Translations under genes and position numbers: made by a program
Shown here: positions 1-64,000 of the stretch, one piece after another
How the letters are laid out: every line of letters begins with the position of its first letter
How positions within the stretch are numbered: the first letter of the stretch is position 1
Assembly: GCA_965262725.1 (NCBI GenBank)
Contig: OZ253555.1
Coordinates: forward strand, 3,424,001-3,488,000
Reading direction: 5' to 3'
DNA length: 64,000 bases
Source of the DNA: Dehalococcoidia bacterium
GTDB taxonomy: Bacteria; Chloroflexota; Dehalococcoidia; UBA2979
Notes under the pieces: model-generated
The model's input: the letters and a program-made list of their open reading frames with translations, nothing else
Told to the model about the DNA's origin: nothing
Database searches by the model: none

Positions 1-201
1 CCGCATGTCCGCGAAGCCGACACGCATCTCACGCCGGCCAGGACCATCCTCTCCGGCGGCGTCGACCTCGGAACACCGCCGCGATCACGACTCTAGCACG
101 GCGCTCCGGCCGCTCACGATCTCCTTCGCCTCGCGCACCCGACGCCCCGATCCGCTGCCCGGGTGGGGGCGCCCCTTGCGCGTTACGGACATGGGGTGTC
201 T
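1..201 (+). mobile_element. Right (3') non-coding end of an IS110 element, sibling of the element at 51355-56582; the rest lies upstream of the window
   Basis: 1-201 aligns without gaps to 56382-56582 with 6 substitutions and ends in the same GGACATGGGGTGT-CT terminus. Confidence 0.9.
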
Positions 202-400
202 TCCTCGCCCAGGCGCTCGGCTACTCAGCCGTCCGCTCCGGACGCACCGTCCGCTTCGCCCCGGCCGACCACTACTTCCGCGAGATGGCGCAGGCCCGCG
301 TCGACCACTCGGCCGAGAAGGTCTTCCGAAGCTTCCTCGCCCCCGACCTGCTCATCCTCGACGACCTCGGGCTCCACCGGCTCAGCGCGCAGCAGTCGAG
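201..400 (+). pseudogene. istB: IS21 helper ATPase (IstB) internal fragment
   Basis: Reading frame from 201 gives FLAQALGYSAVRSGRTVRF...PDLLILDDLGLHRLSAQQS: the segment just after Walker A plus Walker B; cut on both sides by other IS sequence. Confidence 0.8.
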
Positions 401-401
401 C

Positions 402-836
402 GTGTCTCCCGCGCCGCCGGTAGATTCCATGCAGTCCTGCGCTCCGCATTAGCCGTGCCACCCGCTTGCGACCGCAACGGACGCCCTGCCCGAGCCGCAG
501 TTCGGCGTGCACCCACGGCGCTCCGTAGCTGCCTCGCGACATGGCGTGGATCTCCACGATCTGCTCGCTCAGCGCCTGGTCGGCGACGGCGCGGGCCGAG
601 GGCGCCCGCTCTTCCCACTCGTAGTAGCCCGCTGTCGAGACCGCGAGTACCCGGCAGGCCACCGCCACGACGACCCCGTCGGCGGCAAGCTCACGGACCA
701 GCCGGTATCTCATTTTGGGAGCACGTTCTCGCGCGCGAAGAGGGCGGCGGCGCGCTTCAGAATCTCGTTCTCCATCTCCAGGGTGCGGTTGGCCCGGCGC
801 AGCCGCACCAGCTCCGCCCGCTCGTCGCTCGTCATC
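402..836 (-). pseudogene. IS3-family transposase remnant (orfA C-terminus and orfB N-terminus)
   Basis: orfA end ERAELVRLRRANRTLEMENEILKRAAALFARE; orfB start ACRVLAVSTAGYYEW...SRGSYGAP...RKRVARLMR; truncated before the DDE domain. Confidence 0.85.
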
Positions 837-899
837 TCCCGGTCCACGGTTTTCTTGGACACCTGATTGGGGCAGGCTGCCCCGGCAGAGGAGGTGTCC

Positions 900-1250
900 A
901 TGACCAGCTCCGCACAGGGATTGAACGAGCGTAGTGCGTCGCGAACGGAGCGCGGTCGCTTCTCCTCGCGACGGAAGAGCGAGGCGGTGCTGAGGCTGCT
1001 GCGCGGCGAGGAGTTGGACGCGCTCTCGCGCGAGCTGGGGGTGACCGCAGCGACGCTGTCGCAGTGGCGCGAGCGCTTACTCGCCGCCGGCCGGGCCTCG
1101 CTCACGAGCCGGCCTGCCGACGAGCGTGACGAGGAGATCCACCGACTGCAGGCGAAAGTCGGCGAGATCACGATGGCGAACGAGCTCCTGCTCCAGCGCG
1201 CGCATCAGCTGGAGGCAGGACTCCCTTTGGCACGCCGGAGGTCGAGGTGA
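900..1250 (+). CDS. IS3-family orfA, HTH protein
   Basis: GAGGAGG RBS; RFSSRRKSEAVLRLLRGEELDALSRELGVTAATLSQW HTH followed by a coiled coil. Confidence 0.85.
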   Translation: MTSSAQGLNERSASRTERGRFSSRRKSEAVLRLLRGEELDALSRELGVTAATLSQWRERLLAAGRASLTSRPADERDEEIHRLQAKVGEITMANELLLQRAHQLEAGLPLARRRSR

Positions 1251-2149
1251 TGAGTCGAACCACCTCGCCCTCCACGGGACGGCCGTACGGCACGACGCGC
1301 ATCTGCCAGCTGTGGGAGGTCCCGCGCTCGACCGTCTACGAGCGGCGGGCACGGGCGCGACGGCCTCTGCGGCCAGCAGCGAAGCGCGGGCCGAGGCAGG
1401 CGTGGACGGACGAGGCTCTCACGGAGCAGGTCCGAGCTGTGCTCGCCGCCTCCCCGTTCACGGGCGAGGGCTACCGCAAGGTGTGGGCGCGGCTGCGGCT
1501 GGCCGGTGTGCGCACCTCGAAGGGCCGGGTGCTGCGGCTGATGCGGGAGGCGGGACTGCTCGCCCCGACCCGCGTCGGGCGTCGGCGCGGACCGCGGGTG
1601 CACGACGGGACGATCACCACCGAGCGGCCTGACGAGATGTGGGGGACCGACGCGACCTCCTGCCTCACCACCCGCGAGGGGAACGCCACCGTCTTCATCG
1701 CCGTCGATCACTGCACGCAGGAGTGCATCGGCATCCACGCGGCGCGACCGGGCACGCGCTTCGAGGCGCTGGAGCCGCTGCGGCAGGGGCTCCGGGAGCA
1801 CTTCGACGGCTACGAGGCGGACCTCGCGCGGGGACTCGCTCTCCGCCACGACCACGGCAGCCAGTACCTGAGCGACCACTTTCAGGAGGAGCTGCGCTTC
1901 CTCGGCATCCGCTCCAGCCCGTCCTTCGTAGCCGCGCCCGAGGGCAACGGCTGCGCGGAACGCTTCATCCGCACGCTGAAGGAGCAGCTGCTGTGGGTGG
2001 AGCACTTCGAGACGGTGGAGGAGCTACGCCAGGCGCTGCTCGCCTTCAAGCAGCGCTACAACCAGCACTGGCTCGTCGAACGGCACGGCCACCGCACCCC
2101 AGCCGCCGTCCGCGAGGCGCTCTCGCCGCGCACCGGGGCGGCCGCATGA
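1247..2149 (+). CDS. IS3-family orfB, DDE transposase
   Basis: Overlaps the orfA stop; WGTD / RHDHGSQY / NGCAERFIRTLKE integrase-core motifs. Confidence 0.9.
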   Translation: MMSRTTSPSTGRPYGTTRICQLWEVPRSTVYERRARARRPLRPAAKRGPRQAWTDEALTEQVRAVLAASPFTGEGYRKVWARLRLAGVRTSKGRVLRLMREAGLLAPTRVGRRRGPRVHDGTITTERPDEMWGTDATSCLTTREGNATVFIAVDHCTQECIGIHAARPGTRFEALEPLRQGLREHFDGYEADLARGLALRHDHGSQYLSDHFQEELRFLGIRSSPSFVAAPEGNGCAERFIRTLKEQLLWVEHFETVEELRQALLAFKQRYNQHWLVERHGHRTPAAVREALSPRTGAAA

Positions 2150-2189
2150 TTACCGCCAGCGATGTGTCCAAGAAACCAGGAGCGGTGCA

Positions 2190-2304
2190 AGGGCAGCGTC
2201 GGGAGGGCCGGGAGAGCGCGCTCCTCGTCTTGCCCACATGCCGCCGCGATGAGGGCGAGAGCAGCCGCCGAGACGAGCACCTGAAGGAGGCGATGCACAG
2301 TCAT
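2190..2304 (-). pseudogene. Lipoprotein gene 5' end, truncated by the IS
   Basis: MTVHRLLQVLVSAAALALIAAAC-G signal peptide with lipobox, then runs into the IS right end. Confidence 0.55.
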
Positions 2305-2626
2305 CGCTCGATGCTAGCGGAACTCCGCCGGCAACCCGCCTAGCGGCGACAGACCGCACAGATTCACAGCGCGAGCGAATCACTCGCCCAGAGTCGAGCA
2401 AAGCTCCGGTCAGCGCGGGGACGTGCGCCGGCCTGCCGGTGCGGGAGTGGGCGCTGGCGCGTCCTTTTCCCCGATCGAAACGCGCGCGGGGTCGAGGACT
2501 GTTACTTCACACGCGGGCGAATCTCGTCGGCTTCCAACGCGCGGAAGAAGAACCGCATCCACGCCTCCCGGCGGCGCCGATGGGAGCGCGGCTCGGTCGG
2601 CCGCTGGAGTCGTTGGGCGTCACGCC

Positions 2627-2648
2627 CGGCGGCAATTCGGCGGCAATT
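2627..2648. repeat. Tandem 11-bp direct repeat CGGCGGCAATT x2 (possible integrase arm-type sites)
   Basis: Exact tandem copy about 57 bp beyond the tRNA-Ser 3' end. Confidence 0.5.
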
Positions 2649-2704
2649 GCGCGCGCCCTAAGCAATTGCGCAGCGCCTAACCGGCCTCTCTTAGATACGA
2701 AATG

Positions 2705-2792
2705 TGGCGGAGGGGGTGGGATTCGAACCCACGGTGGCGTGAGCCACGGCGGTTTTCAAGACCGCTCCCTTAAACCACTCGGGCACCCCTCC
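2705..2792 (-). tRNA. tRNA-Ser(TGA)
   Basis: GGAGGGG acceptor stem, anticodon arm GCGGT-CT-TGA-AA-ACCGC, long variable arm, GTTCGAATC T-loop, encoded CCA. Confidence 0.97.
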
Positions 2793-2799
2793 GCGTGTC

Positions 2800-2827
2800 A
2801 TTCTAGGTTCAGAGTCGGCAGTGTCAC
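2800..2827 (-). promoter_or_regulatory. Sigma70-type promoter of tRNA-Ser
   Basis: GTGACA-N16-TAGAAT, ending 7 bp before the mature 5' end. Confidence 0.6.
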
Positions 2828-2853
2828 TCCACCGGGAAGCCACACGCGCCGGC

Positions 2854-2876
2854 TCTGACAGCCAATCTGACAGCCA
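2854..2876. repeat. Direct repeat TCTGACAGCCA x2 (integrase arm-type site candidate)
   Basis: 11-bp copies with 12-bp period directly after the integrase-fragment stop codon. Confidence 0.6.
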
Positions 2877-2881
2877 CGGGA

Positions 2882-3025
2882 TCAGGAAGCGCCCCAGTAG
2901 CTCATCGATTCGCTCGTCGCGTCGCGAGTCGCAGTGAGCGTGACATGGCCGTATACGTCTGCGGTCACCGCGACCGTGCTATGACCCAGTACCTCCTGCA
3001 CCACCTTGAGAGGAACGCCCCTGTC
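2882..3025 (-). pseudogene. Tyrosine recombinase/integrase C-terminal relic
   Basis: GVPLKVVQEVLGHSTVAVTADVYGHV = box II LGH plus catalytic Tyr; no upstream integrase sequence recognisable. Confidence 0.8.
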
Positions 3026-3472
3026 GCACCGGACGTCGTTTTCCGTCCCACCGCGTCGCGACCCCGCCGCGACGTCGACACTCTCGTCGCAAGACTTATG
3101 CGCGGCGTATCGGGTGCACGTGCTCGGGCGGGAAAAGGGCGAGTGTCGATGAACGAGACTCCGGAGGGAACCCGGCGGCGCCCCGTCCACCTCTCCCATC
3201 CTGGGCTCTACCCCGCGGCGTCAGGGGGGGCGAGCTCACCGAGCCACGCCCGCCGAACGAGTTCGCCGCCGCGCTCGATGTAGGCCCACTTCTCGATGTC
3301 TTCGTCCTCGATGACCGTGGTGAGCACCCCTGCGACCCTCGCCGCGATATCGAGCTTGAAGCGCTCGTTGGCTGCTCTCCGCCGGTTCTCCGGGGGTCGC
3401 GGGCGTCTGAAAAGAGGGGCGCGGGAGCGCTGTGCGTGCCAGAGGGGGGCGGGCTCGGACGCCCGTTGGCCG

Positions 3473-3688
3473 CTACCCACGCTCTCGCTTGAGCAGTGCC
3501 TTTAGGGTCTCGTCGATCCGACGCTGCCGCGTCTCGAAACGCTTCGCCTCCTCGATCGCTCGCACGTACTCGCGCTGATGGCTATGGCTGAGCGCGCGCC
3601 ACGTCGTCAACCCTCGCGTATCATCCGGGAGTCGCGGAATCGTGCGGAGCGGTCCCGCCTGCGTCCCGGCTCTGGAGGGCGGCGTCAT
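3473..3688 (-). CDS. YdeI/OmpD-associated-domain small protein (possibly a fragment)
   Basis: WRALSHSHQREYVRAIEEAKRFETRQRRI motif; GGAGG RBS. Confidence 0.6.
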   Translation of the reverse strand: MTPPSRAGTQAGPLRTIPRLPDDTRGLTTWRALSHSHQREYVRAIEEAKRFETRQRRIDETLKALLKRERG

Positions 3689-3759
3689 GACCACGACCAC
3701 CCCCCCTCCTCCACGTTGGTTCGGCCGAGAAGTTGAAGCTTGAGCAGCCGAGGGTCGTG

Positions 3760-5055
3760 TCAGTGGCCGGGCGGCGGCGCAGGGGCAAGCGAGCGCCGAG
3801 CAGGCGCGCGCGCCAGCATTACGAGACCGGCTGCCGCCGCGCTCGCCATAGCCACCGCCAGCAAGATACCGTCGTAGCTCCCCGCGACGTCGTAGTAAGC
3901 CGTGAAGACGACAGGGCCTGAGGCGCCAAAGAGGAGTCGCGCGGGCATCACCGCGCTTCGCACCGCTCCCAGGTGGCGACGCCCGAAGAAGGTCGCCCAC
4001 ATCAGCTCCTGCAGCGGCACGTAGCCCGCCATCCCGACGCCCGCGGTCAGGAACCCGGTGACCGCGAGCGTCGTGCTGCCGGAGCGGGCCGCGCCGAGGA
4101 CGGTCAGCTCTCCGACGGCGATCGCCAAGAATGCGACCAGCGCGACGCGGCGCGGTTCGATCCGCTCCGCGGCGAGTCCCCAGAAGGGGCGCGTCAGTAG
4201 ACCCGGCAACGCGAGCAGCGATAGGAGTGCTGCACTCTCGGCGCGCGAGAATCCGGCGTCCGTCATCAACGGGATCGCCTGCGTCGCGAGGGCGATGAGC
4301 CCGAAGCCCACCAGCCCGAATGCCGCTACGAGGAGCCACGTGACGGGGGTCCGTAACGCCTCGCCGCGCGTCAATGACGTCTCGTAGTCCCATCGCTCGG
4401 CGTCGGCTTCTGCCGCCGCCGTTTCGCCGCACCGCCCGTCTGGGCGCAGCCCATAGTCTTCCGGCTGCCGCCGCATCAGCAGCGCCGCGGGAAGCACGAG
4501 GAGCAACGCGAGTATGGCCAGTGCCCGCCAGCCGGCTCGCCAGCCGAACTCGTCGACAATGGGCGTCAGCACGTTTGGGAAGACCACCCCCGCGAGCGAG
4601 AGCCCCACGGCTGCTATCCCGATGGCCCGTCCGCGGTGGCTGACGAACCACTTCGACACGACGACGTGCACGACCAGGGGACCCGCCATGCCGAGACCGA
4701 TCGGCTGAAGGAAGCCGCGGATGAGGATCCACTGCCACAGCTCGCGGACCTCGGCCGTCAGCAAGAGGGAGACGACCACGATGACCGTCCCCGTCAGCAT
4801 GAGAGAGCGCCCCCCGTGGCGGTCGATGACGCTACCGATCGCGACGCCGGTCGCCCCGGCAACGAACTGGCCGGTCGTGAACGCAGCGATGAACTCCGTG
4901 CGCGACCAGCCGAGCTCCTCGCTCATCGGCTCGAGGAAGACGCCGGGGATATAGCCGATGAGTCCGGCGCCCATCACGAAGTTCGCGACGAAAGCGCCCG
5001 CGACGATGTACCACCCGTAGTAAATTCGCGCGCCGCCCGCCGAGCTGGCCGTCAA
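3760..5055 (-). CDS. MFS transporter
   Basis: YYGWYIV start, motif A (GSVIDRHGGR), 12 hydrophobic segments; start codon uncertain; paralogue of 62396-63748. Confidence 0.88.
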   Translation of the reverse strand: MTASSAGGARIYYGWYIVAGAFVANFVMGAGLIGYIPGVFLEPMSEELGWSRTEFIAAFTTGQFVAGATGVAIGSVIDRHGGRSLMLTGTVIVVVSLLLTAEVRELWQWILIRGFLQPIGLGMAGPLVVHVVVSKWFVSHRGRAIGIAAVGLSLAGVVFPNVLTPIVDEFGWRAGWRALAILALLLVLPAALLMRRQPEDYGLRPDGRCGETAAAEADAERWDYETSLTRGEALRTPVTWLLVAAFGLVGFGLIALATQAIPLMTDAGFSRAESAALLSLLALPGLLTRPFWGLAAERIEPRRVALVAFLAIAVGELTVLGAARSGSTTLAVTGFLTAGVGMAGYVPLQELMWATFFGRRHLGAVRSAVMPARLLFGASGPVVFTAYYDVAGSYDGILLAVAMASAAAAGLVMLARAPARRSLAPAPPPGH

Positions 5056-5240
5056 CCGCGCATCCCCCCACAGCCAACAGCGCTGCCTGCACTGCTCGGC
5101 GTGCCGCTCGCCTCCACAGCACATACCGTCTCTACCGCACCGAAGCTACCTCTGTGGCGAGGCCCCAGCCCCCCGGAACTCGCGACGGCCATCGTAAGAT
5201 GCGCCCTGGATTCTCAAGGCGCCTGCCCAAGGGGGATGTC

Positions 5241-5645
5241 ATGGTCCAGACTGCCGCGACACTCAGGCGGGGCTTCGTGCTGAGCCCGCACGGCAACATC
5301 GAGTACTTCGAGGTGGGCAGCGGTGAGCCGTTGATCATGCTTCACCCGACGCCCAGCTCGTCCATGGCGTTCCGGGAGGTGGCGCCGCCGCTCGCCGAGG
5401 ACGCACGTGTGATCGCGATGTCGACGATGGGCTTCGGGCACTCGGACCGCCCGCCGGACCCGTACACGACCCTCCACCAGTTCGCGCAGGCGGTCGTGTG
5501 GCTGATGGACGGCCTCGGTCTGGGGCGCGCGCACCCGAAGTTCCTCTCGACGATCCGCCGCTCGCGGGGCGTGCGCCTCCCCAACCGCGAGCCCGAACTG
5601 TGGGCGTCGGAGATCCGCGCGTTCCTGCGCGAGCCGGGCGTCTGA
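5241..5645 (+). pseudogene. Alpha/beta hydrolase with in-frame internal deletion
   Basis: N- and C-termini align to 28604-29425, but about 140 central residues are missing (DGLGL joined to GRAH). Confidence 0.8.
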
Positions 5646-5708
5646 TTCGACCCGCACGCTCATCTGCGATCCAGAGCTGATCGCCGAGGAGCTCGAGATG
5701 GAGGCGGC

Positions 5709-6800
5709 ATGGTCAGCGCGGACTGGGTGCATTCTTGGGATCCTGTGATCGCGGCGATCGGCCGCGACTTCTCCGGAGAGACCACGTCGGTCGCGGCCGA
5801 CGCTGTGGAGGCGGGGGCCGTTCGGCGCTTCTGTGAGGTGCTCGAGCTCGGGTGCCCGCTCCATCACGACCCCGAGGTTGCGCGTCGATTCGGATTCCGC
5901 GACATCGTCGCACCGCAGAGCGTTACATCGACCTGGGCACGGCGCGCTTCCTGGCGCCCTGGCGACCCAACTCGCTACCCCACCGCGGACGCGGACGTCT
6001 GGATCGCCGGCGAGATGCCGTCAGATCAGCTGCCGCTGTTGCCACAACCACCCGGAGCGCGCTCGTTCGTGACGGGCATCGAGATCGAATACTTCGAGCC
6101 GATCTGCGTCGGGGACCGGCTCGCCTCGAGCGGACGCCGGCTGGTGTCGGTGACGCCGAAGGAGACGAGTGTCGGCCGCGGCGCGTTCGTGACCTTTCAG
6201 AGCGAAGTTCGCAATCAGGCCGGCGCGCTCGTCGCGAAGATCAACAACGGTAGCTTCCACCACAGCCCGCGTCCGGGCGGCGACGTCGCGGCGATGGCAC
6301 CGGCCGCCGAGAAGCCGGCCGCGCAGCGGGTCGATGCGAACGTGGAGGCCGTCCCGGTTGACTGGACCTACCAGCGCTACTTCGAGGAGATCTCGGAGGG
6401 CGACCACGTCCCGCCGGTCGCACTCAACCTCACGACAGCCCGTCTCGTGGTCGAGGCAGGCGCCAACCTCGACTTCAGCCCGCTGCACCACAACTCGGCG
6501 GTCGCCCGTGCATGGGGTGCGCCGGCGATGTTCGCGAACAGCGTCTTCATCCAGGGCTGGTGGGAGCGAACCGTGCGCGAGTACATCGGGCTCGCTGGCC
6601 GCATCCACAAGCTCGGCCCGCTGCGCATGCGCGTCTTCAACACCGTCGGGGAGACGGTCGTGACCAGAGGCCTTGTGAAGCGCGCCTGGCATGAGCGCGG
6701 GGCGGGGTACCTCGAGCTAGAGATGCGCTCCGAAACCTCCCTCGGCGTCACGGTCGGTCCTGGCCCTGTGATCGTCTCGCTCCCGACGCGCTCGGGCTGA
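5709..6800 (+). CDS. Double hot-dog (MaoC/FAS1-like) acyl-CoA dehydratase
   Basis: VEAGAVRRFCE...CPLHHD; IEYFEPICVGD; GANLDFSPLHHN hydratase-2-like motif. Confidence 0.82.
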   Translation: MVSADWVHSWDPVIAAIGRDFSGETTSVAADAVEAGAVRRFCEVLELGCPLHHDPEVARRFGFRDIVAPQSVTSTWARRASWRPGDPTRYPTADADVWIAGEMPSDQLPLLPQPPGARSFVTGIEIEYFEPICVGDRLASSGRRLVSVTPKETSVGRGAFVTFQSEVRNQAGALVAKINNGSFHHSPRPGGDVAAMAPAAEKPAAQRVDANVEAVPVDWTYQRYFEEISEGDHVPPVALNLTTARLVVEAGANLDFSPLHHNSAVARAWGAPAMFANSVFIQGWWERTVREYIGLAGRIHKLGPLRMRVFNTVGETVVTRGLVKRAWHERGAGYLELEMRSETSLGVTVGPGPVIVSLPTRSG

Positions 6801-6849
6801 GGCGGCGTGGTGAGATGAGGGAGGCGCCACGAAGCGAGCCCGTTCTCGG

Positions 6850-8070
6850 CTAGCCCCTGGGCAGCCCGAGCCCGCGCGTCGCTATGATGTTGCGCTGGAT
6901 CTCGGAGGATCCACCTCCGATGGTGAACGGGATCAGCGCAACATAGCTGTGCGCGAACGTTCCCTCCAGCGGCGCGCGGGGCTCACCGTCCCAAAGGTTG
7001 CCGTAGAGCCCCAAGACCTTGGTGCCCAGCAACGCGATCCGCTGTGAGAGCTCGGACCCGAAGAGCGACGAGACCGAAGCCTCGTAGTTAGGCACCTGAC
7101 CAGCCGCCTGGATCGTGATGATGCGCAGCGAGAAGTTCATCAGCACGCCGGCCTCGACGTAGCTCTGGGCCATTTGCTGACGCAGGGCGTCGAGCCGTGT
7201 CAGGCGCGAGCGCGCCGCTCCGGCCGGCGTCCCGACGTAGGTCATCAGCTTCTGCAGGATTCGCTCTGCGCTGACTGCCCCCGAGATGTTCGAGCGTTCG
7301 TTGTCGAGGAGCGTCATCGCGACGTACCAGCCGCGGTTCTCCTCGCCCACGATCTGGTCTGCCGGGATGCGCACGTCCTCGAAGAAGTCCTCGTTGATCT
7401 CGTGGCCCCACGCCGCATCGATGATCGGGCGTACCTCGATCCCTGGCGACCTGAGGTCCGCGAGCAGAAACGAGATGCCACGGTGCTTCGGCGCCTCCGG
7501 GTCCGTGCGGGTGAGCAACAGGATCCAGTCCGCGTAGTGCGCGTGGGTGGTCCAGATCTTCTGGCCGTTGATCACGTACTCGTCGCCGTCGCGCACAGCG
7601 CGCGTCCGCAATGACGCGAGGTCGGAGCCCGCTCCAGGCTCGGAGAAGCCCTGGCACCACACCACGTCTCCCTTGAGGATCGGCGGGAGGAAGCGGCGCT
7701 TCTGCTCCTCTGTCCCGTGCACGAGCAGGGCCGGTCCGAGCATCCCGATGCCGACGTTGCTCCCCACCCCGGGCGCGTTCGCGCGGGCGAGCTCCTCGTT
7801 CAGGATGTACTGCTCCATCGGGGCCAGGCCGCCGCCGCCGTAAGCCGTGGGCCAGTGTGGAGCCACCCAACGCTTCGACGCGAACGATTCGAACCACTCG
7901 CGAGCCGCCTCCCGCGCGCCCCTCTCGTCCGAGAGACGGTCGAGCGCCCACTGTGTGTAGGCCCGGTACTCATGCTGCGAAAGCTCGCGGTAGCGCTCAG
8001 GCATCCTCGCTATGAGCGCGCCCACCTCGTCGCGAAACGTCTCCTGCTCCGCGGTGTCGGTCCACTCCAT
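6850..8070 (-). CDS. Acyl-CoA dehydrogenase
   Basis: WCQGFSEPGAGSDLASL, NGQKIWTT, GGSSEIQRNIIA. Confidence 0.95.
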   Translation of the reverse strand: MEWTDTAEQETFRDEVGALIARMPERYRELSQHEYRAYTQWALDRLSDERGAREAAREWFESFASKRWVAPHWPTAYGGGGLAPMEQYILNEELARANAPGVGSNVGIGMLGPALLVHGTEEQKRRFLPPILKGDVVWCQGFSEPGAGSDLASLRTRAVRDGDEYVINGQKIWTTHAHYADWILLLTRTDPEAPKHRGISFLLADLRSPGIEVRPIIDAAWGHEINEDFFEDVRIPADQIVGEENRGWYVAMTLLDNERSNISGAVSAERILQKLMTYVGTPAGAARSRLTRLDALRQQMAQSYVEAGVLMNFSLRIITIQAAGQVPNYEASVSSLFGSELSQRIALLGTKVLGLYGNLWDGEPRAPLEGTFAHSYVALIPFTIGGGSSEIQRNIIATRGLGLPRG

Positions 8071-8182
8071 CGCCGCCCCCCATCAACATCGCGAATCCTG
8101 AGCCCATCGGGCTTCGGCATGGCGCGCAGGGCCGCGCCGTCACGCAAGCCAGTCACCGTTACCCGGCTCCTGGGAACGGCCG

Positions 8183-9244
8183 CTAGCCGCTCGCCAGCGG
8201 CACGAAAGCATCGATCGCCCGGTAGAGATCCTCTTCGCTCTCGCGGGTTCGCAGCTCCCTCTCGTCGGGCGTCGCGTACGAATCGTGCAACGGGTACAGC
8301 AGCAGCGTATCGGCGCGCCCGTCGAAGCGCTCGCGCGCGATCTCCCGGAGCTCGGCGGGCGTGCCGATCAGGCACACCTCCTCGACCATCGCGTCGGAGA
8401 TGATCGCCTCCATCTCGCGGCCGTCGATCGGCGTGCCCGAATCCTGCGCCCGCTGCCAGACCGCGCGGATGGCGTCCCGCTCACGCGCCCAGCCGTGGAA
8501 CTCCTGGAAGCCGCCGTAGGCGCGCGTCGAGTAGTAGTTGGCGAGGTTCCGCTTTCCGCGGCGGTAGCCCTCTTCGCGGGTCGCGCCCCCATCGACGACC
8601 CACACCATCGGCATCGCGCACAGCTCGAAGTCGGCGCGGCTGCGGCCGCTCCGCGCGAGGCCGCGCTCGACCTCGGGGAGCACGACCGCGTCCATCCAGC
8701 GGGCGCTGAAGATGGGGTGGCCGACCAGACCGTCGCTCACCTCCCCGGCGACGCGCAGGTTCAATCGGTTCACGCCCGAGAAGTAGATGGGGGGCGGTGG
8801 GACTTCGCGATGGCGCGCACGCAGGCCGAAGCCTCCAGGCGGGTCCGCCGCGTAGAACTCTCCCTCGTAGCGGCCCTCCGTCATCAGCGCCCGGATCGCG
8901 CGGATCATGTCGCGGGCGCGGGCGGCGGGGCGGTCGAGGTCGACGCCCGCCATCCGCCGCACCTGGCCCTTCGTCTGCGAGCCGAGGCCGAGCACGAAGC
9001 GGCCGCCCGACATCTCCTGCAGCGCGAGGGCGGTCGAGGCGTGCAGGTACGGGGTGGCGTGGAACGTCGGGATGATGCCGGTACCGACGCGAATGCGCTC
9101 GGTGGCGTCGATGATGCGCATCGCGCCGATGTAGAAGCCGCCGGTCGGGAAGAACGCGGAGTCGAGCCCCGCGGCCTCGGCGGCCCGCGCCAGCGGCACC
9201 ATCTCCGAGGAGCGGGTGCCGACGATCTGAATCCCGATGCGCAC
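8183..9244 (-). CDS. LLM-class (luciferase-like) flavin/F420-dependent oxidoreductase
   Basis: ATERIRVGTGI, SGGRFVLGLGS, VAGEVSDG motifs. Confidence 0.88.
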   Translation of the reverse strand: MRIGIQIVGTRSSEMVPLARAAEAAGLDSAFFPTGGFYIGAMRIIDATERIRVGTGIIPTFHATPYLHASTALALQEMSGGRFVLGLGSQTKGQVRRMAGVDLDRPAARARDMIRAIRALMTEGRYEGEFYAADPPGGFGLRARHREVPPPPIYFSGVNRLNLRVAGEVSDGLVGHPIFSARWMDAVVLPEVERGLARSGRSRADFELCAMPMVWVVDGGATREEGYRRGKRNLANYYSTRAYGGFQEFHGWARERDAIRAVWQRAQDSGTPIDGREMEAIISDAMVEEVCLIGTPAELREIARERFDGRADTLLLYPLHDSYATPDERELRTRESEEDLYRAIDAFVPLASG

Positions 9245-9273
9245 GAGGCCACCGCCTCAGGAGACGCGACGCG

Positions 9274-10128
9274 CTAGGAGGCGCCGGGCTTCGCCGTCCG
9301 CTCGTAGTCGGCCGTGCGTCCCTCGACGAAGGCCTTCATCCCCTCCATGCGGTCGTGGTCGGCCGCGGTCTCCTGGATCAGCTGCCGGCGCGTCTTCCGC
9401 CGCTCCTCCAGCTCCTCGGGCGGGTGTACGTTGCCGCTGCGCAGCTGCAGCTCGATCGAGCGCTGCTTCAGCTTCGCAATCGCGTCGGGCCCCATCCGCG
9501 TCGTCGCCTCGGCGAGCTCGAGCGCACGGTCCAGCACCTGCTCGCGCGGCACGACATCTGAGGCGAAGCCCCAGCGCAGGCACTCCTCGGCGGTGAAGCG
9601 CCGGTCCGTCATGGTGAAGGCGCGCGCGATCATCGGCGGCAGGTAGTGGAACATCACGTCGCCCGAGCCGACGTTGACCTTGGCGTGCGCGTCGAGGATG
9701 TAGGTGTCCTCCGCCATCACCACCATGTCGACCATCGTCACCATCTCGAGACCGCCGCCGACCGCCGGCCCGTTCAGCGCGGCGACGAGCGGCTTCTGGA
9801 TGATCCAGTGGTTGCACAGCCGCCCGAACAGCTCGTGGTCCGGGTCGTCGATCGGTCGCAGCGCCGAGGTGTCGCCGCTCCCGTACTGCCCCACGTACTC
9901 GTTGAGGTCACGGCCGGCGCAGAAGAAGCGGCCGGCGCCGGTGACGACGGCGGCCTTGATCTCGTCGTTCTCGTTGATCTCGTTCCAGCAGGCCCCGACG
10001 TCGCGGTGCATCTCCGTGTTCAGCGCGTTCGCGGACTCGGGGCGGTTGAGCGTGACGACCGCCACCTCGCCCCGCCTCTCGAACAGCGCCGCCTCCATGT
10101 CGTTCAGGTCGACGCCGTACAGGGCCAT
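9274..10128 (-). CDS. Enoyl-CoA hydratase/isomerase (crotonase) family protein
   Basis: TLNRPESANAL, FCAGRD, KPLVAALNGPAVGGGLE; 284 aa. Confidence 0.92.
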   Translation of the reverse strand: MALYGVDLNDMEAALFERRGEVAVVTLNRPESANALNTEMHRDVGACWNEINENDEIKAAVVTGAGRFFCAGRDLNEYVGQYGSGDTSALRPIDDPDHELFGRLCNHWIIQKPLVAALNGPAVGGGLEMVTMVDMVVMAEDTYILDAHAKVNVGSGDVMFHYLPPMIARAFTMTDRRFTAEECLRWGFASDVVPREQVLDRALELAEATTRMGPDAIAKLKQRSIELQLRSGNVHPPEELEERRKTRRQLIQETAADHDRMEGMKAFVEGRTADYERTAKPGAS

Positions 10129-10225
10129 GGCTCTCCTACCTCTCTCCCCCGACTTCGGGGTGGCGGCACGACGGTAGCAGAAGCGAGCGCGGCTTTGCGG
10201 AGCCCGCACGCGGACTCGCCGGGGG

Positions 10226-12616
10226 TCAGTCGTCACGGAGCGGCATCGCCCGCAACGCGCGGGGCTGGTCGAGGACCGCGCCGGACGCGCGGAGTGACGT
10301 GATCTGGGATGCGTTGAGGCCGAGGTCTCCTTGGACCACCTCGTCGTTGTGTTCGCCAAAGAGCGGAGCCGGCCGCGCTTGTGTCGGCGGCGGGGTCCGT
10401 GACAGCTTCCAGGGGAGGCCCTCGTAGCGCTGGAAGCCCACCTCGGGGTGCACGGTTTCGATCCAGTAGCCGCGCTGGGAGAGGTGCGGATCGCTGACCA
10501 GCTCCCAGTTCGCGAGCACGGGGCCGGCCGGCACGCCCGCGGCCTGCAGCCGTCGCGTCGCCTCGTTGTGGTCGAGGTCCGCGCTCCATGCCTCGATCGC
10601 GCGGTCGATCTCGTCGTGCGCCGCAAGGCGAGCCTCGGCGGTGGGAAAGCGCTCGGCCAGCTCCGGGCGCTCCAGCGTGGCGCACAGCCGCTGCCACTGC
10701 TCGTCGCTCTCGACCGCGAGAGCGAGCCAGCAATCGTCCCCGGCAGCGCGGTACGCGCCCTGCGGCGCGATACTCGGGGAGCGGTTGGCGAGCGGGCCGG
10801 CGACCCTCCCGTTCAGCCGGTAGTCCATCAGCGACTCGACGGCGAAGATCGCGCCGCTGTCCAGCAGAGGCACCTCAATGTGCTGGCCGCGCCCACTCCG
10901 CTCGCGCTCCATGAGGGCGGCGATGATGCCGATCGTCGCGTGCGTGCCGCCGATGGGGTCGGTGTGGAACGAGCCGGTCGCGTGCAGATCGCCGGGCCCG
11001 TAGCCGGTGCGCGAAACGACAGCCGTGGTGGCCTCCATGTTCGACCCGGCGGCGCGATACGAGGCGAGAGGGCCCTCCGAGCCGAAGGCCGGAATCGAGC
11101 AGCTGATGAGGCGTGGATTGCGTCGTTCGAGTTCATCGAAGGGGAGGCCGAGGCGAGGGAAGACCCCCGGGCTGTTGTTCTCGACGAGCACGTCCGCGGT
11201 CTCGATCAGTCGCAGGAACAGCTCCTTGCCCCCCTCAGTCTGCAGGTCGAAGCAGACGCTGCGCTTGTTGCGATTGAACTGATGGAAACCGTGCCCGCGG
11301 TTCAGCGCGTAGGGCCAGCTCTGCCCCGCCGGGTAGTGCCACGAGCGGGTGGCCTGCGCGATCGGCGCGTCCACCACGATCACGTCCGCCCCGAGGTCGG
11401 CGAAGTGCATCCCGCAGAGCGGGCCCGCCCAGCTGTTGGTCACCTCCACCACCCGCAGTCCGCTGAATGGAAGCGCGTCGTCGCTCCGCTCCCCGGGTCG
11501 CGCAGCAGTCTCCCCAAGCGGCTGGTGGGCTCCTAGGAGCGGCGCCGCCACTTCCGTGCCCGTCCGGCTCCGCGACATCACCCACGGCGGCCCGGGCAGC
11601 TCGAGTGCTCCGGCGAGCGGATGGTCCACGGCCTTCCACCATTGGCGAGCCGCGAGTTGCGACGAAGCGGCGAGCTCCGCGATCGAGTCGACCGGGGTCA
11701 CCGCGTTGATGCGAAGCTCCTGAGCGCGTTCGTGCACCTCGGCCTTCGTTCGGCCTGCCACCCATCCCGCGAGGTCGGCGAGCAGCTCCGACCGTGCCTC
11801 GGGCCAGCGGGCCGGGTCCTCCCACCGCGGGTCGTCGGCTCGCTCCGAGTCGCCGATCAGCGTGTAGAGCTGCGGACGGGGATACGCCACCAGGAGCAGG
11901 CCGTCGGCACAGGCGACCAGCGTCGTGCCCCGTCGCTTGTCGACCTTGCCCTCCTGCATCCAGTTCGAGAGAAGGAAGACGTGCGCGCTGACCATCGACT
12001 CGAAGGTCGAGACGTCGACGTGCTGACCGACGCCGCTCCTGCGCGCGTGCCAGAGCGCGGCCAGCGCGCCGGCAGCGAGCTGCATGCCGGCGTGGAGCTC
12101 CGCCTGGTAGCCCGGCATCATCAGCGGTGGCTTCCCGGGCGCGCCGCAGAAGTACATCCAGCCGCCCATCGCGTAGTCGACGATCTCGGAGCTGAGCCGG
12201 CTCGCGTAAGGGCCATCCAGTCCGAAAGGCGAGTGCGACGCGTACACCAGCGACGGGAAATCCGCCGCCAGCTCGCGGAATCCGATGCCATGCGAGTCCA
12301 TCACGCCGGGGCCCGCCGTCTCCAGCAGGATGTCCGCTGTCGCGAGTAGGCGCTTCAGCTCACCCCGCCCGGCGGAGCTGTGTACGTCAAGGACGACGCT
12401 CTCCTTGCCGGCGTTGAGAGCGAGGTGCAGCCCGCCCCGCTCGGGTTCGGGCAGGTCGTCGGCGAAGGGCCCGAGCCGCCGGAGGCGATCTCCGCCCGGC
12501 GGCTCGACTTTGAGGACGCGCGCGCCAAGGGCGGCTAGCAGCCATGACCCGTAGCCACCGGCGACGCCCTCGGTGCAGTCGACCACGACAGTGCCAGTGA
12601 GCGGGTAGTCGGCCAT
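10226..12616 (-). CDS. Family III (CaiB/BaiF) CoA-transferase, two fused domains
   Basis: Two repeats of the PL.G..V / LGA.V..VE / N..K.SV pattern; APLLGAH and APLFGEHN ends. Confidence 0.92.
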   Translation of the reverse strand: MADYPLTGTVVVDCTEGVAGGYGSWLLAALGARVLKVEPPGGDRLRRLGPFADDLPEPERGGLHLALNAGKESVVLDVHSSAGRGELKRLLATADILLETAGPGVMDSHGIGFRELAADFPSLVYASHSPFGLDGPYASRLSSEIVDYAMGGWMYFCGAPGKPPLMMPGYQAELHAGMQLAAGALAALWHARRSGVGQHVDVSTFESMVSAHVFLLSNWMQEGKVDKRRGTTLVACADGLLLVAYPRPQLYTLIGDSERADDPRWEDPARWPEARSELLADLAGWVAGRTKAEVHERAQELRINAVTPVDSIAELAASSQLAARQWWKAVDHPLAGALELPGPPWVMSRSRTGTEVAAPLLGAHQPLGETAARPGERSDDALPFSGLRVVEVTNSWAGPLCGMHFADLGADVIVVDAPIAQATRSWHYPAGQSWPYALNRGHGFHQFNRNKRSVCFDLQTEGGKELFLRLIETADVLVENNSPGVFPRLGLPFDELERRNPRLISCSIPAFGSEGPLASYRAAGSNMEATTAVVSRTGYGPGDLHATGSFHTDPIGGTHATIGIIAALMERERSGRGQHIEVPLLDSGAIFAVESLMDYRLNGRVAGPLANRSPSIAPQGAYRAAGDDCWLALAVESDEQWQRLCATLERPELAERFPTAEARLAAHDEIDRAIEAWSADLDHNEATRRLQAAGVPAGPVLANWELVSDPHLSQRGYWIETVHPEVGFQRYEGLPWKLSRTPPPTQARPAPLFGEHNDEVVQGDLGLNASQITSLRASGAVLDQPRALRAMPLRDD

Positions 12617-12647
12617 CTGCGAGCGCGGCCTTACTGTTGCAAACTGC

Positions 12648-13877
12648 CTAGCCGCGTGGCAGACCGAGGCCCCGCGTCGCGATCACGTTGCGCTGGATCT
12701 CGGAGCTGCCGCCCGCGATGGTGCCGGGGATGCCGCGCACGTAGCCGTGCGTGAACGACGCCTCCATCGGGGAGCGCGGGTCGTCCTCGTCCCACAGGTT
12801 CGCGTAGAGCCCGAACACCTTCGTCCCGGTGCGCTCTACGCGCTGCGACGCCTCCGACCCGAACAGCTTCGCGACGGATGCCTCGTGATTGGGAACCTGA
12901 GCCTGGCTCTGGATCGTGATGATGCGCAGCGAGAAGTTGTGCATCACCCCCGCCTCGACGTAGTGAGCGGCGATCTGCTGTCGCAGGGAGTCGAGCTCGC
13001 TTACCCGCGAGCGCGCAGCGCCCTGGTCCGTGTGGAGGTAGCGCACGAGGCGATCGAGGCGCCGCTGCTGCGACACCGCGCCGGTGATATTCGAGCGCTC
13101 GTTGTCGAGGAGGGTCATCGCCACGTACCAGCCGCGGTTCTCCTCCCCCACGATCTGGTCCGCGGGGACGCGCACGTCCTCGAAGAAGTCCTCGTTGATC
13201 TCGTGCCCCCACGCGGCGTCGATGATCGGTCGAACCGATACCCCCGGCGAGCGGATGTCCATGAGCAGGAACGTGATCCCGCGATGCTTCGGCGCCTCAG
13301 GGTCGGTTCGACATAGCATCAGGATCCAGTCGGCGTAGTGCCCGTGCGTCGTCCATATCTTCTGGCCGTTCACGACGTACTCGTCGCCGTCGCGCACCGC
13401 GCGCGTTTGCAGCGAGGCGAGATCCGATCCGGCACCCGGCTCGGAGAAGCCCTGCGCCCAGATCACCTCACCCCTGAGGATCGGCGGGAGGTAGCGTCGC
13501 TTCTGCTCGTCCGTTCCGTGGACGATCAGTGCCGGGCCGAGCATGCCGATCCCAACGTTGCTGCCGACCGTGGGGAGGTTCGCTAGCGTCATCTCCTCGC
13601 GGTAGATGTACTGCTCCATAGGGCTGAACCCGCCACCCCCGTACTCGGTGGGCCAGTGCGGCGCGACCCAGCCCTTTTCAGCGATCGCAGTGAACCATTC
13701 GTCCGCCGCTTCGACGCTGGTCGACTCGTTCGAGGTGCGATCGACCTGCCACTGGAAGAACGCGCGACGGTGGTTGCTCTCCGCGAGCCGCCGATATCGC
13801 TCCGGTGCTTTGGCGGCGATCAGTTCACGCGCCTCGCTCCGGAAGGCCGCCTGATCGCGCGTGTCATGCCAATCCAT
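12648..13877 (-). CDS. Acyl-CoA dehydrogenase
   Basis: WAQGFSEPGAGSDLASL, GGSSEIQRNVIA. Confidence 0.95.
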   Translation of the reverse strand: MDWHDTRDQAAFRSEARELIAAKAPERYRRLAESNHRRAFFQWQVDRTSNESTSVEAADEWFTAIAEKGWVAPHWPTEYGGGGFSPMEQYIYREEMTLANLPTVGSNVGIGMLGPALIVHGTDEQKRRYLPPILRGEVIWAQGFSEPGAGSDLASLQTRAVRDGDEYVVNGQKIWTTHGHYADWILMLCRTDPEAPKHRGITFLLMDIRSPGVSVRPIIDAAWGHEINEDFFEDVRVPADQIVGEENRGWYVAMTLLDNERSNITGAVSQQRRLDRLVRYLHTDQGAARSRVSELDSLRQQIAAHYVEAGVMHNFSLRIITIQSQAQVPNHEASVAKLFGSEASQRVERTGTKVFGLYANLWDEDDPRSPMEASFTHGYVRGIPGTIAGGSSEIQRNVIATRGLGLPRG

Positions 13878-14125
13878 GTCGTGCTCCGACTCTTCCAGTT
13901 CGCGATGGTGCCGACCACAAGGTAGGACCGCATAGGCCGCCGCGAGCGTGCATCACGACCGGATGATACTGCGGGACGCGTGGCGCACCCGGCAACCGAA
14001 TGCGCCGAACTCGATCCGCCCGCGCCAGCGCAGCGTCGACCGTTCGAGCAAGGCGGTCAGGAGCCCTCCTCGCTATCGCGAGGTCGAGGCTACCCCGGCG
14101 CGCCCTCGAAGCTGACGGCACCCTC

Positions 14126-15100
14126 TCAGACGGCGTCGAAGTCGACGTTGCTGAGAGCCTCCTCCGCAGCCTTGAAGCAGATCCCATCGCGCTCCTCTTC
14201 GGTGAAGTTGATGCCGTGGCGCGCGCCCCAATCCGGGAGGTTCTTGAAGATGTCGGTCCAGACCTCGGTTCGGCCGCGCGCCCTGCTGCCGACACCCGCC
14301 TGCGGGAGATCGGTCCCCCACACTATTCGGTCGGGGCCCGCGCGGTCGAGAAACGCGCGGACAACCTTGAGGAGCTGAGGGATGTTCCCCTCGTCCACCG
14401 CGCCAGTGACCTGCCAGTCGGTCAGGTCGAGCCAGACGTTGCGCTTGCCCGACGCCGCGATGAGACCGCGCCAGTAGGTGGCGGTCTCGAAGGGTCCGGA
14501 GAGGTTCGCGTGCCCCATGATGATGCGAAGGTCGGGGTAGCGGCGGGCCACGAGCTCAACCCATTCGGCCCACGCCCAGATGTTGCCGCCCGTGTGGATC
14601 AGCACCGGCACGTCCAGCTCGATCGCCTTCTCGTACATCGGGAAGCAGCGCTCGTCGTTGGCCTGGTAGCCGTTGGGCGGGTAGACCTTGAGGCCAACCG
14701 CGCCGTGGCTCTTCACCATGTCGTCGAAGATCGCGACGGCGCGCGGACGGCGCGGGTCGACGCCCGCGAACCACCACAGCTTGCCGGGGTAGCGAGCGGC
14801 GGCCTCGGCGGTCTTGCGGTGGAACTCCTCCACGTCCAGCTGGTTGTCCTCGGCGGGGCCGTAGGCCAGACCCCAGTCGAGGCAGAGGATGATGGAGTGG
14901 TCGATGCCGTAGTGTTCCATCTCCGCAATGGCGCCGGAGCCAGACTCCTCCATCGTGGGCGACTGCTTGATGCGGTCGAGCACCTGCTCCTTGGTGCGGC
15001 CGGTGCGCCGCGCGAGCTCGGCGGCGTTGTTGCCGAGGTGGCTCGGCGGGAACCAGTCGAAGCCCCACAAGTGCCGATGGACATCGATCAGCTTGACCAT
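14126..15100 (-). CDS. Amidohydrolase-2 family protein
   Basis: IDVHRH, PVLIHTG, IIMGH, VWGTD metal-binding motifs. Confidence 0.9.
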   Translation of the reverse strand: MVKLIDVHRHLWGFDWFPPSHLGNNAAELARRTGRTKEQVLDRIKQSPTMEESGSGAIAEMEHYGIDHSIILCLDWGLAYGPAEDNQLDVEEFHRKTAEAAARYPGKLWWFAGVDPRRPRAVAIFDDMVKSHGAVGLKVYPPNGYQANDERCFPMYEKAIELDVPVLIHTGGNIWAWAEWVELVARRYPDLRIIMGHANLSGPFETATYWRGLIAASGKRNVWLDLTDWQVTGAVDEGNIPQLLKVVRAFLDRAGPDRIVWGTDLPQAGVGSRARGRTEVWTDIFKNLPDWGARHGINFTEEERDGICFKAAEEALSNVDFDAV

Positions 15101-15168
15101 GATTCGCGGACCTCACGTATGTCAGCCGGTAGGCGCCCCCCGGGGCGGTGTTCGCGCCACCAAGATTG

Positions 15169-16023
15169 CTAGCCGGTGCCGCCCTTGACGGGGCGCTCGT
15201 ACTGCGATTCGCGCTTCTCGACGAAGGCCTTCATGCCTTCCATCAGGTCGTGGTCGCTGGCCGTCTCCGCCCTCTGCGCGCGCACGGTCGTGCGCCGCTC
15301 CTCGCGGAACTCGGGCGGGTGGAGGTTGCCCGACGCGAGCTGGAGCTCGATAGAGCCCTGCTTGAGGCGCTGGATCGAGTCCGGGCCCATCCGGCTCGTG
15401 GCCTCCGCGACTTCGATCGCCTTCTCGAGCACCTCATCCTTCGAGGTCACGTAGTTGGCGAAGCCCCACGTGTGGCACTCCTGAGCTGTGAGGCGGCGGT
15501 CCGTCATGGTGAGCTCGCGCGCGATCATCGGCGGCAGGAACGTGTTCATCGAGTTCATGCCGCCGGCGTTGATCTTCGCGTGCAGGTCCGCGATGTAGGC
15601 GTCGTCAGCCATGACGATCATGTCGCACATGATCGCTACCTCCAGGCCGCCGCCCACCGCCGGGCCGTTGAGGGCGCCGATCAGTGGCTTGCGCACATGC
15701 CAGTGGTTGGCGGTTGCCCCGAACATCTCGTTGTCGGGGTCGTCGATCGGCCGTAGCACGTCGGCCTCGCCCGCCCCGTAGGTGCCGACGAACTCTTTGA
15801 TGTCGCGCCCGGCGCAGAAGAAGCGGCCTGCGCCCGTGACGACGGCGGCGCGGATGTCGTCGTTGCCGTTTATCTCCTCCCAGCATGCGGCGATGTCGCG
15901 ATGGATCGCTGTGTTCAGGGCGTTCAGCGACTCCGGCCGGTTCATTGTGACGACCGCGATGTTGCCACGGAGCTCGAAGACGCCGGACTCCATGTTGCTC
16001 AGGTCGACGCCGTACAGTGCCAT
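15169..16023 (-). CDS. Enoyl-CoA hydratase/isomerase family protein
   Basis: Co-linear 284-aa paralogue of 9274-10128. Confidence 0.92.
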   Translation of the reverse strand: MALYGVDLSNMESGVFELRGNIAVVTMNRPESLNALNTAIHRDIAACWEEINGNDDIRAAVVTGAGRFFCAGRDIKEFVGTYGAGEADVLRPIDDPDNEMFGATANHWHVRKPLIGALNGPAVGGGLEVAIMCDMIVMADDAYIADLHAKINAGGMNSMNTFLPPMIARELTMTDRRLTAQECHTWGFANYVTSKDEVLEKAIEVAEATSRMGPDSIQRLKQGSIELQLASGNLHPPEFREERRTTVRAQRAETASDHDLMEGMKAFVEKRESQYERPVKGGTG

Positions 16024-16069
16024 CTCGATCCTCCTCGGCCTGCTGCAATCCAGTTTCGCTAAGTCCTGC

Positions 16070-17296
16070 TCACCCTCGCGGAAGCCCCAGCCCGCGGGTC
16101 GCGATGACGTTGCGCTGAATCTCCGGAGTCCCGCCGCCGACCCGCGCTGCGGAACGCGCGTAGCTGTGCGCGTAGGACGCCTCCATCGGCGCTCGTTCGT
16201 CATCGGGGTCCCAGAGGTTGGCGTAGAGGCCGAACACGGAGGTGCCGGTCCGCGCGAGACGCTGGCGACCGTCGCCACCGAAGAGGTGCGACACCGACGC
16301 CTCGTAGTTGGGGATCTGGCCAGCGCGCTGCATCGTGATGATTCGCAGCGAAAGGTTGAACATCACCGCAGCTTCGATGGAGCGCTCGGCGATCTGCTGT
16401 CGCAGCGAGTCGAACTGGCTCACTCGGGATCGCCTGCGGCCCACGTCGGTGGCGAGGTAGGCGATCAGGCGCCCGATCTCGCGCTCCATCGCGATCGCCC
16501 CGCTGATGTTGGAGCGCTCGTTGTCGAGCAGCGTCATCGCGACGTACCAGCCGCGGTTCTCCTCGCCCACCCGCTGCTCGGCGGGCACGCGAACGTCCTC
16601 GAAGAAGTCCTCGTTGATCTCGTGGCCGCCGGTCATGTCGATGATCGGGCGGATCTCGACCCCGGGCGACCTCAGATCGACGAGCAGGAAGGTGATGCCA
16701 CGGTGCTTGGGAGCTTCTGGGTCTGTCCGCGTGAGTAGCAGGATCCAGTCCGCGTAGTGCGCGTGAGTGGTCCAGATCTTCTGGCCGTTGACTACGTACT
16801 CGTCACCGTCGCGCACCGCGCGCGTCTTGAGCGAGGCGAGATCGGAGCCAGCTCCTGGCTCCGAGAACCCCTGACACCAGACAGCCTCACCCTTGAGGAT
16901 CGGGGGGAGGAATCGCCGCTTCTGCTCGTCGGTGCCGTGCACGATGAGCGCCGGGCCGAGCATGCTGATGCCGACGTTGCTCCCGACGCCCGGCGCATTC
17001 GAGCGGGCGAGCTCGGCGTTAAGGACGAACTGCTCCATCCAGGAGAGGCCGCCCCCGCCGTACTCCCTGGGCCAGTGCGGCGCGCCCCAGCCCTTCTCGG
17101 CGAAGGCCCCGAACCACTCGGCGGCGGCCTCTCGGGCCCCGGGCTCGTCGGAGATGCGATCCCGAGCCCACTGCGCATAGGCGCCGTAGTCGCGGTCGCC
17201 CCGCGCGAGCTGCGAGTACCGCTTGGGCATGCGCGCGATCAGCTCGCGCACCTCGGTGCGGAATGACGCCTGCTCAGTGGTGTCGGTCCACTCCAT
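16070..17296 (-). CDS. Acyl-CoA dehydrogenase
   Basis: WCQGFSEPGAGSDLASL, GGTPEIQRNVIA; MEWTD start as in the paralogues. Confidence 0.95.
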   Translation of the reverse strand: MEWTDTTEQASFRTEVRELIARMPKRYSQLARGDRDYGAYAQWARDRISDEPGAREAAAEWFGAFAEKGWGAPHWPREYGGGGLSWMEQFVLNAELARSNAPGVGSNVGISMLGPALIVHGTDEQKRRFLPPILKGEAVWCQGFSEPGAGSDLASLKTRAVRDGDEYVVNGQKIWTTHAHYADWILLLTRTDPEAPKHRGITFLLVDLRSPGVEIRPIIDMTGGHEINEDFFEDVRVPAEQRVGEENRGWYVAMTLLDNERSNISGAIAMEREIGRLIAYLATDVGRRRSRVSQFDSLRQQIAERSIEAAVMFNLSLRIITMQRAGQIPNYEASVSHLFGGDGRQRLARTGTSVFGLYANLWDPDDERAPMEASYAHSYARSAARVGGGTPEIQRNVIATRGLGLPRG

Positions 17297-17442
17297 CGGT
17301 CCGACCTTCCATCGCCGTGGATGGTTCGCCACGCCTCACCGAGGCTCAGCACGGGATGCCGACCTCAAAGGCCAACCCGCCGGCGAAGTAACCGGACGGG
17401 GACGCGAGGAGACGCCCGCGTGGACACTCCCGAGCTGGCGCG

Positions 17443-17451
17443 AAGCTAGCA
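17443..17451 (-). promoter_or_regulatory. Extended -10 promoter candidate for the leftward catabolic operon
   Basis: TG-C-TAGCTT within a locally AT-rich stretch (17443-17486). Confidence 0.35.
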
Positions 17452-17563
17452 CATCTCTCATGGGATTTACAGACGTAGTAAGGAGTGGGTGGCTCGTGCG
17501 GCGAACGAACCGAGCGCGCCGCCACGCGCGAGACGGCCGAACGGAAGCGGAGCCCGACTCTTC

Positions 17564-18511
17564 GGCTTTGTCAGATCCCAGGGCGCCTTGAGGGGTAGCC
17601 TCGGCCTCACGATAGCGAGGAGCTGCCCGGTGACCTGTCCGCATTGCCTATCGAAAGCAACGTCACGCCGTCGAGGCCGTACCGAGCTCGGCTACCGTCG
17701 GTTTCGGTGCCGTTCCTGCCAACGCCGCTTCAATGAACGGACCGGGACCGCCTTCAACGACATCCGATTCCCGTCCGACATAGCCATGCTCGCCGTGCTC
17801 TGGCGCCTGCGCTACAAGCTCAGCTTCCGCGACGTGGCGGAGCTGCTGCTCGAGCGCGGGTACGTTCTGACCCACGAGACGGTGCGCGACTGGGAAGCGC
17901 GTTTCGCGCCACTTCTCGCAGAGCGGCTTCGCAGGAAGCGCCGCGGCCGGGCCGGGGTTTCCTGGTACATCGACGAGACGTACGTGAAGGTCGGGGGCCG
18001 ATGGTGCTATCTCTACCGGGCGATCGACGGCGACGGGCAGCTCATCGATTCGATGCTCAGCGAGCACCGCGACAAGCACGCGGCACGGCGCTTCCTCCGC
18101 AGGCTGGTCGACGTCGCCGAAGCTCGACCGCTCCGGGTCACGACGGATCGTCACCCCGCATACCCGCGCGCGGTTCGGTGGATCCTCGGAAGGAAGGTCG
18201 TGCACCGTCGTGAGCAGTACCTGAACAACTTCATGGAGCAAGACCACCGAGGCGTGAAGCAGCGCTACTACCCGATGCGTGGCTTCGGGAGCTTCGCGTC
18301 CGCGGCGCGCTTCTGCTCAGCGTTCGATGAGGTGCGCGATTTCTTCCGGTCTCGGTCACGCCGCGGCGAGGTCGTCTCGCTCCCGCAGCAGCGGCAGCTC
18401 TTCGCCGCGCGTTGGCGCTCGCTGGTCTCGGAGATGACGGCGGCCTAGCTGGAGCCGCGGCCCGCTGCCTGAGAACGTGCCGCTCACTACGCCCTCAGAT
18501 CTGACGCTACC
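17564..18511 (+). mobile_element. IS6-family insertion sequence
   Basis: 14-bp imperfect IRs beginning GG: GGCTTTGTCAGATC / GATCTGACGCTACC; no 8-bp target duplication. Confidence 0.85.
17630..18448 (+). CDS. IS6-family DDE transposase with N-terminal zinc ribbon
   Basis: CPHC...CRSC; WYIDETYVKV, YLYRAID, LNNFMEQDHRGVK. Confidence 0.92.
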   Translation: MTCPHCLSKATSRRRGRTELGYRRFRCRSCQRRFNERTGTAFNDIRFPSDIAMLAVLWRLRYKLSFRDVAELLLERGYVLTHETVRDWEARFAPLLAERLRRKRRGRAGVSWYIDETYVKVGGRWCYLYRAIDGDGQLIDSMLSEHRDKHAARRFLRRLVDVAEARPLRVTTDRHPAYPRAVRWILGRKVVHRREQYLNNFMEQDHRGVKQRYYPMRGFGSFASAARFCSAFDEVRDFFRSRSRRGEVVSLPQQRQLFAARWRSLVSEMTAA

Positions 18512-18715
18512 CCTCAGACGTTCTGAGCTAGGACCGCCGCACTTCCCCCGGTTGGGGGGTCTTCACGAGGGTTACGTTGGATAGGCCCTATGCCTCGCCC
18601 TGGCGGGGCGCGATGGTCAACACCCCCGTCATGGCCATCGCTCTAGAATGCGGGCACGCTGCATCTGCTGTGGAAGCGCTCCGAGGACATCCCGAGGTCC
18701 TAGACTGCGGACCTC

Positions 18716-20011
18716 ATGGATGCGCCACCACTGTCATCGCAGTTGGGGCGAGGCGGCGCCGTCGCGGGGGCGCCGCCAACCGAACGCGCCCCCGCACCAG
18801 GCCAGGGCGGCACCTTCGATTCGCTTCGACTGCCGCTCTTCCGGTGGTTCTTTCTCTCTCAGATGGGCCAGTCGGGCGCGATGCAGCTGCAACAGTTGTT
18901 GCGGGGCTATCTCGTGTTCACCCTCACGGGCTCCTTCGCCGCTCTCGGTGTGATGTCGCTCGCGCAGGCGGTCCCGATGCTCTCCTTGTCGCTCGCCGGC
19001 GGCGTCCTAGCCGATCGTCTGCCCAGGAAGCACATTGTGCAGGCGGGTCAGATGATCAACGCGACGAGCGCCGGCTTGATGGCTCTGCTCGTCGCAACAG
19101 GCTGGCTCAGAGTCGAGTACCTGATCGCGAGCGCTGTGCTGCAGGGCGTTGTCATGTCGCTGATGATGCCGGCGCGACAGGCGATGATCCCTGATGTTGT
19201 TGGTCCCAGCCGGCTCATGAACGCGATTGCACTCAACAGCGCGGGCATGCAGTCGATGCGACTCTTCGCCCCAGGCCTTGGCGGCGCCCTGACAGCGTTG
19301 GCGGGGGCCGACTGGGCGTACGGACTCACGGCCGCTCTGTACCTCGTAGCTATCGCTGCGATCGTGCCGCTTCCTCTGGCCCTAGAGGGCGACCGCCATC
19401 TGAATGAGCGCCTCAGCGCAGTGGGCGACGCTGTGCGGGGGCTGCGCTACGTCGCGGGCGACCCCACGTTGCGAGTGCTGCTGCTCGTTAACCAGGTCAC
19501 CGTGGTCCTCGCGATGCCATACATACTTCTCCTCCCGGGGTTCGTCGAGGAGGTCCTCGGCGGTGGCGCCGGCGAGCTGGGGTTGATGATGAGCATCACG
19601 GGGATCGGCTCAGTCGCTGGCTCACTCGCGATTGCGTCCCTCCCGGATCGCCGGCGAGGGATGCTGTTGATGGGCAGCTCGGCGTTCTTGGGAGTCGCGC
19701 TGCTCGCGTTCTCACTGTCTGACACGTTCTGGCTAAGCGCGCTTCTGATGATCGGCGTGGGCTTGGGCAGCGCAGTACGAATGGCCGCGTCCAACGTGCT
19801 GGTACACGCATACGTTGAGGATGAGTACCGAGGAAGGGTCATGAGCGTTTACATGAGCCAGTTCAGCTTGTTGTTCATCGGGGCATTCTTGATGGGGCTG
19901 TTGTCGGAGACGTTCGGCGTGCAGGCGGTACTCGCCGTCGTCTCCGCCGCCCTCACCGTCTTCTCGCTCGCGGTCATTGTCCTCGTCCCACGCATGCGCG
20001 AACTGCAGTAA
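18716..20011 (+). CDS. MFS transporter
   Basis: GGVLADRLPRK motif A, PARQAMIP, YRGRVMS; paralogue of 29482-30768. Confidence 0.9.
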   Translation: MDAPPLSSQLGRGGAVAGAPPTERAPAPGQGGTFDSLRLPLFRWFFLSQMGQSGAMQLQQLLRGYLVFTLTGSFAALGVMSLAQAVPMLSLSLAGGVLADRLPRKHIVQAGQMINATSAGLMALLVATGWLRVEYLIASAVLQGVVMSLMMPARQAMIPDVVGPSRLMNAIALNSAGMQSMRLFAPGLGGALTALAGADWAYGLTAALYLVAIAAIVPLPLALEGDRHLNERLSAVGDAVRGLRYVAGDPTLRVLLLVNQVTVVLAMPYILLLPGFVEEVLGGGAGELGLMMSITGIGSVAGSLAIASLPDRRRGMLLMGSSAFLGVALLAFSLSDTFWLSALLMIGVGLGSAVRMAASNVLVHAYVEDEYRGRVMSVYMSQFSLLFIGAFLMGLLSETFGVQAVLAVVSAALTVFSLAVIVLVPRMRELQ

Positions 20012-20171
20012 GTGGAGCGCGCATCCCGACTCAGAAGCGACCCGCAGCCTTCCCCCCAATCCGCCCACGCGCCACTGCCTTCCGACTGGGCCGGGGGCGG
20101 CGGATGCGCAACACGGATAGCGGCGATACGCTTCGAGACCGAACTCGAAGCGGGACCCGGAGGAGGCAGTC

Positions 20172-21398
20172 ATGGACTGGGAAGACGCCCCCGACCAGGC
20201 GCGATTCAGGCGCGAGGTCCAAGGCTTCCTCTCGACGAGTCTGCCCGCCCGCTACCGCAAGCTCGCCGAGAGCGACGCCGTCCACGAGGAGCAGCCCTGG
20301 CAGGCCGACCGCCTCTCCGAGAAGACAGAGGAGCGGGCGGTCGCAGACGAGTGGCGGCGTGCGCTCGTCGAGCGCCGCTGGGTCGCTCCCGCATGGCCGG
20401 AAGAGTACGGGGGCGCCGGTCTCGGGGTGACGGAGCAGTTCATCCTGAACGAGGAGATGGCGCGCTCGGGTGCGCCGCTCGTCAACAGCACCGCCGTGAA
20501 CATGCTGGGCCCGTCGGTGATCGTGCACGGGACGGACGAGCAGAAGCGTCAGCAGCTCCCGCTCATCCTCTCGGGCGAGCGGGTCTGGGCGCAGGGCTTC
20601 TCCGAGCCTGGCGCAGGCTCGGACCTCGCCTCGCTCTCCACCCGTGCCGTCCGCGACGGCGACGAGTTCGTCGTCAACGGGCAGAAGATCTGGACGACGC
20701 TGGCCCATCAGTCCGACTGGATCTTCGCGCTCGTCCGGACCGACCCGGACGCTCCGAAGCACCGCGGCATCAGCTTCGTACTCGTGGACAAGCGGATGCC
20801 GGGGGTCACGGTGCAGCCCCTGATCAACGCCGCGTGGATGCACAACTTCAACGAGGTCTTCTTCGAGGACGTGCGCATCCCGGCAACGAACCTCGTGGGC
20901 GAGGAGAATCGCGGGTGGTACGTCGCGATGACACTTCTCGCCTTCGAGCGTTCCGCCGTGGCGCGCGCCGTCCGGCTAGAGCGAGGTGTGCAGAGGCTCG
21001 TCGACTATGCGCGGAGTGAGCGTGGGAGCCGCCAGGCCCGGCTGAGCCAGCTCGACTCGGTGCGGGCGTTACTTGCTGACCGCTATATCGAGACGCAGGT
21101 GCTCTACAACTTCTCGCTGCGGATCATCTCGATTCAGGCGGCCGGCGGCGTGCCGGATTACGAGGCCTCCATCTCCAAGGTCTTCGGCTCCGAGCTAGCT
21201 CAGCGCATCACGCACTCGGCGGCGAAGCTCTTCGGGCTCTACGGTGAGCTCTGGGACCAGGAAGCTCCGTGGGCGCCCATGGAGGGCTCGGTGGCGCAGA
21301 ACTACGTTCTCTCGATCCCGAACACGCTCACGGGCGGCTCCTCCGAGATCCAGCGCAACGTGATCGCCACCCGCGGGCTCGGGCTGCCGCGCGGCTGA
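20172..21398 (+). CDS. Acyl-CoA dehydrogenase
   Basis: WAQGFSEPGAGSDLASL, GGSSEIQRNVIA. Confidence 0.95.
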   Translation: MDWEDAPDQARFRREVQGFLSTSLPARYRKLAESDAVHEEQPWQADRLSEKTEERAVADEWRRALVERRWVAPAWPEEYGGAGLGVTEQFILNEEMARSGAPLVNSTAVNMLGPSVIVHGTDEQKRQQLPLILSGERVWAQGFSEPGAGSDLASLSTRAVRDGDEFVVNGQKIWTTLAHQSDWIFALVRTDPDAPKHRGISFVLVDKRMPGVTVQPLINAAWMHNFNEVFFEDVRIPATNLVGEENRGWYVAMTLLAFERSAVARAVRLERGVQRLVDYARSERGSRQARLSQLDSVRALLADRYIETQVLYNFSLRIISIQAAGGVPDYEASISKVFGSELAQRITHSAAKLFGLYGELWDQEAPWAPMEGSVAQNYVLSIPNTLTGGSSEIQRNVIATRGLGLPRG

Positions 21399-21412
21399 GC
21401 CGAGGAGCCGAG

Positions 21413-22567
21413 ATGATCACTGACGCGCAGATCCACCTCTGGGAGGCCGACCGGCCGGATCGGCCGTGGACCGACATCAGCGAACCGAATCTGCCGGAGC
21501 CTTTCGGTCCCGAGCGAGTGCTGCCGATCCTCGACGCGGCGGGCGTCGACCGGACGATCATCGTCCCGCCCGGGTTCATGGGCACCAACAACGAGTACGC
21601 GCTCGAGTGCGCGGGGCGCCATCCGACCCGCATGGCAGTGATGGGGCTCATCAACCCGGCCGCGCCGGACGCTCCGGAGCTCGTGGAGCGATGGCGAGAG
21701 CAGCCGGGAATGCTCGGGATCCGCACCCACGTCCACCCGCGTCTGCGTGCGTTCTGGGGCTCGGACGACGCGGCCGACGCGTTCTGGGCGGCCTGTGAGA
21801 AGGAAGCACTGCCCGTCGCCATCTTCAACGCCGGCGCGAAAGACTACGTGGCGCGCATCCTCCGGGAGCACCCCGGGCTGCACCTCGTGATCGACCACAT
21901 GGGATTACCGATGGCGATGGCGGAGCTCGACTCGCTCGAGCACGCGGAGATCCGGGCCACGCTGGAGTTCGCGCGATACCCGAACGTGGCGGTCAAGGTC
22001 AGCACGTCGCCGATGTTCGTCGCGTCGCCACACTCCACCGAACTCGTGCGGCGGCTCCGCGACTCCTACGGGGCCCGACGGATGCTCTGGGCCACCGACC
22101 ACACGCAGGCTCTCCGGCGCGGCGAGGACCGCTACGAGGACGCGCTCGACTTCGTGCGGGGGCTCGCCTTCCTCTCCGAGGACGAGAAGGTGTGGATCCT
22201 GGGGCGCGCGGCGGCGGAGTACCTGGGGTGGCCCGAAGGAGCGCCCTCGACGGCGAGCCCCAGCGAGCGGCGGACCTCCACCGTGAGCGATAGCGAGCCC
22301 CGAATAGAGGTCGCGCGGCGCGGCGGCGGCGAGTTCTCGGTGCGCGTTGAGGACGGAGCGAGCGCGAGAGAATACGACGTGACCGTCCCGAAGGCGTTGG
22401 TGGAGGAGCTCGGGGTCTCGGCCGAGCGCCTCGTGGAGGAGTCGTTCCGCTTCCTGCTCGAGCGTGAGCCGAAGGAGTCGATCCTCCAGAACTTCACGCT
22501 CCCGGTCATCGAGCAGTATTTCCCGGAGTACCCGCAAGAGATCCGACGCCGGCTCCAGATCACCTAG
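21413..22567 (+). CDS. Amidohydrolase-2 family protein read in frame into a ~94-aa C-terminal domain
   Basis: DAQIHLW, VIDHMG, LWATD; extra domain from GTG 22283 (SFRFLLEREPKESIL...YFPEY). Confidence 0.82.
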   Translation: MITDAQIHLWEADRPDRPWTDISEPNLPEPFGPERVLPILDAAGVDRTIIVPPGFMGTNNEYALECAGRHPTRMAVMGLINPAAPDAPELVERWREQPGMLGIRTHVHPRLRAFWGSDDAADAFWAACEKEALPVAIFNAGAKDYVARILREHPGLHLVIDHMGLPMAMAELDSLEHAEIRATLEFARYPNVAVKVSTSPMFVASPHSTELVRRLRDSYGARRMLWATDHTQALRRGEDRYEDALDFVRGLAFLSEDEKVWILGRAAAEYLGWPEGAPSTASPSERRTSTVSDSEPRIEVARRGGGEFSVRVEDGASAREYDVTVPKALVEELGVSAERLVEESFRFLLEREPKESILQNFTLPVIEQYFPEYPQEIRRRLQIT

Positions 22568-22734
22568 ACAGGGCCAGCCGCTCGGGCGCACTCGGGAGCA
22601 CGCCGCCGACATGCTCACGCGTCCAGATCCTCGCCCGGCGTGGCAGACTTCGCCCGACGAACCGCGGGGCACCTGCAGTTCACACACGAGCAAGATGGCC
22701 CTCTCGGTCTGAGGACGACGAAACGCGGGCATTC

Positions 22735-22995
22735 GTGACCAGCGAGCGCGGTGGCGGACCACTCGCGGGAACGGTAGTCCTCGACTGCGCTGACAGCATG
22801 GCCGGCGCGTTCGCGACGCGGCTGCTCGCCGACCCGGCACGCGCGTGCTGGTCATCGAGCCGCCGAATGGCGGGCGGCTCCTCTCGGTCCGTTCCCCGCG
22901 ACCGCCCCGATCCCGAGCGCGGCGGGCTGCACCTGGCGCTAGACGCTGGGAAGGAAAGCGTCGCGCTGGACCTCAGCCGGCAGAACGGGCAGCGC
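22735..22995 (+). pseudogene. Family III CoA-transferase 5' fragment
   Basis: PLAGTVVLDC...PERGGLHLALDAGKESVALDL resembles the N-terminus of 10226-12616; frameshifted and truncated. Confidence 0.75.
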
Positions 22996-23013
22996 AGCCA
23001 CGACCGCCAGTGG

Positions 23014-24057
23014 CTAGACCGCACTCGGCGCGCATGCCTGCATCACCGCGCGCACGGCGTCGAGCCCCGGCCGCCCAGGCACGACGCGAACGAGCGCGAC
23101 ATCGAGACCAGCGCCCAGCGCCTCGAAGTGCTCGCGTGCGCCCGCTGGCGCCCCGAAGTACCCCACACTCAGTAGCAACTCGTCGGTCGCTGCGTCGGCG
23201 ATCTCGTCTGCGGAGGCCCCTGCGCTGCGCCGCTCGTCGAGCTCGGCGAGTTCGTCGGCGAACCCCATGCGCTCGAAGTGCGGTCGGTATCCGAAGCGGC
23301 GGTCGCGGGCGCCGACCTCCGGTCCGAGCGCATAGCCAACGGTGGCCCGCGCAAGTGCGCGGCGAGCGACGGACACGTCCTCGTCGACCGACACGCGTAT
23401 GTACTCGACGAGAGGCAGGGTTCCCGCGAGGCGACCCGCACGTGCAGCCCCCACGTCGACGGCTCGCCGCGCATCGGCCACCTGGGCTGCAGTGCACCAG
23501 TTCAGGCAGATGCCGTCGGCGACCTCCCCGCCGAGGTCGAGCATCCGCGGACCGAGCGCGCCCAGGTAGACCGGGGTTCGAGGAGGCGGCTCTATCCCGA
23601 GACGCTGCCCGTGGACGGCCAGCCCAGGGCCGTCGTAGTCCACGGCCTCCCCTGCCAGGAGGGCGCGAATCGTCGTGAGGTAGTCCCGCATGATCGCGAG
23701 CGTCGAGTTCGTCCGGAAGCCCCATCGCCTCCCGGAACTCCGGTCGATAGAGGCCACCAGTGCCGATCCCGAGCACGAACCGACCGTCGGTCATGGCACC
23801 GAGCGTCCCGGCGCTCTTTGCGAATCCCATCGGCGTCCGGTAGGCGACGGGTGAGACCGAGATCCCCGTCGAGAGTCCGCCTGGCTTCACGTCGCAGCTC
23901 GCGCGCCAGCGCAGTGCGCACAGCTGGAAGGAGTCCAGGCCAGCTCCCTCCGGAGTCCACAGCTGCTCGTAGCCGAGCTCCGCCGCTTCGCCTGCGAGGT
24001 CGACTGGTCCTCGAGACGAAGCCCGAGCGTGAAGTCGAGCCCGAGCCCGATTCGCAT
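23014..24057 (-). pseudogene. LLM-class oxidoreductase with two frameshifts
   Basis: MRIGLGLD / AAELGYEQLWTPE...GRFVLGIGTG / PVYLGALGPRM lie in different frames (shifts near 24000 and 23715); could be sequencing indels. Confidence 0.8.
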
Positions 24058-24077
24058 GGACAGTCCCTCCCTGGACG

Positions 24078-25415
24078 CTACTTCTCGGCCAGGAGTCGCA
24101 GCGCGATCGCCTCGGCAAGGCATGCGCGCTTCAGCTCCCCGAGGTCCTGGCTCTCATCCGGAGCGTGTACCGCGCTGGCCGGATCCCCGACCCCGGTGAG
24201 GAGTATCTCGGCTTCCGGATACGCGGCGGCGAGCGCCGCCACGAGCGGAATCGAGCCTCCAATGCCCACCTCCACGGCCGGACGACCCCATGCCTCCGCC
24301 AGCCCCTCGCGAAACGCCGCATAGGCCGGGCCGCTGGAGTCGAGCTCGAAGGGCGCTCCCTGGACGCCCTCGGTGACGACGACCTCGGCCCCCCACGGCG
24401 CGTGCGACTCGAGGTGACGCCGCAGGGCCCGCATCGCTCGCTCCGGATCGTCCCCCGGGGCGAGCCGGACGCTGACCTTCGCGCGTGCTGAAGGCAGGAG
24501 CTGGTTGATCGCGTCGTCGATGCGCGGAGCGTCCAGCGCGAGCACCGAAATCGCAGGCTCCATCCAGAGACGCTGCGTGACGCTGCCATCGGCGAGCAGC
24601 TGTACGCCCGGTAGCACTCCTGCCTGCTGGCGGAGCTCCGCCTCGCTCAGCTCCACGGATGGCGCCTCTCCGGCGGTCAGTCCCTCGACTGCCGGTCGGC
24701 CGTCGGCTTCGTGGAGCGTGGCGAGAAGACGGGCGAGCGCCGTGAGCGCATCGGGCACAGGGCCGCCGAAGAGGCCGCTGTGCACGCCGCTCGTCAGCGT
24801 GCGGACCTCCACGACGCAGTCGACGATCCCCCGAAGCGAGGTGGTGAGAGCGGGCTCGCCGACACGCCAGTTCAGCGAGTCCGCGACTACGACGACGTCC
24901 GCGGCGAGCCGCTCTCCGTGACGCTTGAGGAACTCCGCGAGGTGAGGCGAGCCGATCTCCTCCTCGCCTTCGACGAGCACCTTGATGTCGACCGGCGGCG
25001 CGTCAGCGAGGGCGCGGAGCGCCCCGAGGTGAATCGCGATCCCGGACTTGTCGTCCGAAGCGCCGCGACCGTAGATGCGGCTGCCGCGCTCAATCGGCTC
25101 GAAAGGCGGGGTCGTCCAGGCGCGCTCGTCCCCCGGCGGCTGGACGTCGTAGTGCGCGTAGAGGAGCACGGTCGGCGTCGCCGTCGGGCCCGCCACCTCC
25201 CCGAAGACGGCCGGCGCGCCGCCGTCAACCTCAAGCAACTCGACTCGCTGCATCCCGACGTCGGAGAGGAGATCGCGTGTCAGATCGGCTGCGGGGCGGA
25301 GGTCGCCTGACGGAAGGCCAGCCGCGCTAGCGGATGGAATACGGATGAGGCTTTCGAGCGCGCCCTGCGTGAGCGAGAACCCCTCATCGACGCGAGCGCG
25401 GAGATCTTCGTGCAC
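24078..25415 (-). CDS. M20-family dipeptidase/amidohydrolase
   Basis: LLYAHYDVQP, GRGASDDK, EGEEEIGS, GGSIP, HAPDES; start approximate. Confidence 0.9.
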   Translation of the reverse strand: MHEDLRARVDEGFSLTQGALESLIRIPSASAAGLPSGDLRPAADLTRDLLSDVGMQRVELLEVDGGAPAVFGEVAGPTATPTVLLYAHYDVQPPGDERAWTTPPFEPIERGSRIYGRGASDDKSGIAIHLGALRALADAPPVDIKVLVEGEEEIGSPHLAEFLKRHGERLAADVVVVADSLNWRVGEPALTTSLRGIVDCVVEVRTLTSGVHSGLFGGPVPDALTALARLLATLHEADGRPAVEGLTAGEAPSVELSEAELRQQAGVLPGVQLLADGSVTQRLWMEPAISVLALDAPRIDDAINQLLPSARAKVSVRLAPGDDPERAMRALRRHLESHAPWGAEVVVTEGVQGAPFELDSSGPAYAAFREGLAEAWGRPAVEVGIGGSIPLVAALAAAYPEAEILLTGVGDPASAVHAPDESQDLGELKRACLAEAIALRLLAEK

Positions 25416-25431
25416 GGCGAGATGCTGGCGC

Positions 25432-26532
25432 TCAGGCCCCGCGCGTTGGGAGAGAGACCACGACCGGGCCGGGGCCAACCGAGACGCCGCGAGAGATCTC
25501 GCTGCGCATCTCGAGCTCGACCAGGCGATCGCCATCTTCGTCCCAAACCCGCCGCACGACACCGCTCGTCACCACCGTCTCGCCGACGGTGTTGAAGACA
25601 CCCATGCGCATCGGGCCGACGCGGCGCACGCGCCCGGCGAGCCCGATGTACTCGCGGACCGCGCGCTCCCACCACCCCTGGATGAAGATGCTATTCGCGA
25701 ACATCGCCGGTGCACCCCACGCATGGGCCACATTCGAGTTGTAGTGGACGGGGCTGAAGTCGCGGTTCGCGCCCGCCTCGACGACGAGGCGAGCTACGGT
25801 GAGGTTGATGGCGACCGGCGGCACTTCGTCGCCGACTTCGATCTCCTCGATGTAGCGCTGCTTCGCCCAGTCAGCGGGCGCGGCGTCCACGGCAGCTGCC
25901 CGAGCATCGCTGGGCCCAGCGGCCGGTTCCTCAGCGGCGGGTCTCCTCGCGACCGAATCGGCGTTCGGATGCGGGCTGTAGTGGAAGCCAGAGTTGTTGA
26001 TCCTGGCGACGAGCGCCCCGTCCTGGTTGTGGACCTCGCTCTGAAGCGTCATGAACGCGCCGCGGCCGACGCTGGTCTCCCTCGGCGTCACCGACAGGAG
26101 ACGGCGACCGCTCGATACGAGCCGGTCCCCGACGCAGACCGGCTCGACGTACTCGGTCTCGATGCCCGAGACGAAGGACCGCGTCCCAGGCGGCTCGGGC
26201 AACGGCGGTAGCTGCTCCTCGGGCGTCTCCATGCTGATCGGAGCGTCCGGCTCCGGCGTCGCGTAGCGCGTCGGATCGCCCGGGCGCCAATGGGCTCGCC
26301 TCACCCAGGTCGAGACACCGCTCGCCGGCGCGACGATGTCGCGGAAGCCGAACTGACGCGCGACTTCTGCGTCGTGATGAAGCGGACACCCGAGCTCGAG
26401 CGCCTCGCAGAACCGCCGGACAGCCCCGGCCTCCACAGCGTCGGCTGCGACCGACGGACTCCCGCTGGAGAAGTCGCGGCCGATCGCTGCGATGGCAGGC
26501 TCCCACGCTTGCGTCCAGCTAGTCGTGGTCAC
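25432..26532 (-). CDS. Double hot-dog (MaoC/FAS1-like) dehydratase
   Basis: Full-length paralogue of 5709-6800. Confidence 0.82.
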   Translation of the reverse strand: MTTTSWTQAWEPAIAAIGRDFSSGSPSVAADAVEAGAVRRFCEALELGCPLHHDAEVARQFGFRDIVAPASGVSTWVRRAHWRPGDPTRYATPEPDAPISMETPEEQLPPLPEPPGTRSFVSGIETEYVEPVCVGDRLVSSGRRLLSVTPRETSVGRGAFMTLQSEVHNQDGALVARINNSGFHYSPHPNADSVARRPAAEEPAAGPSDARAAAVDAAPADWAKQRYIEEIEVGDEVPPVAINLTVARLVVEAGANRDFSPVHYNSNVAHAWGAPAMFANSIFIQGWWERAVREYIGLAGRVRRVGPMRMGVFNTVGETVVTSGVVRRVWDEDGDRLVELEMRSEISRGVSVGPGPVVVSLPTRGA

Positions 26533-26728
26533 GACCCCTCCAGACCCTACCTCGGTGCGCCCCGGGGTCTTCATACCATCCGGGGGGCACGGCCGATCAG
26601 CCAGCGCGCCTCGTCGGTGGAGTACGCCGTCCCTCCGACCGGAGGGTTCGCGCGGATGTGCGCGTCGCCTACTCGGCCGACACGACCCATCGAATAGACT
26701 GGCGACCGGCGAGCAGCAGGAGGAGCCG

Positions 26729-26929
26729 CTGGCGACTGACCCACCGCCTGCGAGCGAAGAGGTCGAGAGGTACGCCCGGCAGACGGGGCTGATCAACCTG
26801 ACGTCGGACCAGATGGAAGAGCTCCGGCAGGCGGCCGCATACGCGCGTGATCTGCTCGCGAGGCTACCTCGCGACTTCACATTGACCGATGAGCCGGCCC
26901 ACATCTTCCGCGCAAGCGATGACGCATGA
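26729..26929 (+). CDS. Small acidic protein, possible amidase accessory subunit (GatC/AtzG-like)
   Basis: AGGAGG RBS before a CTG codon; ends DEPAHIF; ATGA overlap with the amidase. Confidence 0.5.
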   Translation: MATDPPPASEEVERYARQTGLINLTSDQMEELRQAAAYARDLLARLPRDFTLTDEPAHIFRASDDA

Positions 26930-27939
26930 CCGCGCCTGATCTCGCGTGGCTGACGATTGCGGGGGCTGCGAGCCTGATCCGCGACCGAAAGCTCTCGCCC
27001 GTCGAGTACGTCGAGGCGCTCTACGCCCGCTCCGACACGCTCGACAAGCAGGTCAAGAGCTACCTCTGCGTCACCCGCGACGTCGCGATGCACGAGGCGA
27101 AGCGGGCCGAAGCGGAGATCGCCCGGGGTACCTACAAGGGCCCGCTTCACGGCATTCCCTACGGCCTCAAGGACATCTTCGACTACGCGGGCGTTCCGAC
27201 GACCGCGCACTCCAGGCTGCTCAAGGACAACGTTCCCGATCGCGACGCGACTGTCACGGCCAAGCTGAAGGAGGCGGGCGCGGTACTCCTCGGAAAGATG
27301 GCGACTCACGAGTTCGCGCTCGGGGGGCCGTCCTTCGACCTCCCCTGGCCGCCGCCGCGGAACCCCTGGAACCTCGACTACTTCACCGGGGGATCGTCCA
27401 GCGGATCGGCCGCCGCGGTGGCCGCCGGGTTCATGCCTGCAGCGCTCGGCTCGGACACGGGCGGGTCGATTCGCGGTCCGGCATCCCTATGCGGCCTGGT
27501 CGGCATGAAGCCGACCTACGGCCGCGTCAGCCGCGCGGGCGTCGTGCCCCTCGCTCACAGCCTCGACACTGCCGGGCCGCTGACGCGCACGGTGGAGGAC
27601 AGCGCCCTCGTGCTGAACGCGATCGCGGGCCACGACCCGCGCGACGTCGCCAGCGCCGATGTCGCGCGGCCTGACTTCACCAGCGACCTCCGAGCCGGCG
27701 CACGGGGGCTGCGGGTCGGCGTCGTCCGCCACTTCTACACCCGCGACATCGAGCCAGACGCGGAGGTGCTGCAAGGCGTCGAAGACGCAGTCGACGTACT
27801 CACCCGGCAATCCGACGTCGTCCTGCTCGCCGTGCGTCGGCGGATTGTCCGCTCCGAGCTGAGGCTCGGTTCGAGGCAGGCGCGCCGTCGCATGCGGGCC
27901 CACCAGCGATCGTCGGAACTCGATACCGGCGCGTTCTAG
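26926..27939 (+). pseudogene. Amidase-signature (GatA/AtzE-like) enzyme, C-terminally truncated
   Basis: [28 protein letters not shown] triad intact; similarity stops near 27807, short of the usual ~470 aa. Confidence 0.8.
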
Positions 27940-28043
27940 AGGCGGATGGGATATTGGCGCCCCACGACCTCGACCGCGCGGGGAAGCAGTGCAGCCGCAA
28001 CGGCGCGCCGCTCTACCTTGACCAGCACTCCAGTAAGTGAAGT

Positions 28044-28119
28044 TGGAGCGGGAGAAGGGATTCGAACCCTCGGCCCTCTGCTTGGGAAGCAGATGCTCTG
28101 CCGACTGAGCTACTCCCGC
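28044..28119 (-). tRNA. tRNA-Gly(CCC)
   Basis: GCGGGAG acceptor, TCTGC-TT-CCC-AA-GCAGA anticodon arm, TCCA end. Confidence 0.97.
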
Positions 28120-28353
28120 GTCCGCGAGCGAGGGCTGGGATTCCGCCGCGGCGACGCCGAGCGGCAACCGAGCGCAAGCACAATGGCCGGCGCGCCCAGC
28201 CGAGCCCGCACGCATCCTAGCAGGCGCCACTACCGGCAGTCGTGCCATCCGAGCTCGCTCGCTTCACGTGAGACGCACGGTTGCAGGCTGTACTCGGCAA
28301 CTCATCCGGGGGGTGCAGCGCCGATGGCGCGCGGTAGCCTCCGGCCACTACAC

Positions 28354-28393
28354 AAAAAACGAACCGCGCACCCCGTGTACTCGGGCTGCGCGG
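28354..28393 (-). terminator. Intrinsic terminator
   Basis: CCGCGCAGCCCG-loop-CGGGGTGCGCGG followed by TTCGTTTTTT. Confidence 0.7.
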
Positions 28394-28603
28394 CTCTGAG
28401 CCGACCATGAGCTGCCCGCCCCGGAAGCTTCGAGCAGCTTCGCTTCCGTGGCGCCCCCGCCGACCTGATCGCAGGATAGTGCACCGGCGCGGCGATTGTG
28501 GGACGCCCAAGCCCCAACTTCTCCACAGTCCCCGAACAAGTCATCGACTGCCCCGCCGATGGATATGGGCGCGCAGCACGAGCGTCTTGTTACGCCAGGC
28601 CGG

Positions 28604-29425
28604 CTAGACTCCCGAATCTTGCAGGAACGCGAGGATCGCCTGCGCCCACGGCTCCGGGTCGCGGTTCTCCAGGCGCACGCCACGCGAGCGCGGGATCGTG
28701 GCGAGGAACTTCTCGTGAGCGCGCCCGCGCTCGCTGTCCTCGGTATGCATCACCAGGGTCGGAGCCGCGATCGTGGGAGTCGCGTCCCACGTCTCGTAGC
28801 GGCACATCGCGTAGGTCGCCGCGCCCTCCCAGCCGGTGGAGCCGTAGACCTCCGCTCCCTCGTCCGAGTTGACCATCAGGTTGCTGACGAGCCACTCGGT
28901 AACCCGGCCGAGGTCCGCGCCCTCGCGGTTCCCGCCCACCTTGTTCCACAGCTCGATCAGGTGACTCCCGTCCGGCTGCTCGGGGATGTAGCGGTGGACA
29001 CGCTCGTGGACGGCGCGTCTCGCCGGCGTGTTCCAGTTGAAGACTTCCTCCACGACTAGCCTGTCGACCCGGTCCGGCCAGCCCGCCGCGACCTCGAGGG
29101 CGATCTGCGAGCCGGTCAGCAGGCCGTAGACGTTCGCCTGCTCGAGTCCGAGACCATCGAGCAGCCACACCACCGCCTGTGCGAACTCGGTGAGCGTCGT
29201 GTAGGGGGCGGGGGGCCGGTCGGACTGCCCGAAGCCCATCGTCGACATGGAGATGATGCGAGCATCGGCGGCGAGCAGCGGAGCGACGTCCCTGAACGCC
29301 ATGCACGTGCCGGGCGTCGGGTGCAGCATCACGAGCGGATCGCCCGTGCCCATCTCGAAGTACTCGATATTCCCGTGTGGGCTCAGCACGAATCCGCGCT
29401 TCAGGCCCGCTGCCGCCGTCACCAT
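28604..29425 (-). CDS. Alpha/beta hydrolase-fold protein
   Basis: PLVMLHP, MGFGQSDRP, VYGLLTGSQIA elbow, PTLVMH. Confidence 0.85.
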   Translation of the reverse strand: MVTAAAGLKRGFVLSPHGNIEYFEMGTGDPLVMLHPTPGTCMAFRDVAPLLAADARIISMSTMGFGQSDRPPAPYTTLTEFAQAVVWLLDGLGLEQANVYGLLTGSQIALEVAAGWPDRVDRLVVEEVFNWNTPARRAVHERVHRYIPEQPDGSHLIELWNKVGGNREGADLGRVTEWLVSNLMVNSDEGAEVYGSTGWEGAATYAMCRYETWDATPTIAAPTLVMHTEDSERGRAHEKFLATIPRSRGVRLENRDPEPWAQAILAFLQDSGV

Positions 29426-29481
29426 GTCGATCCTCCCCGGCTAGCGCTCTCGCCATCCTAGCTGACGGCGTAGCGGCCGCG

Positions 29482-30768
29482 TCAGGACGTACGCGAGATC
29501 CGCGACATCCCGAGCACGAAGAGGCCGAGCACGATCCCGCAGGTGCCGATGGTGGGACGGGCCCCGTACACATCGGTCAAGAGCGAGAGCGGCAGCACAC
29601 CTATCGGCAGCATCGAGAACGTCAGCATGTAGATGCTCATCACCCGCCCGTGGAACGCCGGCCGCGTCCTCGAGAGCACGGCGGTGGTGTTGAAGGAGAA
29701 GAACGCCATCGAGCAGAGGCCGACAATCACGAGCACGATGTTGGCGAGCCAGAAGTTCGGGGAGAAGGCAAAGGCAGCGAGGGCGGCACCGAAGCCGGCA
29801 CCGGCCACCACCTGGAAGTGCGGCGCGTTTTCATGGTCGGCGTAGTTCGCGACGAATAGGGAGCCGACGAGGGCGCCGATGCCGGCCGTCGTGTACATCA
29901 GTCCGAGTCCCTTCGGGTCGACCCCGAAGACCGTCTCCTGGAAGACGGGCAACAGCAGCTGGTAGGGGAAGCCGAGCACGATCGGGACCGCGGCGGTGAT
30001 GATCAGGGTGGCAACGAGCCGATTCTCGACGAAGACGTAGCGCAGGCCGCCGCGCATCTCCTCGAGCATTCCGGTAGGCGGTCGCGGCTCCGCCGGCCGG
30101 ATGTCGGCTGGACGGATCGAGGCGAGCAGTGCCACCACGCCGGTGAAGCAGACCGTCATCAATCCGTAGACCCAGGCGGCGCCAGCGGTGGCGAGCACGA
30201 CGCCCGCCACCGACGGTCCGATGATGAACGTGAGGTTCATGGCGGTGTTATTGAGGGCGATGGCGTTGCCGAGATCGCGCTCCTCGACCAGCTGCGGGAT
30301 CAGCGCCTGACGGGCCGGCCCGAGGACCGAGAACATCGTTCCCTGCCAGAGAGCCGCCAGAAAGAGGTGCCAGATCTCCAGGGCGCCGAACACGATTAGG
30401 AGCCCGACCGAGAGACCCATCACGCCCTGCCCCGCCTGGACAGCGATCAGCAGGCGGCGGCGATCGTAGCGGTCGGCGATCACGCCGCCGACGAGCGAGA
30501 GCAAGAGCATCGGCCCGGCCCAGCCGAGCGTGACCTGCCCGATGGCGGTCGCAGACCCCGTGAGCTGGAAGGCGAGCCAGCCACGCGTGACGAAGTTCAT
30601 CTGGTTGCCGAGGAATGCAACCATCTGGGCGAGCCACAGCAGACGGTATCCGCGGTACGAGAGCGAGCGGAACGTGCGTCGGAAGGCGGAGGGGGCGGGG
30701 GCGGGCGGGAGCGGCGAGGCCGGAGCTGCCTCGCCACGCTCCGGCTCCAGCATGGGATCAACCGCCAT
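29482..30768 (-). CDS. MFS transporter
   Basis: GGVIADRYDRR, PARQALIP, GRVMS. Confidence 0.9.
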   Translation of the reverse strand: MAVDPMLEPERGEAAPASPLPPAPAPSAFRRTFRSLSYRGYRLLWLAQMVAFLGNQMNFVTRGWLAFQLTGSATAIGQVTLGWAGPMLLLSLVGGVIADRYDRRRLLIAVQAGQGVMGLSVGLLIVFGALEIWHLFLAALWQGTMFSVLGPARQALIPQLVEERDLGNAIALNNTAMNLTFIIGPSVAGVVLATAGAAWVYGLMTVCFTGVVALLASIRPADIRPAEPRPPTGMLEEMRGGLRYVFVENRLVATLIITAAVPIVLGFPYQLLLPVFQETVFGVDPKGLGLMYTTAGIGALVGSLFVANYADHENAPHFQVVAGAGFGAALAAFAFSPNFWLANIVLVIVGLCSMAFFSFNTTAVLSRTRPAFHGRVMSIYMLTFSMLPIGVLPLSLLTDVYGARPTIGTCGIVLGLFVLGMSRISRTS

Positions 30769-30895
30769 CGCTCCGTCCAACCCACTTGTCAGACTACACC
30801 CGCGGCCCGCACCGCGAGTGCCGCTCCGGCGGCTAGAATCATCTCCTCCCGGGCACTCGGTACGGAGCTGCCCAGGCCGCGAGAGGAAGGGACCG

Positions 30896-31378
30896 ATGGC
30901 AGACGACCCGATCAGCGCCGCACTGTCCGAACAGGTCTACGGTCTCGTCGTGATCGGCTCGATCTCGGCGGAGGGCGAGCCAAACGGGATGACCGCGAAC
31001 TGGGTCACGCAGGTCTCCTTCGACCCGCGGATCGTTGCCATCGCCGTCCAGAACGACGCGCACACCCGGCGGAATGTCGACGAGACCGGGGTCTTCTCCG
31101 TCTCGATCCTTCCCGCCGTCCCCGCGGAGCTGGTGCTGAAGTTCACTCGCCGGTCGACCAGCGGCGAGAGGCGCCTCGAGGGGGAGCCCGTCTCCTCGTT
31201 TGGGAGCGGAACCCCGGTGCTCGACGCGGCCATCGCCTGGTACGAGTGCCGTGTGGTGGACCGGGCCGAGCCCGGTGACCACGTCGTCTACTTCGGCGAG
31301 GTGACTGGCGGCGCGCCGGGGCCAGCCGAGGGTGAGGCCACGACACTCGCGGCCGTCGGGATGAGCTACGCCGGGTAG
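30896..31378 (+). CDS. Flavin reductase-like protein
   Basis: NGMTANWVTQVSFDP, GDHVVYFGEV. Confidence 0.88.
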   Translation: MADDPISAALSEQVYGLVVIGSISAEGEPNGMTANWVTQVSFDPRIVAIAVQNDAHTRRNVDETGVFSVSILPAVPAELVLKFTRRSTSGERRLEGEPVSSFGSGTPVLDAAIAWYECRVVDRAEPGDHVVYFGEVTGGAPGPAEGEATTLAAVGMSYAG

Positions 31379-31601
31379 GGACCACACGTGCGGCGGCGAG
31401 CGGGCGCGCCCACGCCGGGGACCTCTCGCGCGGCGCCTCTCGTGGCCCACTGGGATCGCGCAGTTCGGCGCGACCGGTCCTGGCTCTTCGCCTGACACTC
31501 GCCTGGCCCGCCGAGCGCCGTCGACGCGCGTCGTCCGAGCCGTCAGTCCCTTGTTGGTAGTCCACGCGGTGCTAGTGTGACGGCGCGGGAGGGGGTCGGG
31601 T

Positions 31602-32540
31602 GTGGCTCTGATCGAGACGACGAGCCTCACCAAGCGCTATCCCGCCGTCACCGCGCTCGACAGTCTCTCGCTCGAGATGGAGCCGGGCATCATCGGTCTG
31701 GTGGGGCCGAACGGCGCCGGCAAGAGCACGCTCATCAAGATCCTGCTCGGGCTGGTCGACGCGACTTCAGGCAGTGCCGAAGTACTCGGCCTCGACGTGG
31801 CGCGCGACGGGCTCCGCGTGCGGGAGCGCGTCGGATACATGCCGGAGCACGACTGCCTGCCGCCAGATCAGTCGGCGACCAACTTCGTGATCCACATGGC
31901 GCGAATGAGCGGCATCCCGCCCTCTGCCGCCCGCGAGCGCGCCGCCGAGGTGTTGCGCCACGTCGGGTTGTTCGAGGAGCGCTACCGCCACATCGGCGGC
32001 TACTCCACGGGGATGAAGCAGCGCGTGAAGCTCGCGCAGGCGCTCGCCCACGACCCCAAGGTGCTCTTCCTCGACGAGCCGACGAACGGCCTCGACCCAA
32101 GCGGGCGCGACGAGATGCTCGATCTTGTCGCCCGAACGGGGCACGAGTTCGGGATCTCGATCGTCATGTCCTCACACCTGCTCAACGAGATCGAACAAGT
32201 CTGCGACGAGCTGATCGTGATCGAGAGCGGCAAGCTGCTGCGCACCGGCCGCATCGCCGAACTCACCGACCAGACCGCCGTCCTCGCCGTGGAGGTGGAG
32301 CGGGACGCCGACCGCCTCGCCGCGACGCTCGCCGAGCGCGGTCTCGAGGTACAGGCCCTTGGACGCACTCTCGAGATCGCCGCGGGCGGCGCCGCGGAGG
32401 GCGTGCACGACACGATCCTCGGCGCCGTCGTGGCGCTGGAGCTACCGCTCGTGCGTCTCGAGCGGCGCCGCCGCACGCTGGAGGAGCTGTTCCGGCCGGG
32501 GGCCGGCCCGGCGACGCGGACGCCCGGTGACCGCTCCTGA
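31602..32540 (+). CDS. ABC transporter ATP-binding protein
   Basis: GPNGAGKST, YSTGMKQR, LDEPTNGLD. Confidence 0.93.
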   Translation: MALIETTSLTKRYPAVTALDSLSLEMEPGIIGLVGPNGAGKSTLIKILLGLVDATSGSAEVLGLDVARDGLRVRERVGYMPEHDCLPPDQSATNFVIHMARMSGIPPSAARERAAEVLRHVGLFEERYRHIGGYSTGMKQRVKLAQALAHDPKVLFLDEPTNGLDPSGRDEMLDLVARTGHEFGISIVMSSHLLNEIEQVCDELIVIESGKLLRTGRIAELTDQTAVLAVEVERDADRLAATLAERGLEVQALGRTLEIAAGGAAEGVHDTILGAVVALELPLVRLERRRRTLEELFRPGAGPATRTPGDRS

Positions 32541-33447
32541 CCCCGCGCCGAGCGGCGCGATCTACGACCTCGGTTATCAGGGCTACGAGGGACCCCGGCT
32601 CGGCCGCGCCTACGCCCTCTGGTCTCTCTACCTGCTGAGCGTGCGCAACTCATTCGGGATCGGGCGCGGGGCGCTGCCGAAGGTGCTCGCCTTCACGCTC
32701 GTGCTTCTCGCGCACGCGCTCGCCATCGTCCAGCTGATCCTCGGGGCCGTGCTACCGGTCGACGAGTTCGAGCTGGTGCGACCACACGAGTACTACCAGC
32801 TCATTCACTTCATCCTGATCCTCTTCGTCGCCGCGATCGCCTCCGACCTCGTCGGCAACGACCGACGTGCCCGCACGCTCGCGCTCTACTTCTCGCGGCC
32901 GATCGAGCGCGACGACTACGCGCTCGCCAAGATTGCCGCGCTCTCCAGCACCCTGCTCGCGCTCACCATCGCGCCGCAGATGCTGATGTTCGCGGGGAAC
33001 GCTCTCGGCGCGGCCGACGGCCTCGAGTGGATCCGGGACAACGCCGGCGACGTGCCGCGGATCCTCGTCAGCGGCCTGATCCTCTGCGTGACGTTCGGAG
33101 CGGTCGGCATCATGGTCGCCTCCTACGCCGAGCGCCGCGCCTTCTCGCTGATCAGCGTGGTGGCGATCTTCCTGATCTCCTTCACCGTCGCGGGAATCGT
33201 CGTCTCCGAGTTCGGCAACGAACAGACGCGCTATGCGCTCTTCCTCAGCCCGCTGCACGTGGTAGAGGGCTCCACGCTCTATCTGTTCGACGCTCTGCCG
33301 GCGCTGGAGGCATCCACGAGGAACGGCCCGCCCAACCAACAGGTCGCCTGGGCCGACTTCCCCACCTGGGTCTGGCCGCTCGTCTCTATCGCCTGGGCCA
33401 CGCTCGCCGCGGCGATCGTCGTACGCCGCTTCCGGGGGTCGATCTGA
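32527..33447 (+). CDS. ABC-2 type permease
   Basis: IYDLGYQGYEGPR, LALYFSRPI, six TM segments; overlaps its neighbours. Confidence 0.85.
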   Translation: MTAPDPAPSGAIYDLGYQGYEGPRLGRAYALWSLYLLSVRNSFGIGRGALPKVLAFTLVLLAHALAIVQLILGAVLPVDEFELVRPHEYYQLIHFILILFVAAIASDLVGNDRRARTLALYFSRPIERDDYALAKIAALSSTLLALTIAPQMLMFAGNALGAADGLEWIRDNAGDVPRILVSGLILCVTFGAVGIMVASYAERRAFSLISVVAIFLISFTVAGIVVSEFGNEQTRYALFLSPLHVVEGSTLYLFDALPALEASTRNGPPNQQVAWADFPTWVWPLVSIAWATLAAAIVVRRFRGSI

Positions 33448-34376
33448 TGACGACAGAGGCGGTGGCCCCGGCGATCGTGGCGCGCAACGTCTCGCGCTGG
33501 TACGGCGACGTCGTCGCGGTGAACGACATCTCGTTCTCCGTCGGGCCCGGGATCACCGGCCTGCTCGGTCCCAACGGAGCGGGCAAGAGCACGCTACTGC
33601 ACATGATCTCCGGCTTCCTGCGCCCCTCCGCGGGGGCCGTCGAGGTTCATGGCGAGGCTCCGTGGCGTCATCCCACCCTCTTCCGGCGCCTCGGGCTCGT
33701 GCCGGAGCGGGAGGCAGTCTACCCCTTCCTTGGCGCACGCGACCTCGCGCTCGCCAGCGCCCGCTTGCACGGGCTCGCCGATCCCGAGGCAGCCGCCCGA
33801 CGGGCGATCGCCCTCGTCGAGCTGGAGGACGCGCAGGACCGACCGATGGGCGGCTACTCGAAGGGGATGCGCCAGCGCGCCAAGATCGCCGCCGCCCTGG
33901 TCCACGACCCCGACGTGCTGATTCTCGACGAGCCGTTTAACGGCACCGACCCGCGCCAGCGCCTCCAGCTCATGGAGATGCTGAGGCGCAGGGCCGCCGA
34001 GGGCCGCACGATCCTCTTCTCGTCGCACATCCTCGAGGAGGTCGAGCGCCTCGCCGAGAACGTCCTGGTCGTCGTCAACGGGCGGCTCGCCGCCTCCGGC
34101 GACTTCCACCAGATCCGCCGCCTGATGACCGACCGCCCGCACGTCTTCGAGCTGCGTTCCAGCGACAACCGCACGCTGGCCGCGGCCCTCGTCGGCCTGC
34201 CCCACGTCTCGGCCATCGAGCTCCAGGACGGCAGGCTCGACGTGCGCACGACCGACTTCGGGGCCTTCACCGCCGCGATCGCACGCACGACGCTCGACTG
34301 CTCCGTCACACTCCACGAGCTGCGCCCGGCTGACGAATCGCTCGAGAGCGTCTTCTCCTATCTGGTGGGATCATGA
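33447..34376 (+). CDS. ABC transporter ATP-binding protein
   Basis: GPNGAGKST, YSKGMRQR, LDEPFNG. Confidence 0.93.
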   Translation: MTTEAVAPAIVARNVSRWYGDVVAVNDISFSVGPGITGLLGPNGAGKSTLLHMISGFLRPSAGAVEVHGEAPWRHPTLFRRLGLVPEREAVYPFLGARDLALASARLHGLADPEAAARRAIALVELEDAQDRPMGGYSKGMRQRAKIAAALVHDPDVLILDEPFNGTDPRQRLQLMEMLRRRAAEGRTILFSSHILEEVERLAENVLVVVNGRLAASGDFHQIRRLMTDRPHVFELRSSDNRTLAAALVGLPHVSAIELQDGRLDVRTTDFGAFTAAIARTTLDCSVTLHELRPADESLESVFSYLVGS

Positions 34377-35101
34377 CGCGTACGCTGCTCTCGCTCACGG
34401 CGCATCAGCTGCTCGGGCGGCGTCGGGGGTTCCTGATCGCGCTGCTGGCGCTGCTCCCGATCGGCATCGCGCTGCTCTTTCGACTCGCGGGTGACGGAGA
34501 CGAGGCGACGGACTTCGCCGCCGGCATGATCAACGGCTTCGTGTTCACGCTGCTTCTACCGATCGGCGCGCTCGTCTTCGGTACCTCTGCGCTGGGCGCC
34601 GAGATTGAGGACGGAACGATCGTCTACCTGCTGGCGCAGCCGGTCGCGCGCTGGCGCATCGTCGTCGTGAAGGCCACCGTCGCCTCCCTCGCGACGATCG
34701 CGCTCACCGTCCCCGCCGCCCTGATCACCGCCGTGATCGTGCTCGACGGCTTCGACTCCGAGTCTCTGTGGTGGGGCGCCACGGTCGCCACGGTCGCCGG
34801 CAGCATCGTCTACAGCACGCTCTTCGTCGGCCTCAGCACCATCACCGGGCGCGCGCTCATCATCGGCCTCGTCTACGTCTTCGTCTGGGAAGCATTCATC
34901 ACGAGCATCTTCGACGGCACGCGCTGGATCAGCGTCCGTGAGTACGTCTTCGCCATCGCCGATGCGCTCACCACGGCGGAGCCGGTGAGCTCCAGTCTCA
35001 CGGGCTCCCAGTCGCTGGTTGCCTCAGGGGTCGTCGTGGCGATCGCGCTTGCCGCCGGATCGCACTTCCTCCAGCGCTTTGAGATCGGCGAGCAGTCCTA
35101 G
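34373..35101 (+). CDS. ABC-2 type permease
   Basis: AEIEDGTIVYLLAQPVARW motif, hydrophobic segments. Confidence 0.87.
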   Translation: MTRTLLSLTAHQLLGRRRGFLIALLALLPIGIALLFRLAGDGDEATDFAAGMINGFVFTLLLPIGALVFGTSALGAEIEDGTIVYLLAQPVARWRIVVVKATVASLATIALTVPAALITAVIVLDGFDSESLWWGATVATVAGSIVYSTLFVGLSTITGRALIIGLVYVFVWEAFITSIFDGTRWISVREYVFAIADALTTAEPVSSSLTGSQSLVASGVVVAIALAAGSHFLQRFEIGEQS

Positions 35102-35270
35102 ACCGAACGACGTAGCCGGCCCCGCCCCCGCGCGACCGCGGTGATCGCCGTGACCGAGAGGGTGCGCTGCGGTGTCTGCTCCCCGGCGGGACGTGCCGAG
35201 GCATAGCGGACATCGACTTCCTCCTCGGTGGCTGAGTGGATCGAATACCCGGTCGGCGCCCGCGCCGGTG

Positions 35271-36221
35271 CTACTCCTCGGTGAGCGCGAAGTACCGCCC
35301 GACCGGCCTGGCGGGATCCGGTCGATAAACGTACATCCGCCCGGGAGCCAGCGCCTCTTCGTAGAGCACTTCCTCGCGGCCACCGGCGGTAACAGCCAGC
35401 GCGTAGTTGGCCGCTCCCGGCAGATAGAATCTCGCCAAGCCCCTGCGATTGGTCCTTGATCGGCTCAGACCCGCGACGACCACCTCTGCTCCGGGAACCG
35501 GATTGTCGCCGCCGTCGAGCACCAGCAGTCTCGCGGCCTGACGTGGGAGGAAGTGAACCGCAAGAAACTGTCTGAGCCGCCCGGCACGACCGGGCACGGT
35601 CCCCTCCGGCATATTGTCGAGGACATCTTTCTCGTAGCCAACCTGCTTCGGTGTGGCCCAATCGGGGCCGTACTTGAAGCGGAGGTACTCCTCGGGCGGG
35701 CTTGGGACGAGATACTTCTCGCCGATGAAGTCGACCGCGGCTAACTCCGTGAAGAGGCTGACGGGGAACGGCACTCCCGGGTAGTGTGCGATCGTCCCCT
35801 TCACGACTCGGTAGCACTGCCAATCTATTCTGATGCGGTATTTCATGATCTTCACGGAGACATATAGGCCGTCGTGGAGCACCTCAACGTAGCAGCCGTG
35901 CGCCCGAAGCGTCTCCACGGTGGGCTCGATTAGGTCCTCCGTGAAACCGTGAAGCCCTATGATCGATCCGAGATCGAGGTCATCGTCCCATGCGATCAGC
36001 GCGTGATCGCGCACCGCGCCCAGGCATGTGCCCTGGCGGAGGAAGAAGACGACACCGTGCTGTTCGAAGACCTGTCGGACTTCGCGGAGCAGCCGCTCGG
36101 CGTCCCCGAGGTCCATCGGCGGAATCGTTCGCTCAAGGTGCTCCATGAGAGCGGCGTTCTCGGCGTCGCTCTCTGCGTTGCCTGATGTCGTGGCCTCGTC
36201 GTCCCGCAGTCGTTCGATCAC
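35271..36221 (-). CDS. LicD-family phosphotransferase with C-terminal beta domain
   Basis: GTCLGAVRDHALIAWDDDLD, EEYLRFKYGPDWATP. Confidence 0.85.
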   Translation of the reverse strand: MIERLRDDEATTSGNAESDAENAALMEHLERTIPPMDLGDAERLLREVRQVFEQHGVVFFLRQGTCLGAVRDHALIAWDDDLDLGSIIGLHGFTEDLIEPTVETLRAHGCYVEVLHDGLYVSVKIMKYRIRIDWQCYRVVKGTIAHYPGVPFPVSLFTELAAVDFIGEKYLVPSPPEEYLRFKYGPDWATPKQVGYEKDVLDNMPEGTVPGRAGRLRQFLAVHFLPRQAARLLVLDGGDNPVPGAEVVVAGLSRSRTNRRGLARFYLPGAANYALAVTAGGREEVLYEEALAPGRMYVYRPDPARPVGRYFALTEE

Positions 36222-36227
36222 CGGCGC

Positions 36228-38081
36228 CTACAGCAGTGCCGCGAGCGCCTCGACGAGGACGCGATTCTCCGCCGGAGTGCGCGACGCGATGCGCAAGTAT
36301 CGGTTCGCGTCGGGCATGCTCTTTCCGGAACAATCCTTGATCAGGATGTTGTGCTCGACATAGAGACGCCGTGCGAGCTCGGGGCCCGTGGCGGTGGGAT
36401 CCGTCATCCGCCCGAGCACGAAATTCGCGTCCGACTCGACACAGTCGAGCCCTGGAAGTGCCGAAAGGTCCGTGTACAGGTCCCTGCAGATCGTTCGGGT
36501 CAACTCGCAGCTCTTCGCGAACTCGGCGCGGTACCTGCCGACGACGCGCAGGAACTCCTCCGCCAGCCCGTTGACGTTCCAGATCGGCAGGGACCGGCGC
36601 ACCCTCGTGACGAACGCCCGATCCGCGCTGAGGAGGTAGCCGATGCGGAGGCCGGCGATCCCAAATACCTTGCTCATGCTCTTGATCACCACGAGGTTGG
36701 GATATGCCGCGACGTCGCCTTCCGTGCTTCCGCCGCCGCCTGTGCGCGAGAACTCGATGAACGACTCATCGACGACGAGGCGGCAGTTGTGAGATTCCAG
36801 CAGGCGAGCGAGGCGCAGGATTTCGTCACGTGACGCGGACACGGCAGTCGGGTTGTTCGGCGTGACGACGACCGCTGTATCGGACCTCCAACGAATTGCG
36901 GACTCGGCGAATGCATCAACATCCAACGCGAACGTCTCCGGGTCAAGCGGGAAGCGGTTCAGCCCTCCGGCGTCAACCACCTCCTCGTACTCATTGAAGG
37001 ACGGCGTCGGGATCGTCAGACGCTGCACGAACTGATTGCCGAGGATCTTGATCAGCTCCGCAGCGCCGTTGGCCACCGCGAGATTGTCCGGATCCGCGCC
37101 CGTCCAGTCGGACACCAAACGCGCCAATTCCTCTTGGGCGACCGGGTAGTTCGCGACGATTTGGCGGAGGCCCGAGCGAAACCCTTCCAGCATTTCGACC
37201 GGTGGGAAGTGCATATTGTATAAGTAGGAATGGTCGGTGAACCCATACCTCCAGTAGGCGCCGTGAAGCTGCTGAATGCGGTCGAACTGCGCGCTGCGGT
37301 CGAGGAACAGGAATCGCGCAGCTTCCAGATCACGATGGTCGTCGATCTCATACCAGCGGGCCCCAGAAACATCAACCGCCGCGAGATCACTGAGCGATCC
37401 ATCGGCCACGCAGTCGCGCAAGATCGTCTCGTAATACCGATCGACATGGCCAGCGTCGATTGCCAGGCGGAGGCGAGGGAGCAGGGTCTCGCGCAGCACC
37501 CTTTCGCGCAGCAGGTAGACATTGGCAGTCTTGAATGAGTCGGAAAAGTCGAACTGAGAACCCTGATCGGCGCGGAGAATGAAGCTCGTCACGCGCTTCT
37601 CGCGATCGCACCGGACCACTGTGCCGGATAGTGCCCGGTGGTAGGGCACCACGGCAGCGCTGCTGCCGGACTCCTCGAGCAACGCCGTAATGACCGCTGC
37701 ATCCAACGCCACGTCCCCCTCGATCAGCAGGACGTCCTGGTCGAGGTAGGCGCGAGCGTGCCAGAGGGAGCGAATGTTGTTGGTCGTCTCGTAGTCGGGC
37801 GCCGTGACGTAGTGGATGTCGATGCCGAAGAAGCGAGAGCCAAAGGCGTTGCGAACAACGTCGCCCTTGTAGCCAATCACCACGACCGCCTCGCTCGTCC
37901 CCTGCGCTGCAAGCTCTCTGAGCGTGCGCTGGAGAAGCGGCTCACCTCCGACCTCGACCATGCACTTGGGGAGAGCCTCCGTCAGCGGCCGCAGGCGGTC
38001 CCCCACGCCCGCAGCAAGGACCACCGCACGGCGAATGCCCGACCGGGGAGTGCCGCAGGCCTCACTCTCTATCGGCATCAT
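36228..38081 (-). CDS. Fusion of LicC-like cytidylyltransferase and HisC/CobD-like PLP enzyme
   Basis: LAAGVGDRLRPLT..PK, TNNIRSL, WYEIDD; then PNNPT, DESF, KSMSKVFGIAGLRIGY. Confidence 0.87.
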   Translation of the reverse strand: MMPIESEACGTPRSGIRRAVVLAAGVGDRLRPLTEALPKCMVEVGGEPLLQRTLRELAAQGTSEAVVVIGYKGDVVRNAFGSRFFGIDIHYVTAPDYETTNNIRSLWHARAYLDQDVLLIEGDVALDAAVITALLEESGSSAAVVPYHRALSGTVVRCDREKRVTSFILRADQGSQFDFSDSFKTANVYLLRERVLRETLLPRLRLAIDAGHVDRYYETILRDCVADGSLSDLAAVDVSGARWYEIDDHRDLEAARFLFLDRSAQFDRIQQLHGAYWRYGFTDHSYLYNMHFPPVEMLEGFRSGLRQIVANYPVAQEELARLVSDWTGADPDNLAVANGAAELIKILGNQFVQRLTIPTPSFNEYEEVVDAGGLNRFPLDPETFALDVDAFAESAIRWRSDTAVVVTPNNPTAVSASRDEILRLARLLESHNCRLVVDESFIEFSRTGGGGSTEGDVAAYPNLVVIKSMSKVFGIAGLRIGYLLSADRAFVTRVRRSLPIWNVNGLAEEFLRVVGRYRAEFAKSCELTRTICRDLYTDLSALPGLDCVESDANFVLGRMTDPTATGPELARRLYVEHNILIKDCSGKSMPDANRYLRIASRTPAENRVLVEALAALL

Positions 38082-38106
38082 CAATCGCCCCGCCACCGCA
38101 TCGCTG

Positions 38107-39315
38107 TTACTCGTTGACGCCCGGTGCAATCTCGACAGAGCGCTGCGTCCCAGAACCTCGGCGTGCCCACGCTGGGGACGTGAAATATTCGCGCAGTCGG
38201 TCGATCCCTTCCTCGTAGCGGTCGTTGCAGAAGGCTAGGCGCAGGTCGTGCGGCAGGCCAAAATCGGTTCCCGGCACGACCGCGACGTGGACGCTCTCCA
38301 GTATGTCGCGAGCCAATTCCTTCGATGACGCGAACCCCATGCGAGCGTTCCACTCTTCGCAGCGGAGGATGGCGTAGAACCCGCCCTCCGACGCGATCGG
38401 GTGACATCCGGCATCCGCGAGTCGTTCCGTCGTGTACTCCGCTCTGGATCGATAAATTCCAGTGAGCTCCTCGAGGCTCTCGTCGTCCTCGAGCGCGGCG
38501 ATCATTCCATACTGGTAGCACGGGTCTGTACACAACAACGTGTGTTGCTGGATGACACGCAGGTTCACCTGCAGCTCCTCCGGGAGGATCGCGAAGCCGA
38601 CACGCTTCGTGTACATCCGGTAGCCCTTGGAGAAGCTGTTCGTGACGATTGTCGTGTGCGCATGTTCTGGAAGCAGCTTCAGCGGCGAGTGAAAGTCGTC
38701 ATAGAACATCGTGTTGTTGTAAATCTCGTCGTTCAGAACATATGCTTGGCCATCAACGATCCGGTACATCTCTCGCAGTTCTTCCGGCGTGACGATGTTC
38801 CCCACGGGGTTGCCGGGTGAGTTGATTACGACGAGCGATGTCCGTTCTGGCGAGAAATTCTGACGAAACGAGTCCATGTCGACTCGTTTTGTGTTGATGT
38901 CAATGTCGTAGAATTTGACGGTAGCTCCGGCCAGCGTGGCACAGTACAGATACAGGGCGTAGTACGGGCGCGGTATCATAATCTCGTATTCCGGCCCGGA
39001 CAGTAGTTGGAAGATGTTGCGGAAAATCGGTGATGTGCCGGTATTGACGATCACTTGCGCGGCCGACACGCTCGCTCCGTGCCGCCGGCTGTAGAAGTTC
39101 GCGATCGCCGCGCGAAGCTCCGGTAGCCCCTCCGGGTAGACGCGGCGAACGAAGTCGGGATCGTGGAGCTTGGCGACCATCCGATCCAGAACGACGGGAG
39201 GAATCGGAAGCTCGGGTACGCCGATCGTGAGCTTCAGGACATCGGCTCCCCGTTGCTTCAATTCGTCTGCGAGTTCGTCTAGGACAAACATTTGAAACTC
39301 GAGATCTCTCGGCAT
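38107..39315 (-). CDS. Class I/II PLP-dependent aminotransferase
   Basis: NSPGNPVG, NDEIY, NSFSKGYRMYTKRVG; visibly lower GC than the flanks. Confidence 0.9.
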   Translation of the reverse strand: MPRDLEFQMFVLDELADELKQRGADVLKLTIGVPELPIPPVVLDRMVAKLHDPDFVRRVYPEGLPELRAAIANFYSRRHGASVSAAQVIVNTGTSPIFRNIFQLLSGPEYEIMIPRPYYALYLYCATLAGATVKFYDIDINTKRVDMDSFRQNFSPERTSLVVINSPGNPVGNIVTPEELREMYRIVDGQAYVLNDEIYNNTMFYDDFHSPLKLLPEHAHTTIVTNSFSKGYRMYTKRVGFAILPEELQVNLRVIQQHTLLCTDPCYQYGMIAALEDDESLEELTGIYRSRAEYTTERLADAGCHPIASEGGFYAILRCEEWNARMGFASSKELARDILESVHVAVVPGTDFGLPHDLRLAFCNDRYEEGIDRLREYFTSPAWARRGSGTQRSVEIAPGVNE

Positions 39316-39786
39316 GAAATCCCTTATTGTGCGTGGCAGCCGGGGCCTCCTGTCTCGCGGTGCTCTTGGCGAGGCGACGTGGCATGACATACCGCCTCGT
39401 CAGCCCATTCCGCCGTGCGGCCTCGGCCGCAGCGCGGCGGGAGCGGCGTGGCGCATCTCACCAGATAGATTGCGAATCACTGGAGACCGCACACCAGTCC
39501 GGCGCCTTGGCGCTCGCGATGATAGCGGAATTGGGACGCCAGCGCGGTGGGGGCGCAGATCGGCTCCCACGTGCGAACTCGCACGCTCGCCGTTCGGGCG
39601 GCCCTCACTCCGCGTACGGGAAGCGAGAACCCGAGATTCCCCATCCGCACGTAACCGGCAGGCCTACCACCCGGCTGGCGGGGCACACCGGCAAAGTGGG
39701 TCTCAGCGGGTCGGCACGACGGAGGGGGCGGATCCGCCAGGCGGGCAGCCAAACCGTTGTCTGGATGGCCCCCTCACGGCAGAGGC

Positions 39787-39862
39787 TGGCTCCCCGACGA
39801 GGACTCGAACCTCGAACCTAGCGGTTAACAGCCGCCCGCTCTACCGATTGAGCTATCGGGGA
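39787..39862 (-). tRNA. tRNA-Asn(GTT)
   Basis: TCCCCGA acceptor, GCGG-CT-GTT-AA-CCGC anticodon arm, GCCA end. Confidence 0.97.
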
Positions 39863-39914
39863 CCGCCAGTGGTCAGTCTGCGGGAGAGTTGCGTGCCGGG
39901 CAATCCCCGTCCTC

Positions 39915-40778
39915 CTAGCTCCGGACGGGAGGCGCATCCACCGCCTCGAACGCGTAGCCCGCGCCATTACGCCGAATGCGACCGAGAGTAAGGATGGGGA
40001 AGTGCGGCCCCGTGAGCAGGGCGTCCGTTTCGATGGCGAGCTCGCAGATGCGCCGGCGTGCCTCCCGCGCCATGTCGCGGTCCTCGTCGTAGATGGACTG
40101 CCAGTCCAGGTGTGCGATGTGCGCGGGGTGATGCATCGCGTCGCCCACGAGAACGAGGGACTCCCCTTCCGACTGCACCAGCTGCACGCAGTGTCCGGGC
40201 GTGTGCCCGGGTGTCGCGATCATCGTGATGGACGGCGTGACGCGGGCATCCCCGTCGAAGACATGCACGAGGCCAGCGTCCATCAACGGACGGACGTGCG
40301 CGTCGGCGAAGCGCACGTCGCGCTCCGGCGCGCGGGGGTGTGGCGTCATCCAGAAGTCGATCTCTGCGGCGGCGACGTGCACCCGGGCCTCGGGAAACGC
40401 GACGGCTCCCTCCGCGGTCACATCCCAGCCGCAATGGTCGAGGTGGAGATGGGAGTGAAGCAACCCGTCCACCTCGCGAGGCGTGACGCCCGCGTCGCGC
40501 AGGCGCTCCGGCAACTCGGCGCAGGACTCCACGCCCGGCTCACGGGCGCGGGCTCCCATCCCGGTGTCGATCAGCGTTGTGTGACCGTCACCGCGTACCA
40601 GGAAGCCGGAGTAGCCGTACGGCACCGGATCTTCGGGATGGCTGATCCCGAGCTCGGCGGTCCACGCCGCCTCATCCACGCCGTCGAAGAAGATGCGCAG
40701 GTCGCGCTCGAACGCCGCATCCGAGAGCTGCGTCACCTCGAGCTTCCCGACACCAAAGCTGCCGATCACACGCTGCAT
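39915..40778 (-). CDS. MBL-fold metallo-hydrolase (lactonase-like)
   Basis: SHLHLDH, TPGHTPGH, VGDAMH. Confidence 0.9.
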   Translation of the reverse strand: MQRVIGSFGVGKLEVTQLSDAAFERDLRIFFDGVDEAAWTAELGISHPEDPVPYGYSGFLVRGDGHTTLIDTGMGARAREPGVESCAELPERLRDAGVTPREVDGLLHSHLHLDHCGWDVTAEGAVAFPEARVHVAAAEIDFWMTPHPRAPERDVRFADAHVRPLMDAGLVHVFDGDARVTPSITMIATPGHTPGHCVQLVQSEGESLVLVGDAMHHPAHIAHLDWQSIYDEDRDMAREARRRICELAIETDALLTGPHFPILTLGRIRRNGAGYAFEAVDAPPVRS

Positions 40779-41164
40779 GGAGACCCCTGCCTGCCGCCCT
40801 GACGACTGCCTGCTGCACCCGGCCGGCCCGCACCCGGCCGTCAGCCGGCACCGCGCGCGTGGCGCCGGGCATGGTAGGGGTCCGGTTTCCGCGGCGTCGA
40901 CGCGCGACCGTTCCCTCGCGTGACCGCCGGCTCGGCGTCGGGCCGGTCCCGCGGGCGTCATCCCCCGGCGCGTCGCTCTCGCGACCGGCCGAGACCAGAA
41001 CCCGGAAACGCCGGCGTCGGCCCCCGCATGACTTGCGAGCGACGCCCCGACGAGTCGAGGATCGTCGTGCTCGCCCGGCCACGCGCCGCCCCGCGCCGAG
41101 GGTCCGGCGGAAGCCGAGCGCGACGTTTCCGGTCGATCGGACCCTAGGAGCGAGCGGAGCGAAC

Positions 41165-42367
41165 GTGACGGGTGCCGACCGACTCCGCCGCGCGTTCGAG
41201 AGCGGTGACCTGCTGGCCCCCGTCACGGACGGTCCGAACCTCGTCGACCTCGGTCGGGCGGTCGCGTCCGCGTGTGGCGCGCCCGTGGCCCTCCCGACAC
41301 GCGGCGCCGCCCTCCTCCGTGATCTCATCGGCGAGCCGCACCACCTCGTGCTGGTGCTGGTCGACGGACTCGGTCTGAATCTGATCGAGCGGCGGCCGGC
41401 CCACTCGACACTCCGGCGGCTGCTCGCGATGGAGATCCGCTCCGTCTTCCCCTCGTCGACTGCGACCGCGATGACCTCGCTCGCCACCGGGGAGTGGCCC
41501 GCCCGACACGCGGTGGTGGGGTGGTGGACGCACCTGCCCGCCCTCGGCGAGGCCGCGGTTCTCCTCCCCTTTCAGCGCCGATCCGATTCGCGCGACCTCG
41601 GGGAGCTCGGGATCGGCCCGGAGCGCGCCTTCCCGGTGGCACCGCTGCTCGGCGCCTTTAGGCGCGACACGCTCTCCATCCTCCCGCAGGAGATCGTCGA
41701 CTCCCCCTACTCGCGATACGCGAGCGCCGGCTCCCCGCGTATCGGCTATGTGTCCGTGAGCGACGCGGCGGAGACGGTGTTCGACCGCGTTCGCGGGACA
41801 CGCGGGCCCACTTTCACCTACATCTACACGCCGCGGGTCGACGCGGCAGCCCACGCGATGGGCGGATCGAGTCCCGCGCTCGAGGCCGAGCTGGCGCGCG
41901 TCGAGGAGTTCGTGGAGCGCCTCGCTGTGGGGCTCGGTGCGGGCTCCCGACTTTTGGTGACGGCCGACCACGGGCACCTCGACGCGCCCACCGGTCTGCG
42001 TCACGAACTCCACCAGGGGAGCACCCTGGGCACGATGCAGCGCATCCCGCCCTCGGGGGATCCGCGCGCGATCTACTTCCACCTGCGGGCCGGCGGCCGC
42101 AGTCGCTTCCGCGAGAGCTTCGATGCCCGCTTCGGCACCGAATTCCTCTTGCTCTCGACCGACGAGCTGGAGGAGATGGAGCTTCTCGGCCCCGGCCTGC
42201 TGAGCGACGAGACACGCAGGAGGGTCGGCGACTCGGTCGCGATCTCTCTGGGCGCCTCGATTCTCGCGATGCCCGGCATCACCGGCGGCGACGAATGGCT
42301 CGCGCTCGCCTCGCACCACTCGGGCCTGACTCCTGCCGAGATGCGCATCCCGCTTCTCGTCGCGTAG
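41165..42367 (+). CDS. Alkaline phosphatase superfamily / nucleotide pyrophosphatase
   Basis: VLVDGLG, FPSSTATA, DAAAH, VTADHG, HSGLTPAEM. Confidence 0.87.
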   Translation: MTGADRLRRAFESGDLLAPVTDGPNLVDLGRAVASACGAPVALPTRGAALLRDLIGEPHHLVLVLVDGLGLNLIERRPAHSTLRRLLAMEIRSVFPSSTATAMTSLATGEWPARHAVVGWWTHLPALGEAAVLLPFQRRSDSRDLGELGIGPERAFPVAPLLGAFRRDTLSILPQEIVDSPYSRYASAGSPRIGYVSVSDAAETVFDRVRGTRGPTFTYIYTPRVDAAAHAMGGSSPALEAELARVEEFVERLAVGLGAGSRLLVTADHGHLDAPTGLRHELHQGSTLGTMQRIPPSGDPRAIYFHLRAGGRSRFRESFDARFGTEFLLLSTDELEEMELLGPGLLSDETRRRVGDSVAISLGASILAMPGITGGDEWLALASHHSGLTPAEMRIPLLVA

Positions 42368-42454
42368 GGAGAGATCGGCGCACGGCGACCCCGCCGCCGC
42401 GCGGCCGGCGCACCCGCGACCACGACACCGCTATGACATCAGCCCATGGGCAGC

Positions 42455-42470
42455 GGGGGGGGGGGGGGGG
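42455..42470 (+). repeat. G16 homopolymer
   Basis: Direct reading. Confidence 0.85.
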
Positions 42471-42542
42471 CGTCGGCTCGTCGGAGTCCTCGGCGGGTGG
42501 CTACCGGAGCGGCTACGCTATCGGTGCCGCCAGCCCTCACCC

Positions 42543-42616
42543 TGCCGGGTGGTGTAACGGTAGCACGGGGGACTTTGGATCCCTGAGTCGAGGTTCGAAT
42601 CCTCGCCCGGCAACCA
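42543..42616 (+). tRNA. tRNA-Gln(TTG)
   Basis: TGCCGGG acceptor, GGGGA-CT-TTG-GA-TCCCT anticodon arm, ACCA end. Confidence 0.96.
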
Positions 42617-42804
42617 CTCCGTCGCCGCACATGGGGGCGTTGCCGCACCAGCCCCGGCGCCGCACCGCCTGACAGTCTCAGCAGCCCCCGCAGTGCAGCC
42701 AGCGGGCCCGCGGGGTGCCGTCGCGGTAGCGGGCGTCGTGGCCCCCTGGGCCGATAGACTGATTCGCGGGGGACGTGCGCCCGACCGCCTGGGCAGGAGG
42801 CAGC

Positions 42805-43263
42805 ATGAAACTCTTCCTACGCTTCTTCGTTCCGTTCCACATCTGTGTCTTCCGGCTGACGGGGGGACGGCTGCTGGGCCACTTCGAGCTGCCTGCGCTG
42901 CTGCTGACGACCACCGGCCGGCGGTCAGGGAAGCAGCGGACGGTACCCCTGCTCTACGTCGACGAGGACGGCACCCTGCTGGTCGTCGCCTCGAACGCAG
43001 CGGCGCCGACCAATCCGGACTGGTACCACAACCTCGTCGCCAACCCCACGGTCGAGATGCAGACGCGCGCGGGCAAGCGCTCGATGCGAGCCGAGCCCTC
43101 GGTGGGAGAGGCCCGGCATCGCCGGTTCGAGCTGTTCAAGGCCGCGGCGAGCCACTACGCGAAGTACGAGTCGCGGACCGACCGGGAGATCCCAGTCGTG
43201 GCGCTGCGGGAGATCTCGGAGCTGCACCTCCCTGAGGTGCCCGGGAAGCAGCCGACGCACTGA
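42805..43263 (+). CDS. Deazaflavin (F420)-dependent nitroreductase family protein (Ddn/FDOR-A)
   Basis: LLTTTGRRSGKQRTVPL, VASN, PDWYHNLVANP, REIPVV. Confidence 0.9.
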   Translation: MKLFLRFFVPFHICVFRLTGGRLLGHFELPALLLTTTGRRSGKQRTVPLLYVDEDGTLLVVASNAAAPTNPDWYHNLVANPTVEMQTRAGKRSMRAEPSVGEARHRRFELFKAAASHYAKYESRTDREIPVVALREISELHLPEVPGKQPTH

Positions 43264-43335
43264 GGCTCCAGCCCCGCCACCAGCCCGGGGGCGTTCCCGC
43301 GCGCGGGCGACCCCGCGCGAGTCCCCGGTCTGCGG

Positions 43336-43769
43336 CTACCTCTCGCCGGTCTCCAGATGGACCTGCCAGTTCACCCAGAACCGATCGGTGCAGGCGCCAA
43401 GGTAGCCGCCCCAGAACATGTCCTGGAGATCCATCGTGACCTGCCCGCCCTCCGACAGGGCGACGAAGACGCGTTCCGCGTCCTCGCGCGATTGGGGCGC
43501 ATAGCTGACCGCGAGTTGTTGCCGACGAGCAGAGGCGGTCCGAAGCCGGGTGGAACCTCGCTGCCCATCAGCATGCTGGAGCCCACGGGAGGGGCGACGT
43601 GCATCAGTTGATCCATCACCGCCTCCGGGACGCCCATATCGGCGGGACCGTCACGGAACGTCTGGATGTTCGAGAACTCCCCGCCGAACACGGACCGATA
43701 GAACTCGAAGGTCTCCCGGCACTGCCCCTCGAAGTTCAGGTAGAGCGAGAGCGCCGGCGGCGGCGTCAT
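43336..43769 (-). pseudogene. VOC/PhnB-family protein, frameshifted
   Basis: YLNFEGQCRETFEFYRSVFGGE...; after a shift near 43512, LSEGGQVTMDLQDMFWG..TDRFWVNWQV. Confidence 0.75.
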
Positions 43770-43962
43770 CTCAGCGGTCCCCCTCATCGCGCGGCCGGTC
43801 CCGCGGCGCGCGGCGTCCCGATTGCACGGGTACGCCGGACACCGGCCCATGCTGCGCCGGCACGCGGCTCGGGAGGCGTCGAGCGGGCCGGGCCGCTCGC
43901 GGGCCGGCGCCTGATCGTCCTCCCGGCGCGACGCTCGAACCGGGGACGCTCTCGCGCCCGCG

Positions 43963-45025
<1,063 letters not shown>

Positions 45026-45033
<8 letters not shown>

Positions 45034-46315
45034 CGCCCGAGCCCGCCTCCCCACTCCCGCGGGCGAGAGCCCCGATCAGTCCCTCGATGTCGAGGGTGCG
45101 CTCCTCCCCCGAGGCCGCAAGCGGCTTGAGTTGCACGACTCGATCCGCGGCCTCCCTCTCCCCCGCGATCACGGCGTAGCGTGCCCCCAGGCGCCCGGCG
45201 GCGCGGAGCTGGGCCCGCAGCGAGCGGCCCGTCGTCCCGCCGCGAACGGCGAGGCCGGCGCGGCGCAACTCGCGCGCGACGTGCATCGCCCACGCGGCCC
45301 CCTCCTCGCCGACCGGCACCGTCACCACGTCGACGGCGGCCGGACACGGGCCCTCGACGCCCTGCTCCCGCAGGTTGAGGACGATCCGCTCGATGCCGGT
45401 CGCAAAGCCGGTGCCCGGAGTCGGCGGGCCGCCCAGGAGCTCGATGAGCCCGTCGTAGCGACCGCCCGCCCCCACCGTCGACTGGCCCCCGCCGCCCGCT
45501 GGTTCGAACTCCCACACCGTGTGCGCGTAGTAGTCGAGGCCCCGCACGATGCGATGGTCGACGTCGTGCTCGATGCCGAGGGCATCGAGCAGGCGCCGTA
45601 CCTCAGTGAAGTGCGCCCGGTCGTCGGGGCCGAGCGCGTCCGCGATCGAGGGCGCGTCCCGGAGCGCCGGGTTCCCGGCATCCTCCTTGGAATCGAGCAC
45701 GCGCAGGACGTTGGTCGACAGCCGCCGCTGCGAGTCCCGAGAGAGGGTCGCGGCGTTCGGCTCGAGATGGGCGCGGAGCGCCTGCTCGTAGCGGCGCCTG
45801 GACTCGGGCGTCCCGATCGAGTTGATGCGCAGCGCGATCTCGCTCAGGCCGAGCTCGCGGTAGAGCGTGTGCTGCATCTCGATCACCTCGACATCGGCCG
45901 CCGGGGAGGCGTCGCCGATGCACTCGACGCCGAATTGCCAGAGCTGGCGGTAGCGGCCCGCCTGCGGGCGGTCGTAGCGGAACATCGGGCCAAAATAGGC
46001 GAGCCGCACCGGCTGCGGCCGACTCGCCATCCCGTGCTCCACGTAGGCGCGGCACACGGCGGCGGTGGCCTCCGGACGCAGCGCGACCCGGCCACCTCCC
46101 CGGTCCTCGAAGAGGTACATCTCCTTCTGCGCCAGGTCGCTCTCGGAGCCGACCGAGCGCAGGAAGACCCGCTCGTCCTCGACGATCGGCGTCGTGATGA
46201 AACCGTAGCCGTAGCCGCGCGCGACGCGCTCGCAGATGTCGCGCACGTGACGCCACAGCGGCTCGTCCTCCGGCAGGAGGTCGTGCATACCGCGGGGAGA
46301 CTGGAGCTCAGGCAT
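45026..46315 (-). CDS. hisS: Histidine--tRNA ligase
   Basis: [40 protein letters not shown]. Confidence 0.97.
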
Positions 46316-46450
46316 GTGGTCGATCCTACGGGCACGCCTGCGCCGGTGCACGGGTGGCACGTGGAGGGGGCGCTCCGGCGAGCCCGCCGCGGCGTGCTAA
46401 TCTGGGCGGAAGGGTCGAGAGCCCCGAGCGGGCCACGAGGAGCAGCCGGA

Positions 46451-48607
46451 GTGGTCGTCTCCGAGCACACCCCTGCCGGCACTGATCATCTCTTCGAGTC
46501 TCTGGAGGGCTATCTCCCGCCGGCGCGCGTCGACGAGGTGCGCGCCGCCCTGGCCTTCGCCATCGAGGCCCACGCGGGACAGACCCGGCGGTCCGGTGAC
46601 GCGTACATCACCCACCCCGTCGCCGTCGCCCGCCTCGTGGCCGACCTGCGGATGGACGCGCAATCGGTGAAGGCCGCCCTGCTGCACGACGTCATCGAGG
46701 ACTGCCAGGTGACCGCGAAGCAACTGCGCGAGCACTTCGGGCCCGATGTCGCGACGCTGGTCGAAGGCGCGACCAAGATCGAGCACATTCCGCAGCCGGG
46801 AGGCCGCCCCCTCGCCGCCACGGACGCGGAGACGCTTCGGAAGATGCTCCTCGCGATGGCGGAGGACGTCCGAGTCGTCATCATCAAGATCGCCGACCGC
46901 CTCCACAACATGCAGACGCTCGAGCACCTCACTGCGGACCGCCGCGAGGCGATCGCGCGGGAGACGATGGACATCTACGCCCCGCTCGCCGGGCGCCTCG
47001 GGATCTGGCAGATGCGCTGGCAACTCGAGGACCTCGCGTTTCGCTTCCTCGATCCGGAAGGCTACCGCAGCGTCGCGGCGATGGTCGCCTCGCGCCGACA
47101 GGAGCGCGAGCGCTTCGTGCGCGGCGTCGCGACCGAGCTGGGCCAAGCGCTCGAGGCGACTGGGATCGCCGCAGATGTCTCGGGGCGAGTCAAGCACCTG
47201 CGCTCGATTCACGACAAGGTGCGCCGGTACCAGGCGGAGGGGAAGAGCTTCGACCAGATCCACGATCTCATCGCCGTGCGGGTGCTCGTACCGGAGGTGG
47301 CGGATTGCTACGCCGCGCTCGGCATCATCCACCAGATCTGGCGCCCCATTCCCGGCACGTTCGACGACTACATCGCGAACCCGAAGGAGTCGCTCTACCA
47401 GTCGCTGCACACCTCAGTGATGGGACCGGAGACGCATCCCTTCGAGGTGCAGATCCGCACCCACGAGATGCACGACGTGGCCGAGTACGGCGTAGCCGCC
47501 CACTGGCGCTACAAGGAGGAGCCGCGCAGCCGCCGGGACGCGCGCGACGAGGAGCGGATGGCCTGGTTGCGCCATCTGCTCGAGTGGCAGCGCGAGTCGT
47601 CGGGAGCTGAGGATTTCCTGGAGTCGGTGAAGACCGACGTCTTTCGCGACCAGGTCTTCGTCTATACCCCGCGCGGGGACGTCCGCGTCCTCCCGGCCGG
47701 GAGCACGCCGATCGACTTCGCGTTCCGCATCCACACCGATCTCGGGCTGCACTGCATCGGCGCGACGTTGAACGGCCACGTCGTGCCGCTCAACACCAGG
47801 CTCTCCAACGGCGATGTCGTCCACATCGTGCGCGGGCGGGCCGAGCGCGGCCCGTCACGTGAGTGGCTCAACCCGGCGCTCGGCTACATCGGCTCGTCGA
47901 ACGCGCGCCAGAAGGTGCGACAGTGGTTCCGTCGGCAGCAGCGCCACGAGAACGTGCAGCGCGGAAGCGAGCAGCTCGAACTCGAGCAGCGGCGCCTCGG
48001 CCTGCGGAGCGTCCCTGCGGACCTCGTTGCGCAGCTGGGGTTCGAGACCGCGGACGAGATGCTGGAGGCCATCGGCTACGGCGGAGTGTCCACCGAGCTA
48101 CTGGCGCAGAGGCTGGTCGAGCACGTGGCGCCATCTCGACCCGCTCTGCAGGGCCGCGACGACGCGACGGCCGTTCGCGTCTACGGCACCCTCGGGCACA
48201 AGGCGACGCTCGCCGGCTGCTGCCGGCCAGCCCCGCCCGATCCGATCGTCGGTTTCGTCACGCGCTCAGGCGGCGTGACCGTGCACCGCCACGACTGCCG
48301 CTCGGCAGCGCGTCGGGAGGAGCCGGAGCGCTACGTCGAATGCGACTGGGAGCCCTCGGCCATCCGCTACTCCGGGACCATCGAGGTGCACGCGTGGGAC
48401 CGCGTGGGCCTCCTCCGCGATATCAGCACCATGGCCGCCGCGGCCGGCGTCAACATGGTCGAGGTGCGCACGGAGGAGCAGCCGGACCGCACGACGATCG
48501 TCCACCTCCGGCTCGAGACCAAGGGTGGTGCCGAGTTCGCTCAGCTACTGCAGCACCTGGACGGCGTGCGCGGCGTAGTCTCCGTCCGCCGCGCGGACGC
48601 CTCCTGA
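46451..48607 (+). CDS. rel: Bifunctional (p)ppGpp synthetase/hydrolase (long RSH)
   Basis: HD motif LLHDVIED, ADRLHNM, YQSLHT, EVQIRT, TGS and ACT domains. Confidence 0.95.
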   Translation: MVVSEHTPAGTDHLFESLEGYLPPARVDEVRAALAFAIEAHAGQTRRSGDAYITHPVAVARLVADLRMDAQSVKAALLHDVIEDCQVTAKQLREHFGPDVATLVEGATKIEHIPQPGGRPLAATDAETLRKMLLAMAEDVRVVIIKIADRLHNMQTLEHLTADRREAIARETMDIYAPLAGRLGIWQMRWQLEDLAFRFLDPEGYRSVAAMVASRRQERERFVRGVATELGQALEATGIAADVSGRVKHLRSIHDKVRRYQAEGKSFDQIHDLIAVRVLVPEVADCYAALGIIHQIWRPIPGTFDDYIANPKESLYQSLHTSVMGPETHPFEVQIRTHEMHDVAEYGVAAHWRYKEEPRSRRDARDEERMAWLRHLLEWQRESSGAEDFLESVKTDVFRDQVFVYTPRGDVRVLPAGSTPIDFAFRIHTDLGLHCIGATLNGHVVPLNTRLSNGDVVHIVRGRAERGPSREWLNPALGYIGSSNARQKVRQWFRRQQRHENVQRGSEQLELEQRRLGLRSVPADLVAQLGFETADEMLEAIGYGGVSTELLAQRLVEHVAPSRPALQGRDDATAVRVYGTLGHKATLAGCCRPAPPDPIVGFVTRSGGVTVHRHDCRSAARREEPERYVECDWEPSAIRYSGTIEVHAWDRVGLLRDISTMAAAAGVNMVEVRTEEQPDRTTIVHLRLETKGGAEFAQLLQHLDGVRGVVSVRRADAS

Positions 48608-48665
48608 CAGGGACCCGCACCCACAACGGGACGGGCGAGGAGGCGCACCCGGTCGGGCGAGGCGC

Positions 48666-48680
48666 GGGGGGGGGGGGGGG
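48666..48680 (+). repeat. G15 homopolymer
   Basis: Direct reading. Confidence 0.85.
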
Positions 48681-48706
48681 TAGCGGGCGGCGGCCAGCTC
48701 CGCGCC

Positions 48707-48736
48707 TTGCGAGCGCTTCGAGCCGCTTCGTACACT
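48707..48736 (+). promoter_or_regulatory. Sigma70-type promoter of tRNA-Arg
   Basis: TTGCGA-N18-TACACT. Confidence 0.65.
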
Positions 48737-48746
48737 CCGTAGGCAC

Positions 48747-48821
48747 GCCCTCGTAGCTCAGCGGATAGAGCACCGGCCTCCGGAGCCGGGAGCGCAGGTT
48801 CGAGTCCTGCCGAGGGTACCA
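48747..48821 (+). tRNA. tRNA-Arg(CCG)
   Basis: GCCCTCG acceptor, CCGGC-CT-CCG-GA-GCCGG anticodon arm, ACCA end. Confidence 0.97.
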
Positions 48822-48864
48822 TCCCCCCATTCAGCGGTTCCGCCCGCTGGCGTACCCTCGATCC

Positions 48865-49200
48865 ATGAGCGACTCATCGGGAGCCGTCCCGGCCGCGACC
48901 GTCGTGACGGTCTACCCCATGACCGGCCGGCAACTCTTCTTCACCATCCCTCACGCTTTTTGCGAGGAGTGCGACCTCACCGTCCGCCTCGTCCAGCGCG
49001 TTGCCTCCGACCTCCCCGAGGTCGAAGTGCGCATCAGGCCCTGGTTCAACCACCTCTTCGACGCCCTGCGTCGCGGCGGCTGGCACCCGCCCGTCGTGAC
49101 GATCAACGGGACGATCGCCACCCAGGGTGTCGTCCCCGACGAAGACGGGCTCCGCCGCGCCCTCGTGCGCGCCGGCCGTAGCGCCCGCCGTCGCCGGTGA
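48865..49200 (+). CDS. Small thioredoxin/glutaredoxin-like protein
   Basis: CEEC, then PPVVTING...QGVVP. Confidence 0.65.
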   Translation: MSDSSGAVPAATVVTVYPMTGRQLFFTIPHAFCEECDLTVRLVQRVASDLPEVEVRIRPWFNHLFDALRRGGWHPPVVTINGTIATQGVVPDEDGLRRALVRAGRSARRRR

Positions 49201-50132
49201 CGCCTGACCACCCCGGTCCGGCCGTAACCGCCGCCGCGGAGGCTCCACGCACCCTCCTCGGTGGCTATCTCGCCGTCGGCTCCACCCGCGAATGGCTGAG
49301 GGTCTGGGCAGCCATCCTCATCCTCCTCGGCCCCGCGAGGCTCGTCCTTCGCCTCGCCGCCGTGCTGCCGGAGCGGGGCCCGGCACGCACCCGCGGCCGT
49401 GCGGCCTGCCGGGCCGCCGAGCGCTGGTGGGCTCGGCTCGCCGCCCGCCTCCTCGGTCTGCGCATCCACATCAGCGGTCTCGAACACATCGACCCGCAGG
49501 AGCGCTACGTGGTCGCCTCCCTCCACGAGGGCTTCGCCGACGGCCTCGCCCTGCTCCATCTCCCCCTCTCGCTCACGGCCGTCGCCCGCGACGAGCTCGC
49601 CACCTTCCCGTTCCTCGGCAACCAGCTCGTGCGCGGGCGGCACATCCTGATCCGCCCCGAGCGCCCGGTCCATGCCGCCCGTACCGTCCAGCGCGAGGCC
49701 CACGCTGCCATCGAGTCCGGCGACAGCGTCCTGTTCTTCCCCCAGGGCTCCATCCTCGGCATCGAGATCGCCTTCCAGCCTGGAGCCTTCAACCTCGCGC
49801 GCCGCCTCGGCCGCCCGCTCCTCCCCATAGTCGTCACGGGCGGCCATCGGGTCTGGGAGCACCCCTTCACGCCCACCCTGCGCGCCAACCAGTCCATGAG
49901 CGTCGCCGTGCTCCCGCCCGCCCCACCCGACGAAACCGTCTCCCGGCAAGCAACGATCGAGCGGTGCATGAAAGAGCGTGCCCTCGCGAGCGCCACGCCA
50001 CCTCGCCGCTTCGACCCGAGCCGCGACGGCTACTGGGACGCCTACCGCTATGAGATCGACCCCGCCTTCCCCGACCTCGCCCAAGACATCGCCAGCCACC
50101 GCCGCGGTGCGGTGCGAGCCCACCCCCGCTAG
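49197..50132 (+). CDS. Lysophospholipid acyltransferase (PlsC-like)
   Basis: HEGFAD (HX4D), FFPQG; GTGA overlap with the upstream gene. Confidence 0.8.
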   Translation: MTPDHPGPAVTAAAEAPRTLLGGYLAVGSTREWLRVWAAILILLGPARLVLRLAAVLPERGPARTRGRAACRAAERWWARLAARLLGLRIHISGLEHIDPQERYVVASLHEGFADGLALLHLPLSLTAVARDELATFPFLGNQLVRGRHILIRPERPVHAARTVQREAHAAIESGDSVLFFPQGSILGIEIAFQPGAFNLARRLGRPLLPIVVTGGHRVWEHPFTPTLRANQSMSVAVLPPAPPDETVSRQATIERCMKERALASATPPRRFDPSRDGYWDAYRYEIDPAFPDLAQDIASHRRGAVRAHPR

Positions 50133-50273
50133 CCCTGGTCCCGCCATCGAAGCGAGCACGCCGGGCGCGACCCCAACCAGACCGACGGCCTGGCGGCTAC
50201 AGCGTCACGGGCGCTCGAACGTTCGTAGGACAGTCGGGTCGGGCGTCGCAGGCCGGATAACGACCGCCGGCGC

Positions 50274-51155
50274 TCAGTCGAACTCCAGCGGCAGCGACGG
50301 ATCGGCGGCGTACTCCGACATCGAGGCGTCATAGACCGCGACGTCCTCGTAGCCCAGGAGCGAGAGGACGAAGGCGTCGTTGGACGCGGCGATGCCGCCC
50401 CCGCAGTACGTGACCACGCGCTGCGTGTGGTGCGCCCCCGCCTCTTCGAAGAGCGGCGCCAGCTCCTCCGCCGGGCGGTAGAGGCCGGTCTGGGGGTCGG
50501 TCAGCTCCATCGCCGGCACGTTGGTCGCGCGGGGGATGTGTCCGGCACGCCCGTAGGCTCGGCCGCCGTCGGCGCCCGAGTGCTGCTCCCGCCCGAGGGC
50601 GTTGATGAGGCAACTCCCGCCCCCGCCGCCCGACTCGACGAACGCGCGGACCTCGGCCAGGTCGGCGAAGCGGGCCGGGTCGGCGGTCGGCGTGAAGGTC
50701 GTGGGCGCGTACGCCGCCTCCCCCGTCGAGACGGGCCGGCCCTCGGCCGTCCAGCGACGCCAGCCGCCGTCGAGGACGGCCGCGCCCTCGCAGCCCATCG
50801 AGCGGAACATCCACCACAGCCTCGCCGCCCACGCCGAGCCCGAGCGGTCGTAGAGGACCAAGGTCGACGACTCCGAGATGCCGTGCCGTCCGGCCGCCGC
50901 TGCGAACGCCCCGGCCGAGGGCATCATGAAGCGCAGGCGGTGGTCGTTGTCTGAGAAGTCGGCCTGCAGGTCGAGGAAGGCCGCCCCGGGGATGTGTCCC
51001 GACTCATACTCCGCCCGTCCCGACTCGACGCGGTAGCCACCACCCTCCTGGGGACGCAGGAAGACGGTCGTCTCGAAGACGCACACGTCGTCGTCCTCCA
51101 CGTGCTCCGCCAGCCACTCGGTCGACACGAGGAACTCTGGATGCGCGAATGCCAT
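50274..51155 (-). CDS. Two-domain sulfurtransferase (rhodanese)
   Basis: GHIPGA, AARLWW, YCGGG, YDASMSEY. Confidence 0.92.
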   Translation of the reverse strand: MAFAHPEFLVSTEWLAEHVEDDDVCVFETTVFLRPQEGGGYRVESGRAEYESGHIPGAAFLDLQADFSDNDHRLRFMMPSAGAFAAAAGRHGISESSTLVLYDRSGSAWAARLWWMFRSMGCEGAAVLDGGWRRWTAEGRPVSTGEAAYAPTTFTPTADPARFADLAEVRAFVESGGGGGSCLINALGREQHSGADGGRAYGRAGHIPRATNVPAMELTDPQTGLYRPAEELAPLFEEAGAHHTQRVVTYCGGGIAASNDAFVLSLLGYEDVAVYDASMSEYAADPSLPLEFD

Positions 51156-51258
51156 GGTCAACTCCAGCCGGCGCGGGCCTGCGGTGAGAAGGCCGGTTCG
51201 CGGTCTAGTATCCCCATCCCGCGGACCGTCCGCGATCGCTTTCGGCCGGAGCGGGAGT

Positions 51259-51356
51259 CTACTCGCTCGCCGCCGCCTCGCGCAGCCGCCCGAGATCGAT
51301 GCTCTGCATCGTCAGCAGCACCTCCATGACGCGATCGGGCGCGATCGCCAGCAGCT
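51259..51356 (-). pseudogene. 3' half of the VOC-family gene split by IS110
   Basis: LLAIAPDRVMEVLLTMQSIDLGRLREAAASE* continues in frame from ...WQVVSAVPGE at 56581. Confidence 0.8.
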
Positions 51357-51364
51357 AATGGGAG

Positions 51365-51580
51365 CCGAACCAGAGGACCAGAGCGATCTGGGAGGATGGT
51401 TCCGGACCCGCCAGCCGGAGAGCATTACCAGTAGCTGAGGCGCTTGCGACCTCCAAGGGGAGACCGTGCCCCGGCTGGTTCGTTCGGGCCTGCGATGCAC
51501 TGATGGGGTGTCGTGCCGGTAGAGCACCGTGCCATTAGCTCGTTGCGGAGCAGCCCGGCGGGGCCAGCCAGCCAGGTGGG
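51365..51580 (+). ncRNA. Bridge RNA of element A (target- and donor-binding loops); ends approximate
   Basis: Stem 51411-51418/51471-51478 encloses CCAGTAGCT and GGGGAG; second loop contains ATGGGGTGTC and CCATTAG. Confidence 0.85.
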
Positions 51581-51598
51581 ACAGGAAGGGAGCACGGG

Positions 51599-52387
51599 TT
51601 GACGGTGTACGTGGGGGACGACTGGTCCGAGGACCATCACGACGTCCACGTCATGAACGAGGAGGGCGAGAGCCTCGAGGCGAAGCGACTCCCCGAGGGA
51701 GCGGAGGGCATGACCGCCCTCCACGCCCTGCTCGCCGAACACGCACAGGACGCCGGCCAGGTCGTGGTCGGCATCGAGACCGACCGCGGCCCGTGGGTCG
51801 CAGCGCTCATCGGCGCGGGCTACCGGGTCTACGCCATCAACCCGCGGGTGGCGTCCCTCTACCGCGAGCGCCACCAGGTCGGCGGCGGGAAGTCGGACCG
51901 GGGCGATGCGCGCATGCTCGCCAACCTCGTCCGCACCGACAGCCACAACCACCGGCCGGTCGCGGGCGACAGCGCCCTCGCCTCCGCCGTGCAGGTGCGT
52001 GCCCGCGCCCAGCAGCAGCTGGTCTGGAATCGCACCCGCGAGAGCAACCGACTGCGCAGCGCGCTGCTGCAGTACTTCCCGGCCACACTCCAGGCCTTCC
52101 CCGACCTCACGCATCCCGATGCGCTCTCGGTGCTAGCCGTCGCCCCGGACCCGCTCGCAGCGGCGAAGCTGACGCGGGCGCAGATCCGTGCGGCGCTCAG
52201 GCGCGGGGGCCGCAAGCGCAACCTGGACACGCGGACGGAGGAGATCCACGAGAAGCTCCGCCTCCGCACGCTCCACGTCGCGCCCGTCCTCACCGAGGCG
52301 TTCGCCGACAGCGTGCTCGTCCAGGTTGCCCAGCTCCAGGAGATCAACCGGCAGCTCGAGGGACTGGAGTCGAAGCTGGCCCCGTCT
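51599..52387 (+). pseudogene. IS110 recombinase A, N-terminal part (DEDD RuvC-like domain)
   Basis: YVGDDW, GIETD, KSDRGDA; interrupted at ...KLAPS. Confidence 0.92.
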
Positions 52388-52396
52388 ACCGACTAA

Positions 52397-53836
52397 CTAC
52401 ACCGTCGCCAAACCTGTGATCGGCGGTCCGGGAGCTCCGGTTCCATCCGCTTCGTGGCCTCCGAGCGGCACCAGCTGGTAGCCGAGCTTCCTGGCCCTGC
52501 GTCTCGCGTTGCGGAGGGCTCTCTCGTGGTGCTGCGCCTCGTAGTACTCGGCTCCGGCGTCCGTGTACCCGTGTCCGTACTTCAGGCTCGAGTAGATGAT
52601 CCTCGCCAGCTTGTGAGCCGTCGCAGTGATGGCCTTGGCTGGCCCCAGCTGCGCCTTCTTCCTCCGCAGGAACGCCCCCAGGGCGCTGTCGGAGCGGTGA
52701 AGACCGAAGGCGGCAAGACGCAGGGCCGCTGCTGCCCGGTTCGCCGACGGCGTGGTCCGGGAGCTGATGACCTTGCCTCCGGTGACGCGGTTGTTCGGGC
52801 TCAGGCCCAACCACGATGCGAAGTGCTTCGGGGTTTCCCAGCGGCTCATGTCCACTCCGACCTCGCTGACGACCTTCAGCGCCGTATGGGCGTCCACGCC
52901 ATCGATGCGCGTCAGGTCCACCCCCGTCATCCGGTAGAGATGGCTCCGCACGTCGAACGCCGGCGCATTCTTGGCGCGCTTCGACCGCTTGGGCTTCCCG
53001 AGAGGCGGCCGGGGGTCGCCGGAATCGTCCCACTCCTCCAGTAGCGCCTCGAGCTTCCCGTCGCACTCGGCGATCTTGCCCTGGTACACCCGGTAGAGAT
53101 CCCGGGCCTGCGCCAGTTCGAAGAGGTGCTCCTCCCGCCAGTGCCCCTCCAGTGACCGGGCGATCATCGACGTGTCCGCCCGGATCCTCGGGTCACGCAG
53201 CTGCGCCAGCTTCACGGGGTCACGCTCGCCACCAATGACGGCATCAATGATGGCCAGTCCCGTCGCGCCGGTGATGTCGCTGATGACGTGCTGGAGCTTG
53301 ACGTTCATCTGGGTCAGGGCCTTCTGCATGTGCTGAACGTGTCTGGCCGCGTCCTCGACCAGCAGGGCTCGCTGCCGCATGTAGCTGCGCAGTCGGCGGA
53401 TATCCTCATCGGGACGGAAGGCTCCGGAGAGCAGCCCGTAGGTGTGAAGCTGCTGGATCCACTGGCTGTCCAGCACATCCGTCTTGCGGCCGGGCGCATT
53501 CTTGATGCCCCTCGGGTTCACCAACAGCACCTCGAATCCCCGCTCCTCCAGCACTCCGAAGAGCGGGATCCAGTACACCCCCGTCGACTCCAGCGCCACG
53601 GTCTCGATGCCGCACTCGGCCAACCAGTCCGCCAGGCGGTACAGGTCGCCCGTGAAAGCTGCGAACTCCCGCACCGGCGTATCGGAACGGTCCTCGGGGA
53701 CTGCCACGAAGTGGCTCTCGGCGCCCACATCGATCCCGGCCGCGTTCAGGTTCACCCGGGACAGCGCCGCGGGCAGTACCGGCGGATCGCCCCGCGTTCC
53801 GTCGGCGCGCCGGGCACTCTCGCCTCGTGTCTCCAT
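52397..53836 (-). CDS. IS110 recombinase B (479 aa), copy 1
   Basis: AGIDVG, ALESTGVYW, RKTDVLDS, FASWLGLSP; ATG follows a purine-rich RBS. Confidence 0.93.
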   Translation of the reverse strand: METRGESARRADGTRGDPPVLPAALSRVNLNAAGIDVGAESHFVAVPEDRSDTPVREFAAFTGDLYRLADWLAECGIETVALESTGVYWIPLFGVLEERGFEVLLVNPRGIKNAPGRKTDVLDSQWIQQLHTYGLLSGAFRPDEDIRRLRSYMRQRALLVEDAARHVQHMQKALTQMNVKLQHVISDITGATGLAIIDAVIGGERDPVKLAQLRDPRIRADTSMIARSLEGHWREEHLFELAQARDLYRVYQGKIAECDGKLEALLEEWDDSGDPRPPLGKPKRSKRAKNAPAFDVRSHLYRMTGVDLTRIDGVDAHTALKVVSEVGVDMSRWETPKHFASWLGLSPNNRVTGGKVISSRTTPSANRAAAALRLAAFGLHRSDSALGAFLRRKKAQLGPAKAITATAHKLARIIYSSLKYGHGYTDAGAEYYEAQHHERALRNARRRARKLGYQLVPLGGHEADGTGAPGPPITGLATV

Positions 53837-53852
53837 CCTCTCGCCCCCTCCC

Positions 53853-54022
53853 CCACAGCGTGGGCGTGTGACCGGAGGGAGCCACGACCAGACCGACACT
53901 CTACCGAACGGGATCGCCCCGACGGGACGTCACCAGTGATGCAGTCGCAGGGCTCCCGGACCATGCTTTTGAACGGGCAGATCGCACCAACGATGTACCG
54001 GCCTCGGCCCGGTCATCACGCC
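53853..54022 (-). ncRNA. Bridge-RNA-like structured region of element B, copy 1
   Basis: Same sequence as 55568-55737. Confidence 0.7.
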
Positions 54023-54111
54023 TCGCCGCGACTATACATCGCCGCTCGGCCCACCCCAGTTAGTGGCTTGCTGCACCGCCCGGCCGCCGGGGGTGGGGTG
54101 CTACCGACTAA

Positions 54112-55551
54112 CTACACCGTCGCCAAACCTGTGATCGGCGGTCCGGGAGCTCCGGTTCCATCCGCTTCGTGGCCTCCGAGCGGCACCAGCTGGTAGCCGA
54201 GCTTCCTGGCCCTGCGTCTCGCGTTGCGGAGGGCTCTCTCGTGGTGCTGCGCCTCGTAGTACTCGGCTCCGGCGTCCGTGTACCCGTGTCCGTACTTCAG
54301 GCTCGAGTAGATGATCCTCGCCAGCTTGTGAGCCGTCGCAGTGATGGCCTTGGCTGGCCCCAGCTGCGCCTTCTTCCTCCGCAGGAACGCCCCCAGGGCG
54401 CTGTCGGAGCGGTGAAGACCGAAGGCGGCAAGACGCAGGGCCGCTGCTGCCCGGTTCGCCGACGGCGTGGTCCGGGAGCTGATGACCTTGCCTCCGGTGA
54501 CGCGGTTGTTCGGGCTCAGGCCCAACCACGATGCGAAGTGCTTCGGGGTTTCCCAGCGGCTCATGTCCACTCCGACCTCGCTGACGACCTTCAGCGCCGT
54601 ATGGGCGTCCACGCCATCGATGCGCGTCAGGTCCACCCCCGTCATCCGGTAGAGATGGCTCCGCACGTCGAACGCCGGCGCATTCTTGGCGCGCTTCGAC
54701 CGCTTGGGCTTCCCGAGAGGCGGCCGGGGGTCGCCGGAATCGTCCCACTCCTCCAGTAGCGCCTCGAGCTTCCCGTCGCACTCGGCGATCTTGCCCTGGT
54801 ACACCCGGTAGAGATCCCGGGCCTGCGCCAGTTCGAAGAGGTGCTCCTCCCGCCAGTGCCCCTCCAGTGACCGGGCGATCATCGACGTGTCCGCCCGGAT
54901 CCTCGGGTCACGCAGCTGCGCCAGCTTCACGGGGTCACGCTCGCCACCAATGACGGCATCAATGATGGCCAGTCCCGTCGCGCCGGTGATGTCGCTGATG
55001 ACGTGCTGGAGCTTGACGTTCATCTGGGTCAGGGCCTTCTGCATGTGCTGAACGTGTCTGGCCGCGTCCTCGACCAGCAGGGCTCGCTGCCGCATGTAGC
55101 TGCGCAGTCGGCGGATATCCTCATCGGGACGGAAGGCTCCGGAGAGCAGCCCGTAGGTGTGAAGCTGCTGGATCCACTGGCTGTCCAGCACATCCGTCTT
55201 GCGGCCGGGCGCATTCTTGATGCCCCTCGGGTTCACCAACAGCACCTCGAATCCCCGCTCCTCCAGCACTCCGAAGAGCGGGATCCAGTACACCCCCGTC
55301 GACTCCAGCGCCACGGTCTCGATGCCGCACTCGGCCAACCAGTCCGCCAGGCGGTACAGGTCGCCCGTGAAAGCTGCGAACTCCCGCACCGGCGTATCGG
55401 AACGGTCCTCGGGGACTGCCACGAAGTGGCTCTCGGCGCCCACATCGATCCCGGCCGCGTTCAGGTTCACCCGGGACAGCGCCGCGGGCAGTACCGGCGG
55501 ATCGCCCCGCGTTCCGTCGGCGCGCCGGGCACTCTCGCCTCGTGTCTCCAT
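54112..55551 (-). CDS. IS110 recombinase B (479 aa), copy 2
   Basis: Translation identical to copy 1. Confidence 0.92.
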   Translation of the reverse strand: METRGESARRADGTRGDPPVLPAALSRVNLNAAGIDVGAESHFVAVPEDRSDTPVREFAAFTGDLYRLADWLAECGIETVALESTGVYWIPLFGVLEERGFEVLLVNPRGIKNAPGRKTDVLDSQWIQQLHTYGLLSGAFRPDEDIRRLRSYMRQRALLVEDAARHVQHMQKALTQMNVKLQHVISDITGATGLAIIDAVIGGERDPVKLAQLRDPRIRADTSMIARSLEGHWREEHLFELAQARDLYRVYQGKIAECDGKLEALLEEWDDSGDPRPPLGKPKRSKRAKNAPAFDVRSHLYRMTGVDLTRIDGVDAHTALKVVSEVGVDMSRWETPKHFASWLGLSPNNRVTGGKVISSRTTPSANRAAAALRLAAFGLHRSDSALGAFLRRKKAQLGPAKAITATAHKLARIIYSSLKYGHGYTDAGAEYYEAQHHERALRNARRRARKLGYQLVPLGGHEADGTGAPGPPITGLATV

Positions 55552-55567
55552 CCTCTCGCCCCCTCCC

Positions 55568-55737
55568 CCACAGCGTGGGCGTGTGACCGGAGGGAGCCAC
55601 GACCAGACCGACACTCTACCGAACGGGATCGCCCCGACGGGACGTCACCAGTGATGCAGTCGCAGGGCTCCCGGACCATGCTTTTGAACGGGCAGATCGC
55701 ACCAACGATGTACCGGCCTCGGCCCGGTCATCACGCC
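55568..55737 (-). ncRNA. Bridge-RNA-like structured region of element B, copy 2; ends approximate
   Basis: Closing stem GGCGTG-A-TGACCGG/CCGGTCA-CACGCC, stem GGGAGCC/GGCTCCC, guides TCAAAAG and TCGGTAG; -10-like TATAGT at 55746-55751. Confidence 0.72.
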
Positions 55738-55817
55738 TCGCCGCGACTATACATCGCCGCTCGGCCCACCCCAGTTAGTGGCTTGCTGCACCGCCCGGCC
55801 GCCGGGGGTGGGGTGCT

Positions 55818-56255
55818 TTTGAGGAGCACCCGGACGCCGCGATTTACCTGTCGATGCCGGGCCTGGGGCCCGTGCTCGGCGCCCGGGTGCTGGGCGAGTT
55901 CGGGGATGACCCCGAACGCTACGAGTCCGCGAAGTCTCGCAGGAACTACGCGGGCACGTCGCCGCTCACCATAGCATCGGGGCGGAAGCGGACGGTCACC
56001 GCGCGCCACGTGCGGAACCGGCGCCTCTACGACGCGGTACACATGTGGGCGTTCTGCTCGCTCCAGGCGAGTCCCGGGTGCCGGGCGTACTACCAGCAGC
56101 GGCAAGCGCTGGGCGACGGGCACCACCAGGCGCTGCGCGCCCTCGCCAACCGCCTGGTCGCGTTCCTGCACGGCTGCCTGAGCACGCGTCGGCTCTACGA
56201 CGAGGAGGCGGCCTGGGGCAGCCTGAAGACTGAGCCTGCCGAGCTCGCCGCCTGA
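55818..56255 (+). pseudogene. IS110 recombinase A, C-terminal part (Tnp20 domain)
   Basis: FEEHPDAAIYLSMPGLG...YAGTSPLTIASG...ALRALANRL, in frame with 51599-52387. Confidence 0.92.
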
Positions 56256-56580
56256 CGGAGGTCGTTGAGCGCCTCGGCGGGCCCGGACTCATCCAGGGTC
56301 TGGAGCTCGTTGAGGGCGCAACACGGCGCGACGAGTCCCTGCACACCCCGATCACGGACGCCGGCAGCGGTCGGTGAGCCACCGCATGTCCGCGAAGCTG
56401 AGACGCAGCTCACGCCGGCCAGGACCATCCTCTCCGGCGGCGTCGACATCGGAACACCGCCGCGATCACGGCTCTAGCACGGCGCTCCGGCTGCTCACGA
56501 TCTCCTTCGCCTCGCGCACCCGACGCCCCGATCCGCTGCCCGGGTGGGGGCGCCCCTTGCGCGTTACGGACATGGGGTGT

Positions 56581-56909
56581 CTCCCCGGGCACCGCGGAGA
56601 CGACCTGCCAGGAAACGCCGAACTCCTCCTCGAGCCCGCCGCACTGGCCGGGGGCGCCGCCCTCAAAGAGCCGCTTCCGGAAGTGGTCGATCTCCTCGTG
56701 CGTCGTGCAGGTGACGACGAAGGAGATCGCCGGCGTGAACTCACCCATCGGACCACCGTCGGGGGCCTCGAAGCGATGTCCGTCAACCTCCAGCCCCGGC
56801 ACCGCGCCGACCCCGGCGGAGCACCACGGGATCTCCGAGCCGGAGAGGATGCTCGATCCGGGGAAGACGCCGGCGCAGAACTCGGCGGCAGCGGTCCGCG
56901 TCCGGGCAT
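56581..56909 (-). pseudogene. 5' half of a degenerate VOC-family gene
   Basis: DGGPMGEFTPAISFVVTC..EEIDHF..GQCGGLEEEFGVSWQVV; conserved Trp positions look mutated; start not recognisable. Confidence 0.75.
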
Positions 56910-57048
56910 CAGGGCGTCCGCCGCGGCGCCCGCACTCTCCGTCGCTGCCCCTCGACTCGATGGGTGCGGGCGCTCCGCTGCGGGCGGCCGCTATGGTGGC
57001 GACGCGGGCGGATGTCACATCCTGTCGGACGGCCGTCGGAGGCGGGCG

Positions 57049-60000
57049 ATGAGTACGGTGGGCGTCGAGGAGCGCACGCGGGAGTTGGGGCTCGCCCTGC
57101 TCGCGGAGGCGGCGCGCTACCGGCCGGGCCCGGCGGAGCGCATCCAGGACTGGCTGCTGGGCCTGACCGCCGCCAATGAGCGCTTCCGCGCCCGCCTGCT
57201 TCGTTACCTCGACGTACTCGCCTCGGTCGACCACGACACCAGCGGCCTGGAGGCGAAGCGGCTCGCGGCCGAGTACTTCGGCGACGACTTCCCTGAGCTG
57301 CCCCGCGGACTGCGCTGGCTGCTCCGGCTCGCCCGCGACAAACACGTGCCGGCGCGCCTCATGGGCGAGACGTCGCGTCGCGGGGCCGAGCTGTTCGCAC
57401 GGCGCTTCATCATGCCTCCCGGCGCGGAGACGGTGGCCGAGACGGTACGGCAGCTGCGCGATCACGGCCGCCTCCCCTCGTTCGATCTGCTCGGGGAGGC
57501 CGTGCTCAGCGAGCGCGAGGCCGAGGCCTACCTCGAGCGCTACCTCGCACTCGTCCGGCAGCTCGCCGATGACGCCGCGGCCGGCGAGATCACGGCGGGT
57601 GGCGTGTTCGCGCTCCAGGTCTCGCTCAAGATCTCCTCACTCACCGCGCACTTCAGCCCCGTCGACCCCGACGGCACGATCGCGCGCGTTCGTCCCCCGC
57701 TCGAGGCGATCGTCGAGGCGGCGGAGACTGCGGGCGTCGGCGTCACGGTCGACATGGAGCAGTTCGAGTACCGCGACCTCACGTGGGAGATGTTCACCCG
57801 CACGTTCGCGCGCGGCGAGCGCTTCGGCGGCTGGCCGGGCGCGGGGATCGTGTTGCAGGCCTACCTGCGCGAGGCCGACGCCCACGCGGATGCCCTCGTC
57901 GCGTTCGCCCGGGTGCGCGGCGTCCCGTTCCAGGTGCGGCTGGTCAAGGGCGCGTACTGGGACTACGAGAACATCGTCGCCCGCGCGGCAGGCTGGAGGC
58001 CGCCGGTCTTCACTCGCAAGGCCGCCACGGACGCGGCGTTCGAGCGCGTGCTCGCGCGACTGGTGAGAGCGCACCCGGCGCTCCACGTGGCGGTCGGAAG
58101 CCACAACGCGCGCGCCCACGCGCTGGCCGAGGCGCTCGCGGAGGCCTCGGGTCTCCCGCAGGGGGCGGTGGAACACCAGACGCTCTTCCGCACGGCTGAG
58201 GGCACGAGCCGCGCACTGGCGGGGCTCGGCTGGGCGGCCCGCGACTACGTGCCGTCGGGTGAGCTGCTGCCGGGCATGGCCTACCTGGTGCGGCGCGTGC
58301 TCGAGAACTCCTCGCAGGCCGGCATCCTCCTGCAGGGACGCACCGGCGCACCGCCCGAGGAGCTGCTACGCGCCCCGCCCGCGCTCGGGCCGGCTGCGCA
58401 GCCCCCGCCCGCGGCGTCGGGAGGACTCAAGCGGACGCCGGAGGCGCGCTGGTTCGACCCGGACTTCCGCGATGCGTTCGAGGCGGCGCTCGCCTCGACT
58501 CGCGCGCGCTGGGGAGAGCGCGTCGCGCTGCGCGCCGGCGGGGTTGCGCTGCCCGCCGCCGAGACGCGCGCGGTGCAGAGTCCCTCGCACCCCGAGGCAG
58601 AGCCGGTGGGCGTCGTCGAGTTCGCGGCCGCCGAGAGCGCCGGGCGCGCGATCGCCGTCGCCGCCTCGGGGCTCCGCGGCTGGGCGGCCAGGCCGGCGGC
58701 GGAACGGGCGTCGGTGCTGCGTCGGGCGGCCGATCTGCTCCGGGTGCGAGGCCACGAGTTTGCCGCGTGGATCGTGCACGAGGGCGGCCGCGACCGCGCC
58801 GGCGCGTGGACCGAGGTCGAGGAGGCGATCGATTTTCTGCACTACTACGCATCGCAGGCGGAGGCACTGTTCGGGGCGTTTGGTGACCGCATCGCGCCCC
58901 GGGGCGTGGTGGCCGTGATCCCGCCGTGGAACTTCCCCCTCGCGATCCCCAGCGGAATGACGGCGGCGGCTCTCGCCTGCGGGAACGCGGTCATCCTCAA
59001 GCCCGCCGAGCAGACGCCGCTGCTCGGCGGGCGCCTCGCCGCGCTGCTGCACGAGGCCGGCGTGCCCGACGACGCGCTGATCTCTCTACCCGGCCGCGGC
59101 GAGACGGTCGGTGCCGCGCTGGCGGAGAGCTCCGATGTCTCCATGGTGGCGTTCACGGGGTCGCGCGCCGTCGGCACGCTGCTCCACGAGATCGTCGCGC
59201 GCGTCGAGCCCGCCGGCGGGGCGGCGACGAAGACGCTCGTCGCGGAGATGGGGGGCAAGAACTCGGTGCTCGTCTTCCCGGACGCCGACCCCGACGAGGT
59301 CGTGGACGGCGTCATCCGCTCCGCCTTCGGGCACGCCAACCAGAAGTGCTCGGCGGCCTCGCTCATCCTCGTGGCGGAGCCCGCCTACGAGCCGATCCGC
59401 GACCGTCTGGTCGAGGCCGCGCGCAGCCTCCGCGCCGGGAGGGCCGACGCGCCCGGGACGCAGATCAATCCGGTCATCGATCGCGACGCCCGTGAGCGGC
59501 TCCTGCGCGACGCCGAGACCGCCCGCGCCGAAGGGGAGGTGCTCCTCGATCGCTTCGAGGAGCCTGCCGCGGTCGGCGGGCAGCTGGCGCTCGGTCCGCT
59601 CGTGATCGAGCTCCCGGCCTGGCGAGCGCGCGAAGCGCGCACGACGACCGAGGAGCTCTTCGGCCCGATCCTCGCGCTGATCCCGTTCGCGACCGAGGAG
59701 GAAGCCTACGCGGTCGCGAACGGGACGGACTACGGGCTCACCGCCGGCGTCTTCTCGCGCAGCCCCGCGACCATCGAGCGCGCCGCCCGGGCGCTCGAGG
59801 CCGGCAACATTTACGCCAACCGCGCCATCACGGCGGCGCGCGTCGGCGTCGAGCCGTTCGGTGGAATGAAGATGTCCGGCACCGGCCCGAAAGCCGGCGG
59901 AGCCGACTATCTCTGGGCGTTCGTGCACCGCACCGACGCGCCCGCAGGCGAGTGCGACGCTCCGCAAGAGGCTTCATCGTCCGGCGGGGAGACACGGCGG

Positions 60001-60684
60001 CCCGCCCTGCCGTCGGGCGGCTGGGACGAGGAGCTCGACGCGCGCATCGACGTCGTCGAGCGCGCCGCGGTGCTGCTCGCCGAAGACGGTCGCAGCGAGG
60101 ACGCCTCCGCGCTGCTGACGGCGGCGCAGGCCGCCCGCCGCGAGCTCGGACGCCCGCAGCCGACGATCCCGGTCGCCGGCCAGCGCACCGAGTTGCGATA
60201 CGACACCCCCCGCGGTATCGGCCTGCTCCACGCGGCGGGGCGAGATGCGGCGTGGTGGCTCGTCGCGCCGCTGCTCGCGGGGAACGCTCTCGCGCTCTTC
60301 TCCTCGCCGGCGCTCCCACCGGTCGTGGACGCGCTCCTCCGCGCGGGCATGGCCCCGGAGGCCGTGCGCCCCGGCGGGGGTGTCGACTCCATGCTCCGGG
60401 CGGCCCGCCGTCCCGAGGTCGCCTTCGCCGCGTCGGACGGCGGCGCCGGGTTCGCACGAGCGCTCAATAGAGAGCTGGGCGCGACCGCTCCCGGGCAGCG
60501 CTCGCTGAAGGCGCTGCTCTCCCGCCTCGACGGTCCCCAGGCGGGTGAGCCGGGCTTCGTGCAGCGCTTCGCGTGGCCGAGGGTCGTCGCGGTGCGCACG
60601 TTGCGCCACGGGGCCGACCTGGGGCTGGGGTCGGGTCGACACGCCGGGGGCGGCGCGGGCAGCCGGTGGGCGCCGGGCGGCTAG
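57049..60684 (+). CDS. putA: Bifunctional proline dehydrogenase / P5C dehydrogenase
   Basis: DLLGEA, VDME, VRLVKGAYWDYE, MAYLVRRVLEN, PWNFPLAI, EMGGKN, QKCSA. Confidence 0.93.
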   Translation: MSTVGVEERTRELGLALLAEAARYRPGPAERIQDWLLGLTAANERFRARLLRYLDVLASVDHDTSGLEAKRLAAEYFGDDFPELPRGLRWLLRLARDKHVPARLMGETSRRGAELFARRFIMPPGAETVAETVRQLRDHGRLPSFDLLGEAVLSEREAEAYLERYLALVRQLADDAAAGEITAGGVFALQVSLKISSLTAHFSPVDPDGTIARVRPPLEAIVEAAETAGVGVTVDMEQFEYRDLTWEMFTRTFARGERFGGWPGAGIVLQAYLREADAHADALVAFARVRGVPFQVRLVKGAYWDYENIVARAAGWRPPVFTRKAATDAAFERVLARLVRAHPALHVAVGSHNARAHALAEALAEASGLPQGAVEHQTLFRTAEGTSRALAGLGWAARDYVPSGELLPGMAYLVRRVLENSSQAGILLQGRTGAPPEELLRAPPALGPAAQPPPAASGGLKRTPEARWFDPDFRDAFEAALASTRARWGERVALRAGGVALPAAETRAVQSPSHPEAEPVGVVEFAAAESAGRAIAVAASGLRGWAARPAAERASVLRRAADLLRVRGHEFAAWIVHEGGRDRAGAWTEVEEAIDFLHYYASQAEALFGAFGDRIAPRGVVAVIPPWNFPLAIPSGMTAAALACGNAVILKPAEQTPLLGGRLAALLHEAGVPDDALISLPGRGETVGAALAESSDVSMVAFTGSRAVGTLLHEIVARVEPAGGAATKTLVAEMGGKNSVLVFPDADPDEVVDGVIRSAFGHANQKCSAASLILVAEPAYEPIRDRLVEAARSLRAGRADAPGTQINPVIDRDARERLLRDAETARAEGEVLLDRFEEPAAVGGQLALGPLVIELPAWRAREARTTTEELFGPILALIPFATEEEAYAVANGTDYGLTAGVFSRSPATIERAARALEAGNIYANRAITAARVGVEPFGGMKMSGTGPKAGGADYLWAFVHRTDAPAGECDAPQEASSSGGETRRPALPSGGWDEELDARIDVVERAAVLLAEDGRSEDASALLTAAQAARRELGRPQPTIPVAGQRTELRYDTPRGIGLLHAAGRDAAWWLVAPLLAGNALALFSSPALPPVVDALLRAGMAPEAVRPGGGVDSMLRAARRPEVAFAASDGGAGFARALNRELGATAPGQRSLKALLSRLDGPQAGEPGFVQRFAWPRVVAVRTLRHGADLGLGSGRHAGGGAGSRWAPGG

Positions 60685-61283
60685 CCCGTAGCGGTTCCCG
60701 CCATCCCGAGCACGCCGCGCAGCGCCTCGATGCTCCCGAGGTGGCGGTAGGCATGGATCGCGTGGAACTGCACGCAGTAGGCCACCGTGGTGACGCCCAC
60801 CTGCGTGCCGTAGTAGTGCTCGCACGCCTCGCCGAGCGCGGAGGCATCGAGCGCCCGAATCGCCTCGTCAGCCGCGCCGAAGGCGTCGCGCGCGTAGCCG
60901 AGCAGCGCCTCACGGCCCGGGAAGCACATCGAGAGGGTCGACTCGTCCTCCATCTGCGAGCCCGCCTCCCGGTGACCCAGCGCGGCCGGATCGAGGCCCC
61001 AGGCCGTGGCGATTTCTCGCGTGTGCCAGATCTGCGACCGCGCCCCCAGACGCTCGGCCAGGGTCGGCGTCGCCTGCGCGAGACTTGCCTGCGTCACGTC
61101 GGCCCAGCGCGCCATGTGCCAGAGGTGCCAGCCGATGCACGGCACCGTGCGCCCGCCCGACTGAAAGAGCCGGCGCTCGCTGAGCTCCGCGGTGATCTTC
61201 AGGAGCAAGACGTGGGCGGTCGTGACGCGATCCGTCAGCACGATGGCCGTCGCCTCGCCGCCGTCCTGAGCACCCGCCATCAT
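60681..61283 (-). CDS. DinB/DUF664-like protein
   Basis: IGWHLWHMARWAD...HAYRHLGSI. Confidence 0.75.
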   Translation of the reverse strand: MMAGAQDGGEATAIVLTDRVTTAHVLLLKITAELSERRLFQSGGRTVPCIGWHLWHMARWADVTQASLAQATPTLAERLGARSQIWHTREIATAWGLDPAALGHREAGSQMEDESTLSMCFPGREALLGYARDAFGAADEAIRALDASALGEACEHYYGTQVGVTTVAYCVQFHAIHAYRHLGSIEALRGVLGMAGTATG

Positions 61284-61505
61284 CCGCCTCCTGCTGCACC
61301 CCGCGCGTCCCCCCGGAGATGGTAGGACGCGCGCTGGCCTGATCGCACGCCCGCCCCGACGAGACGGGCGGCGGGGGCGCCGCGCGGGCCAGACGCTTCG
61401 CCTGACAGCGCGCCGCGTCCGGCCGTCGGGCGGCTGAGGGCGCGGCCTGAAACTGCTACCGTCGGGGTGGCCCACGGCGCCGGGCCGCTCCGAGGGGGGT
61501 TCGTG

Positions 61506-62336
61506 GTGAGCAGCAGCGTTCAGGTCGGCCGGGTCGAGATCGTCGCGCTGCTGGACGCGCCGCTCGGCGGCCCGCTCGGCGTGATCTTCCCCACCGTCGG
61601 CGAGCAGGAGTGGCAGCCGTACCGCGAGATCTATCCGCGATCCTGGGACGGCGCGCAGTTCAGCCATAACGCCCAGTGCTTCCTGCTCGTCACACCGACG
61701 GAGCGCGTGCTGGTCGACACCGGACTCGGACCGGGGCCGCACGCGATGCTCGGCGGCGCGACCGGGGCGCTGCTCGACGACCTCCGCGACGCCGGAACGG
61801 GGCCCGGCGAGATCGACCGGGTGGTCTTCACGCACCTGCACGGCGACCACATCGGCTGGACGGTGCGCGACGGAGCGGCCACCTTCCCCGCGGCCCGCCA
61901 CCTGGTGCCGCACGCCGACTGGGAGCACTTTCGCGCTCCGGACGGCGGGGAGACGGACCCGGCCGTCGCGGCGCAGATCGAACCTCTCGAGGAGATGGGC
62001 CTTCTCGACCTCGTGGAGGGCGAACACTCCGTGACGCCGGAACTCACGCTGGTGCCGACGCCCGGCCACACGCCCGGCCACCAGAGCCTCCTCGTCACCT
62101 CGGGCGGCGAGCGGGCGCTGATCCTCGGCGACGTCGCCAATCACCCGGCCCAGGTGGAGGAGGTGGAGTGGTCACCGATCTTCGACGGCGACGCGGAGGC
62201 GGCAGCGCACACCAGGCGCGGCGTCATGGAGCGCCTCGAGCAGGGCGGCGATCTCGTCGCCGCCGGACACTTCCCGCACCCGGGATTCGGCCACATCGTG
62301 AGGCTGGAGGGTCGGCGCATCTTCCGGGCGCTCTGA
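61506..62336 (+). CDS. MBL-fold metallo-hydrolase
   Basis: THLHGDH, TPGHTPGH; related to 39915-40778. Confidence 0.9.
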   Translation: MSSSVQVGRVEIVALLDAPLGGPLGVIFPTVGEQEWQPYREIYPRSWDGAQFSHNAQCFLLVTPTERVLVDTGLGPGPHAMLGGATGALLDDLRDAGTGPGEIDRVVFTHLHGDHIGWTVRDGAATFPAARHLVPHADWEHFRAPDGGETDPAVAAQIEPLEEMGLLDLVEGEHSVTPELTLVPTPGHTPGHQSLLVTSGGERALILGDVANHPAQVEEVEWSPIFDGDAEAAAHTRRGVMERLEQGGDLVAAGHFPHPGFGHIVRLEGRRIFRAL

Positions 62337-62395
62337 TCGCGCCCGGCGCTCCGAGCCTCCCGGGCACGGCCGCGCGGCGCGGGTAGACTGCGCCG

Positions 62396-63748
62396 ATGTC
62401 CGATCACGCCCCGACTCCCCCGCGGAGCCCGCCGCGCATCTTCTGGGGCTGGTGGGTCTTCCTCGGAGCCTCGGTCGGGCAGTTCGTCACGGTCGGTTTC
62501 GGCCTGCAGGTCACCGGCGTCTTCCTAGAGCCGATGAGCGAAGACCTCGGCTGGACGCGCTCACAGTTCGTGCTGGCAGGATCGCTCGGCTTCATCGTCG
62601 GCGGCTTCGCGGCCTTCTTCGTCGGGCCACTCATCGACCGCTACGGGGCGCGGCCGCTGATGCTCGCCGGCGCCACCATCGCCGGCCTCGTTTTCTTTGT
62701 CACCTCACAGGTGCAGGAGCTGTGGCAGTTCATCGCCCTGCGCGGGCTGATCGGGCAGATCGGCCTCCTGATGATGGGTCCCCTCGTCGTCAACGTGGCG
62801 CTCGCGAAGTGGTTCGTTGCGCGACGCGGTGCCGTGATATCCCTCGCCTCGGTCGGCATCTCGCTCGGTGGGATCCTGCCGCCGATCCTGCTGACGCGCG
62901 TCGTGGACGCCGGAGGATGGCAGAGCGGCTGGGTCGTGCTCTCGGTCGCGATTGTGGTCCTCATTTACCCGGTCGCCCTGCTCATGCGGCGGCAACCCGA
63001 GGACTACGGGTGGCTCCCCGACGGTCGCACACACCGAGACGGCTCAGCGCTCAGCGTCGACGAGGCCCACGCGCAGGCACTCGCCGCGCGCGACTTCCAG
63101 GGCTCCTATACCCGCGCGGAGGCCCTCCGCACGCCGGCCCTCTGGGTGCTGGTCGCGGCGGTCGCCTTCGGCGTGGCCGCAGCGGGCTCGCTGGGAGTGC
63201 ATGCCATCCCGCTCCTCACCGACGCGGGCTTCAGCCGAAGCGAGGCGGCGCTCCTGTTCGGGATGCACGGCGGCTTCTCGCTTCTCTCGAAGTTCGTGTG
63301 GGCGTGGGCGCTGCAGCGCTGGCCGGTGAAGCCGCTCGCCGTGCTGACGATGTCGAGCCTCGCGGTGGCGCTGCTGCTTCTGGTCACCGTCGCGGAAGCC
63401 GGCTCGCTCCCCCTGATGTTCCCGGTCGTGGCTCTGTGGGGAAGCGCCGTCGGCGGCTTCCTCCCCATCACCGAGTTCATCTGGGCTTCCTACTTCGGCC
63501 GGCGCCACCTCGGCGCCGTGCGGAGCACGGGCCTGCCGATCTCCGTCATCTTCGGGGGGGCGGCGCCGGTGCTGGCGGGGCTCTACTTCGACCGCGTCGG
63601 GGACTACCGGGGCGCCTTCTTCGTGCTCACGCTGCTCATGCTCGCCTCCGCGGCGCTGCTGGCGTTCGCGCGCCGGCCACCCGTGAAGACAGCCGGCGTT
63701 CCGCCCACCGGTGGGCGGGGCGCGGCGGGAGCCCGCCCGGCTGCCTGA
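62396..63748 (+). CDS. MFS transporter
   Basis: FWGWWV, GPLIDRYGAR, FGRRHLGAVR. Confidence 0.9.
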   Translation: MSDHAPTPPRSPPRIFWGWWVFLGASVGQFVTVGFGLQVTGVFLEPMSEDLGWTRSQFVLAGSLGFIVGGFAAFFVGPLIDRYGARPLMLAGATIAGLVFFVTSQVQELWQFIALRGLIGQIGLLMMGPLVVNVALAKWFVARRGAVISLASVGISLGGILPPILLTRVVDAGGWQSGWVVLSVAIVVLIYPVALLMRRQPEDYGWLPDGRTHRDGSALSVDEAHAQALAARDFQGSYTRAEALRTPALWVLVAAVAFGVAAAGSLGVHAIPLLTDAGFSRSEAALLFGMHGGFSLLSKFVWAWALQRWPVKPLAVLTMSSLAVALLLLVTVAEAGSLPLMFPVVALWGSAVGGFLPITEFIWASYFGRRHLGAVRSTGLPISVIFGGAAPVLAGLYFDRVGDYRGAFFVLTLLMLASAALLAFARRPPVKTAGVPPTGGRGAAGARPAA

Positions 63749-63778
63749 ACGCCAGGCCTCCCCGGCCGGCCGGCGCCC

Positions 63779-64000
63779 TCAGAGGTCGGGGTCAGTGAGG
63801 AAGGCACGGACCTCCCGCGCCCACACGTCCGGCGCCTGCTGCGCGTAGAAGTTCCCCTCGCTCGGCAGGCGCACGCCGCGGGCGTTCGTGAGGGTCGCGA
63901 CGAACTTCTCGTGCGAGCGCCCGAGCTGGCTGCCCGTCCCGTGGATCACCAGCGTCAGGGCCTGGATGCGCGGGACCGTCTCCCAGATGTCGTGGTGCGT
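63779..64000 (-). CDS. Alpha/beta hydrolase C-terminus (partial), third paralogue
   Basis: WETVPRIQALTLVIHG...GRSHEKF...RGVRLP...AFLTDPDL* resembles the end of 28604-29425. Confidence 0.75.
   Translation of the reverse strand, partial: THHDIWETVPRIQALTLVIHGTGSQLGRSHEKFVATLTNARGVRLPSEGNFYAQQAPDVWAREVRAFLTDPDL

Follow-up and report, generated by a model that had tools for sequence, protein, structure and literature searches.

Organization of the locus

Element A occupies positions 51357-56582 of the 64,000-nucleotide stretch of Dehalococcoidia DNA analysed here (the window), and its sequence identifies it as an insertion sequence of the IS110 family (Table 1). It carries a 242-nt non-coding left end directly upstream of a recombinase ORF of the DEDD/Tnp type (PF01548, PF02371). 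Its two junctions read GCCAGCAG-CT-AATGGG (51347-51362) and ATGGGGTGT-CT-CCCCGG (56572-56588). A preliminary description of this DNA had inferred the empty site by joining the flanks through a single CT; joined in this way they run colinear with orthologous genes that are uninterrupted in three related genomes, and the minus-strand reading frame stays open. The inferred site is supported, and the insertion of element A was scarless.

The genome holds four full copies of element A (A1 to A4, with A1 being the copy in the window), which share 92-94% identity and all begin with CT-AATGGG. The right end of a further, truncated copy (A5r) lies at the start of the window, and A5r also bears one copy of the second element, element B. 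Searching the window for ATGGGGTGTCT with at most one mismatch retrieved three matches against 0.48 expected, a number reached in 1 of 100 shuffles; these were the right end of A1, the right end of the other copy (191-201) and the donor guide.

Table 1. Features of elements A and B in the window. RNA parts and guides are predicted.
Feature	Position	Strand	Description
A5r, right end of another, 5'-truncated element A copy	1-201	+	Ends in ATGGGGTGT-CT, then a different flank, TCCTCGCC
Left CT core copy	51355-51356	+	Left target GCCAGCAG just 5' (51347-51354)
Element A left end (LE), putative bridge RNA gene	51357-51598	+	5' stem-loop 51369-73/51396-51400, target-binding loop, donor-binding loop
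Target-binding loop module	51410-51479	+	Outer stem 51410-25/51466-79; inner hairpin 51437-42/51447-53
LTG, CCAGTAGCT	51428-51436	+	Same sense as left target plus core (CCAGCAGCT), 8/9 identical
RTG, GGGGAG	51457-51462	+	Reverse complement of core plus right target (CTCCCC), 6/6
Target-loop handshake guide, AC	51463-51464	+	Complementary to GT, the last two right-end bases
Donor-binding loop module	51491-51550	+	Outer stem about 51491-51500/51542-51550; inner hairpin GTGC 51513-16/GCAC 51524-27
LDG, ATGGGGTGTC	51503-51512	+	Identical to final 9 right-end bases plus first core base, 10/10
RDG, CCATTAG, with handshake base C51539	51532-51539	+	Reverse complement of CT plus left-end AATGG, 7/7
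Element A recombinase gene, N-terminal part	51599-52387	+	DEDD/RuvC-like domain, PF01548; cut after 52387
Element B copy 1	52388-54102	-	1715 bp including one CT; IS110-family; ORF 53899-52397
Element B long donor guide, TTCGGTAG	53901-53908	-	Matches B's own end GTCGGT-AG, 7/8; in copy 2 at 55616-55623
Element B long target guide, TTCAAAAG	53966-53973	-	Matches CTCAAA-AG in the element A gene, 7/8; in copy 2 at 55681-55688
Element B copy 2	54103-55817	-	Head-to-tail tandem, 100% identical to copy 1
Element A recombinase gene, C-terminal part	55818-56255	+	Transposase_20, PF02371; stop codon 56253-55
Element A right end (RE)	56256-56580	+	Terminates in ATGGGGTGT; -35-like hexamer TTGCGC 56557-62
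Right CT core copy	56581-56582	+	Followed by right target CCCCGG (56583-88)

The element A recombinase

Pfam assigns the N-terminal half of the element A recombinase to DEDD_Tnp_IS110 and the C-terminal half to Transposase_20. The NCBIfam model NF033542 ("IS110 family RNA-guided transposase", cut-off 140 bits) scored the A2 protein at 197.2 bits and the element B protein at 255 bits. The best solved relative of the element A protein was the IS621 transposase (8wt6, E 5.5e-9), to which D8, D100, D103 and the SG motif align at D11, D102, D105 and S241-G242; E60 was assigned by the local motif VGIET/ICIEA only. Antisense within the recombinase gene lies the sole Rfam match inside element A, Ms_AS-4.

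The preliminary description had held that the A1 gene could be rebuilt by removing its insert. Joining 51599-52387 to 55818-56255 does give an open frame of 408 codons; the rebuilding is unnecessary, as A2 and A3 are intact 408-aa genes with bridge RNAs of their own in the same genome. With its gene split by a tandem pair of element B copies, A1 is unable to make the recombinase itself, and the intact paralogues A2 and A3 could act for it in trans.

A putative bridge RNA in the left end

Bridge RNAs were described in 2024 for IS621 of E. coli (Durrant et al., PMC11208160; Hiraizumi et al., PMC11208158). The element A left end had previously been read in the same way, with all four guides assigned, and every motif and coordinate of that reading proved correct: the stem CCAGCCGG/CCGGCTGG (51411-18/51471-78), CCAGTAGCT at 51428-36, the GAGG/CCTC hairpin (51437-40/51450-53), GGGGAG, and in the donor-binding loop ATGGGGTGTC, the GTGC/GCAC hairpin and CCATTAG at 51532-38 (Table 1). 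The LTG/RTG/LDG/RDG assignment agrees with the IS621 layout (PMC11208160). At the ninth LTG position a U·G wobble to the bottom strand is possible (9/9 counting wobble), and the handshake base C51539 is complementary to G51354, target position -1. We infer that 51357-51598 is very probably the bridge RNA gene of an insertion sequence of the IS110 family, with an IS621-type mechanism.

Folding the 242-nt left end by itself, as had been suggested, gave a minimum-energy structure that is not the bridge RNA fold and that is indistinguishable from shuffles (z -0.87; 45/200 shuffles fold at least as well). Since the single-sequence fold was unremarkable, we relied on comparative structure. The consensus built from 59 sequences comprises 36 pairs in 6 helices, with 97.3% of cells paired, as compared to 24.5-45.7% in a control in which the partners were slid by 1-3 columns. 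Both sides changed at 20 of the 36 pairs, and the observed values were reached by none of 500 shuffles; the stems covary across homologues. In helices 2 and 3, which form the target-binding module, 13/20 pairs changed on both sides, with 94.6-98.8% of cells paired. Helices 4-6 form the donor-binding module, the most conserved region of the alignment, where the invariant columns cluster. The first internal loop is variable and the second conserved, both in the family alignment and among the four copies of this genome. A search of Rfam 15 over 48000-64000, up to E = 1, matched no family to 51357-51598.

Guides follow the flanks of each element

For comparison across the family we fetched 80 homologous loci. 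Both ends could be used in 62 of them, which together with the four own copies made 66 loci and 61 distinct combinations of element and site. Over these 61 combinations the LTG matched its own left flank at a mean of 4.59 of 7 positions (2.24 when mispaired), and the RTG its own right flank at 4.36 of 5 (2.21 when mispaired). For LTG and RTG alike, the observed value was reached in 0/5000 permutations. It had been reasoned that loops kept unchanged at other targets would speak against guiding; instead, the loops of homologues differ and match their own flanks, and the covariation of guide and flank that had been put forward as a check is found, own pairs scoring far above mispaired ones.

Within the genome, the guides of A1, A2 and A4 fit their own, differing flanks (3/4 full copies), with A3 as the exception (LTG 4 of 7, RTG 2 of 5). 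Several homologues score low too, in part from 1-nt register errors in guide extraction. Among the four copies, 30 of the 242 left-end positions vary. Variation affects 8/15 of the LTG and RTG positions as first delimited, vs 22/227 elsewhere in the left end (Fisher 7.8e-5); counted over 17 target-guide positions, 11 vary, as compared to none of the donor-guide positions. The donor side also shows a compensatory change: one homologue has an altered left end, CTCATGG, together with the RDG CCATGAG. At right-end position -4, the 15 distinct guide/DNA pairs were G/G 7, A/A 6, G/A 2 and A/G 0, a pattern as expected for bottom-strand pairing and consistent with wobble.

Handshake bases and a promoter-like junction

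IS621 has handshake guides (PMC11208158). In the element A family, 48 of the 51 distinct combinations have, 3' of the RDG, a base that can pair by complementarity with target position -1; three pair types occur among them, and the 3 remaining cases are T:G. In the target loop, the right-end GT is faced by an AC or AU that follows the RTG.

We compared 52 distinct right ends, that of A1 and 51 others taken from homologous loci. A TTGAC[A/G/C] hexamer lies 18 nt before T-CT-AAT in 43 of them (TTGACA in 32), and the other nine, A1 included, mostly have a TTG-hexamer one base further on, for an overall spacing of 17-18 nt. The A1 box is degenerate (TTGCGC). This promoter-like arrangement would arise only on joining the right end to the left; its -10-like hexamer, TCTAAT, is without the usual A at position 2. 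A consensus promoter scan of the integrated element A found no sites, with a scanner that demands A at the second -10 position and is therefore blind to TCTAAT.

Metatranscriptomes from three runs of one sample yielded four small contigs in one run and none in the other two. The sole signal over the RNA region was a 208-nt contig of a related element from one RNA library; such contigs carry neither strand nor ends, and this one does not prove transcription or function. Lack of cover, in turn, does not count against transcription.

A second element nested in element A

The A1 insert, whose removal had been proposed, is a tandem pair of another element of the IS110 family, element B, and the two copies interrupt the gene by 3430 bp in total. 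The tandem junction (54102/54103) is the circle junction of element B. The ORF of copy 1 has a likely ATG at 53836, giving a protein of 479 aa. Element B was found solely at one site, within the element A transposase gene, and bears a putative guide that matches that site; the eighth position of this long target guide is a possible U·G.

Searching 400 genomes of the phylum for element B homologues retrieved matches in six genomes besides this one, and the three B loci taken from them are 44-46% identical; metagenome contigs were a better source. Guides were taken from alignment columns, regex extraction having been dropped as too noisy. Among the B homologues, 65/71 donor guides and 54/71 target guides matched at 7 or more of 8 positions where a match was expected, as compared to means of 7.6 and 5.2, respectively, with another element's guide. 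The second target guide was weak (2.08 of 5 vs 1.30). A column-by-column concordance scan for the second, right-hand donor guide gave no clear diagonal, and the guide was not found. We rejected a match of GACGTCCCGTCGGGG to the right target, this stretch being a variable structural hairpin in homologues.

Diverged copies of A record at least three separate insertions of element B at this site. The two still-intact A copies differ from the site of B by one base adjoining the core (CTCAAG-AG, as compared to CTCAAA-AG, in the orientation of B), and may represent escape alleles. It is possible, though rather doubtful, that element B is a dedicated RNA-guided parasite of A, with its guide set to a 14-bp site in the recombinase gene of A; the repeated insertions and the putative escape alleles would favour this reading. 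On the coding strand the core of element B reads AG, and its predicted RNA shows the loop layout of IS621 only with the CT core read opposite to the strand of its genes; if true, the polarity between the recombination site of element B and its genes would be flipped.

Discussion

Modelled on IS621, excision of element A would join its right and left ends, setting the -35 box of the right end upstream of the -10-like T-CT-AAT, from which an RNA of about 180-230 nt could be made. This RNA would fold into a 5' hairpin followed by two stem-loops that contain internal loops. The first of these would pair with both target strands around the CT core (LTG 51428-36, RTG 51457-62) and the second with the joined ends of the element itself (LDG 51503-12, RDG 51532-38). 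Once strands have been exchanged, single handshake bases beside RTG and RDG would pair with the partner DNA. The RNA would be bound by the DEDD/serine recombinase, which would exchange strands at CT and insert the circle without a scar; changes in the loops would be expected to retarget the element.

A1 itself might have left this cycle. Its RNA gene would then be real and the element a dead relic, with the match between guides and flanks recording a past insertion, and we regard this as a serious possibility that falls somewhat short of an even chance. In its favour are the 3430 bp of element B in the gene, the TTGCGC box, where 32/52 distinct right ends have TTGACA, and 20 genomic sites that fit an 11-nt pattern derived from the A1 guides and are still unoccupied. 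Against it stand a frame that, besides the insertion, is intact over 408 codons, donor guides and both ends that are unchanged, and two paralogues with about 93% DNA identity that encode intact recombinases; an IS621 bridge RNA can act in trans (PMC11208160).

The reading in which the left end is a leader or promoter plus a recombinase-binding end, with flank matches arising by chance or by microhomology at insertion and no guide RNA at all, is very improbable and largely refuted, as far as sequence comparison goes, by the permutations, the stem covariation and the handshake: although the single-sequence fold is no better than shuffles, Rfam is without a match, the RNA signal is limited to a contig of a related element, and matches of 6-9 nt come easily in GC-rich DNA (as the 20 unoccupied sites illustrate), the match is specific to each element (0/5000 permutations on either side), paralogue variation is concentrated in the guides, the stems covary, the handshake position, far from the LTG, tracks target -1 (48/51), and the guides sit 70-180 nt within the element and so cannot be copies made at insertion. 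What sets the matches above chance is these comparative tests, of permutations, stems, handshake and paralogue variation, and not the single-sequence fold.

The predicted bridge RNA of element A is best seen beside that of IS621, which it resembles in being encoded by a long left end that precedes a recombinase gene with DEDD and Tnp domains, in the 5' hairpin and two internal-loop stem-loops with the first loop variable and the second conserved, in the CT core, the handshake bases 3' of RTG and RDG and the scarless insertion, and perhaps in a right-end -35-like box that might complete a promoter upon circularisation. The two differ in several respects. The proteins are distant (E 5.5e-9 to 8wt6; 408 aa in element A, 326 aa in IS621), the left end of element A is GC-rich and 242 nt long as compared to an IS621 RNA of about 177 nt, and its right end, at 325 nt, is unusually long. 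The A1 copy is non-autonomous, and the family is hosted by Chloroflexota-type MAGs and Actinomycetota, being known here from sequence alone. Thousands of bridge RNAs have already been predicted (PMC11208160), and the element A family may be among those of Durrant et al.; a limited literature search did not find bridge RNAs of actinobacteria described.

As in IS110-group elements, the putative RNA of element B lies upstream of its gene. Like the tandem or expanded IS110 loci already reported (bioRxiv 10.64898/2026.08.14.744561; CazIS110-1, bioRxiv 10.1101/2025.10.25.684509), element B forms a head-to-tail dimer of complete modules; what sets this dimer apart is its position within the gene for the recombinase of a different IS110-family element. 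A limited literature search did not find a nested insertion of one IS110 element in another described. Elements of the IS1111 group reportedly aim at other mobile elements, IS4321/IS5075 at the inverted repeats of the Tn21 family and the IS1111-attC group at attC sites. Element B, also of the IS110 family, would share with them a specific target within another mobile element and would differ in targeting the coding sequence of a related recombinase rather than transposon ends or attC sites.

The bridge RNA of element A is a well-supported further example of the mechanism described in 2024, and neither element changes what is known of that mechanism. Element A offers one natural case in which all published features of a bridge RNA, from the four guides and the handshake bases to a -35-like box at the junction, can be read from the sequence, and one in which paralogues within a single genome have drifted to different targets through changes confined to the target loop. 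With it comes a GC-rich clade (Chloroflexota-type MAGs, Actinomycetota, mycobacteria), whose intact orthologues are candidate programmable recombinases, with A2 and A3 as ready-made candidates. The nested element B provides a natural case for single-mismatch discrimination beside the core, and would illustrate the homing of one RNA-guided element into another.

Anatomy and copies of the two elements

The recombinase gene of element A, an IS110-family element at window 51357-56582, is interrupted by two tandem copies of a second IS110-family element, element B (Table). The protein encoded by each B unit has both domains of the element A protein, and the A and B proteins pass the NCBIfam model NF033542, "IS110 family RNA-guided transposase" (197.2 bits for A and 255 bits for B; cut-off 140 bits). 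The nearest solved relative of the A protein is the transposase of IS621, the E. coli reference of the group (8wt6, E 5.5e-9). Residues D8, D100, D103 and the SG motif align with IS621 D11, D102, D105 and S241-G242, whose catalytic roles are described in a passage of PMC11208158; E60 was assigned by local motif only. A match to the Rfam family Ms_AS-4 (RF02464, "Actinobacteria sRNA"; 55.8 bits, gathering score 50) lies antisense to the part of the A gene that encodes the conserved Transposase_20 region, and probably reflects coding-sequence conservation rather than a separate RNA gene.

The window lies within a single 3.67-Mb contig, and BLAST of element parts located further copies in the genome. 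The other A copies are 92-96% identical to the window copy (A1), and the four B copies share 99.8-100% identity. Every full A copy starts with CT-AATGGG and ends with ATGGGGTGT before CT, with differing flanks. The preliminary description had proposed rebuilding the A gene by removing its insert, an idea that we dropped because intact paralogues exist. The sequence strings that it listed are each present in the window at their coordinates. The right flank of A3 agrees, but for one difference, with that of the truncated fragment A6r over 40 nt or more, which suggests a duplicated segment.

Table. Coordinates of features in the window and of element copies in the genome
Feature	Position	Remarks
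tRNA gene	48747-48818 (+)	68.6 bits; 2.5 kb upstream of element A, no link seen
Rhodanese-domain protein	50277-51161 (-)	ordinary chromosomal context
Left end of A	51357-51598	242-nt candidate bridge RNA gene
DEDD_Tnp_IS110 domain	51599-52387	element A ORF after the non-coding stretch
B unit 1	52388-54102	1715 bp; protein on minus strand
B unit 2	54103-55817	1715 bp; protein on minus strand; head-to-tail with unit 1
Transposase_20 domain	55818-56255	element A ORF beyond the interruption
Ms_AS-4 match	55853-55934 (-)
Right end of A, ATGGGGTGT-CT	56572-56582	followed by CCCCGG
PutA-type proline dehydrogenase/aldehyde dehydrogenase	57060-60681 (+)	ordinary chromosomal context
ATGGGGTGTCT match 1		right end of A1
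ATGGGGTGTCT match 2	191-201	right end of second element A copy
ATGGGGTGTCT match 3	51503-13	proposed donor guide
B target guide-like segment TTCAAAAG	53973-53966	7/8 to left target plus core; eighth a possible wobble
B donor guide-like segment TTCGGTAG	53908-53901	7/8 to B's own end plus core
A1	window copy	two B units inside
A2		uninterrupted; 408 aa encoded
A3	G000:C1 678317-680116	uninterrupted; 408 aa encoded
A4		one B inside
A5r	right end = window 1-201	5'-truncated; one B inside
A6r	2505005-2505487	truncated
Two element A fragments in the genome

The gene that harbours A1 belongs to the PF06983 family and lies on the minus strand. The flanks of A1, joined by one CT, match uninterrupted orthologues from three related genomes straight through the junction, and the reading frame is open; the insertion is therefore scarless at the CT core, as originally proposed. 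With at most one mismatch allowed, the window contains 3 matches to the 11-mer ATGGGGTGTCT, where 0.48 would be expected. A1 (56256-56580) and its closest relatives (loci L005 and L006) have a right end of about 325 nt; most other homologues have the donor motif just ~30-60 nt past the end of the protein match. BLAST of the extra ~270 nt of A1 found no further copy in the genome besides the A fragments.

Target guides of element A match the flanks of each element

Searching for homologues in one genome per species retrieved 80 loci with proteins 58-93% identical, which by record title come from Dehalococcoidia/Chloroflexota MAGs, Actinomycetota and mycobacteria. Conserved sequences set the boundaries, CT-AATGGG on the left and the donor motif past the gene on the right, both rules being independent of the target guides. 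Both ends were usable in 62 of the 80 loci; four copies from our genome brought the total to 66 elements, which represent 61 distinct element/site combinations. Out of 7 non-core positions, the left target guide (LTG) agreed with the left flank of its own element at 4.59 on average (2.24 when mispaired); out of 5, the right target guide (RTG) agreed with the right flank at 4.36 (2.21 when mispaired). None of 5000 permutations reached either own-flank score. A few low scores that represent 1-nt register slips of the column-based extraction were kept in. The outcome that had been named as speaking against a bridge RNA, namely the same loops beside unmatched flanks elsewhere, is the opposite of what the 61 combinations show.

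The sole element with the left end CTCATGG (L082) carries the right donor guide (RDG) CCATGAG. At right-end position -4, the 15 distinct guide/DNA pairs were G/G (7), A/A (6) and G/A (2), with no A/G, a pattern that would be expected for guide pairing with the bottom strand with G·T tolerated.

Among the paralogues A1-A4, 30 of the 242 aligned left-end positions vary, including 8 of the 15 positions of the LTG and RTG as first delimited versus 22 of 227 elsewhere (Fisher 7.8e-5). A wider guide definition, picked after the data were seen, gives 11/17 versus 19/225. The donor guides do not vary among these copies. In A1 the LTG is identical to its flank at 8 of 9 positions, the ninth being a possible U·G, and the RTG at 6 of 6; A2 and A4 have different guides, each fitting its own flanks. 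The guides of A3 fit poorly (LTG 4/7, RTG 2/5), possibly due to insertion guided by the RNA of another copy, insertion at a half-match, or later drift.

Twenty unoccupied sites in the genome fit the 11-nt pattern of the A1 guides, AG[TC]A[GA]-CT-CCCC, and no unoccupied site fits the A2, A3 or A4 guide patterns. Over window 51359-51490, the DNA run X2 contains two left-end versions. One is identical to A1 and the other has 11 differences, of which the 9 listed are mostly in or beside guide positions and of the A2/A4 type, consistent with the paralogues in the assembly.

Covarying structure and a handshake base

Folded alone, the 242 nt are unremarkable (z -0.87; 45 of 200 shuffles fold as well), so that comparison is needed to decide between pattern and chance. 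RNAalifold on 59 aligned RNAs recovered both stems of the target loop (outer and inner) and, in the donor loop, the inner hairpin; we added a 5' stem and the donor-loop outer stem from a constrained fold. The "pairing" that RNAalifold also reported between the RDG and the first left-end bases is simply RDG-donor complementarity. In the resulting model 97.3% of cells pair, whereas shifting the partners by 1-3 columns leaves 24.5-45.7% paired, and 20 of the 36 pairs changed on both sides; none of 500 shuffles reached any observed measure. The layout, in which a variable loop and then a conserved one come after a 5' hairpin, is that described for 103 IS621 orthologues in a section of Durrant et al. 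(PMC11208160).

In IS621, according to a passage of PMC11208158, a base beside the RDG pairs with position 7 of the target once strands have been exchanged. A feature of this kind, additional to the four guides originally described, was found here: in 48 of 51 distinct combinations, the RDG is followed by a base complementary to the last flank base ahead of the core (C:G 38, G:C 9, A:T 1; the remaining 3 are T:G). A1 has C51539 opposite G51354. The dinucleotide that follows the RTG (AC; AU in relatives) faces GT at the tip of the right end.

A putative promoter at the circle junction

The right end of A1 was compared with 51 others from homologous loci, 52 distinct sequences in all. In 43 of them, TTGAC[A/G/C] (TTGACA in 32) stands 18 nt before the hexamer T-CT-AAT, which arises only through the joining of right and left ends via the core. 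Most of the other 9, including A1, have a TTG-hexamer one base further on, with a 17-nt spacer. This -35/-10-like arrangement would fit the idea, put forward in part of PMC11208160, of a promoter rebuilt upon excision; its weak points are a -10 box without A at position 2 and the A1 -35 box TTGCGC. In one sponge metatranscriptome run, the middle of a 208-nt contig matches 51461-51518 and its unmatched ends resemble the guides of a relative similar to locus L007, a weak hint that such RNAs occur in nature, with no bearing on the A1 copy.

Element B repeatedly entered one site in element A

All four B copies occupy one common site in A, GCGT-CT-TTTGAGG on the plus strand (CTCAAA-AG-ACG in B orientation). 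The host A copies are 4-8% apart while the B copies are nearly identical, pointing to at least three independent entries. Uninterrupted A2 and A3 read CTCAAG-AG, with a mismatch adjoining the core, and no unoccupied full B target is left in the genome. The inner junction of the B dimer equals the B circle junction; the dimer is not new in itself, because tandem IS110 modules have already been described.

B homologues (proteins 53-63% identical) were usable at 75 loci, nearly all on metagenome contigs, with both guide-like segments present in 71. A match of at least 7/8 to the donor segment lies just past the stop codon in 65 of the 71 (mean 7.6 with another element's segment). For the target segment such a match lies upstream of the segment itself in 54 of the 71, mostly by ~110-135 nt (mean 5.2 with another element's segment). 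A second target guide, located 5' in the loop, gives a weaker but real signal (2.08/5 versus 1.30; reached by 0 of 5000 permutations). Directly after the long target guide come two bases that agree with the element's first two in 0.94 and 0.81 of the 54 cases. No second donor guide was found in the B left end or its homologues. Three B-family loci on metagenome contigs (L118, L152 and L102), in which target and donor guides are the same and the element's own right end lies upstream of its left end, represent either tandem copies or circles that were assembled into contigs.

The B RNA would have the IS621 loop order, with a short same-sense guide 5' and a long complementary guide plus handshake bases 3', only if CT is read on the strand opposite to B's genes.

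Bridge RNAs in the wider family

Guide/flank matching, covarying stems and paralogue variation all agree with the original reading of the A left end as a bridge RNA, which was correct. By these sequence comparisons, the A RNA is a well-documented further case of already known bridge RNAs. According to a section of PMC11208160, bridge RNAs are predicted for 85.7% of the IS110-group elements in ISfinder, and the clade of element A may already be among them. The newest thread would be the repeated homing of B into the A recombinase gene together with its apparently flipped core polarity, both of which are partly worked out here.

Follow-up and report, generated by a model that had tools for sequence, protein, structure and literature searches.

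Two identical copies of a 1,715-bp IS110-family element, here called IS-B, lie head-to-tail and interrupt the transposase gene of another member of the family, IS-A, in the assembled genome of a Dehalococcoidia bacterium (GCA_965262725.1). The whole stretch of DNA analysed, to which all coordinates refer and which we call the window, comprises 64,000 nucleotides (positions 3,424,001 to 3,488,000 of contig OZ253555.1). Our preferred reading, which we hold at about even odds, is a real chromosomal dimer that arose when an IS-B circle re-inserted at the junction with the guide-matched half-site. The dimer is a clean natural example of an arrangement already known for IS110 elements, and its value is confirmatory rather than surprising. 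An earlier sequence-only reading of the window had described the dimer correctly but had missed both the IS110 element that hosts it and the existing literature.

Structure of the IS-B dimer

In a period-1715 self-comparison, positions 52386-54100 and 54101-55815 differed at 0 of 1,715 bases in head-to-tail orientation, and the only run of period-1715 identity within 50000-58000 was 52386-54102 (1,717 bases). Tandem Repeats Finder returned an empty output because its longest period is 500, which is below 1,715. Each unit includes one CT core and is oriented on the minus strand, with copy 1 (52386..54100) being the downstream and copy 2 (54101..55815) the upstream copy in the direction of the transposase. 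CT cores are present at 52386-52387, 54101-54102 and 55816-55817, and the three corresponding junctions read CCCCGT-CT-ACCGAC, GGGGTG-CT-ACCGAC and GGGGTG-CT-TTTGAGG, the third core (55816..55817, unstranded) joining the right part of IS-A. The middle junction (54090..54113, unstranded), GGGGTGGGGTG-CT-ACCGACTAACT, consists of right end, core and left end and is a complete donor junction of the circle type.

Two single IS-B copies elsewhere in the genome share both limits of the dimer unit (CT-ACCGAC at the start, GGGGTG-CT at the end), have similar flanks and are 3 and 4 SNPs away from it. Since the limits of the dimer units coincide to the base with the ends of these single-copy elements, the middle sequence represents a true end-to-end junction and not an arbitrary duplication. 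Such a junction of IS-B was seen only inside the assembled dimer. The sequence-only reading had noted three CT cores spaced by exactly 1,715 bp, and this spacing was confirmed for units with 0 mismatches; its interpretation of GGGGTG-CT-ACCGA as a donor junction is borne out by the ends of the two single copies, and its assignment to a perfect head-to-tail dimer of the IS110 family agrees with the identity of the copies and with the detection of both IS110 Pfam domains.

IS-A as the target of IS-B

The left part of IS-A (51352..52385, plus strand) contains a DEDD domain (ORF 51599-52396) and the right part (55818..56586, plus strand) a Transposase_20 domain (ORF 55854-56255), and the IS-B dimer interrupts the transposase gene between them. 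The two further single IS-B copies of the genome occupy the equivalent site of other IS-A copies, and hence 3/3 IS-B insertion sites are found at one IS-A position. The IS-A copies are 92-96% identical, whereas the IS-B copies are 99.8-100% identical, which indicates separate recent insertions of IS-B; on the same grounds a spread of already occupied IS-A elements as IS-A::IS-B composites was rejected. The target guide of IS-B, described below, matches 7/7 at all three occupied IS-A sites, and both unoccupied IS-A copies (n = 2) read TCAAG-AG, with a guide mismatch adjoining the core. IS-B therefore inserts site-specifically, and here one bridge-type element has become a specialist for another's transposase gene.

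Transposase and family assignment of IS-B

The transposase gene of copy 1 (52397..53836, minus strand) would encode 479 amino acids from a putative ATG start at 53836 and ends about 10 nt before the end of the element. That of copy 2 occupies 54112..55551 on the same strand and has its stop codon some 10 nt upstream of the copy 1 leader. The maximal ORFs on the minus strand are 52397-53899 for copy 1 and 54112-55614 for copy 2. Pfam analysis of the IS-B ORF detected PF01548 (E = 3e-22, 79.5 bits against a cut-off of 29) and PF02371 (E = 7e-12, 45.9 bits against a cut-off of 21.3); by these predicted domains, an N-terminal DEDD (RuvC-like) and a C-terminal Transposase_20 domain, the protein is an IS110 transposase. 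Its match to the IS621 structure is distant (E = 7.7e-6). In the alignment, the IS-B motifs GID, E(ST)G and KTDxxD fall on the DEDD positions of IS621. The threonine in RVTGGK of IS-B aligns with the serine in YESG of IS621, the catalytic residue, and among the relatives motif matches were TGG in 43 and SGG in 21 cases. The ends of IS-B (ACCGAC... and ...GGGGTG) do not form inverted repeats, and CT is found once at empty IS-A sites and at both ends of occupied sites. IS-B thus fits the IS110 pattern, in that it is devoid of terminal inverted repeats and of a long target duplication and shares a short common core with its target.

Leader and guide blocks

The non-coding left end, or leader, of copy 1 (264 nt; 53837..54100, minus strand; 55552-55815 in copy 2) would specify a putative bridge RNA. 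RNAalifold analysis of 25 leaders yielded 40 consensus pairs, 8 of them with compensatory changes, and an alignment of 38 leaders revealed two hypervariable blocks within a conserved frame. In IS-B, the left target guide UCAAAAG (53966..53972, minus strand; 55681-55687 in copy 2) corresponds to CTTTTGA on the plus strand, and the left donor guide UCGGUAG (53901..53907, minus strand; 55616-55622 in copy 2) corresponds to CTACCGA on the plus strand, that is, to the right end of IS-B plus the core. The CTTTTGA formed by core and flank is the exact reverse complement of the leader block UCAAAAG.

Covariation of the guides was assessed by a label-permutation test with 24 elements. For the first leader block the match to flank plus core was 0.84 (permuted mean 0.38, maximum 0.53), and for the second block the match to the right end of its own element was 0.92 (permuted mean 0.62, maximum 0.79). 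Both guide blocks covary with DNA across the relatives, UCAAAAG with the CT-TTTGA flank and UCGGUAG with the end of IS-B itself; exceptions for the donor guide among the relatives are L038, L044_939 and L046. Searches by eye and by permutation for right-hand guides gave a weak excess in the case of the target guide (0.43-0.57 versus a permuted maximum of 0.42-0.54) and of the donor guide (0.36 versus a permuted maximum of 0.29). No bridge-RNA family of Rfam matched the IS-B leader. A conserved 7-nt match between ACUAACU in the leader and AGTTAGT in the right end is not of the sense that a donor guide would need.

Proposed origin of the dimer

Flanks at non-tandem loci match the target guide at a mean of 4.27 of 5 positions (control, 1.92). 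The middle junction matches it at only 2 of the 5 non-core positions, close to that control value. The dimer is therefore not a 'programmed' target and calls for a half-site route. In the route that we propose, a single IS-B would have inserted at a normal guide-matched site inside the IS-A transposase gene, a circular copy would then have been derived from this resident copy, and the IS-B recombinase together with its RNA would have recombined the circle into the junction that retains the guide-matched target half ('half-match' insertion). The retained half-site would consist of the flank TCAAA plus the core AG in the direction of the transposase, equivalent to plus-strand CT-TTTGA. Such an event would leave the chromosome with a complete donor junction and would place the leader of the second unit (copy 1, in the direction of the transposase) directly downstream of the transposase gene of the first (copy 2). 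The identity of the dimer copies, with the other genomic copies 3-4 SNPs off, fits a circle that originated from the resident copy. The anatomy of the dimer, the two guide blocks and the site specificity are observed; the route and the circle, as well as any consequences for expression or rearrangement, are inferred. Within the IS110 family, the IS117 minicircle of Streptomyces coelicolor is a free circle with site-specific integration.

Re-insertion at the junction was among the routes considered in the sequence-only reading. This route gains real support from CTTTTGA being the reverse complement of a guide that covaries, and from published findings that insertion can make do with a half-site and that tandem repeats arise. 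The same sequence is, however, expected from homologous integration or from an assembly error. A real dimer could also have been generated in one step, either by insertion at IS-A of a dimeric circle that two circles or two sister copies had formed by donor-donor recombination, or by recombination between left and right junctions of sister chromosomes that leaves one site empty. Although this would lead to the product observed, it needs rarer intermediates than a single re-insertion, and we regard it as very unlikely.

Arrays of related elements and homologous integration

Exact head-to-tail arrays of diverged related elements, with right-end-AG-left-end junctions, were found at 11 of 80 loci in other Dehalococcoidia assemblies. 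The junction joins elements that are just 79-86% identical at 9 of these 11 loci, and at the other 2 it joins a mini-unit of 61 or 92 nt to an element. As homologous recombination is unable to join intact diverged elements precisely, elements of this clade are stacked end to end by a site-specific process. A near-identical homodimer was found neither at the 80 related loci nor in other genomes among the 99 searched at the family level and the 67, each with a completeness of at least 85%, searched at the order level. Close relatives were found in only 2 other genomes of these two sets, none of them in tandem. A pair at L095, 2426 nt apart, was rejected as a homodimer, about 465 nt of duplicated flank being located between the copies.

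For the IS-B pair, a RecA-type crossover may have integrated a double-stranded IS-B circle, excised or copied from the resident element, anywhere within the 1.7 kb of resident homology, again giving a real dimer, and this we consider possible but rather unlikely. Perfect homology over 1,715 bp is an excellent recombination substrate, and integration of this kind would produce just the perfect head-to-tail dimer observed, with the same allele in both copies. Re-insertion is not separable from it because both yield an identical product. RecA does touch the life cycle of such elements, as excision of CazIS110-1 is about 2-fold less efficient without RecA (bioRxiv 10.1101/2025.10.25.684509). However, a double-stranded circle would be required, whereas two preprints favour a mainly single-stranded or copied-out excised form, and the dimer would be expected to collapse again by homologous recombination at a similar rate. 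The junctions between diverged relatives, though not decisive for the IS-B pair, reveal a site-specific route in the clade.

Sequencing runs and assembly

Logan contigs from 4 of 24 listed runs (X1, X4, X6 and X7; one per study) were aligned to 53250-54950, a repeat-free, permuted stretch centred on the middle junction that is entirely IS-B and so blind to copy number. In 4/4 runs the contigs break here, some pieces terminating at 54102 and others starting at 54101. Among the contigs listed for the four runs none bridged the junction, and such breaks are compatible with a dimer or with a single copy. The host flanks TTTGAGGAGCACC... and ...GCTGGCCGCGT were present as loose contig ends. Only in X1 does a contig stop precisely where the unit ends, and no other run of the four carries the dimer allele at 54571. 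From the assembly graph, the stop suggests a second successor base at this point, and the pattern fits junction molecules that are common in X1. Among metagenome contigs there were 0 matches for the junction 30-mer and likewise 0 for an ordinary IS-B/IS-A junction 30-mer, and this search was therefore uninformative.

These data bear on the view that the chromosome contains one IS-B copy and that the assembler doubled it from junction reads of free circles or of minority cells, which appears distinctly unlikely to us. The lack of dimer-spanning sequence among the contigs listed for the four runs would be in line with such an artefact, and perfect identity of both copies is its expected result. 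The genome is repeat-rich, apparently a metagenome-derived single contig with a completeness of 91.55%, and the assembly contains a second perfect tandem dimer, that of an 862-bp multi-copy group II intron, which could signal a systematic habit of the assembler. However, group II introns lack a circular DNA form, and the intron dimer is more probably a true tandem resolved by the assembly. That 3.67 Mb with dozens of identical repeats were assembled as a single contig implies reads able to span 3.4 kb, and a 1.7-kb circle of low abundance should not outvote chromosomal reads. The contig stop and the dimer allele in X1 also speak, indirectly through the graph, against an artefact.

Relation to known systems

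Tandem IS110 modules and half-match recombination have already been described in preprints from 2025-26. One of these, on multi-copy IS110, reports head-to-tail loci with n = 437 complete modules and n = 468 non-coding repeat units, explains them by a resident recombination system engaged repeatedly at half-matched boundaries and describes IS110 as being without target immunity. According to the same preprint, internal boundaries show one-sided donor matches and complete pairs are 'essentially absent', whereas a complete and unaltered donor pair is located between the identical units of IS-B; the host, a Dehalococcoidia-type genome, and the target, another IS110 gene, differ as well. In E. coli, an excision assay with CazIS110-1 gave tandem cargo repeats in 3/96 colonies (bioRxiv 10.1101/2025.10.25.684509). 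As in IS-B, these are tandem self-repeats at the resident site, there as a by-product of excision, but they are experimental and transient and revert under continued induction, whereas the IS-B dimer is in the genome consensus (bioRxiv 10.1101/2025.10.25.684509). In view of the instability of these by-products a fixed dimer is somewhat unexpected.

In the case of IS621, one complementary half-site is enough for insertion (bioRxiv 10.64898/2026.08.31.748434). IS621 and IS-B have in common a leader RNA (putative in IS-B) with the target guide 5' of the donor guide, left target and left donor guides that both share the sense of left half plus core, and site-specific insertion at a common 2-nt core with no other duplication (PMC11208160; bioRxiv 10.64898/2026.08.31.748434). 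The two elements differ in the core in guide direction (AG in IS-B, CT in IS621), in the protein, which is distant (E = 7.7e-6) and has threonine at the aligned position of the catalytic serine of IS621, and in the predicted fold of IS-B, which positions the guides differently. Also unlike IS621, the right-hand guide signals of IS-B are weak and its junction has no sigma-70-like promoter match, 0 sites being found in 53700-54400 with a simple consensus to which promoters of this phylum may not conform. Tandem (IS)2 dimers of the IS30 type resemble the IS-B dimer in carrying an end-to-end junction, which in their case is active toward targets (PMC9333248). In contrast, (IS)2 elements have DDE transposases and inverted repeats, and a spacer separates the two IRs at their junction, whereas IS-B has a DEDD plus Ser/Thr recombinase, a putative RNA guide and a junction that consists of the common 2-nt core.

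A tandem RNA-guided IS110 element with an intact chromosomal donor junction is a natural specimen of what E. coli assays and surveys have mainly shown. The controls at hand, namely single IS-B insertions at the equivalent position, unoccupied sites with a one-base guide mismatch and stacking of diverged relatives, make half-site re-insertion directly testable. If the dimer is real, any matching target could recombine with its chromosomal donor site to give deletions or inversions; inversion, deletion and cointegration are predicted by analogy with the behaviour of IS621, and such rearrangements would be relevant to genome stability and to off-targets of bridge-recombinase editing.

According to a broader reading, which taken jointly we find unlikely, the IS110 clade with threonine and an AG core would build head-to-tail arrays on purpose and the IS-B homodimer would be a maintained donor site. 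Guides equal to the right ends of other elements would then lead to ordered 'trains' that include the mini-units of 61-92 nt, and read-through would transcribe the guide RNA and recombinase of the second copy, making the dimer a standing launch pad for parasitism of IS-A. Many elements have a target guide equal to some other element's right end, with 5/5 matches at L032_932, L039_2738, L040_2587 and L044_2645.

A perfect IS-B dimer interrupts IS-A

The interval 52386-55817 consists of two 1715-bp units of the IS110-family element IS-B that are identical at all bases. Between positions 50000 and 58000 the sole run of period-1715 identity extends from 52386 to 54102, and therefore a CT is common to positions 52386, 54101 and 55816, the respective junctions being CCCCGT-CT-ACCGAC, GGGGTG-CT-ACCGAC and GGGGTG-CT-TTTGAGG. 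The sequence-only reading had described three CT cores 1715 bp apart and perfect tandem units, and this description was exact. Each unit contains one long minus-strand ORF (52397-53899 and 54112-55614) with both Pfam domains of IS110-family transposases at scores well over the cut-offs, and the encoded transposase is a distant match (E 7.7e-6) of the solved IS621 transposase. As the flanks of the dimer encode a second, different IS110-family transposase, with its DEDD domain at 51599-52396 and its Transposase_20 domain at 55854-56255 (both plus strand, Pfam), IS-B interrupts another element, IS-A, whose two parts lie at about 51352-52385 and 55818-56586. Opposite the stretch that codes for the conserved helix-hairpin-helix of the IS-A transposase, the minus strand matches the antisense sRNA family Ms_AS-4 of Rfam (55853-55934, 55.8 bits, cut-off 50); this match has the orientation of IS-B and is 38 nt away from the point where IS-B is inserted.

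The window belongs to a single contig of 3,674,403 bp. Beyond the dimer, IS-B is present twice more in the genome as a single copy, with 3 and 4 SNPs relative to the unit; both of these copies have the same ends as the dimer unit and occupy the same position within other IS-A copies. Since identity among the IS-A copies is just 92-96%, the three IS-B insertions are separate and recent events. Two more IS-A copies are uninterrupted, and the single CT that they have at this position establishes a core of 2 nt; the site reads CT-CTTGAGG in these two empty copies and CT-TTTGAGG in all three occupied ones. Another IS-A::IS-B composite, with an IS-A truncated at its left, is located at 3421304-3424201 of the contig, about 53 kb upstream and in the same orientation, its tail forming window positions 1-201, so that two such composites flank most of the window as direct repeats.

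Evidence bearing on the assembled dimer

An assembly error could have written the second IS-B copy. When contigs of four read runs were compared with a permuted stretch spanning the middle junction at 54101, all broke at unit ends and, among the contigs listed, none bridged that junction. One run, X1, was the only one with the dimer allele at 54571 and the only one whose contig stops exactly at the unit end; such a stop implies a second continuation at that point and is an indirect hint in favour of the dimer. Just one other perfect whole-unit tandem was found genome-wide, a dimer of an 862-bp ORF-less group II intron outside the window (549499-551222 of the contig; Rfam, BLAST). Group II introns have no DNA circle, and we therefore regard the intron tandem as an indication that true tandems are resolved in this assembly, although it could instead reflect a habit of the assembler. 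On balance, we consider it very probable that the IS-B dimer is a real feature.

The 862-bp intron matches the Rfam family group-II-D1D4-4 (102.8 bits) as well as domain V/VI and is present in 23 full-length copies at 100% identity, the two units of its dimer included (BLAST). This dimer lies within a full-length group II intron, in that intron's reverse-transcriptase ORF, and is a second parasite-inside-parasite tandem in the genome. A near-perfect (99.7%) tandem duplication of 1092 bp at 1926895-1929078 of the contig adjoins a long array of 330/333-bp repeats (1929780-1936930).

Variable leader blocks correspond to target and donor

Close relatives of IS-B were found in Dehalococcoidia metagenome-assembled genomes. 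Two of them, at 90% DNA identity, occupy a different target, and their leaders, the non-coding left ends that would encode a bridge RNA, differ from the window leader mainly in short blocks. An alignment of 38 leaders, drawn from 80 related loci, revealed two hypervariable blocks within a conserved frame. The first, GCCCG-(5 to 7 nt + AG)-CATGGTC, reads in the sense of the upstream flank and core, and the second, CCGTT-(4 nt + AG), in that of the element's own right end and core. In label permutations over 24 elements, the first block matched flank plus core at 0.84 (permuted mean 0.38, maximum 0.53) and the second matched the own right end at 0.92 (permuted mean 0.62, maximum 0.79); signals for right-hand guides in this test were weak. 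In the IS621 bridge RNA the two blocks have their counterparts in the left target guide and the left donor guide, both of which include the core and pair with the bottom strand (PMC11208160). In IS-B these guides are UCAAAAG (target; plus-strand positions 53966-53972 and 55681-55687) and UCGGUAG (donor; 53901-53907 and 55616-55622). The consensus fold of the leader has 40 pairs, 8 of them with compensatory changes, and no Rfam family matches the leader.

At each of the three occupied IS-A sites, 7/7 positions agree with the target guide, whereas the two empty ones have a mismatch at the base beside the core. This pattern is in agreement with guide-directed targeting, though few sites are involved, and the two empty sites, being identical across 85 compared bases, may share descent. 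A leader motif ACUAAC(U) is located roughly 38-44 nt inside the left end (minus strand, window positions of about 54057-54063). It is invariant in 38/38 aligned relatives and complements a motif conserved at the right end, (A)GTTAGT, but its sense is not that of a donor guide.

End-to-end arrays in related loci

At 11 of the 80 related loci the left end of one element abuts exactly the right end of another, with junctions of the form GTTAGTNNNN-AG-CA(G/A)AGTTATG. Nine of these loci (L020, L027, L033, L039, L040, L044, L045, L049 and L050) contain two elements that are 79-86% identical, and in L031 and L032 a mini-unit of 92 or 61 nt, respectively, precedes the element; a mini-unit likewise separates the two elements of L027 and those of L039. 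Exact junctions between such diverged elements cannot be made by homologous recombination, nor can assembly collapse yield them, because the copies differ. In four cases (L032_932, L039_2738, L040_2587 and L044_2645) the target guide of the downstream element equals the right end of the upstream element at 5/5 positions and is unlike the left donor guide that the downstream element itself carries, and these elements thus appear to be programmed for landing behind another element type. The mini-units (L027 2653-2745, L031 842-934, L039 2646-2738 and L032 871-932) join the start of a left end to the tail of a right end, with an AG core at each boundary; head to tail between or ahead of full elements, they resemble non-autonomous derivatives stacked within arrays. 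No homodimer was encountered among relatives in the 80 related loci, 99 family genomes and 67 order genomes, which fits the instability of tandem repeats reported for CazIS110-1 (bioRxiv 2025.10.25.684509).

Formation of the dimer

The middle junction matches the target guide at 2/5 non-core positions, with a chance level of 1.92. The dimer is therefore not a programmed target, and its presence has to be explained by a half-site reaction, by homologous recombination or by an assembly error. After a single first insertion of IS-B, the junction at 55816 would retain the guide-matched half, which along the transposase reads TCAAA (flank) followed by AG (core), and a half-site reaction there would yield the dimer. 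For IS621, a half-site was enough for insertion in vitro and half-matches accounted for 47% of non-target insertion reads (bioRxiv 2026.08.31.748434), and tandem cargo repeats were obtained with CazIS110-1 in 3/96 colonies (bioRxiv 2025.10.25.684509). Homologous integration of a double-stranded IS-B circle could also have made the dimer and would leave the same sequence. Both dimer copies carry one allele that is absent from the other genomic IS-B copies, as would be expected if the circle derived from the resident copy. Together, the literature, the arrays of relatives and this common allele favour a dimer made by the recombinase.

Comparison with IS621 and possible consequences

Judged by its sequence, IS-B would work like an IS621-type bridge system, with differences. 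In the direction of guides and transposase its core is AG, both left guides ending in AG in 38/38 aligned relatives, whereas a highly conserved CT is reported for IS621, and the predicted loop layout of its leader is also unlike that of IS621. The serine in the YESG motif of IS621, which we take to be the catalytic residue, aligns with a threonine (RVTGGK) in IS-B and its Dehalococcoidia subclade. Motif matches in loci L016-L095 were 43 for TGG versus 21 for SGG, the latter in more distant relatives. Because threonine-bearing elements are multi-copy and near-identical, they are presumably active.

A tandem IS110 dimer is of an already reported kind. With its middle junction, the dimer would provide the chromosome with a complete donor site. 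A scan of 53700-54400 with a simple consensus detected no sigma-70-like promoter at the junction, though promoters of this phylum may differ. The transposase gene of the upstream copy stops about 10 nt short of the junction, and read-through from that copy could therefore transcribe the leader of the downstream copy. Recombination of an IS621 donor with a matching target leads to deletion or inversion (PMC11208160), and by analogy a chromosomal IS-B donor recombining with a matching target would give the same outcomes.

Follow-up and report, generated by a model that had tools for sequence, protein, structure and literature searches.

Bridge recombinases are under engineering as programmable DNA-insertion tools, and their natural diversity limits what can be engineered. 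In IS621, as set out in the published text, the right target guide of the bridge RNA has AG as its last bases, up to G80, and next to it stands a handshake guide (81-82) that pairs with donor positions 6-7; the left donor lies within the right end of the element, and the second T of the core is near-invariant (PMC11208158). The long left guides of IS621 (8-9 nt) are identical to its gene-sense left flank and right end (PMC11208160, PMC11208158). IS1111 elements are described as carrying their RNA on the downstream side of the transposase gene, within a long right end, with proteins of 330-350 aa and subterminal inverted repeats of 7-17 bp (Siddiquee 2024, PMC11187229); the same text presents ISEc21 as an IS110-type element with an experimentally validated seekRNA. 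A 2026 preprint reports 86 covariance models that cover 32,190 bridge RNAs, many of which deviate from the IS621 shape, with a total of 12 to 40 programmable nucleotides per catalogued bridge RNA (bioRxiv 10.64898/2026.10.21.760802). Complete IS110 modules arranged in tandem (n = 437) have also been reported, as have cargo repeats in tandem (bioRxiv 10.64898/2026.08.14.744561, 10.1101/2025.10.25.684509).

Here we analyzed a 64,000-nucleotide stretch of contig OZ253555.1 from a Dehalococcoidia bacterium (hereafter the window), which carries an IS110-family insertion sequence referred to as element B. Taken as a whole, the best explanation, which we hold to be highly probable, is that B carries, in its non-coding left end, the gene for a bridge (seek) RNA of ~160 nt that serves the element's own IS110-family recombinase. 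The B RNA is genuine and is built like known bridge RNAs except for its opposite-strand and apparently one-sided 7-nt guides; it is not a new kind of system.

Element B, its recombinase and its host element

Element B is a 1715-bp insertion sequence, a length that includes a single CT core (54101-54102). In the assembly two units form a head-to-tail dimer (52386-55815), which interrupts the transposase gene of another IS110 element, referred to as element A. The features of this region are as follows.

51599-52385, + strand: N-terminal part of the element A IS110 transposase, split by B (Pfam DEDD_Tnp_IS110, 2.6e-35)
52386-54100, - strand: B copy 1 of the dimer, with the same RNA features 1715 bp lower
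54101-55815, - strand: B copy 2 of the dimer, an identical repeat unit with ends set by three insertion sites
54108-54112, strand not applicable: right copy of the subterminal inverted repeat (GTTAG in gene sense), adjoining the bases matched by guide 2
54112-55551, - strand: recombinase gene, 479 aa from ATG (500-aa frame open from an upstream GTG), stop codon at 54112-54114
55774-55778, strand not applicable: left copy of the subterminal inverted repeat (5 bp; CUAAC in gene sense)
55816-55822, + strand: insertion junction, comprising the CT core (55816-55817) and five target bases
55818-56255, + strand: C-terminal part of the element A transposase (Pfam Transposase_20, 2.5e-14)

Comparison of the two dimer copies revealed no differences over 1715 bp, and the whole genome contains four full copies of B. 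Contigs of run X1 stop at the repeat borders. The CT core is repeated at 52386-52387, at the dimer joint (54101-54102) and at 55816-55817, with no other duplication; the flanking bases on both sides differ, so that target and element have exactly 2 bp in common. The right end lies only 11 nt beyond the recombinase stop codon, and the non-coding region is upstream of the gene. The subterminal inverted repeat comprises 5 covarying bp (7 bp in the window's copy), with the left copy ~40 nt inside the end, and its variable base was complementary in 64 of 67 loci (50 G/C, 13 C/G, 1 A/T). For element A, with whose core polarity the preliminary description had contrasted that of B, a quick look at four copies suggested a CA/CC dinucleotide at the ends, not CT.

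The B recombinase contains both Pfam domains of the family (DEDD_Tnp_IS110, 3.1e-22; Transposase_20, 7.4e-12) and scored 255 bits against the NCBIfam model NF033542 'IS110 family RNA-guided transposase' (cut-off 140). Overall similarity to the IS621 protein is low (E = 7.7e-6); residues D36, E83, D120 and D123 align with the IS621 DEDD residues, and the catalytic S241 of IS621 aligns with high posterior with a Thr (T352) in B, which retains the hydroxyl. Among the 88 motif matches listed for the relatives, the nucleophile position was Thr in 82 and Ser in 6; a further 6 loci gave no match. The E. coli relative has Ser. The predicted Thr-for-Ser replacement at the nucleophile position of an evidently active element is a point open to testing.

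Structure and guides of the non-coding left end

Consensus folding of the region upstream of the recombinase gene, combined with pair counts, revealed the following features.

55746-55751, - strand: TATAGT, a -10-like hexamer 8 nt upstream of P1 (conserved TAnnnT)
55578-55737, - strand: bridge RNA core of 160 nt, from the P1 5' strand to the P1 3' strand (RNAalifold consensus and pair counts)
55724-55737, - strand: P1 5' strand, GGCGUG(A)UGACCGG (consensus fold, pair counts)
55674-55718, - strand: module 1, target-binding, with stem P2 (55714-55718 with 55674-55678), a variable 5' segment (55705-55713) and an inner stem-loop (55689-55704)
55681-55687, - strand: guide 1, UCAAAAG, equal to the gene-sense upstream flank plus core and complementary to + strand CTTTTGA at 55816-55822
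55679-55680, - strand: handshake-like dinucleotide CA after guide 1, equal to the two bases with which the element's left end begins
55592-55672, - strand: module 2, donor-binding (consensus fold, pair counts), with stem P3 (55659-55672 with 55592-55603), a conserved 5' segment (55651-55658) and an inner stem-loop (55624-55650)
55616-55622, - strand: guide 2, UCGGUAG, equal to the element's last five bases (gene sense) plus core
55578-55590, - strand: P1 3' strand, CCGGUCACACGCC (consensus fold, pair counts)

The preliminary description had proposed a 13-bp stem closing both modules, and this stem was recovered as P1, in which 55724-55737 pairs with 55578-55590 over 13 bp with one bulged A; 11 of the 13 pairs were altered on both sides in an alignment of 44 sequences. 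P1 encloses two homologous modules; in each, an outer stem bounds an inner stem-loop that is flanked by single strands on its 5' and 3' sides. Over the whole RNA, 84.9% of cells in this alignment were paired, and 25 pairs were changed on both sides (shuffles: 14.1; none of 500 reached 25). Stem P2 was 99.1% paired with exchange among A-U, G-U and G-C, and its G-U pairs are compatible with a recombinase-sense transcript only. The base of the inner stem-loop is invariant (UGG(U)G/CCCG), four of the six pairs of UGGUGAC/GAUCCCG being present in 44 of 44 sequences. One of the two 5' guides that had been named, GGTG-a-C, falls here: GGUGAC belongs to this invariant base and is not a guide. A search of 51000-57000 with Rfam 15 (E up to 1) gave no match in the non-coding region and only Ms_AS-4, inside element A.

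The reported positions of both 7-mers were exact, with CTTTTGA at 55681-55687 and 55816-55822, and CTACCGA at 55616-55622, 52386-52392 and 54101-54107. A shared motif precedes the guides on the recombinase-sense (-) strand, UCAAAAG following GCGAUCUGCCCGU and UCGGUAG following GCGAUCCCGU. Both guides are 7 nt long (five variable bases plus AG) and occupy the 3' strand of their own module.

Covariation between guides and DNA was examined across relatives, of which the best 80 of at least 535 were kept. Both modules were present in 76 of 89 related loci as judged by a motif pattern that allowed T, A or G after CCCG; the 13 loci left out (L012, L023, L024, L034, L035, L049, L051, L063, L068, L083, L087, L091 and L099) include several that are truncated or degenerate. 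The base after CCCG was G in many loci, beside T or A. For scoring of guide 1, the left end was placed by its own motif. Guide 1 matched the upstream flank exactly in 35 of 59 loci, with one mismatch in 15 and two to four in 9 (50/59 within one). Over 40 unique pairs the mean was 0.95 mismatches compared with 3.27 for shuffled pairs, and 0 of 10,000 shuffles were as low. Guide 2 matched the far (right) end of the element exactly in 60 of 72 loci; over 22 unique pairs the mean mismatch was 0.77 compared with 2.33 for shuffled pairs (0/10,000 as low). These loci contain 34 distinct guide-1 and 17 distinct guide-2 sequences. The handshake-like pair was CA/CA in most loci, UA/TA in L017 and CG/CG in L092 and L093, with one mismatch in 59 loci. 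Relatives in E. coli and on plasmids (53% identity) carry the guides AAAAAAA and UCAGGAA, with a core AA that reads TT on the antisense strand; in a Paraburkholderia plasmid match (L102) the region upstream was without the module motifs.

Within the window alone, neither 7-mer was rarer than expected by chance: there are 3 occurrences of CTTTTGA (0.97 expected; a count of 3 was reached in 6 of 100 shuffles) and 8 of CTACCGA (4.73 expected; a count of 8 was reached in 12 of 100). The single-sequence fold of 55552-55822 was likewise not special (z = -1.21). The significance of the guides arises from their position and from the relatives, not from window counts or the single-sequence fold. Across homologues the 7-mers tracked their flanks and ends rather than failing to covary, and the identification of this region as a bridge RNA in the preliminary description is thereby upheld.

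The 5' segments gave a different picture from the 3' guides. The module 2 5' segment (GCAUCAU/C) is conserved and showed no match to the donor end, including the left end of the window's subfamily. It was also considered as a left donor guide through the resemblance of GGCAU to ATGCC (the left end of the main subfamily), a candidate rejected as 7 nt out of register. Comparison of the module 1 5' segment with the other flank in the complementary sense revealed a weak signal, with 124 of 301 positions matching compared with 106 in shuffles (3/2000 as high). The second 5' guide that had been named, CGGT-a-C, differs in register (CGGUAC) from this weak family-wide signal. When the left target guide was judged by eye, registers were inconsistent between loci. 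The 5' (left) guides appear vestigial and the 7-nt 3' guides dominate, as had been suggested from the window.

An internal TATAGT promoter had also been suggested. This proposal is plausible in that 41 of 42 distinct relatives have a TAnnnT at a distance of 60-70 nt upstream of guide 1; a scan of 55450-55900 with the sigma-70 consensus, junction included, gave no full match and no -35 consensus. The conserved box suggests that the RNA is probably made from a candidate promoter inside the left end and not from a circle-junction promoter. Contigs assembled from two RNA-library runs were mostly 90-95% alike and derive from relatives; one 195-nt contig spans 55566-55694, and the contigs are uninformative on transcription, ends and strand. 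Read depth over 55635-55693 was 47 and 78 in the two runs, which is no proof of transcription.

Strand polarity and target choice

By analogy with IS621, guide 1 would act as the right target guide, the dinucleotide that follows it as the handshake guide, and guide 2 as the right donor guide. These right guides would base-pair to the strand that bears CT and is antisense to the recombinase gene; on this assignment the gene cassette would be inverted between the ends relative to IS621. With the left guides vestigial, one side of each site would be read. The placement of the CT core on the strand antisense to the recombinase agrees with the preliminary description and is the reverse of IS621 as published in the text (PMC11208160, PMC11208158), and we infer the 'inverted' polarity of B from homology of RNA layout with IS621.

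The same bridge RNA could alternatively be read without inversion, the 7-mers being left-type guides moved 3' of the inner stem-loop, with a core of A[G/A] when read in recombinase sense. The DNA facts fit either labelling equally. The published long left guides of IS621 likewise equal the left flank and the right end in gene sense (PMC11208160), and k-mer matching showed that the ISEc21 non-coding region holds an 8-mer identical to its gene-sense right end. However, the B guides lie 3' of the inner stem-loop, terminate in the dinucleotide that pairs with the core and precede a covarying, handshake-like dinucleotide, which is the order described for IS621 (PMC11208158), and the variable module 1 5' segment weakly matches the other flank in the complementary sense. 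The core also bears on this choice: given the AA core of the E. coli and plasmid relatives, it becomes [C/T]T only if read on the antisense strand, in agreement with the published IS621 second-T rule (PMC11208158). The apparently non-CT core of element A counts on the other side, since its CA/CC ends would mean that core rules vary among IS110 clades, which weakens the [C/T]T argument. We consider the reading without inversion unlikely.

Target choice was examined in the host genome. B occupies all three element A copies with a perfect CTTTTGA and neither of two copies with CTCTTGA (one mismatch), the empty copies differing from the filled ones at the base adjoining the core. The A copies are 92-96% alike and the B copies differ by 0-4 bases per 1715; as the divergence of A greatly exceeds that of B, the three B insertions were separate and recent. 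The genome contains 18 other perfect CTTTTGA sites, 11 of which belong to one repeat family, and all are empty; either specificity involves more than the seven bases or three events are too few to judge. Neither the base preceding the core nor the one following the 7-mer separates the 3 filled from the 18 empty sites.

That all three insertions occupy the same position in the same gene, with every other perfect 7-mer site empty, is also what would be seen if one A::B composite had been spread by element A or by recombination, with no RNA guidance. A composite predicts equal divergence of its two parts, contrary to the values above; moreover, the base beside the core distinguishes the two empty A copies from the filled ones, and relatives in other genomes obey the guide-flank rule at many different targets. 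A spread composite is very improbable. The prospect that the 7-mers are chance matches in what is merely a structured 5' leader of the recombinase mRNA is negligible, since the unremarkable window counts and single-sequence fold stand against two sets of guides, 34 and 17 distinct sequences, that track their own flank or end more closely than any of 10,000 shuffles.

Because only the right half of the target would be read, the junction formed after insertion still matches guide plus handshake at 9 of 9 positions, and a second circle could insert there. Such reinsertion would account for the B-B dimer and for head-to-tail arrays of sibling elements. As to such arrays, 8 of 54 upstream flanks equal a sibling's right end and 3 of 54 downstream flanks are left-end-like, and guide 1 is identical to a sibling's guide 2 in 12 of 63 loci. 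One-sided reading would explain concretely how tandem and nested IS arrays arise and is relevant to off-target 'half-match' insertion. A one-sided reading of 7 nt would also set a natural lower bound on the pairing needed for site-specific insertion (3/3 perfect versus 0/2 one-mismatch sites filled, in one gene family).

Comparison with IS621, ISEc21 and IS1111

B and IS621 agree in having a recombinase with DEDD and Tnp domains and, in the left end upstream of the gene, an RNA of two homologous modules, in each of which an outer stem encloses an inner stem-loop with a 5' and a 3' strand beside it. Both have a 2-nt core at each junction, and in both the RNA reads the target and the element's own joined ends (PMC11208160, PMC11208158). 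The 3' guides of either terminate in an AG that pairs with the core, and a handshake dinucleotide comes next (PMC11208158). As IS621 is described in the published text, the two differ in what the 3' guides read: those of B complement the antisense strand and concern the upstream flank and right end, whereas those of IS621 concern the downstream flank and left end. B further differs in its apparently vestigial left guides, in the 13-bp stem closing both modules, and in a -10-like box ~65 nt inside the left end, compared with one at the junction in IS621 (PMC11208160, PMC11208158). It also has Thr where IS621 has S241. An IS621 module plan reading the other strand would show that the orientation of the cassette relative to the recombination site is free to change.

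ISEc21, as published, resembles B in its upstream non-coding region and in a target inside the transposase gene of another insertion sequence (IS3 family for ISEc21, element A for B), and its guide order is given as opposite to that of B (PMC11187229). The target of the E. coli relative of B is an IS3 slippery site. The loops at the ISEc21 locus (L106) were not resolved by k-mer matching, so the polarity contrast rests on the published text.

On the scale of the 2026 preprint's catalogue the B family, with ~14-20 programmable nucleotides, would fall at the low end of the range, and the preprint's section 2.4 text makes no mention of reversed strand logic or one-sided reading (bioRxiv 10.64898/2026.10.21.760802). 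Literature searches on bridge RNAs of Dehalococcoidia, and on reversed polarity combined with an RNA upstream of the gene, returned no such statement in the passages covered; the B family may already sit in the Durrant 2024 supplementary tables or in the covariance models of the 2026 preprint. Relative to the tandem modules described in the reports cited above, the B junction remains a full match to the sole strong target guide (bioRxiv 10.64898/2026.08.14.744561, 10.1101/2025.10.25.684509).

The distinct architecture claimed for B stands as regards an upstream RNA with dominant 7-nt guides, and its reversed guide order was already published for IS1111-type seekRNAs (PMC11187229). IS1111 and B share an order of top-strand complement followed by bottom-strand complement, the reverse of that given for ISEc21 and IS621, and both have a subterminal inverted repeat, although that of B is only 5-7 bp with its left copy ~40 nt inside the end (PMC11187229). 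In contrast to IS1111 as described, B has its RNA upstream, a right end 11 nt past the stop codon and a protein of 479 aa (PMC11187229). The B family may connect the IS110 arrangement with that of IS1111. Tentatively, the clade, from Dehalococcoidia to Enterobacteriaceae, might represent a third IS110 configuration, with the RNA upstream as in IS110; strand logic and subterminal repeat as in IS1111; half-site reading (5 + 2 nt plus a 2-nt handshake); a full target kept at the junction; head-to-tail stacking behind itself and behind siblings whose right end its guides evolved to match; and Thr in place of the catalytic Ser in the Dehalococcoidia branch.

Element B and the guides of its bridge RNA

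Two identical copies of element B, an IS110-family insertion sequence, lie head-to-tail in the window, and this dimer interrupts the reading frame of the transposase of element A, another IS110-family element.

Element B and the interrupted element A transposase
52386-54100, gene on the - strand: element B copy 1 (1715-bp unit)
54101-55815, - strand: element B copy 2, head-to-tail with copy 1 and identical in sequence
54112-55551, - strand: recombinase gene of B copy 2 (one gene per B copy)
51599-52385, + strand: element A transposase, first half, with the DEDD domain
55818-56255, + strand: element A transposase, second half, with the Tnp domain

The B gene product carries the Pfam domains DEDD_Tnp_IS110 and Transposase_20 and scored 255 bits against the NCBIfam model 'IS110 family RNA-guided transposase'. 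At both junctions and at the joint of the dimer, target and B have exactly CT in common. Without B, element A is approximately 1.8 kb in length (ends at about 51352 and about 56585), and five copies or part-copies of it were identified in the host genome; its junctions, with approximate boundaries, suggest CA/CC rather than CT. An Rfam match to the actinobacterial sRNA family Ms_AS-4 (55853-55934, - strand, 55.8 bits) lies antisense within the element A transposase gene and is probably a conserved IS110 coding stretch, not a separate sRNA.

Direct reading of the window confirmed the four 7-mers that the preliminary description had placed at the guides and junctions of B. Counts of these 7-mers within the window were unremarkable, as was the single-sequence fold of the B non-coding region alone; the evidence thus comes from position and comparison. 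At E up to 1e-40, a class-level sample of 401 genomes contained the protein in 10, one of them the genome of the window. A pattern scan of the genomes of 185,579 species revealed at least 600 stretches, at least 535 of which encode a relative; Dehalococcoidia MAGs accounted for nearly all relatives among the matches listed. The best 80 of these at least 535 were kept and, with earlier loci, gave 89 loci for analysis. Two repeats of one plan were present in the recombinase sense in 76 of the 89: CAUUGGUG, a short hairpin, CCCG plus one base, five variable bases, then AG.

Guide 1 (UCAAAAG in B, the target guide of module 1) was compared with the 7 bases that run up to the insertion point, the left end being set by its own conserved motif and not by the guide. 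This analysis revealed an exact match in 35 of 59 loci, one difference in 15 and two to four in 9. Guide 2 (UCGGUAG in B, the donor guide of module 2), with the right end set by GTTA(G/C/A)N5A(G/A), was identical to the last 7 bases of the element in 60 of 72 loci. For each guide, none of 10,000 partner shuffles on unique pairs came close. There were 34 distinct first guides and 17 distinct second guides, which indicates reprogramming rather than conservation. The dinucleotide that follows guide 1 is the same as that at the start of the element, CA nearly everywhere, and covaries with it (UA/TA in locus L017, CG/CG in L092 and L093). The covariation with flanks and ends that the preliminary description had called for among homologues was thus found for both guides. 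It bears out the proposal that the region upstream of the B gene is a bridge RNA; on this comparative evidence the region is predicted to encode a real one, and the original reading was essentially right.

The same description had assigned two 5' guides, and these were not supported. On the 5' side, module 2 has a conserved strand for which no donor end gave a match. The corresponding strand of module 1 is variable; with its conserved C aligned to the core C (42 of 43 pairs), it agreed with the other flank only slightly above shuffled partners (124 of 301 positions versus 106; 3 of 2000 shuffles as high). The guides of B are 7 nt long and apparently one-sided.

RNA structure and promoter

Analysis of a 44-sequence alignment using RNAalifold revealed a closing stem, a stem around module 1 and a UGG(U)G-CCCG pairing at the base of each inner hairpin. 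A fuller 45-pair structure was 84.9% paired across the alignment, with many unpaired cells in the mid-P1 (closing stem) and inner-P3 (outer stem of module 2) rows, where this structure, built from the window sequence, is out of register in most relatives. Pairs changed on both sides numbered 25, compared with 14.1 under shuffling, and none of the 500 shuffles reached as many; all slid versions scored far lower. G-U pairs were frequent, for example 14 of 44 in P2, the outer stem of module 1, so that only the recombinase-sense transcript fits. Both modules resemble the loops of IS621, described by Hiraizumi et al. as a stem, 5' guide strand, stem-loop and 3' guide strand (PMC11208158). A 195-nt contig from RNA library run X20 covers 55566-55694 (module 2 to guide 1) with 3 differences and then diverges; it probably derives from a sibling element with another module 1.

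An internal promoter for the bridge RNA had also been suggested. Of 42 distinct sequences, 41 have a TAnnnT hexamer at 60-70 nt on the 5' side of guide 1 and 8-9 nt ahead of the closing stem; its inner bases vary, as would those of a -10 box. Neither a -35 consensus nor a full sigma-70 match was found around the B non-coding region (55450-55900). The conserved hexamer leaves such a promoter plausible. If real, it would supply RNA from a resting copy, whereas IS621 is described as using a junction promoter (PMC11208158).

Strand logic, core and catalytic residues

According to the reports on IS621, its 3' guides pair with the top, gene-sense strand, and its left donor is located in the right end and its right donor in the left end (PMC11208160, PMC11208158). 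The right target guide covers the core and the flank downstream of it, its terminal AG falling at G80; the next two positions, 81-82, serve as the handshake by pairing with the last two left bases of the donor (PMC11208158). The 3' guides of B likewise end in AG followed by a donor-matching dinucleotide; unlike those of IS621, they are identical to the gene-sense strand and so would base-pair with the opposite one. The upstream flank is read by guide 1 and the right end by guide 2. On the simplest interpretation, RNA and DNA retain their geometry, and the cassette of RNA gene and recombinase gene lies inverted between the ends. The guides could instead be relabelled as left-type guides that lie 3' and use an AG core, a choice that turns on which strand is cut first; we consider this improbable, as inversion is favoured by the placement of the guides 3' of the stem-loop, by the handshake dinucleotide and by the core sequence.

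A relative with 53% identity (L101, L103-L105), from E. coli and enterobacterial plasmids, has the same two-module RNA. Its guides are AAAAAAA and UCAGGAA, its core is AA, and its insertions lie in IS3-family transposase genes, at the slippery site TTAAAAAAG. A match to this relative was present in 546 of 5426 complete E. coli genomes, at full length in 74. The AG and AA cores amount to A(G/A) in the gene sense, hence (C/T)T on the other strand, in agreement with the IS621 core, in which T is reported as near-invariant and C is not (PMC11208158). Since the ends of element A seem to be CA/CC, this rule is not universal.

The DEDD residues of the B recombinase align to those of IS621, and the catalytic S241 of IS621 aligns to T352 (codon 54496-54498, - strand). 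R(I/V)TGG was present in 82 of 88 motif hits of relatives (L021-L100) and SGG in 6, carried by more distant members; the E. coli relative also has SGG, and no nucleophile motif was hit in 6 further loci. The recent spread of B suggests that the Thr form is active.

Insertion sites, tandem arrays and known systems

The 3.67-Mb host genome contains four B copies, the dimer and two single copies, and all three sites occupy the same position in element A copies, with ...GGCC(C/G)CGT before CT and TTTGAGGAGC after it. The A copies are 92-96% alike and the B copies differ by 0, 3 and 4 bases; B thus entered diverged A copies separately and recently. In two further A copies without B (host genome positions about 679086 and about 1915319), CTCTTGA replaces CTTTTGA, one mismatch adjoining the core. 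CTTTTGA occurs at 25 genomic sites: 4 guides inside B, 3 filled junctions and 18 empty sites, the last including perfect sites outside the window at 337236, 1850633 and 2028364, with 11 of the 18 in one repeat, ggacaatCTTTTGAacccgattt. A search of the host genome for a further determinant separating filled from empty sites identified none. The 7-bp match seems to be required for B insertion, yet is apparently insufficient.

Guide 1 plus the handshake (UCAAAAGCA) matches the filled junction at 9 of 9 positions and the empty target at 7 of 9. Were the other half-site hardly read, a circle could insert again at the left junction of a resident copy, and the product would be exactly the B-B dimer seen in the window. 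Among relatives, the upstream flank was the right end of a sibling in 8 of 54 loci (L031, L037, L038, L039, L056, L057, L067 and L088) and the downstream flank was left-end-like in 3 of 54 (L029, L047 and L048); the first guide was identical to the second guide of a sibling in 12 of 63 elements. These arrays stack different sibling elements head-to-tail, and only the window's copy, among the 54 loci, is a homodimer. Tandem IS110 duplications have been reported (bioRxiv 10.64898/2026.08.14.744561, 10.1101/2025.10.25.684509).

IS1111-type seekRNAs are described as carrying the top-strand complement 5' of the bottom-strand match, an order reversed in the IS110-type ISEc21 (PMC11187229). The B family shares the guide order of the IS1111 type, but its RNA lies upstream and its right end measures just 11 nt. 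A subterminal inverted repeat of 5 bp, GTTAx / xTAAC, is also present and covaries, with three states of the variable base, which was complementary in 64 of the 67 loci:

54108-54112: right repeat copy, GTTAx, adjoining the guide-2 bases
55774-55778: left repeat copy, xTAAC, approximately 40 nt in from the left end, on the 5' side of the putative promoter

The text consulted in the cited literature held no description of the reversed logic with an upstream RNA. Structural diversity of bridge RNAs was already stressed by Durrant et al. (PMC11208160), and a 2026 preprint presents 86 models, 32,190 RNAs and 12-40 programmable nucleotides (bioRxiv 10.64898/2026.10.21.760802). Taken together, the B system is a distinct variant of a known system. 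It combines a reversed strand logic with 7-nt guides that are apparently one-sided, a stem closing both modules, a Thr where the nucleophile is expected and, likely, an internal promoter.
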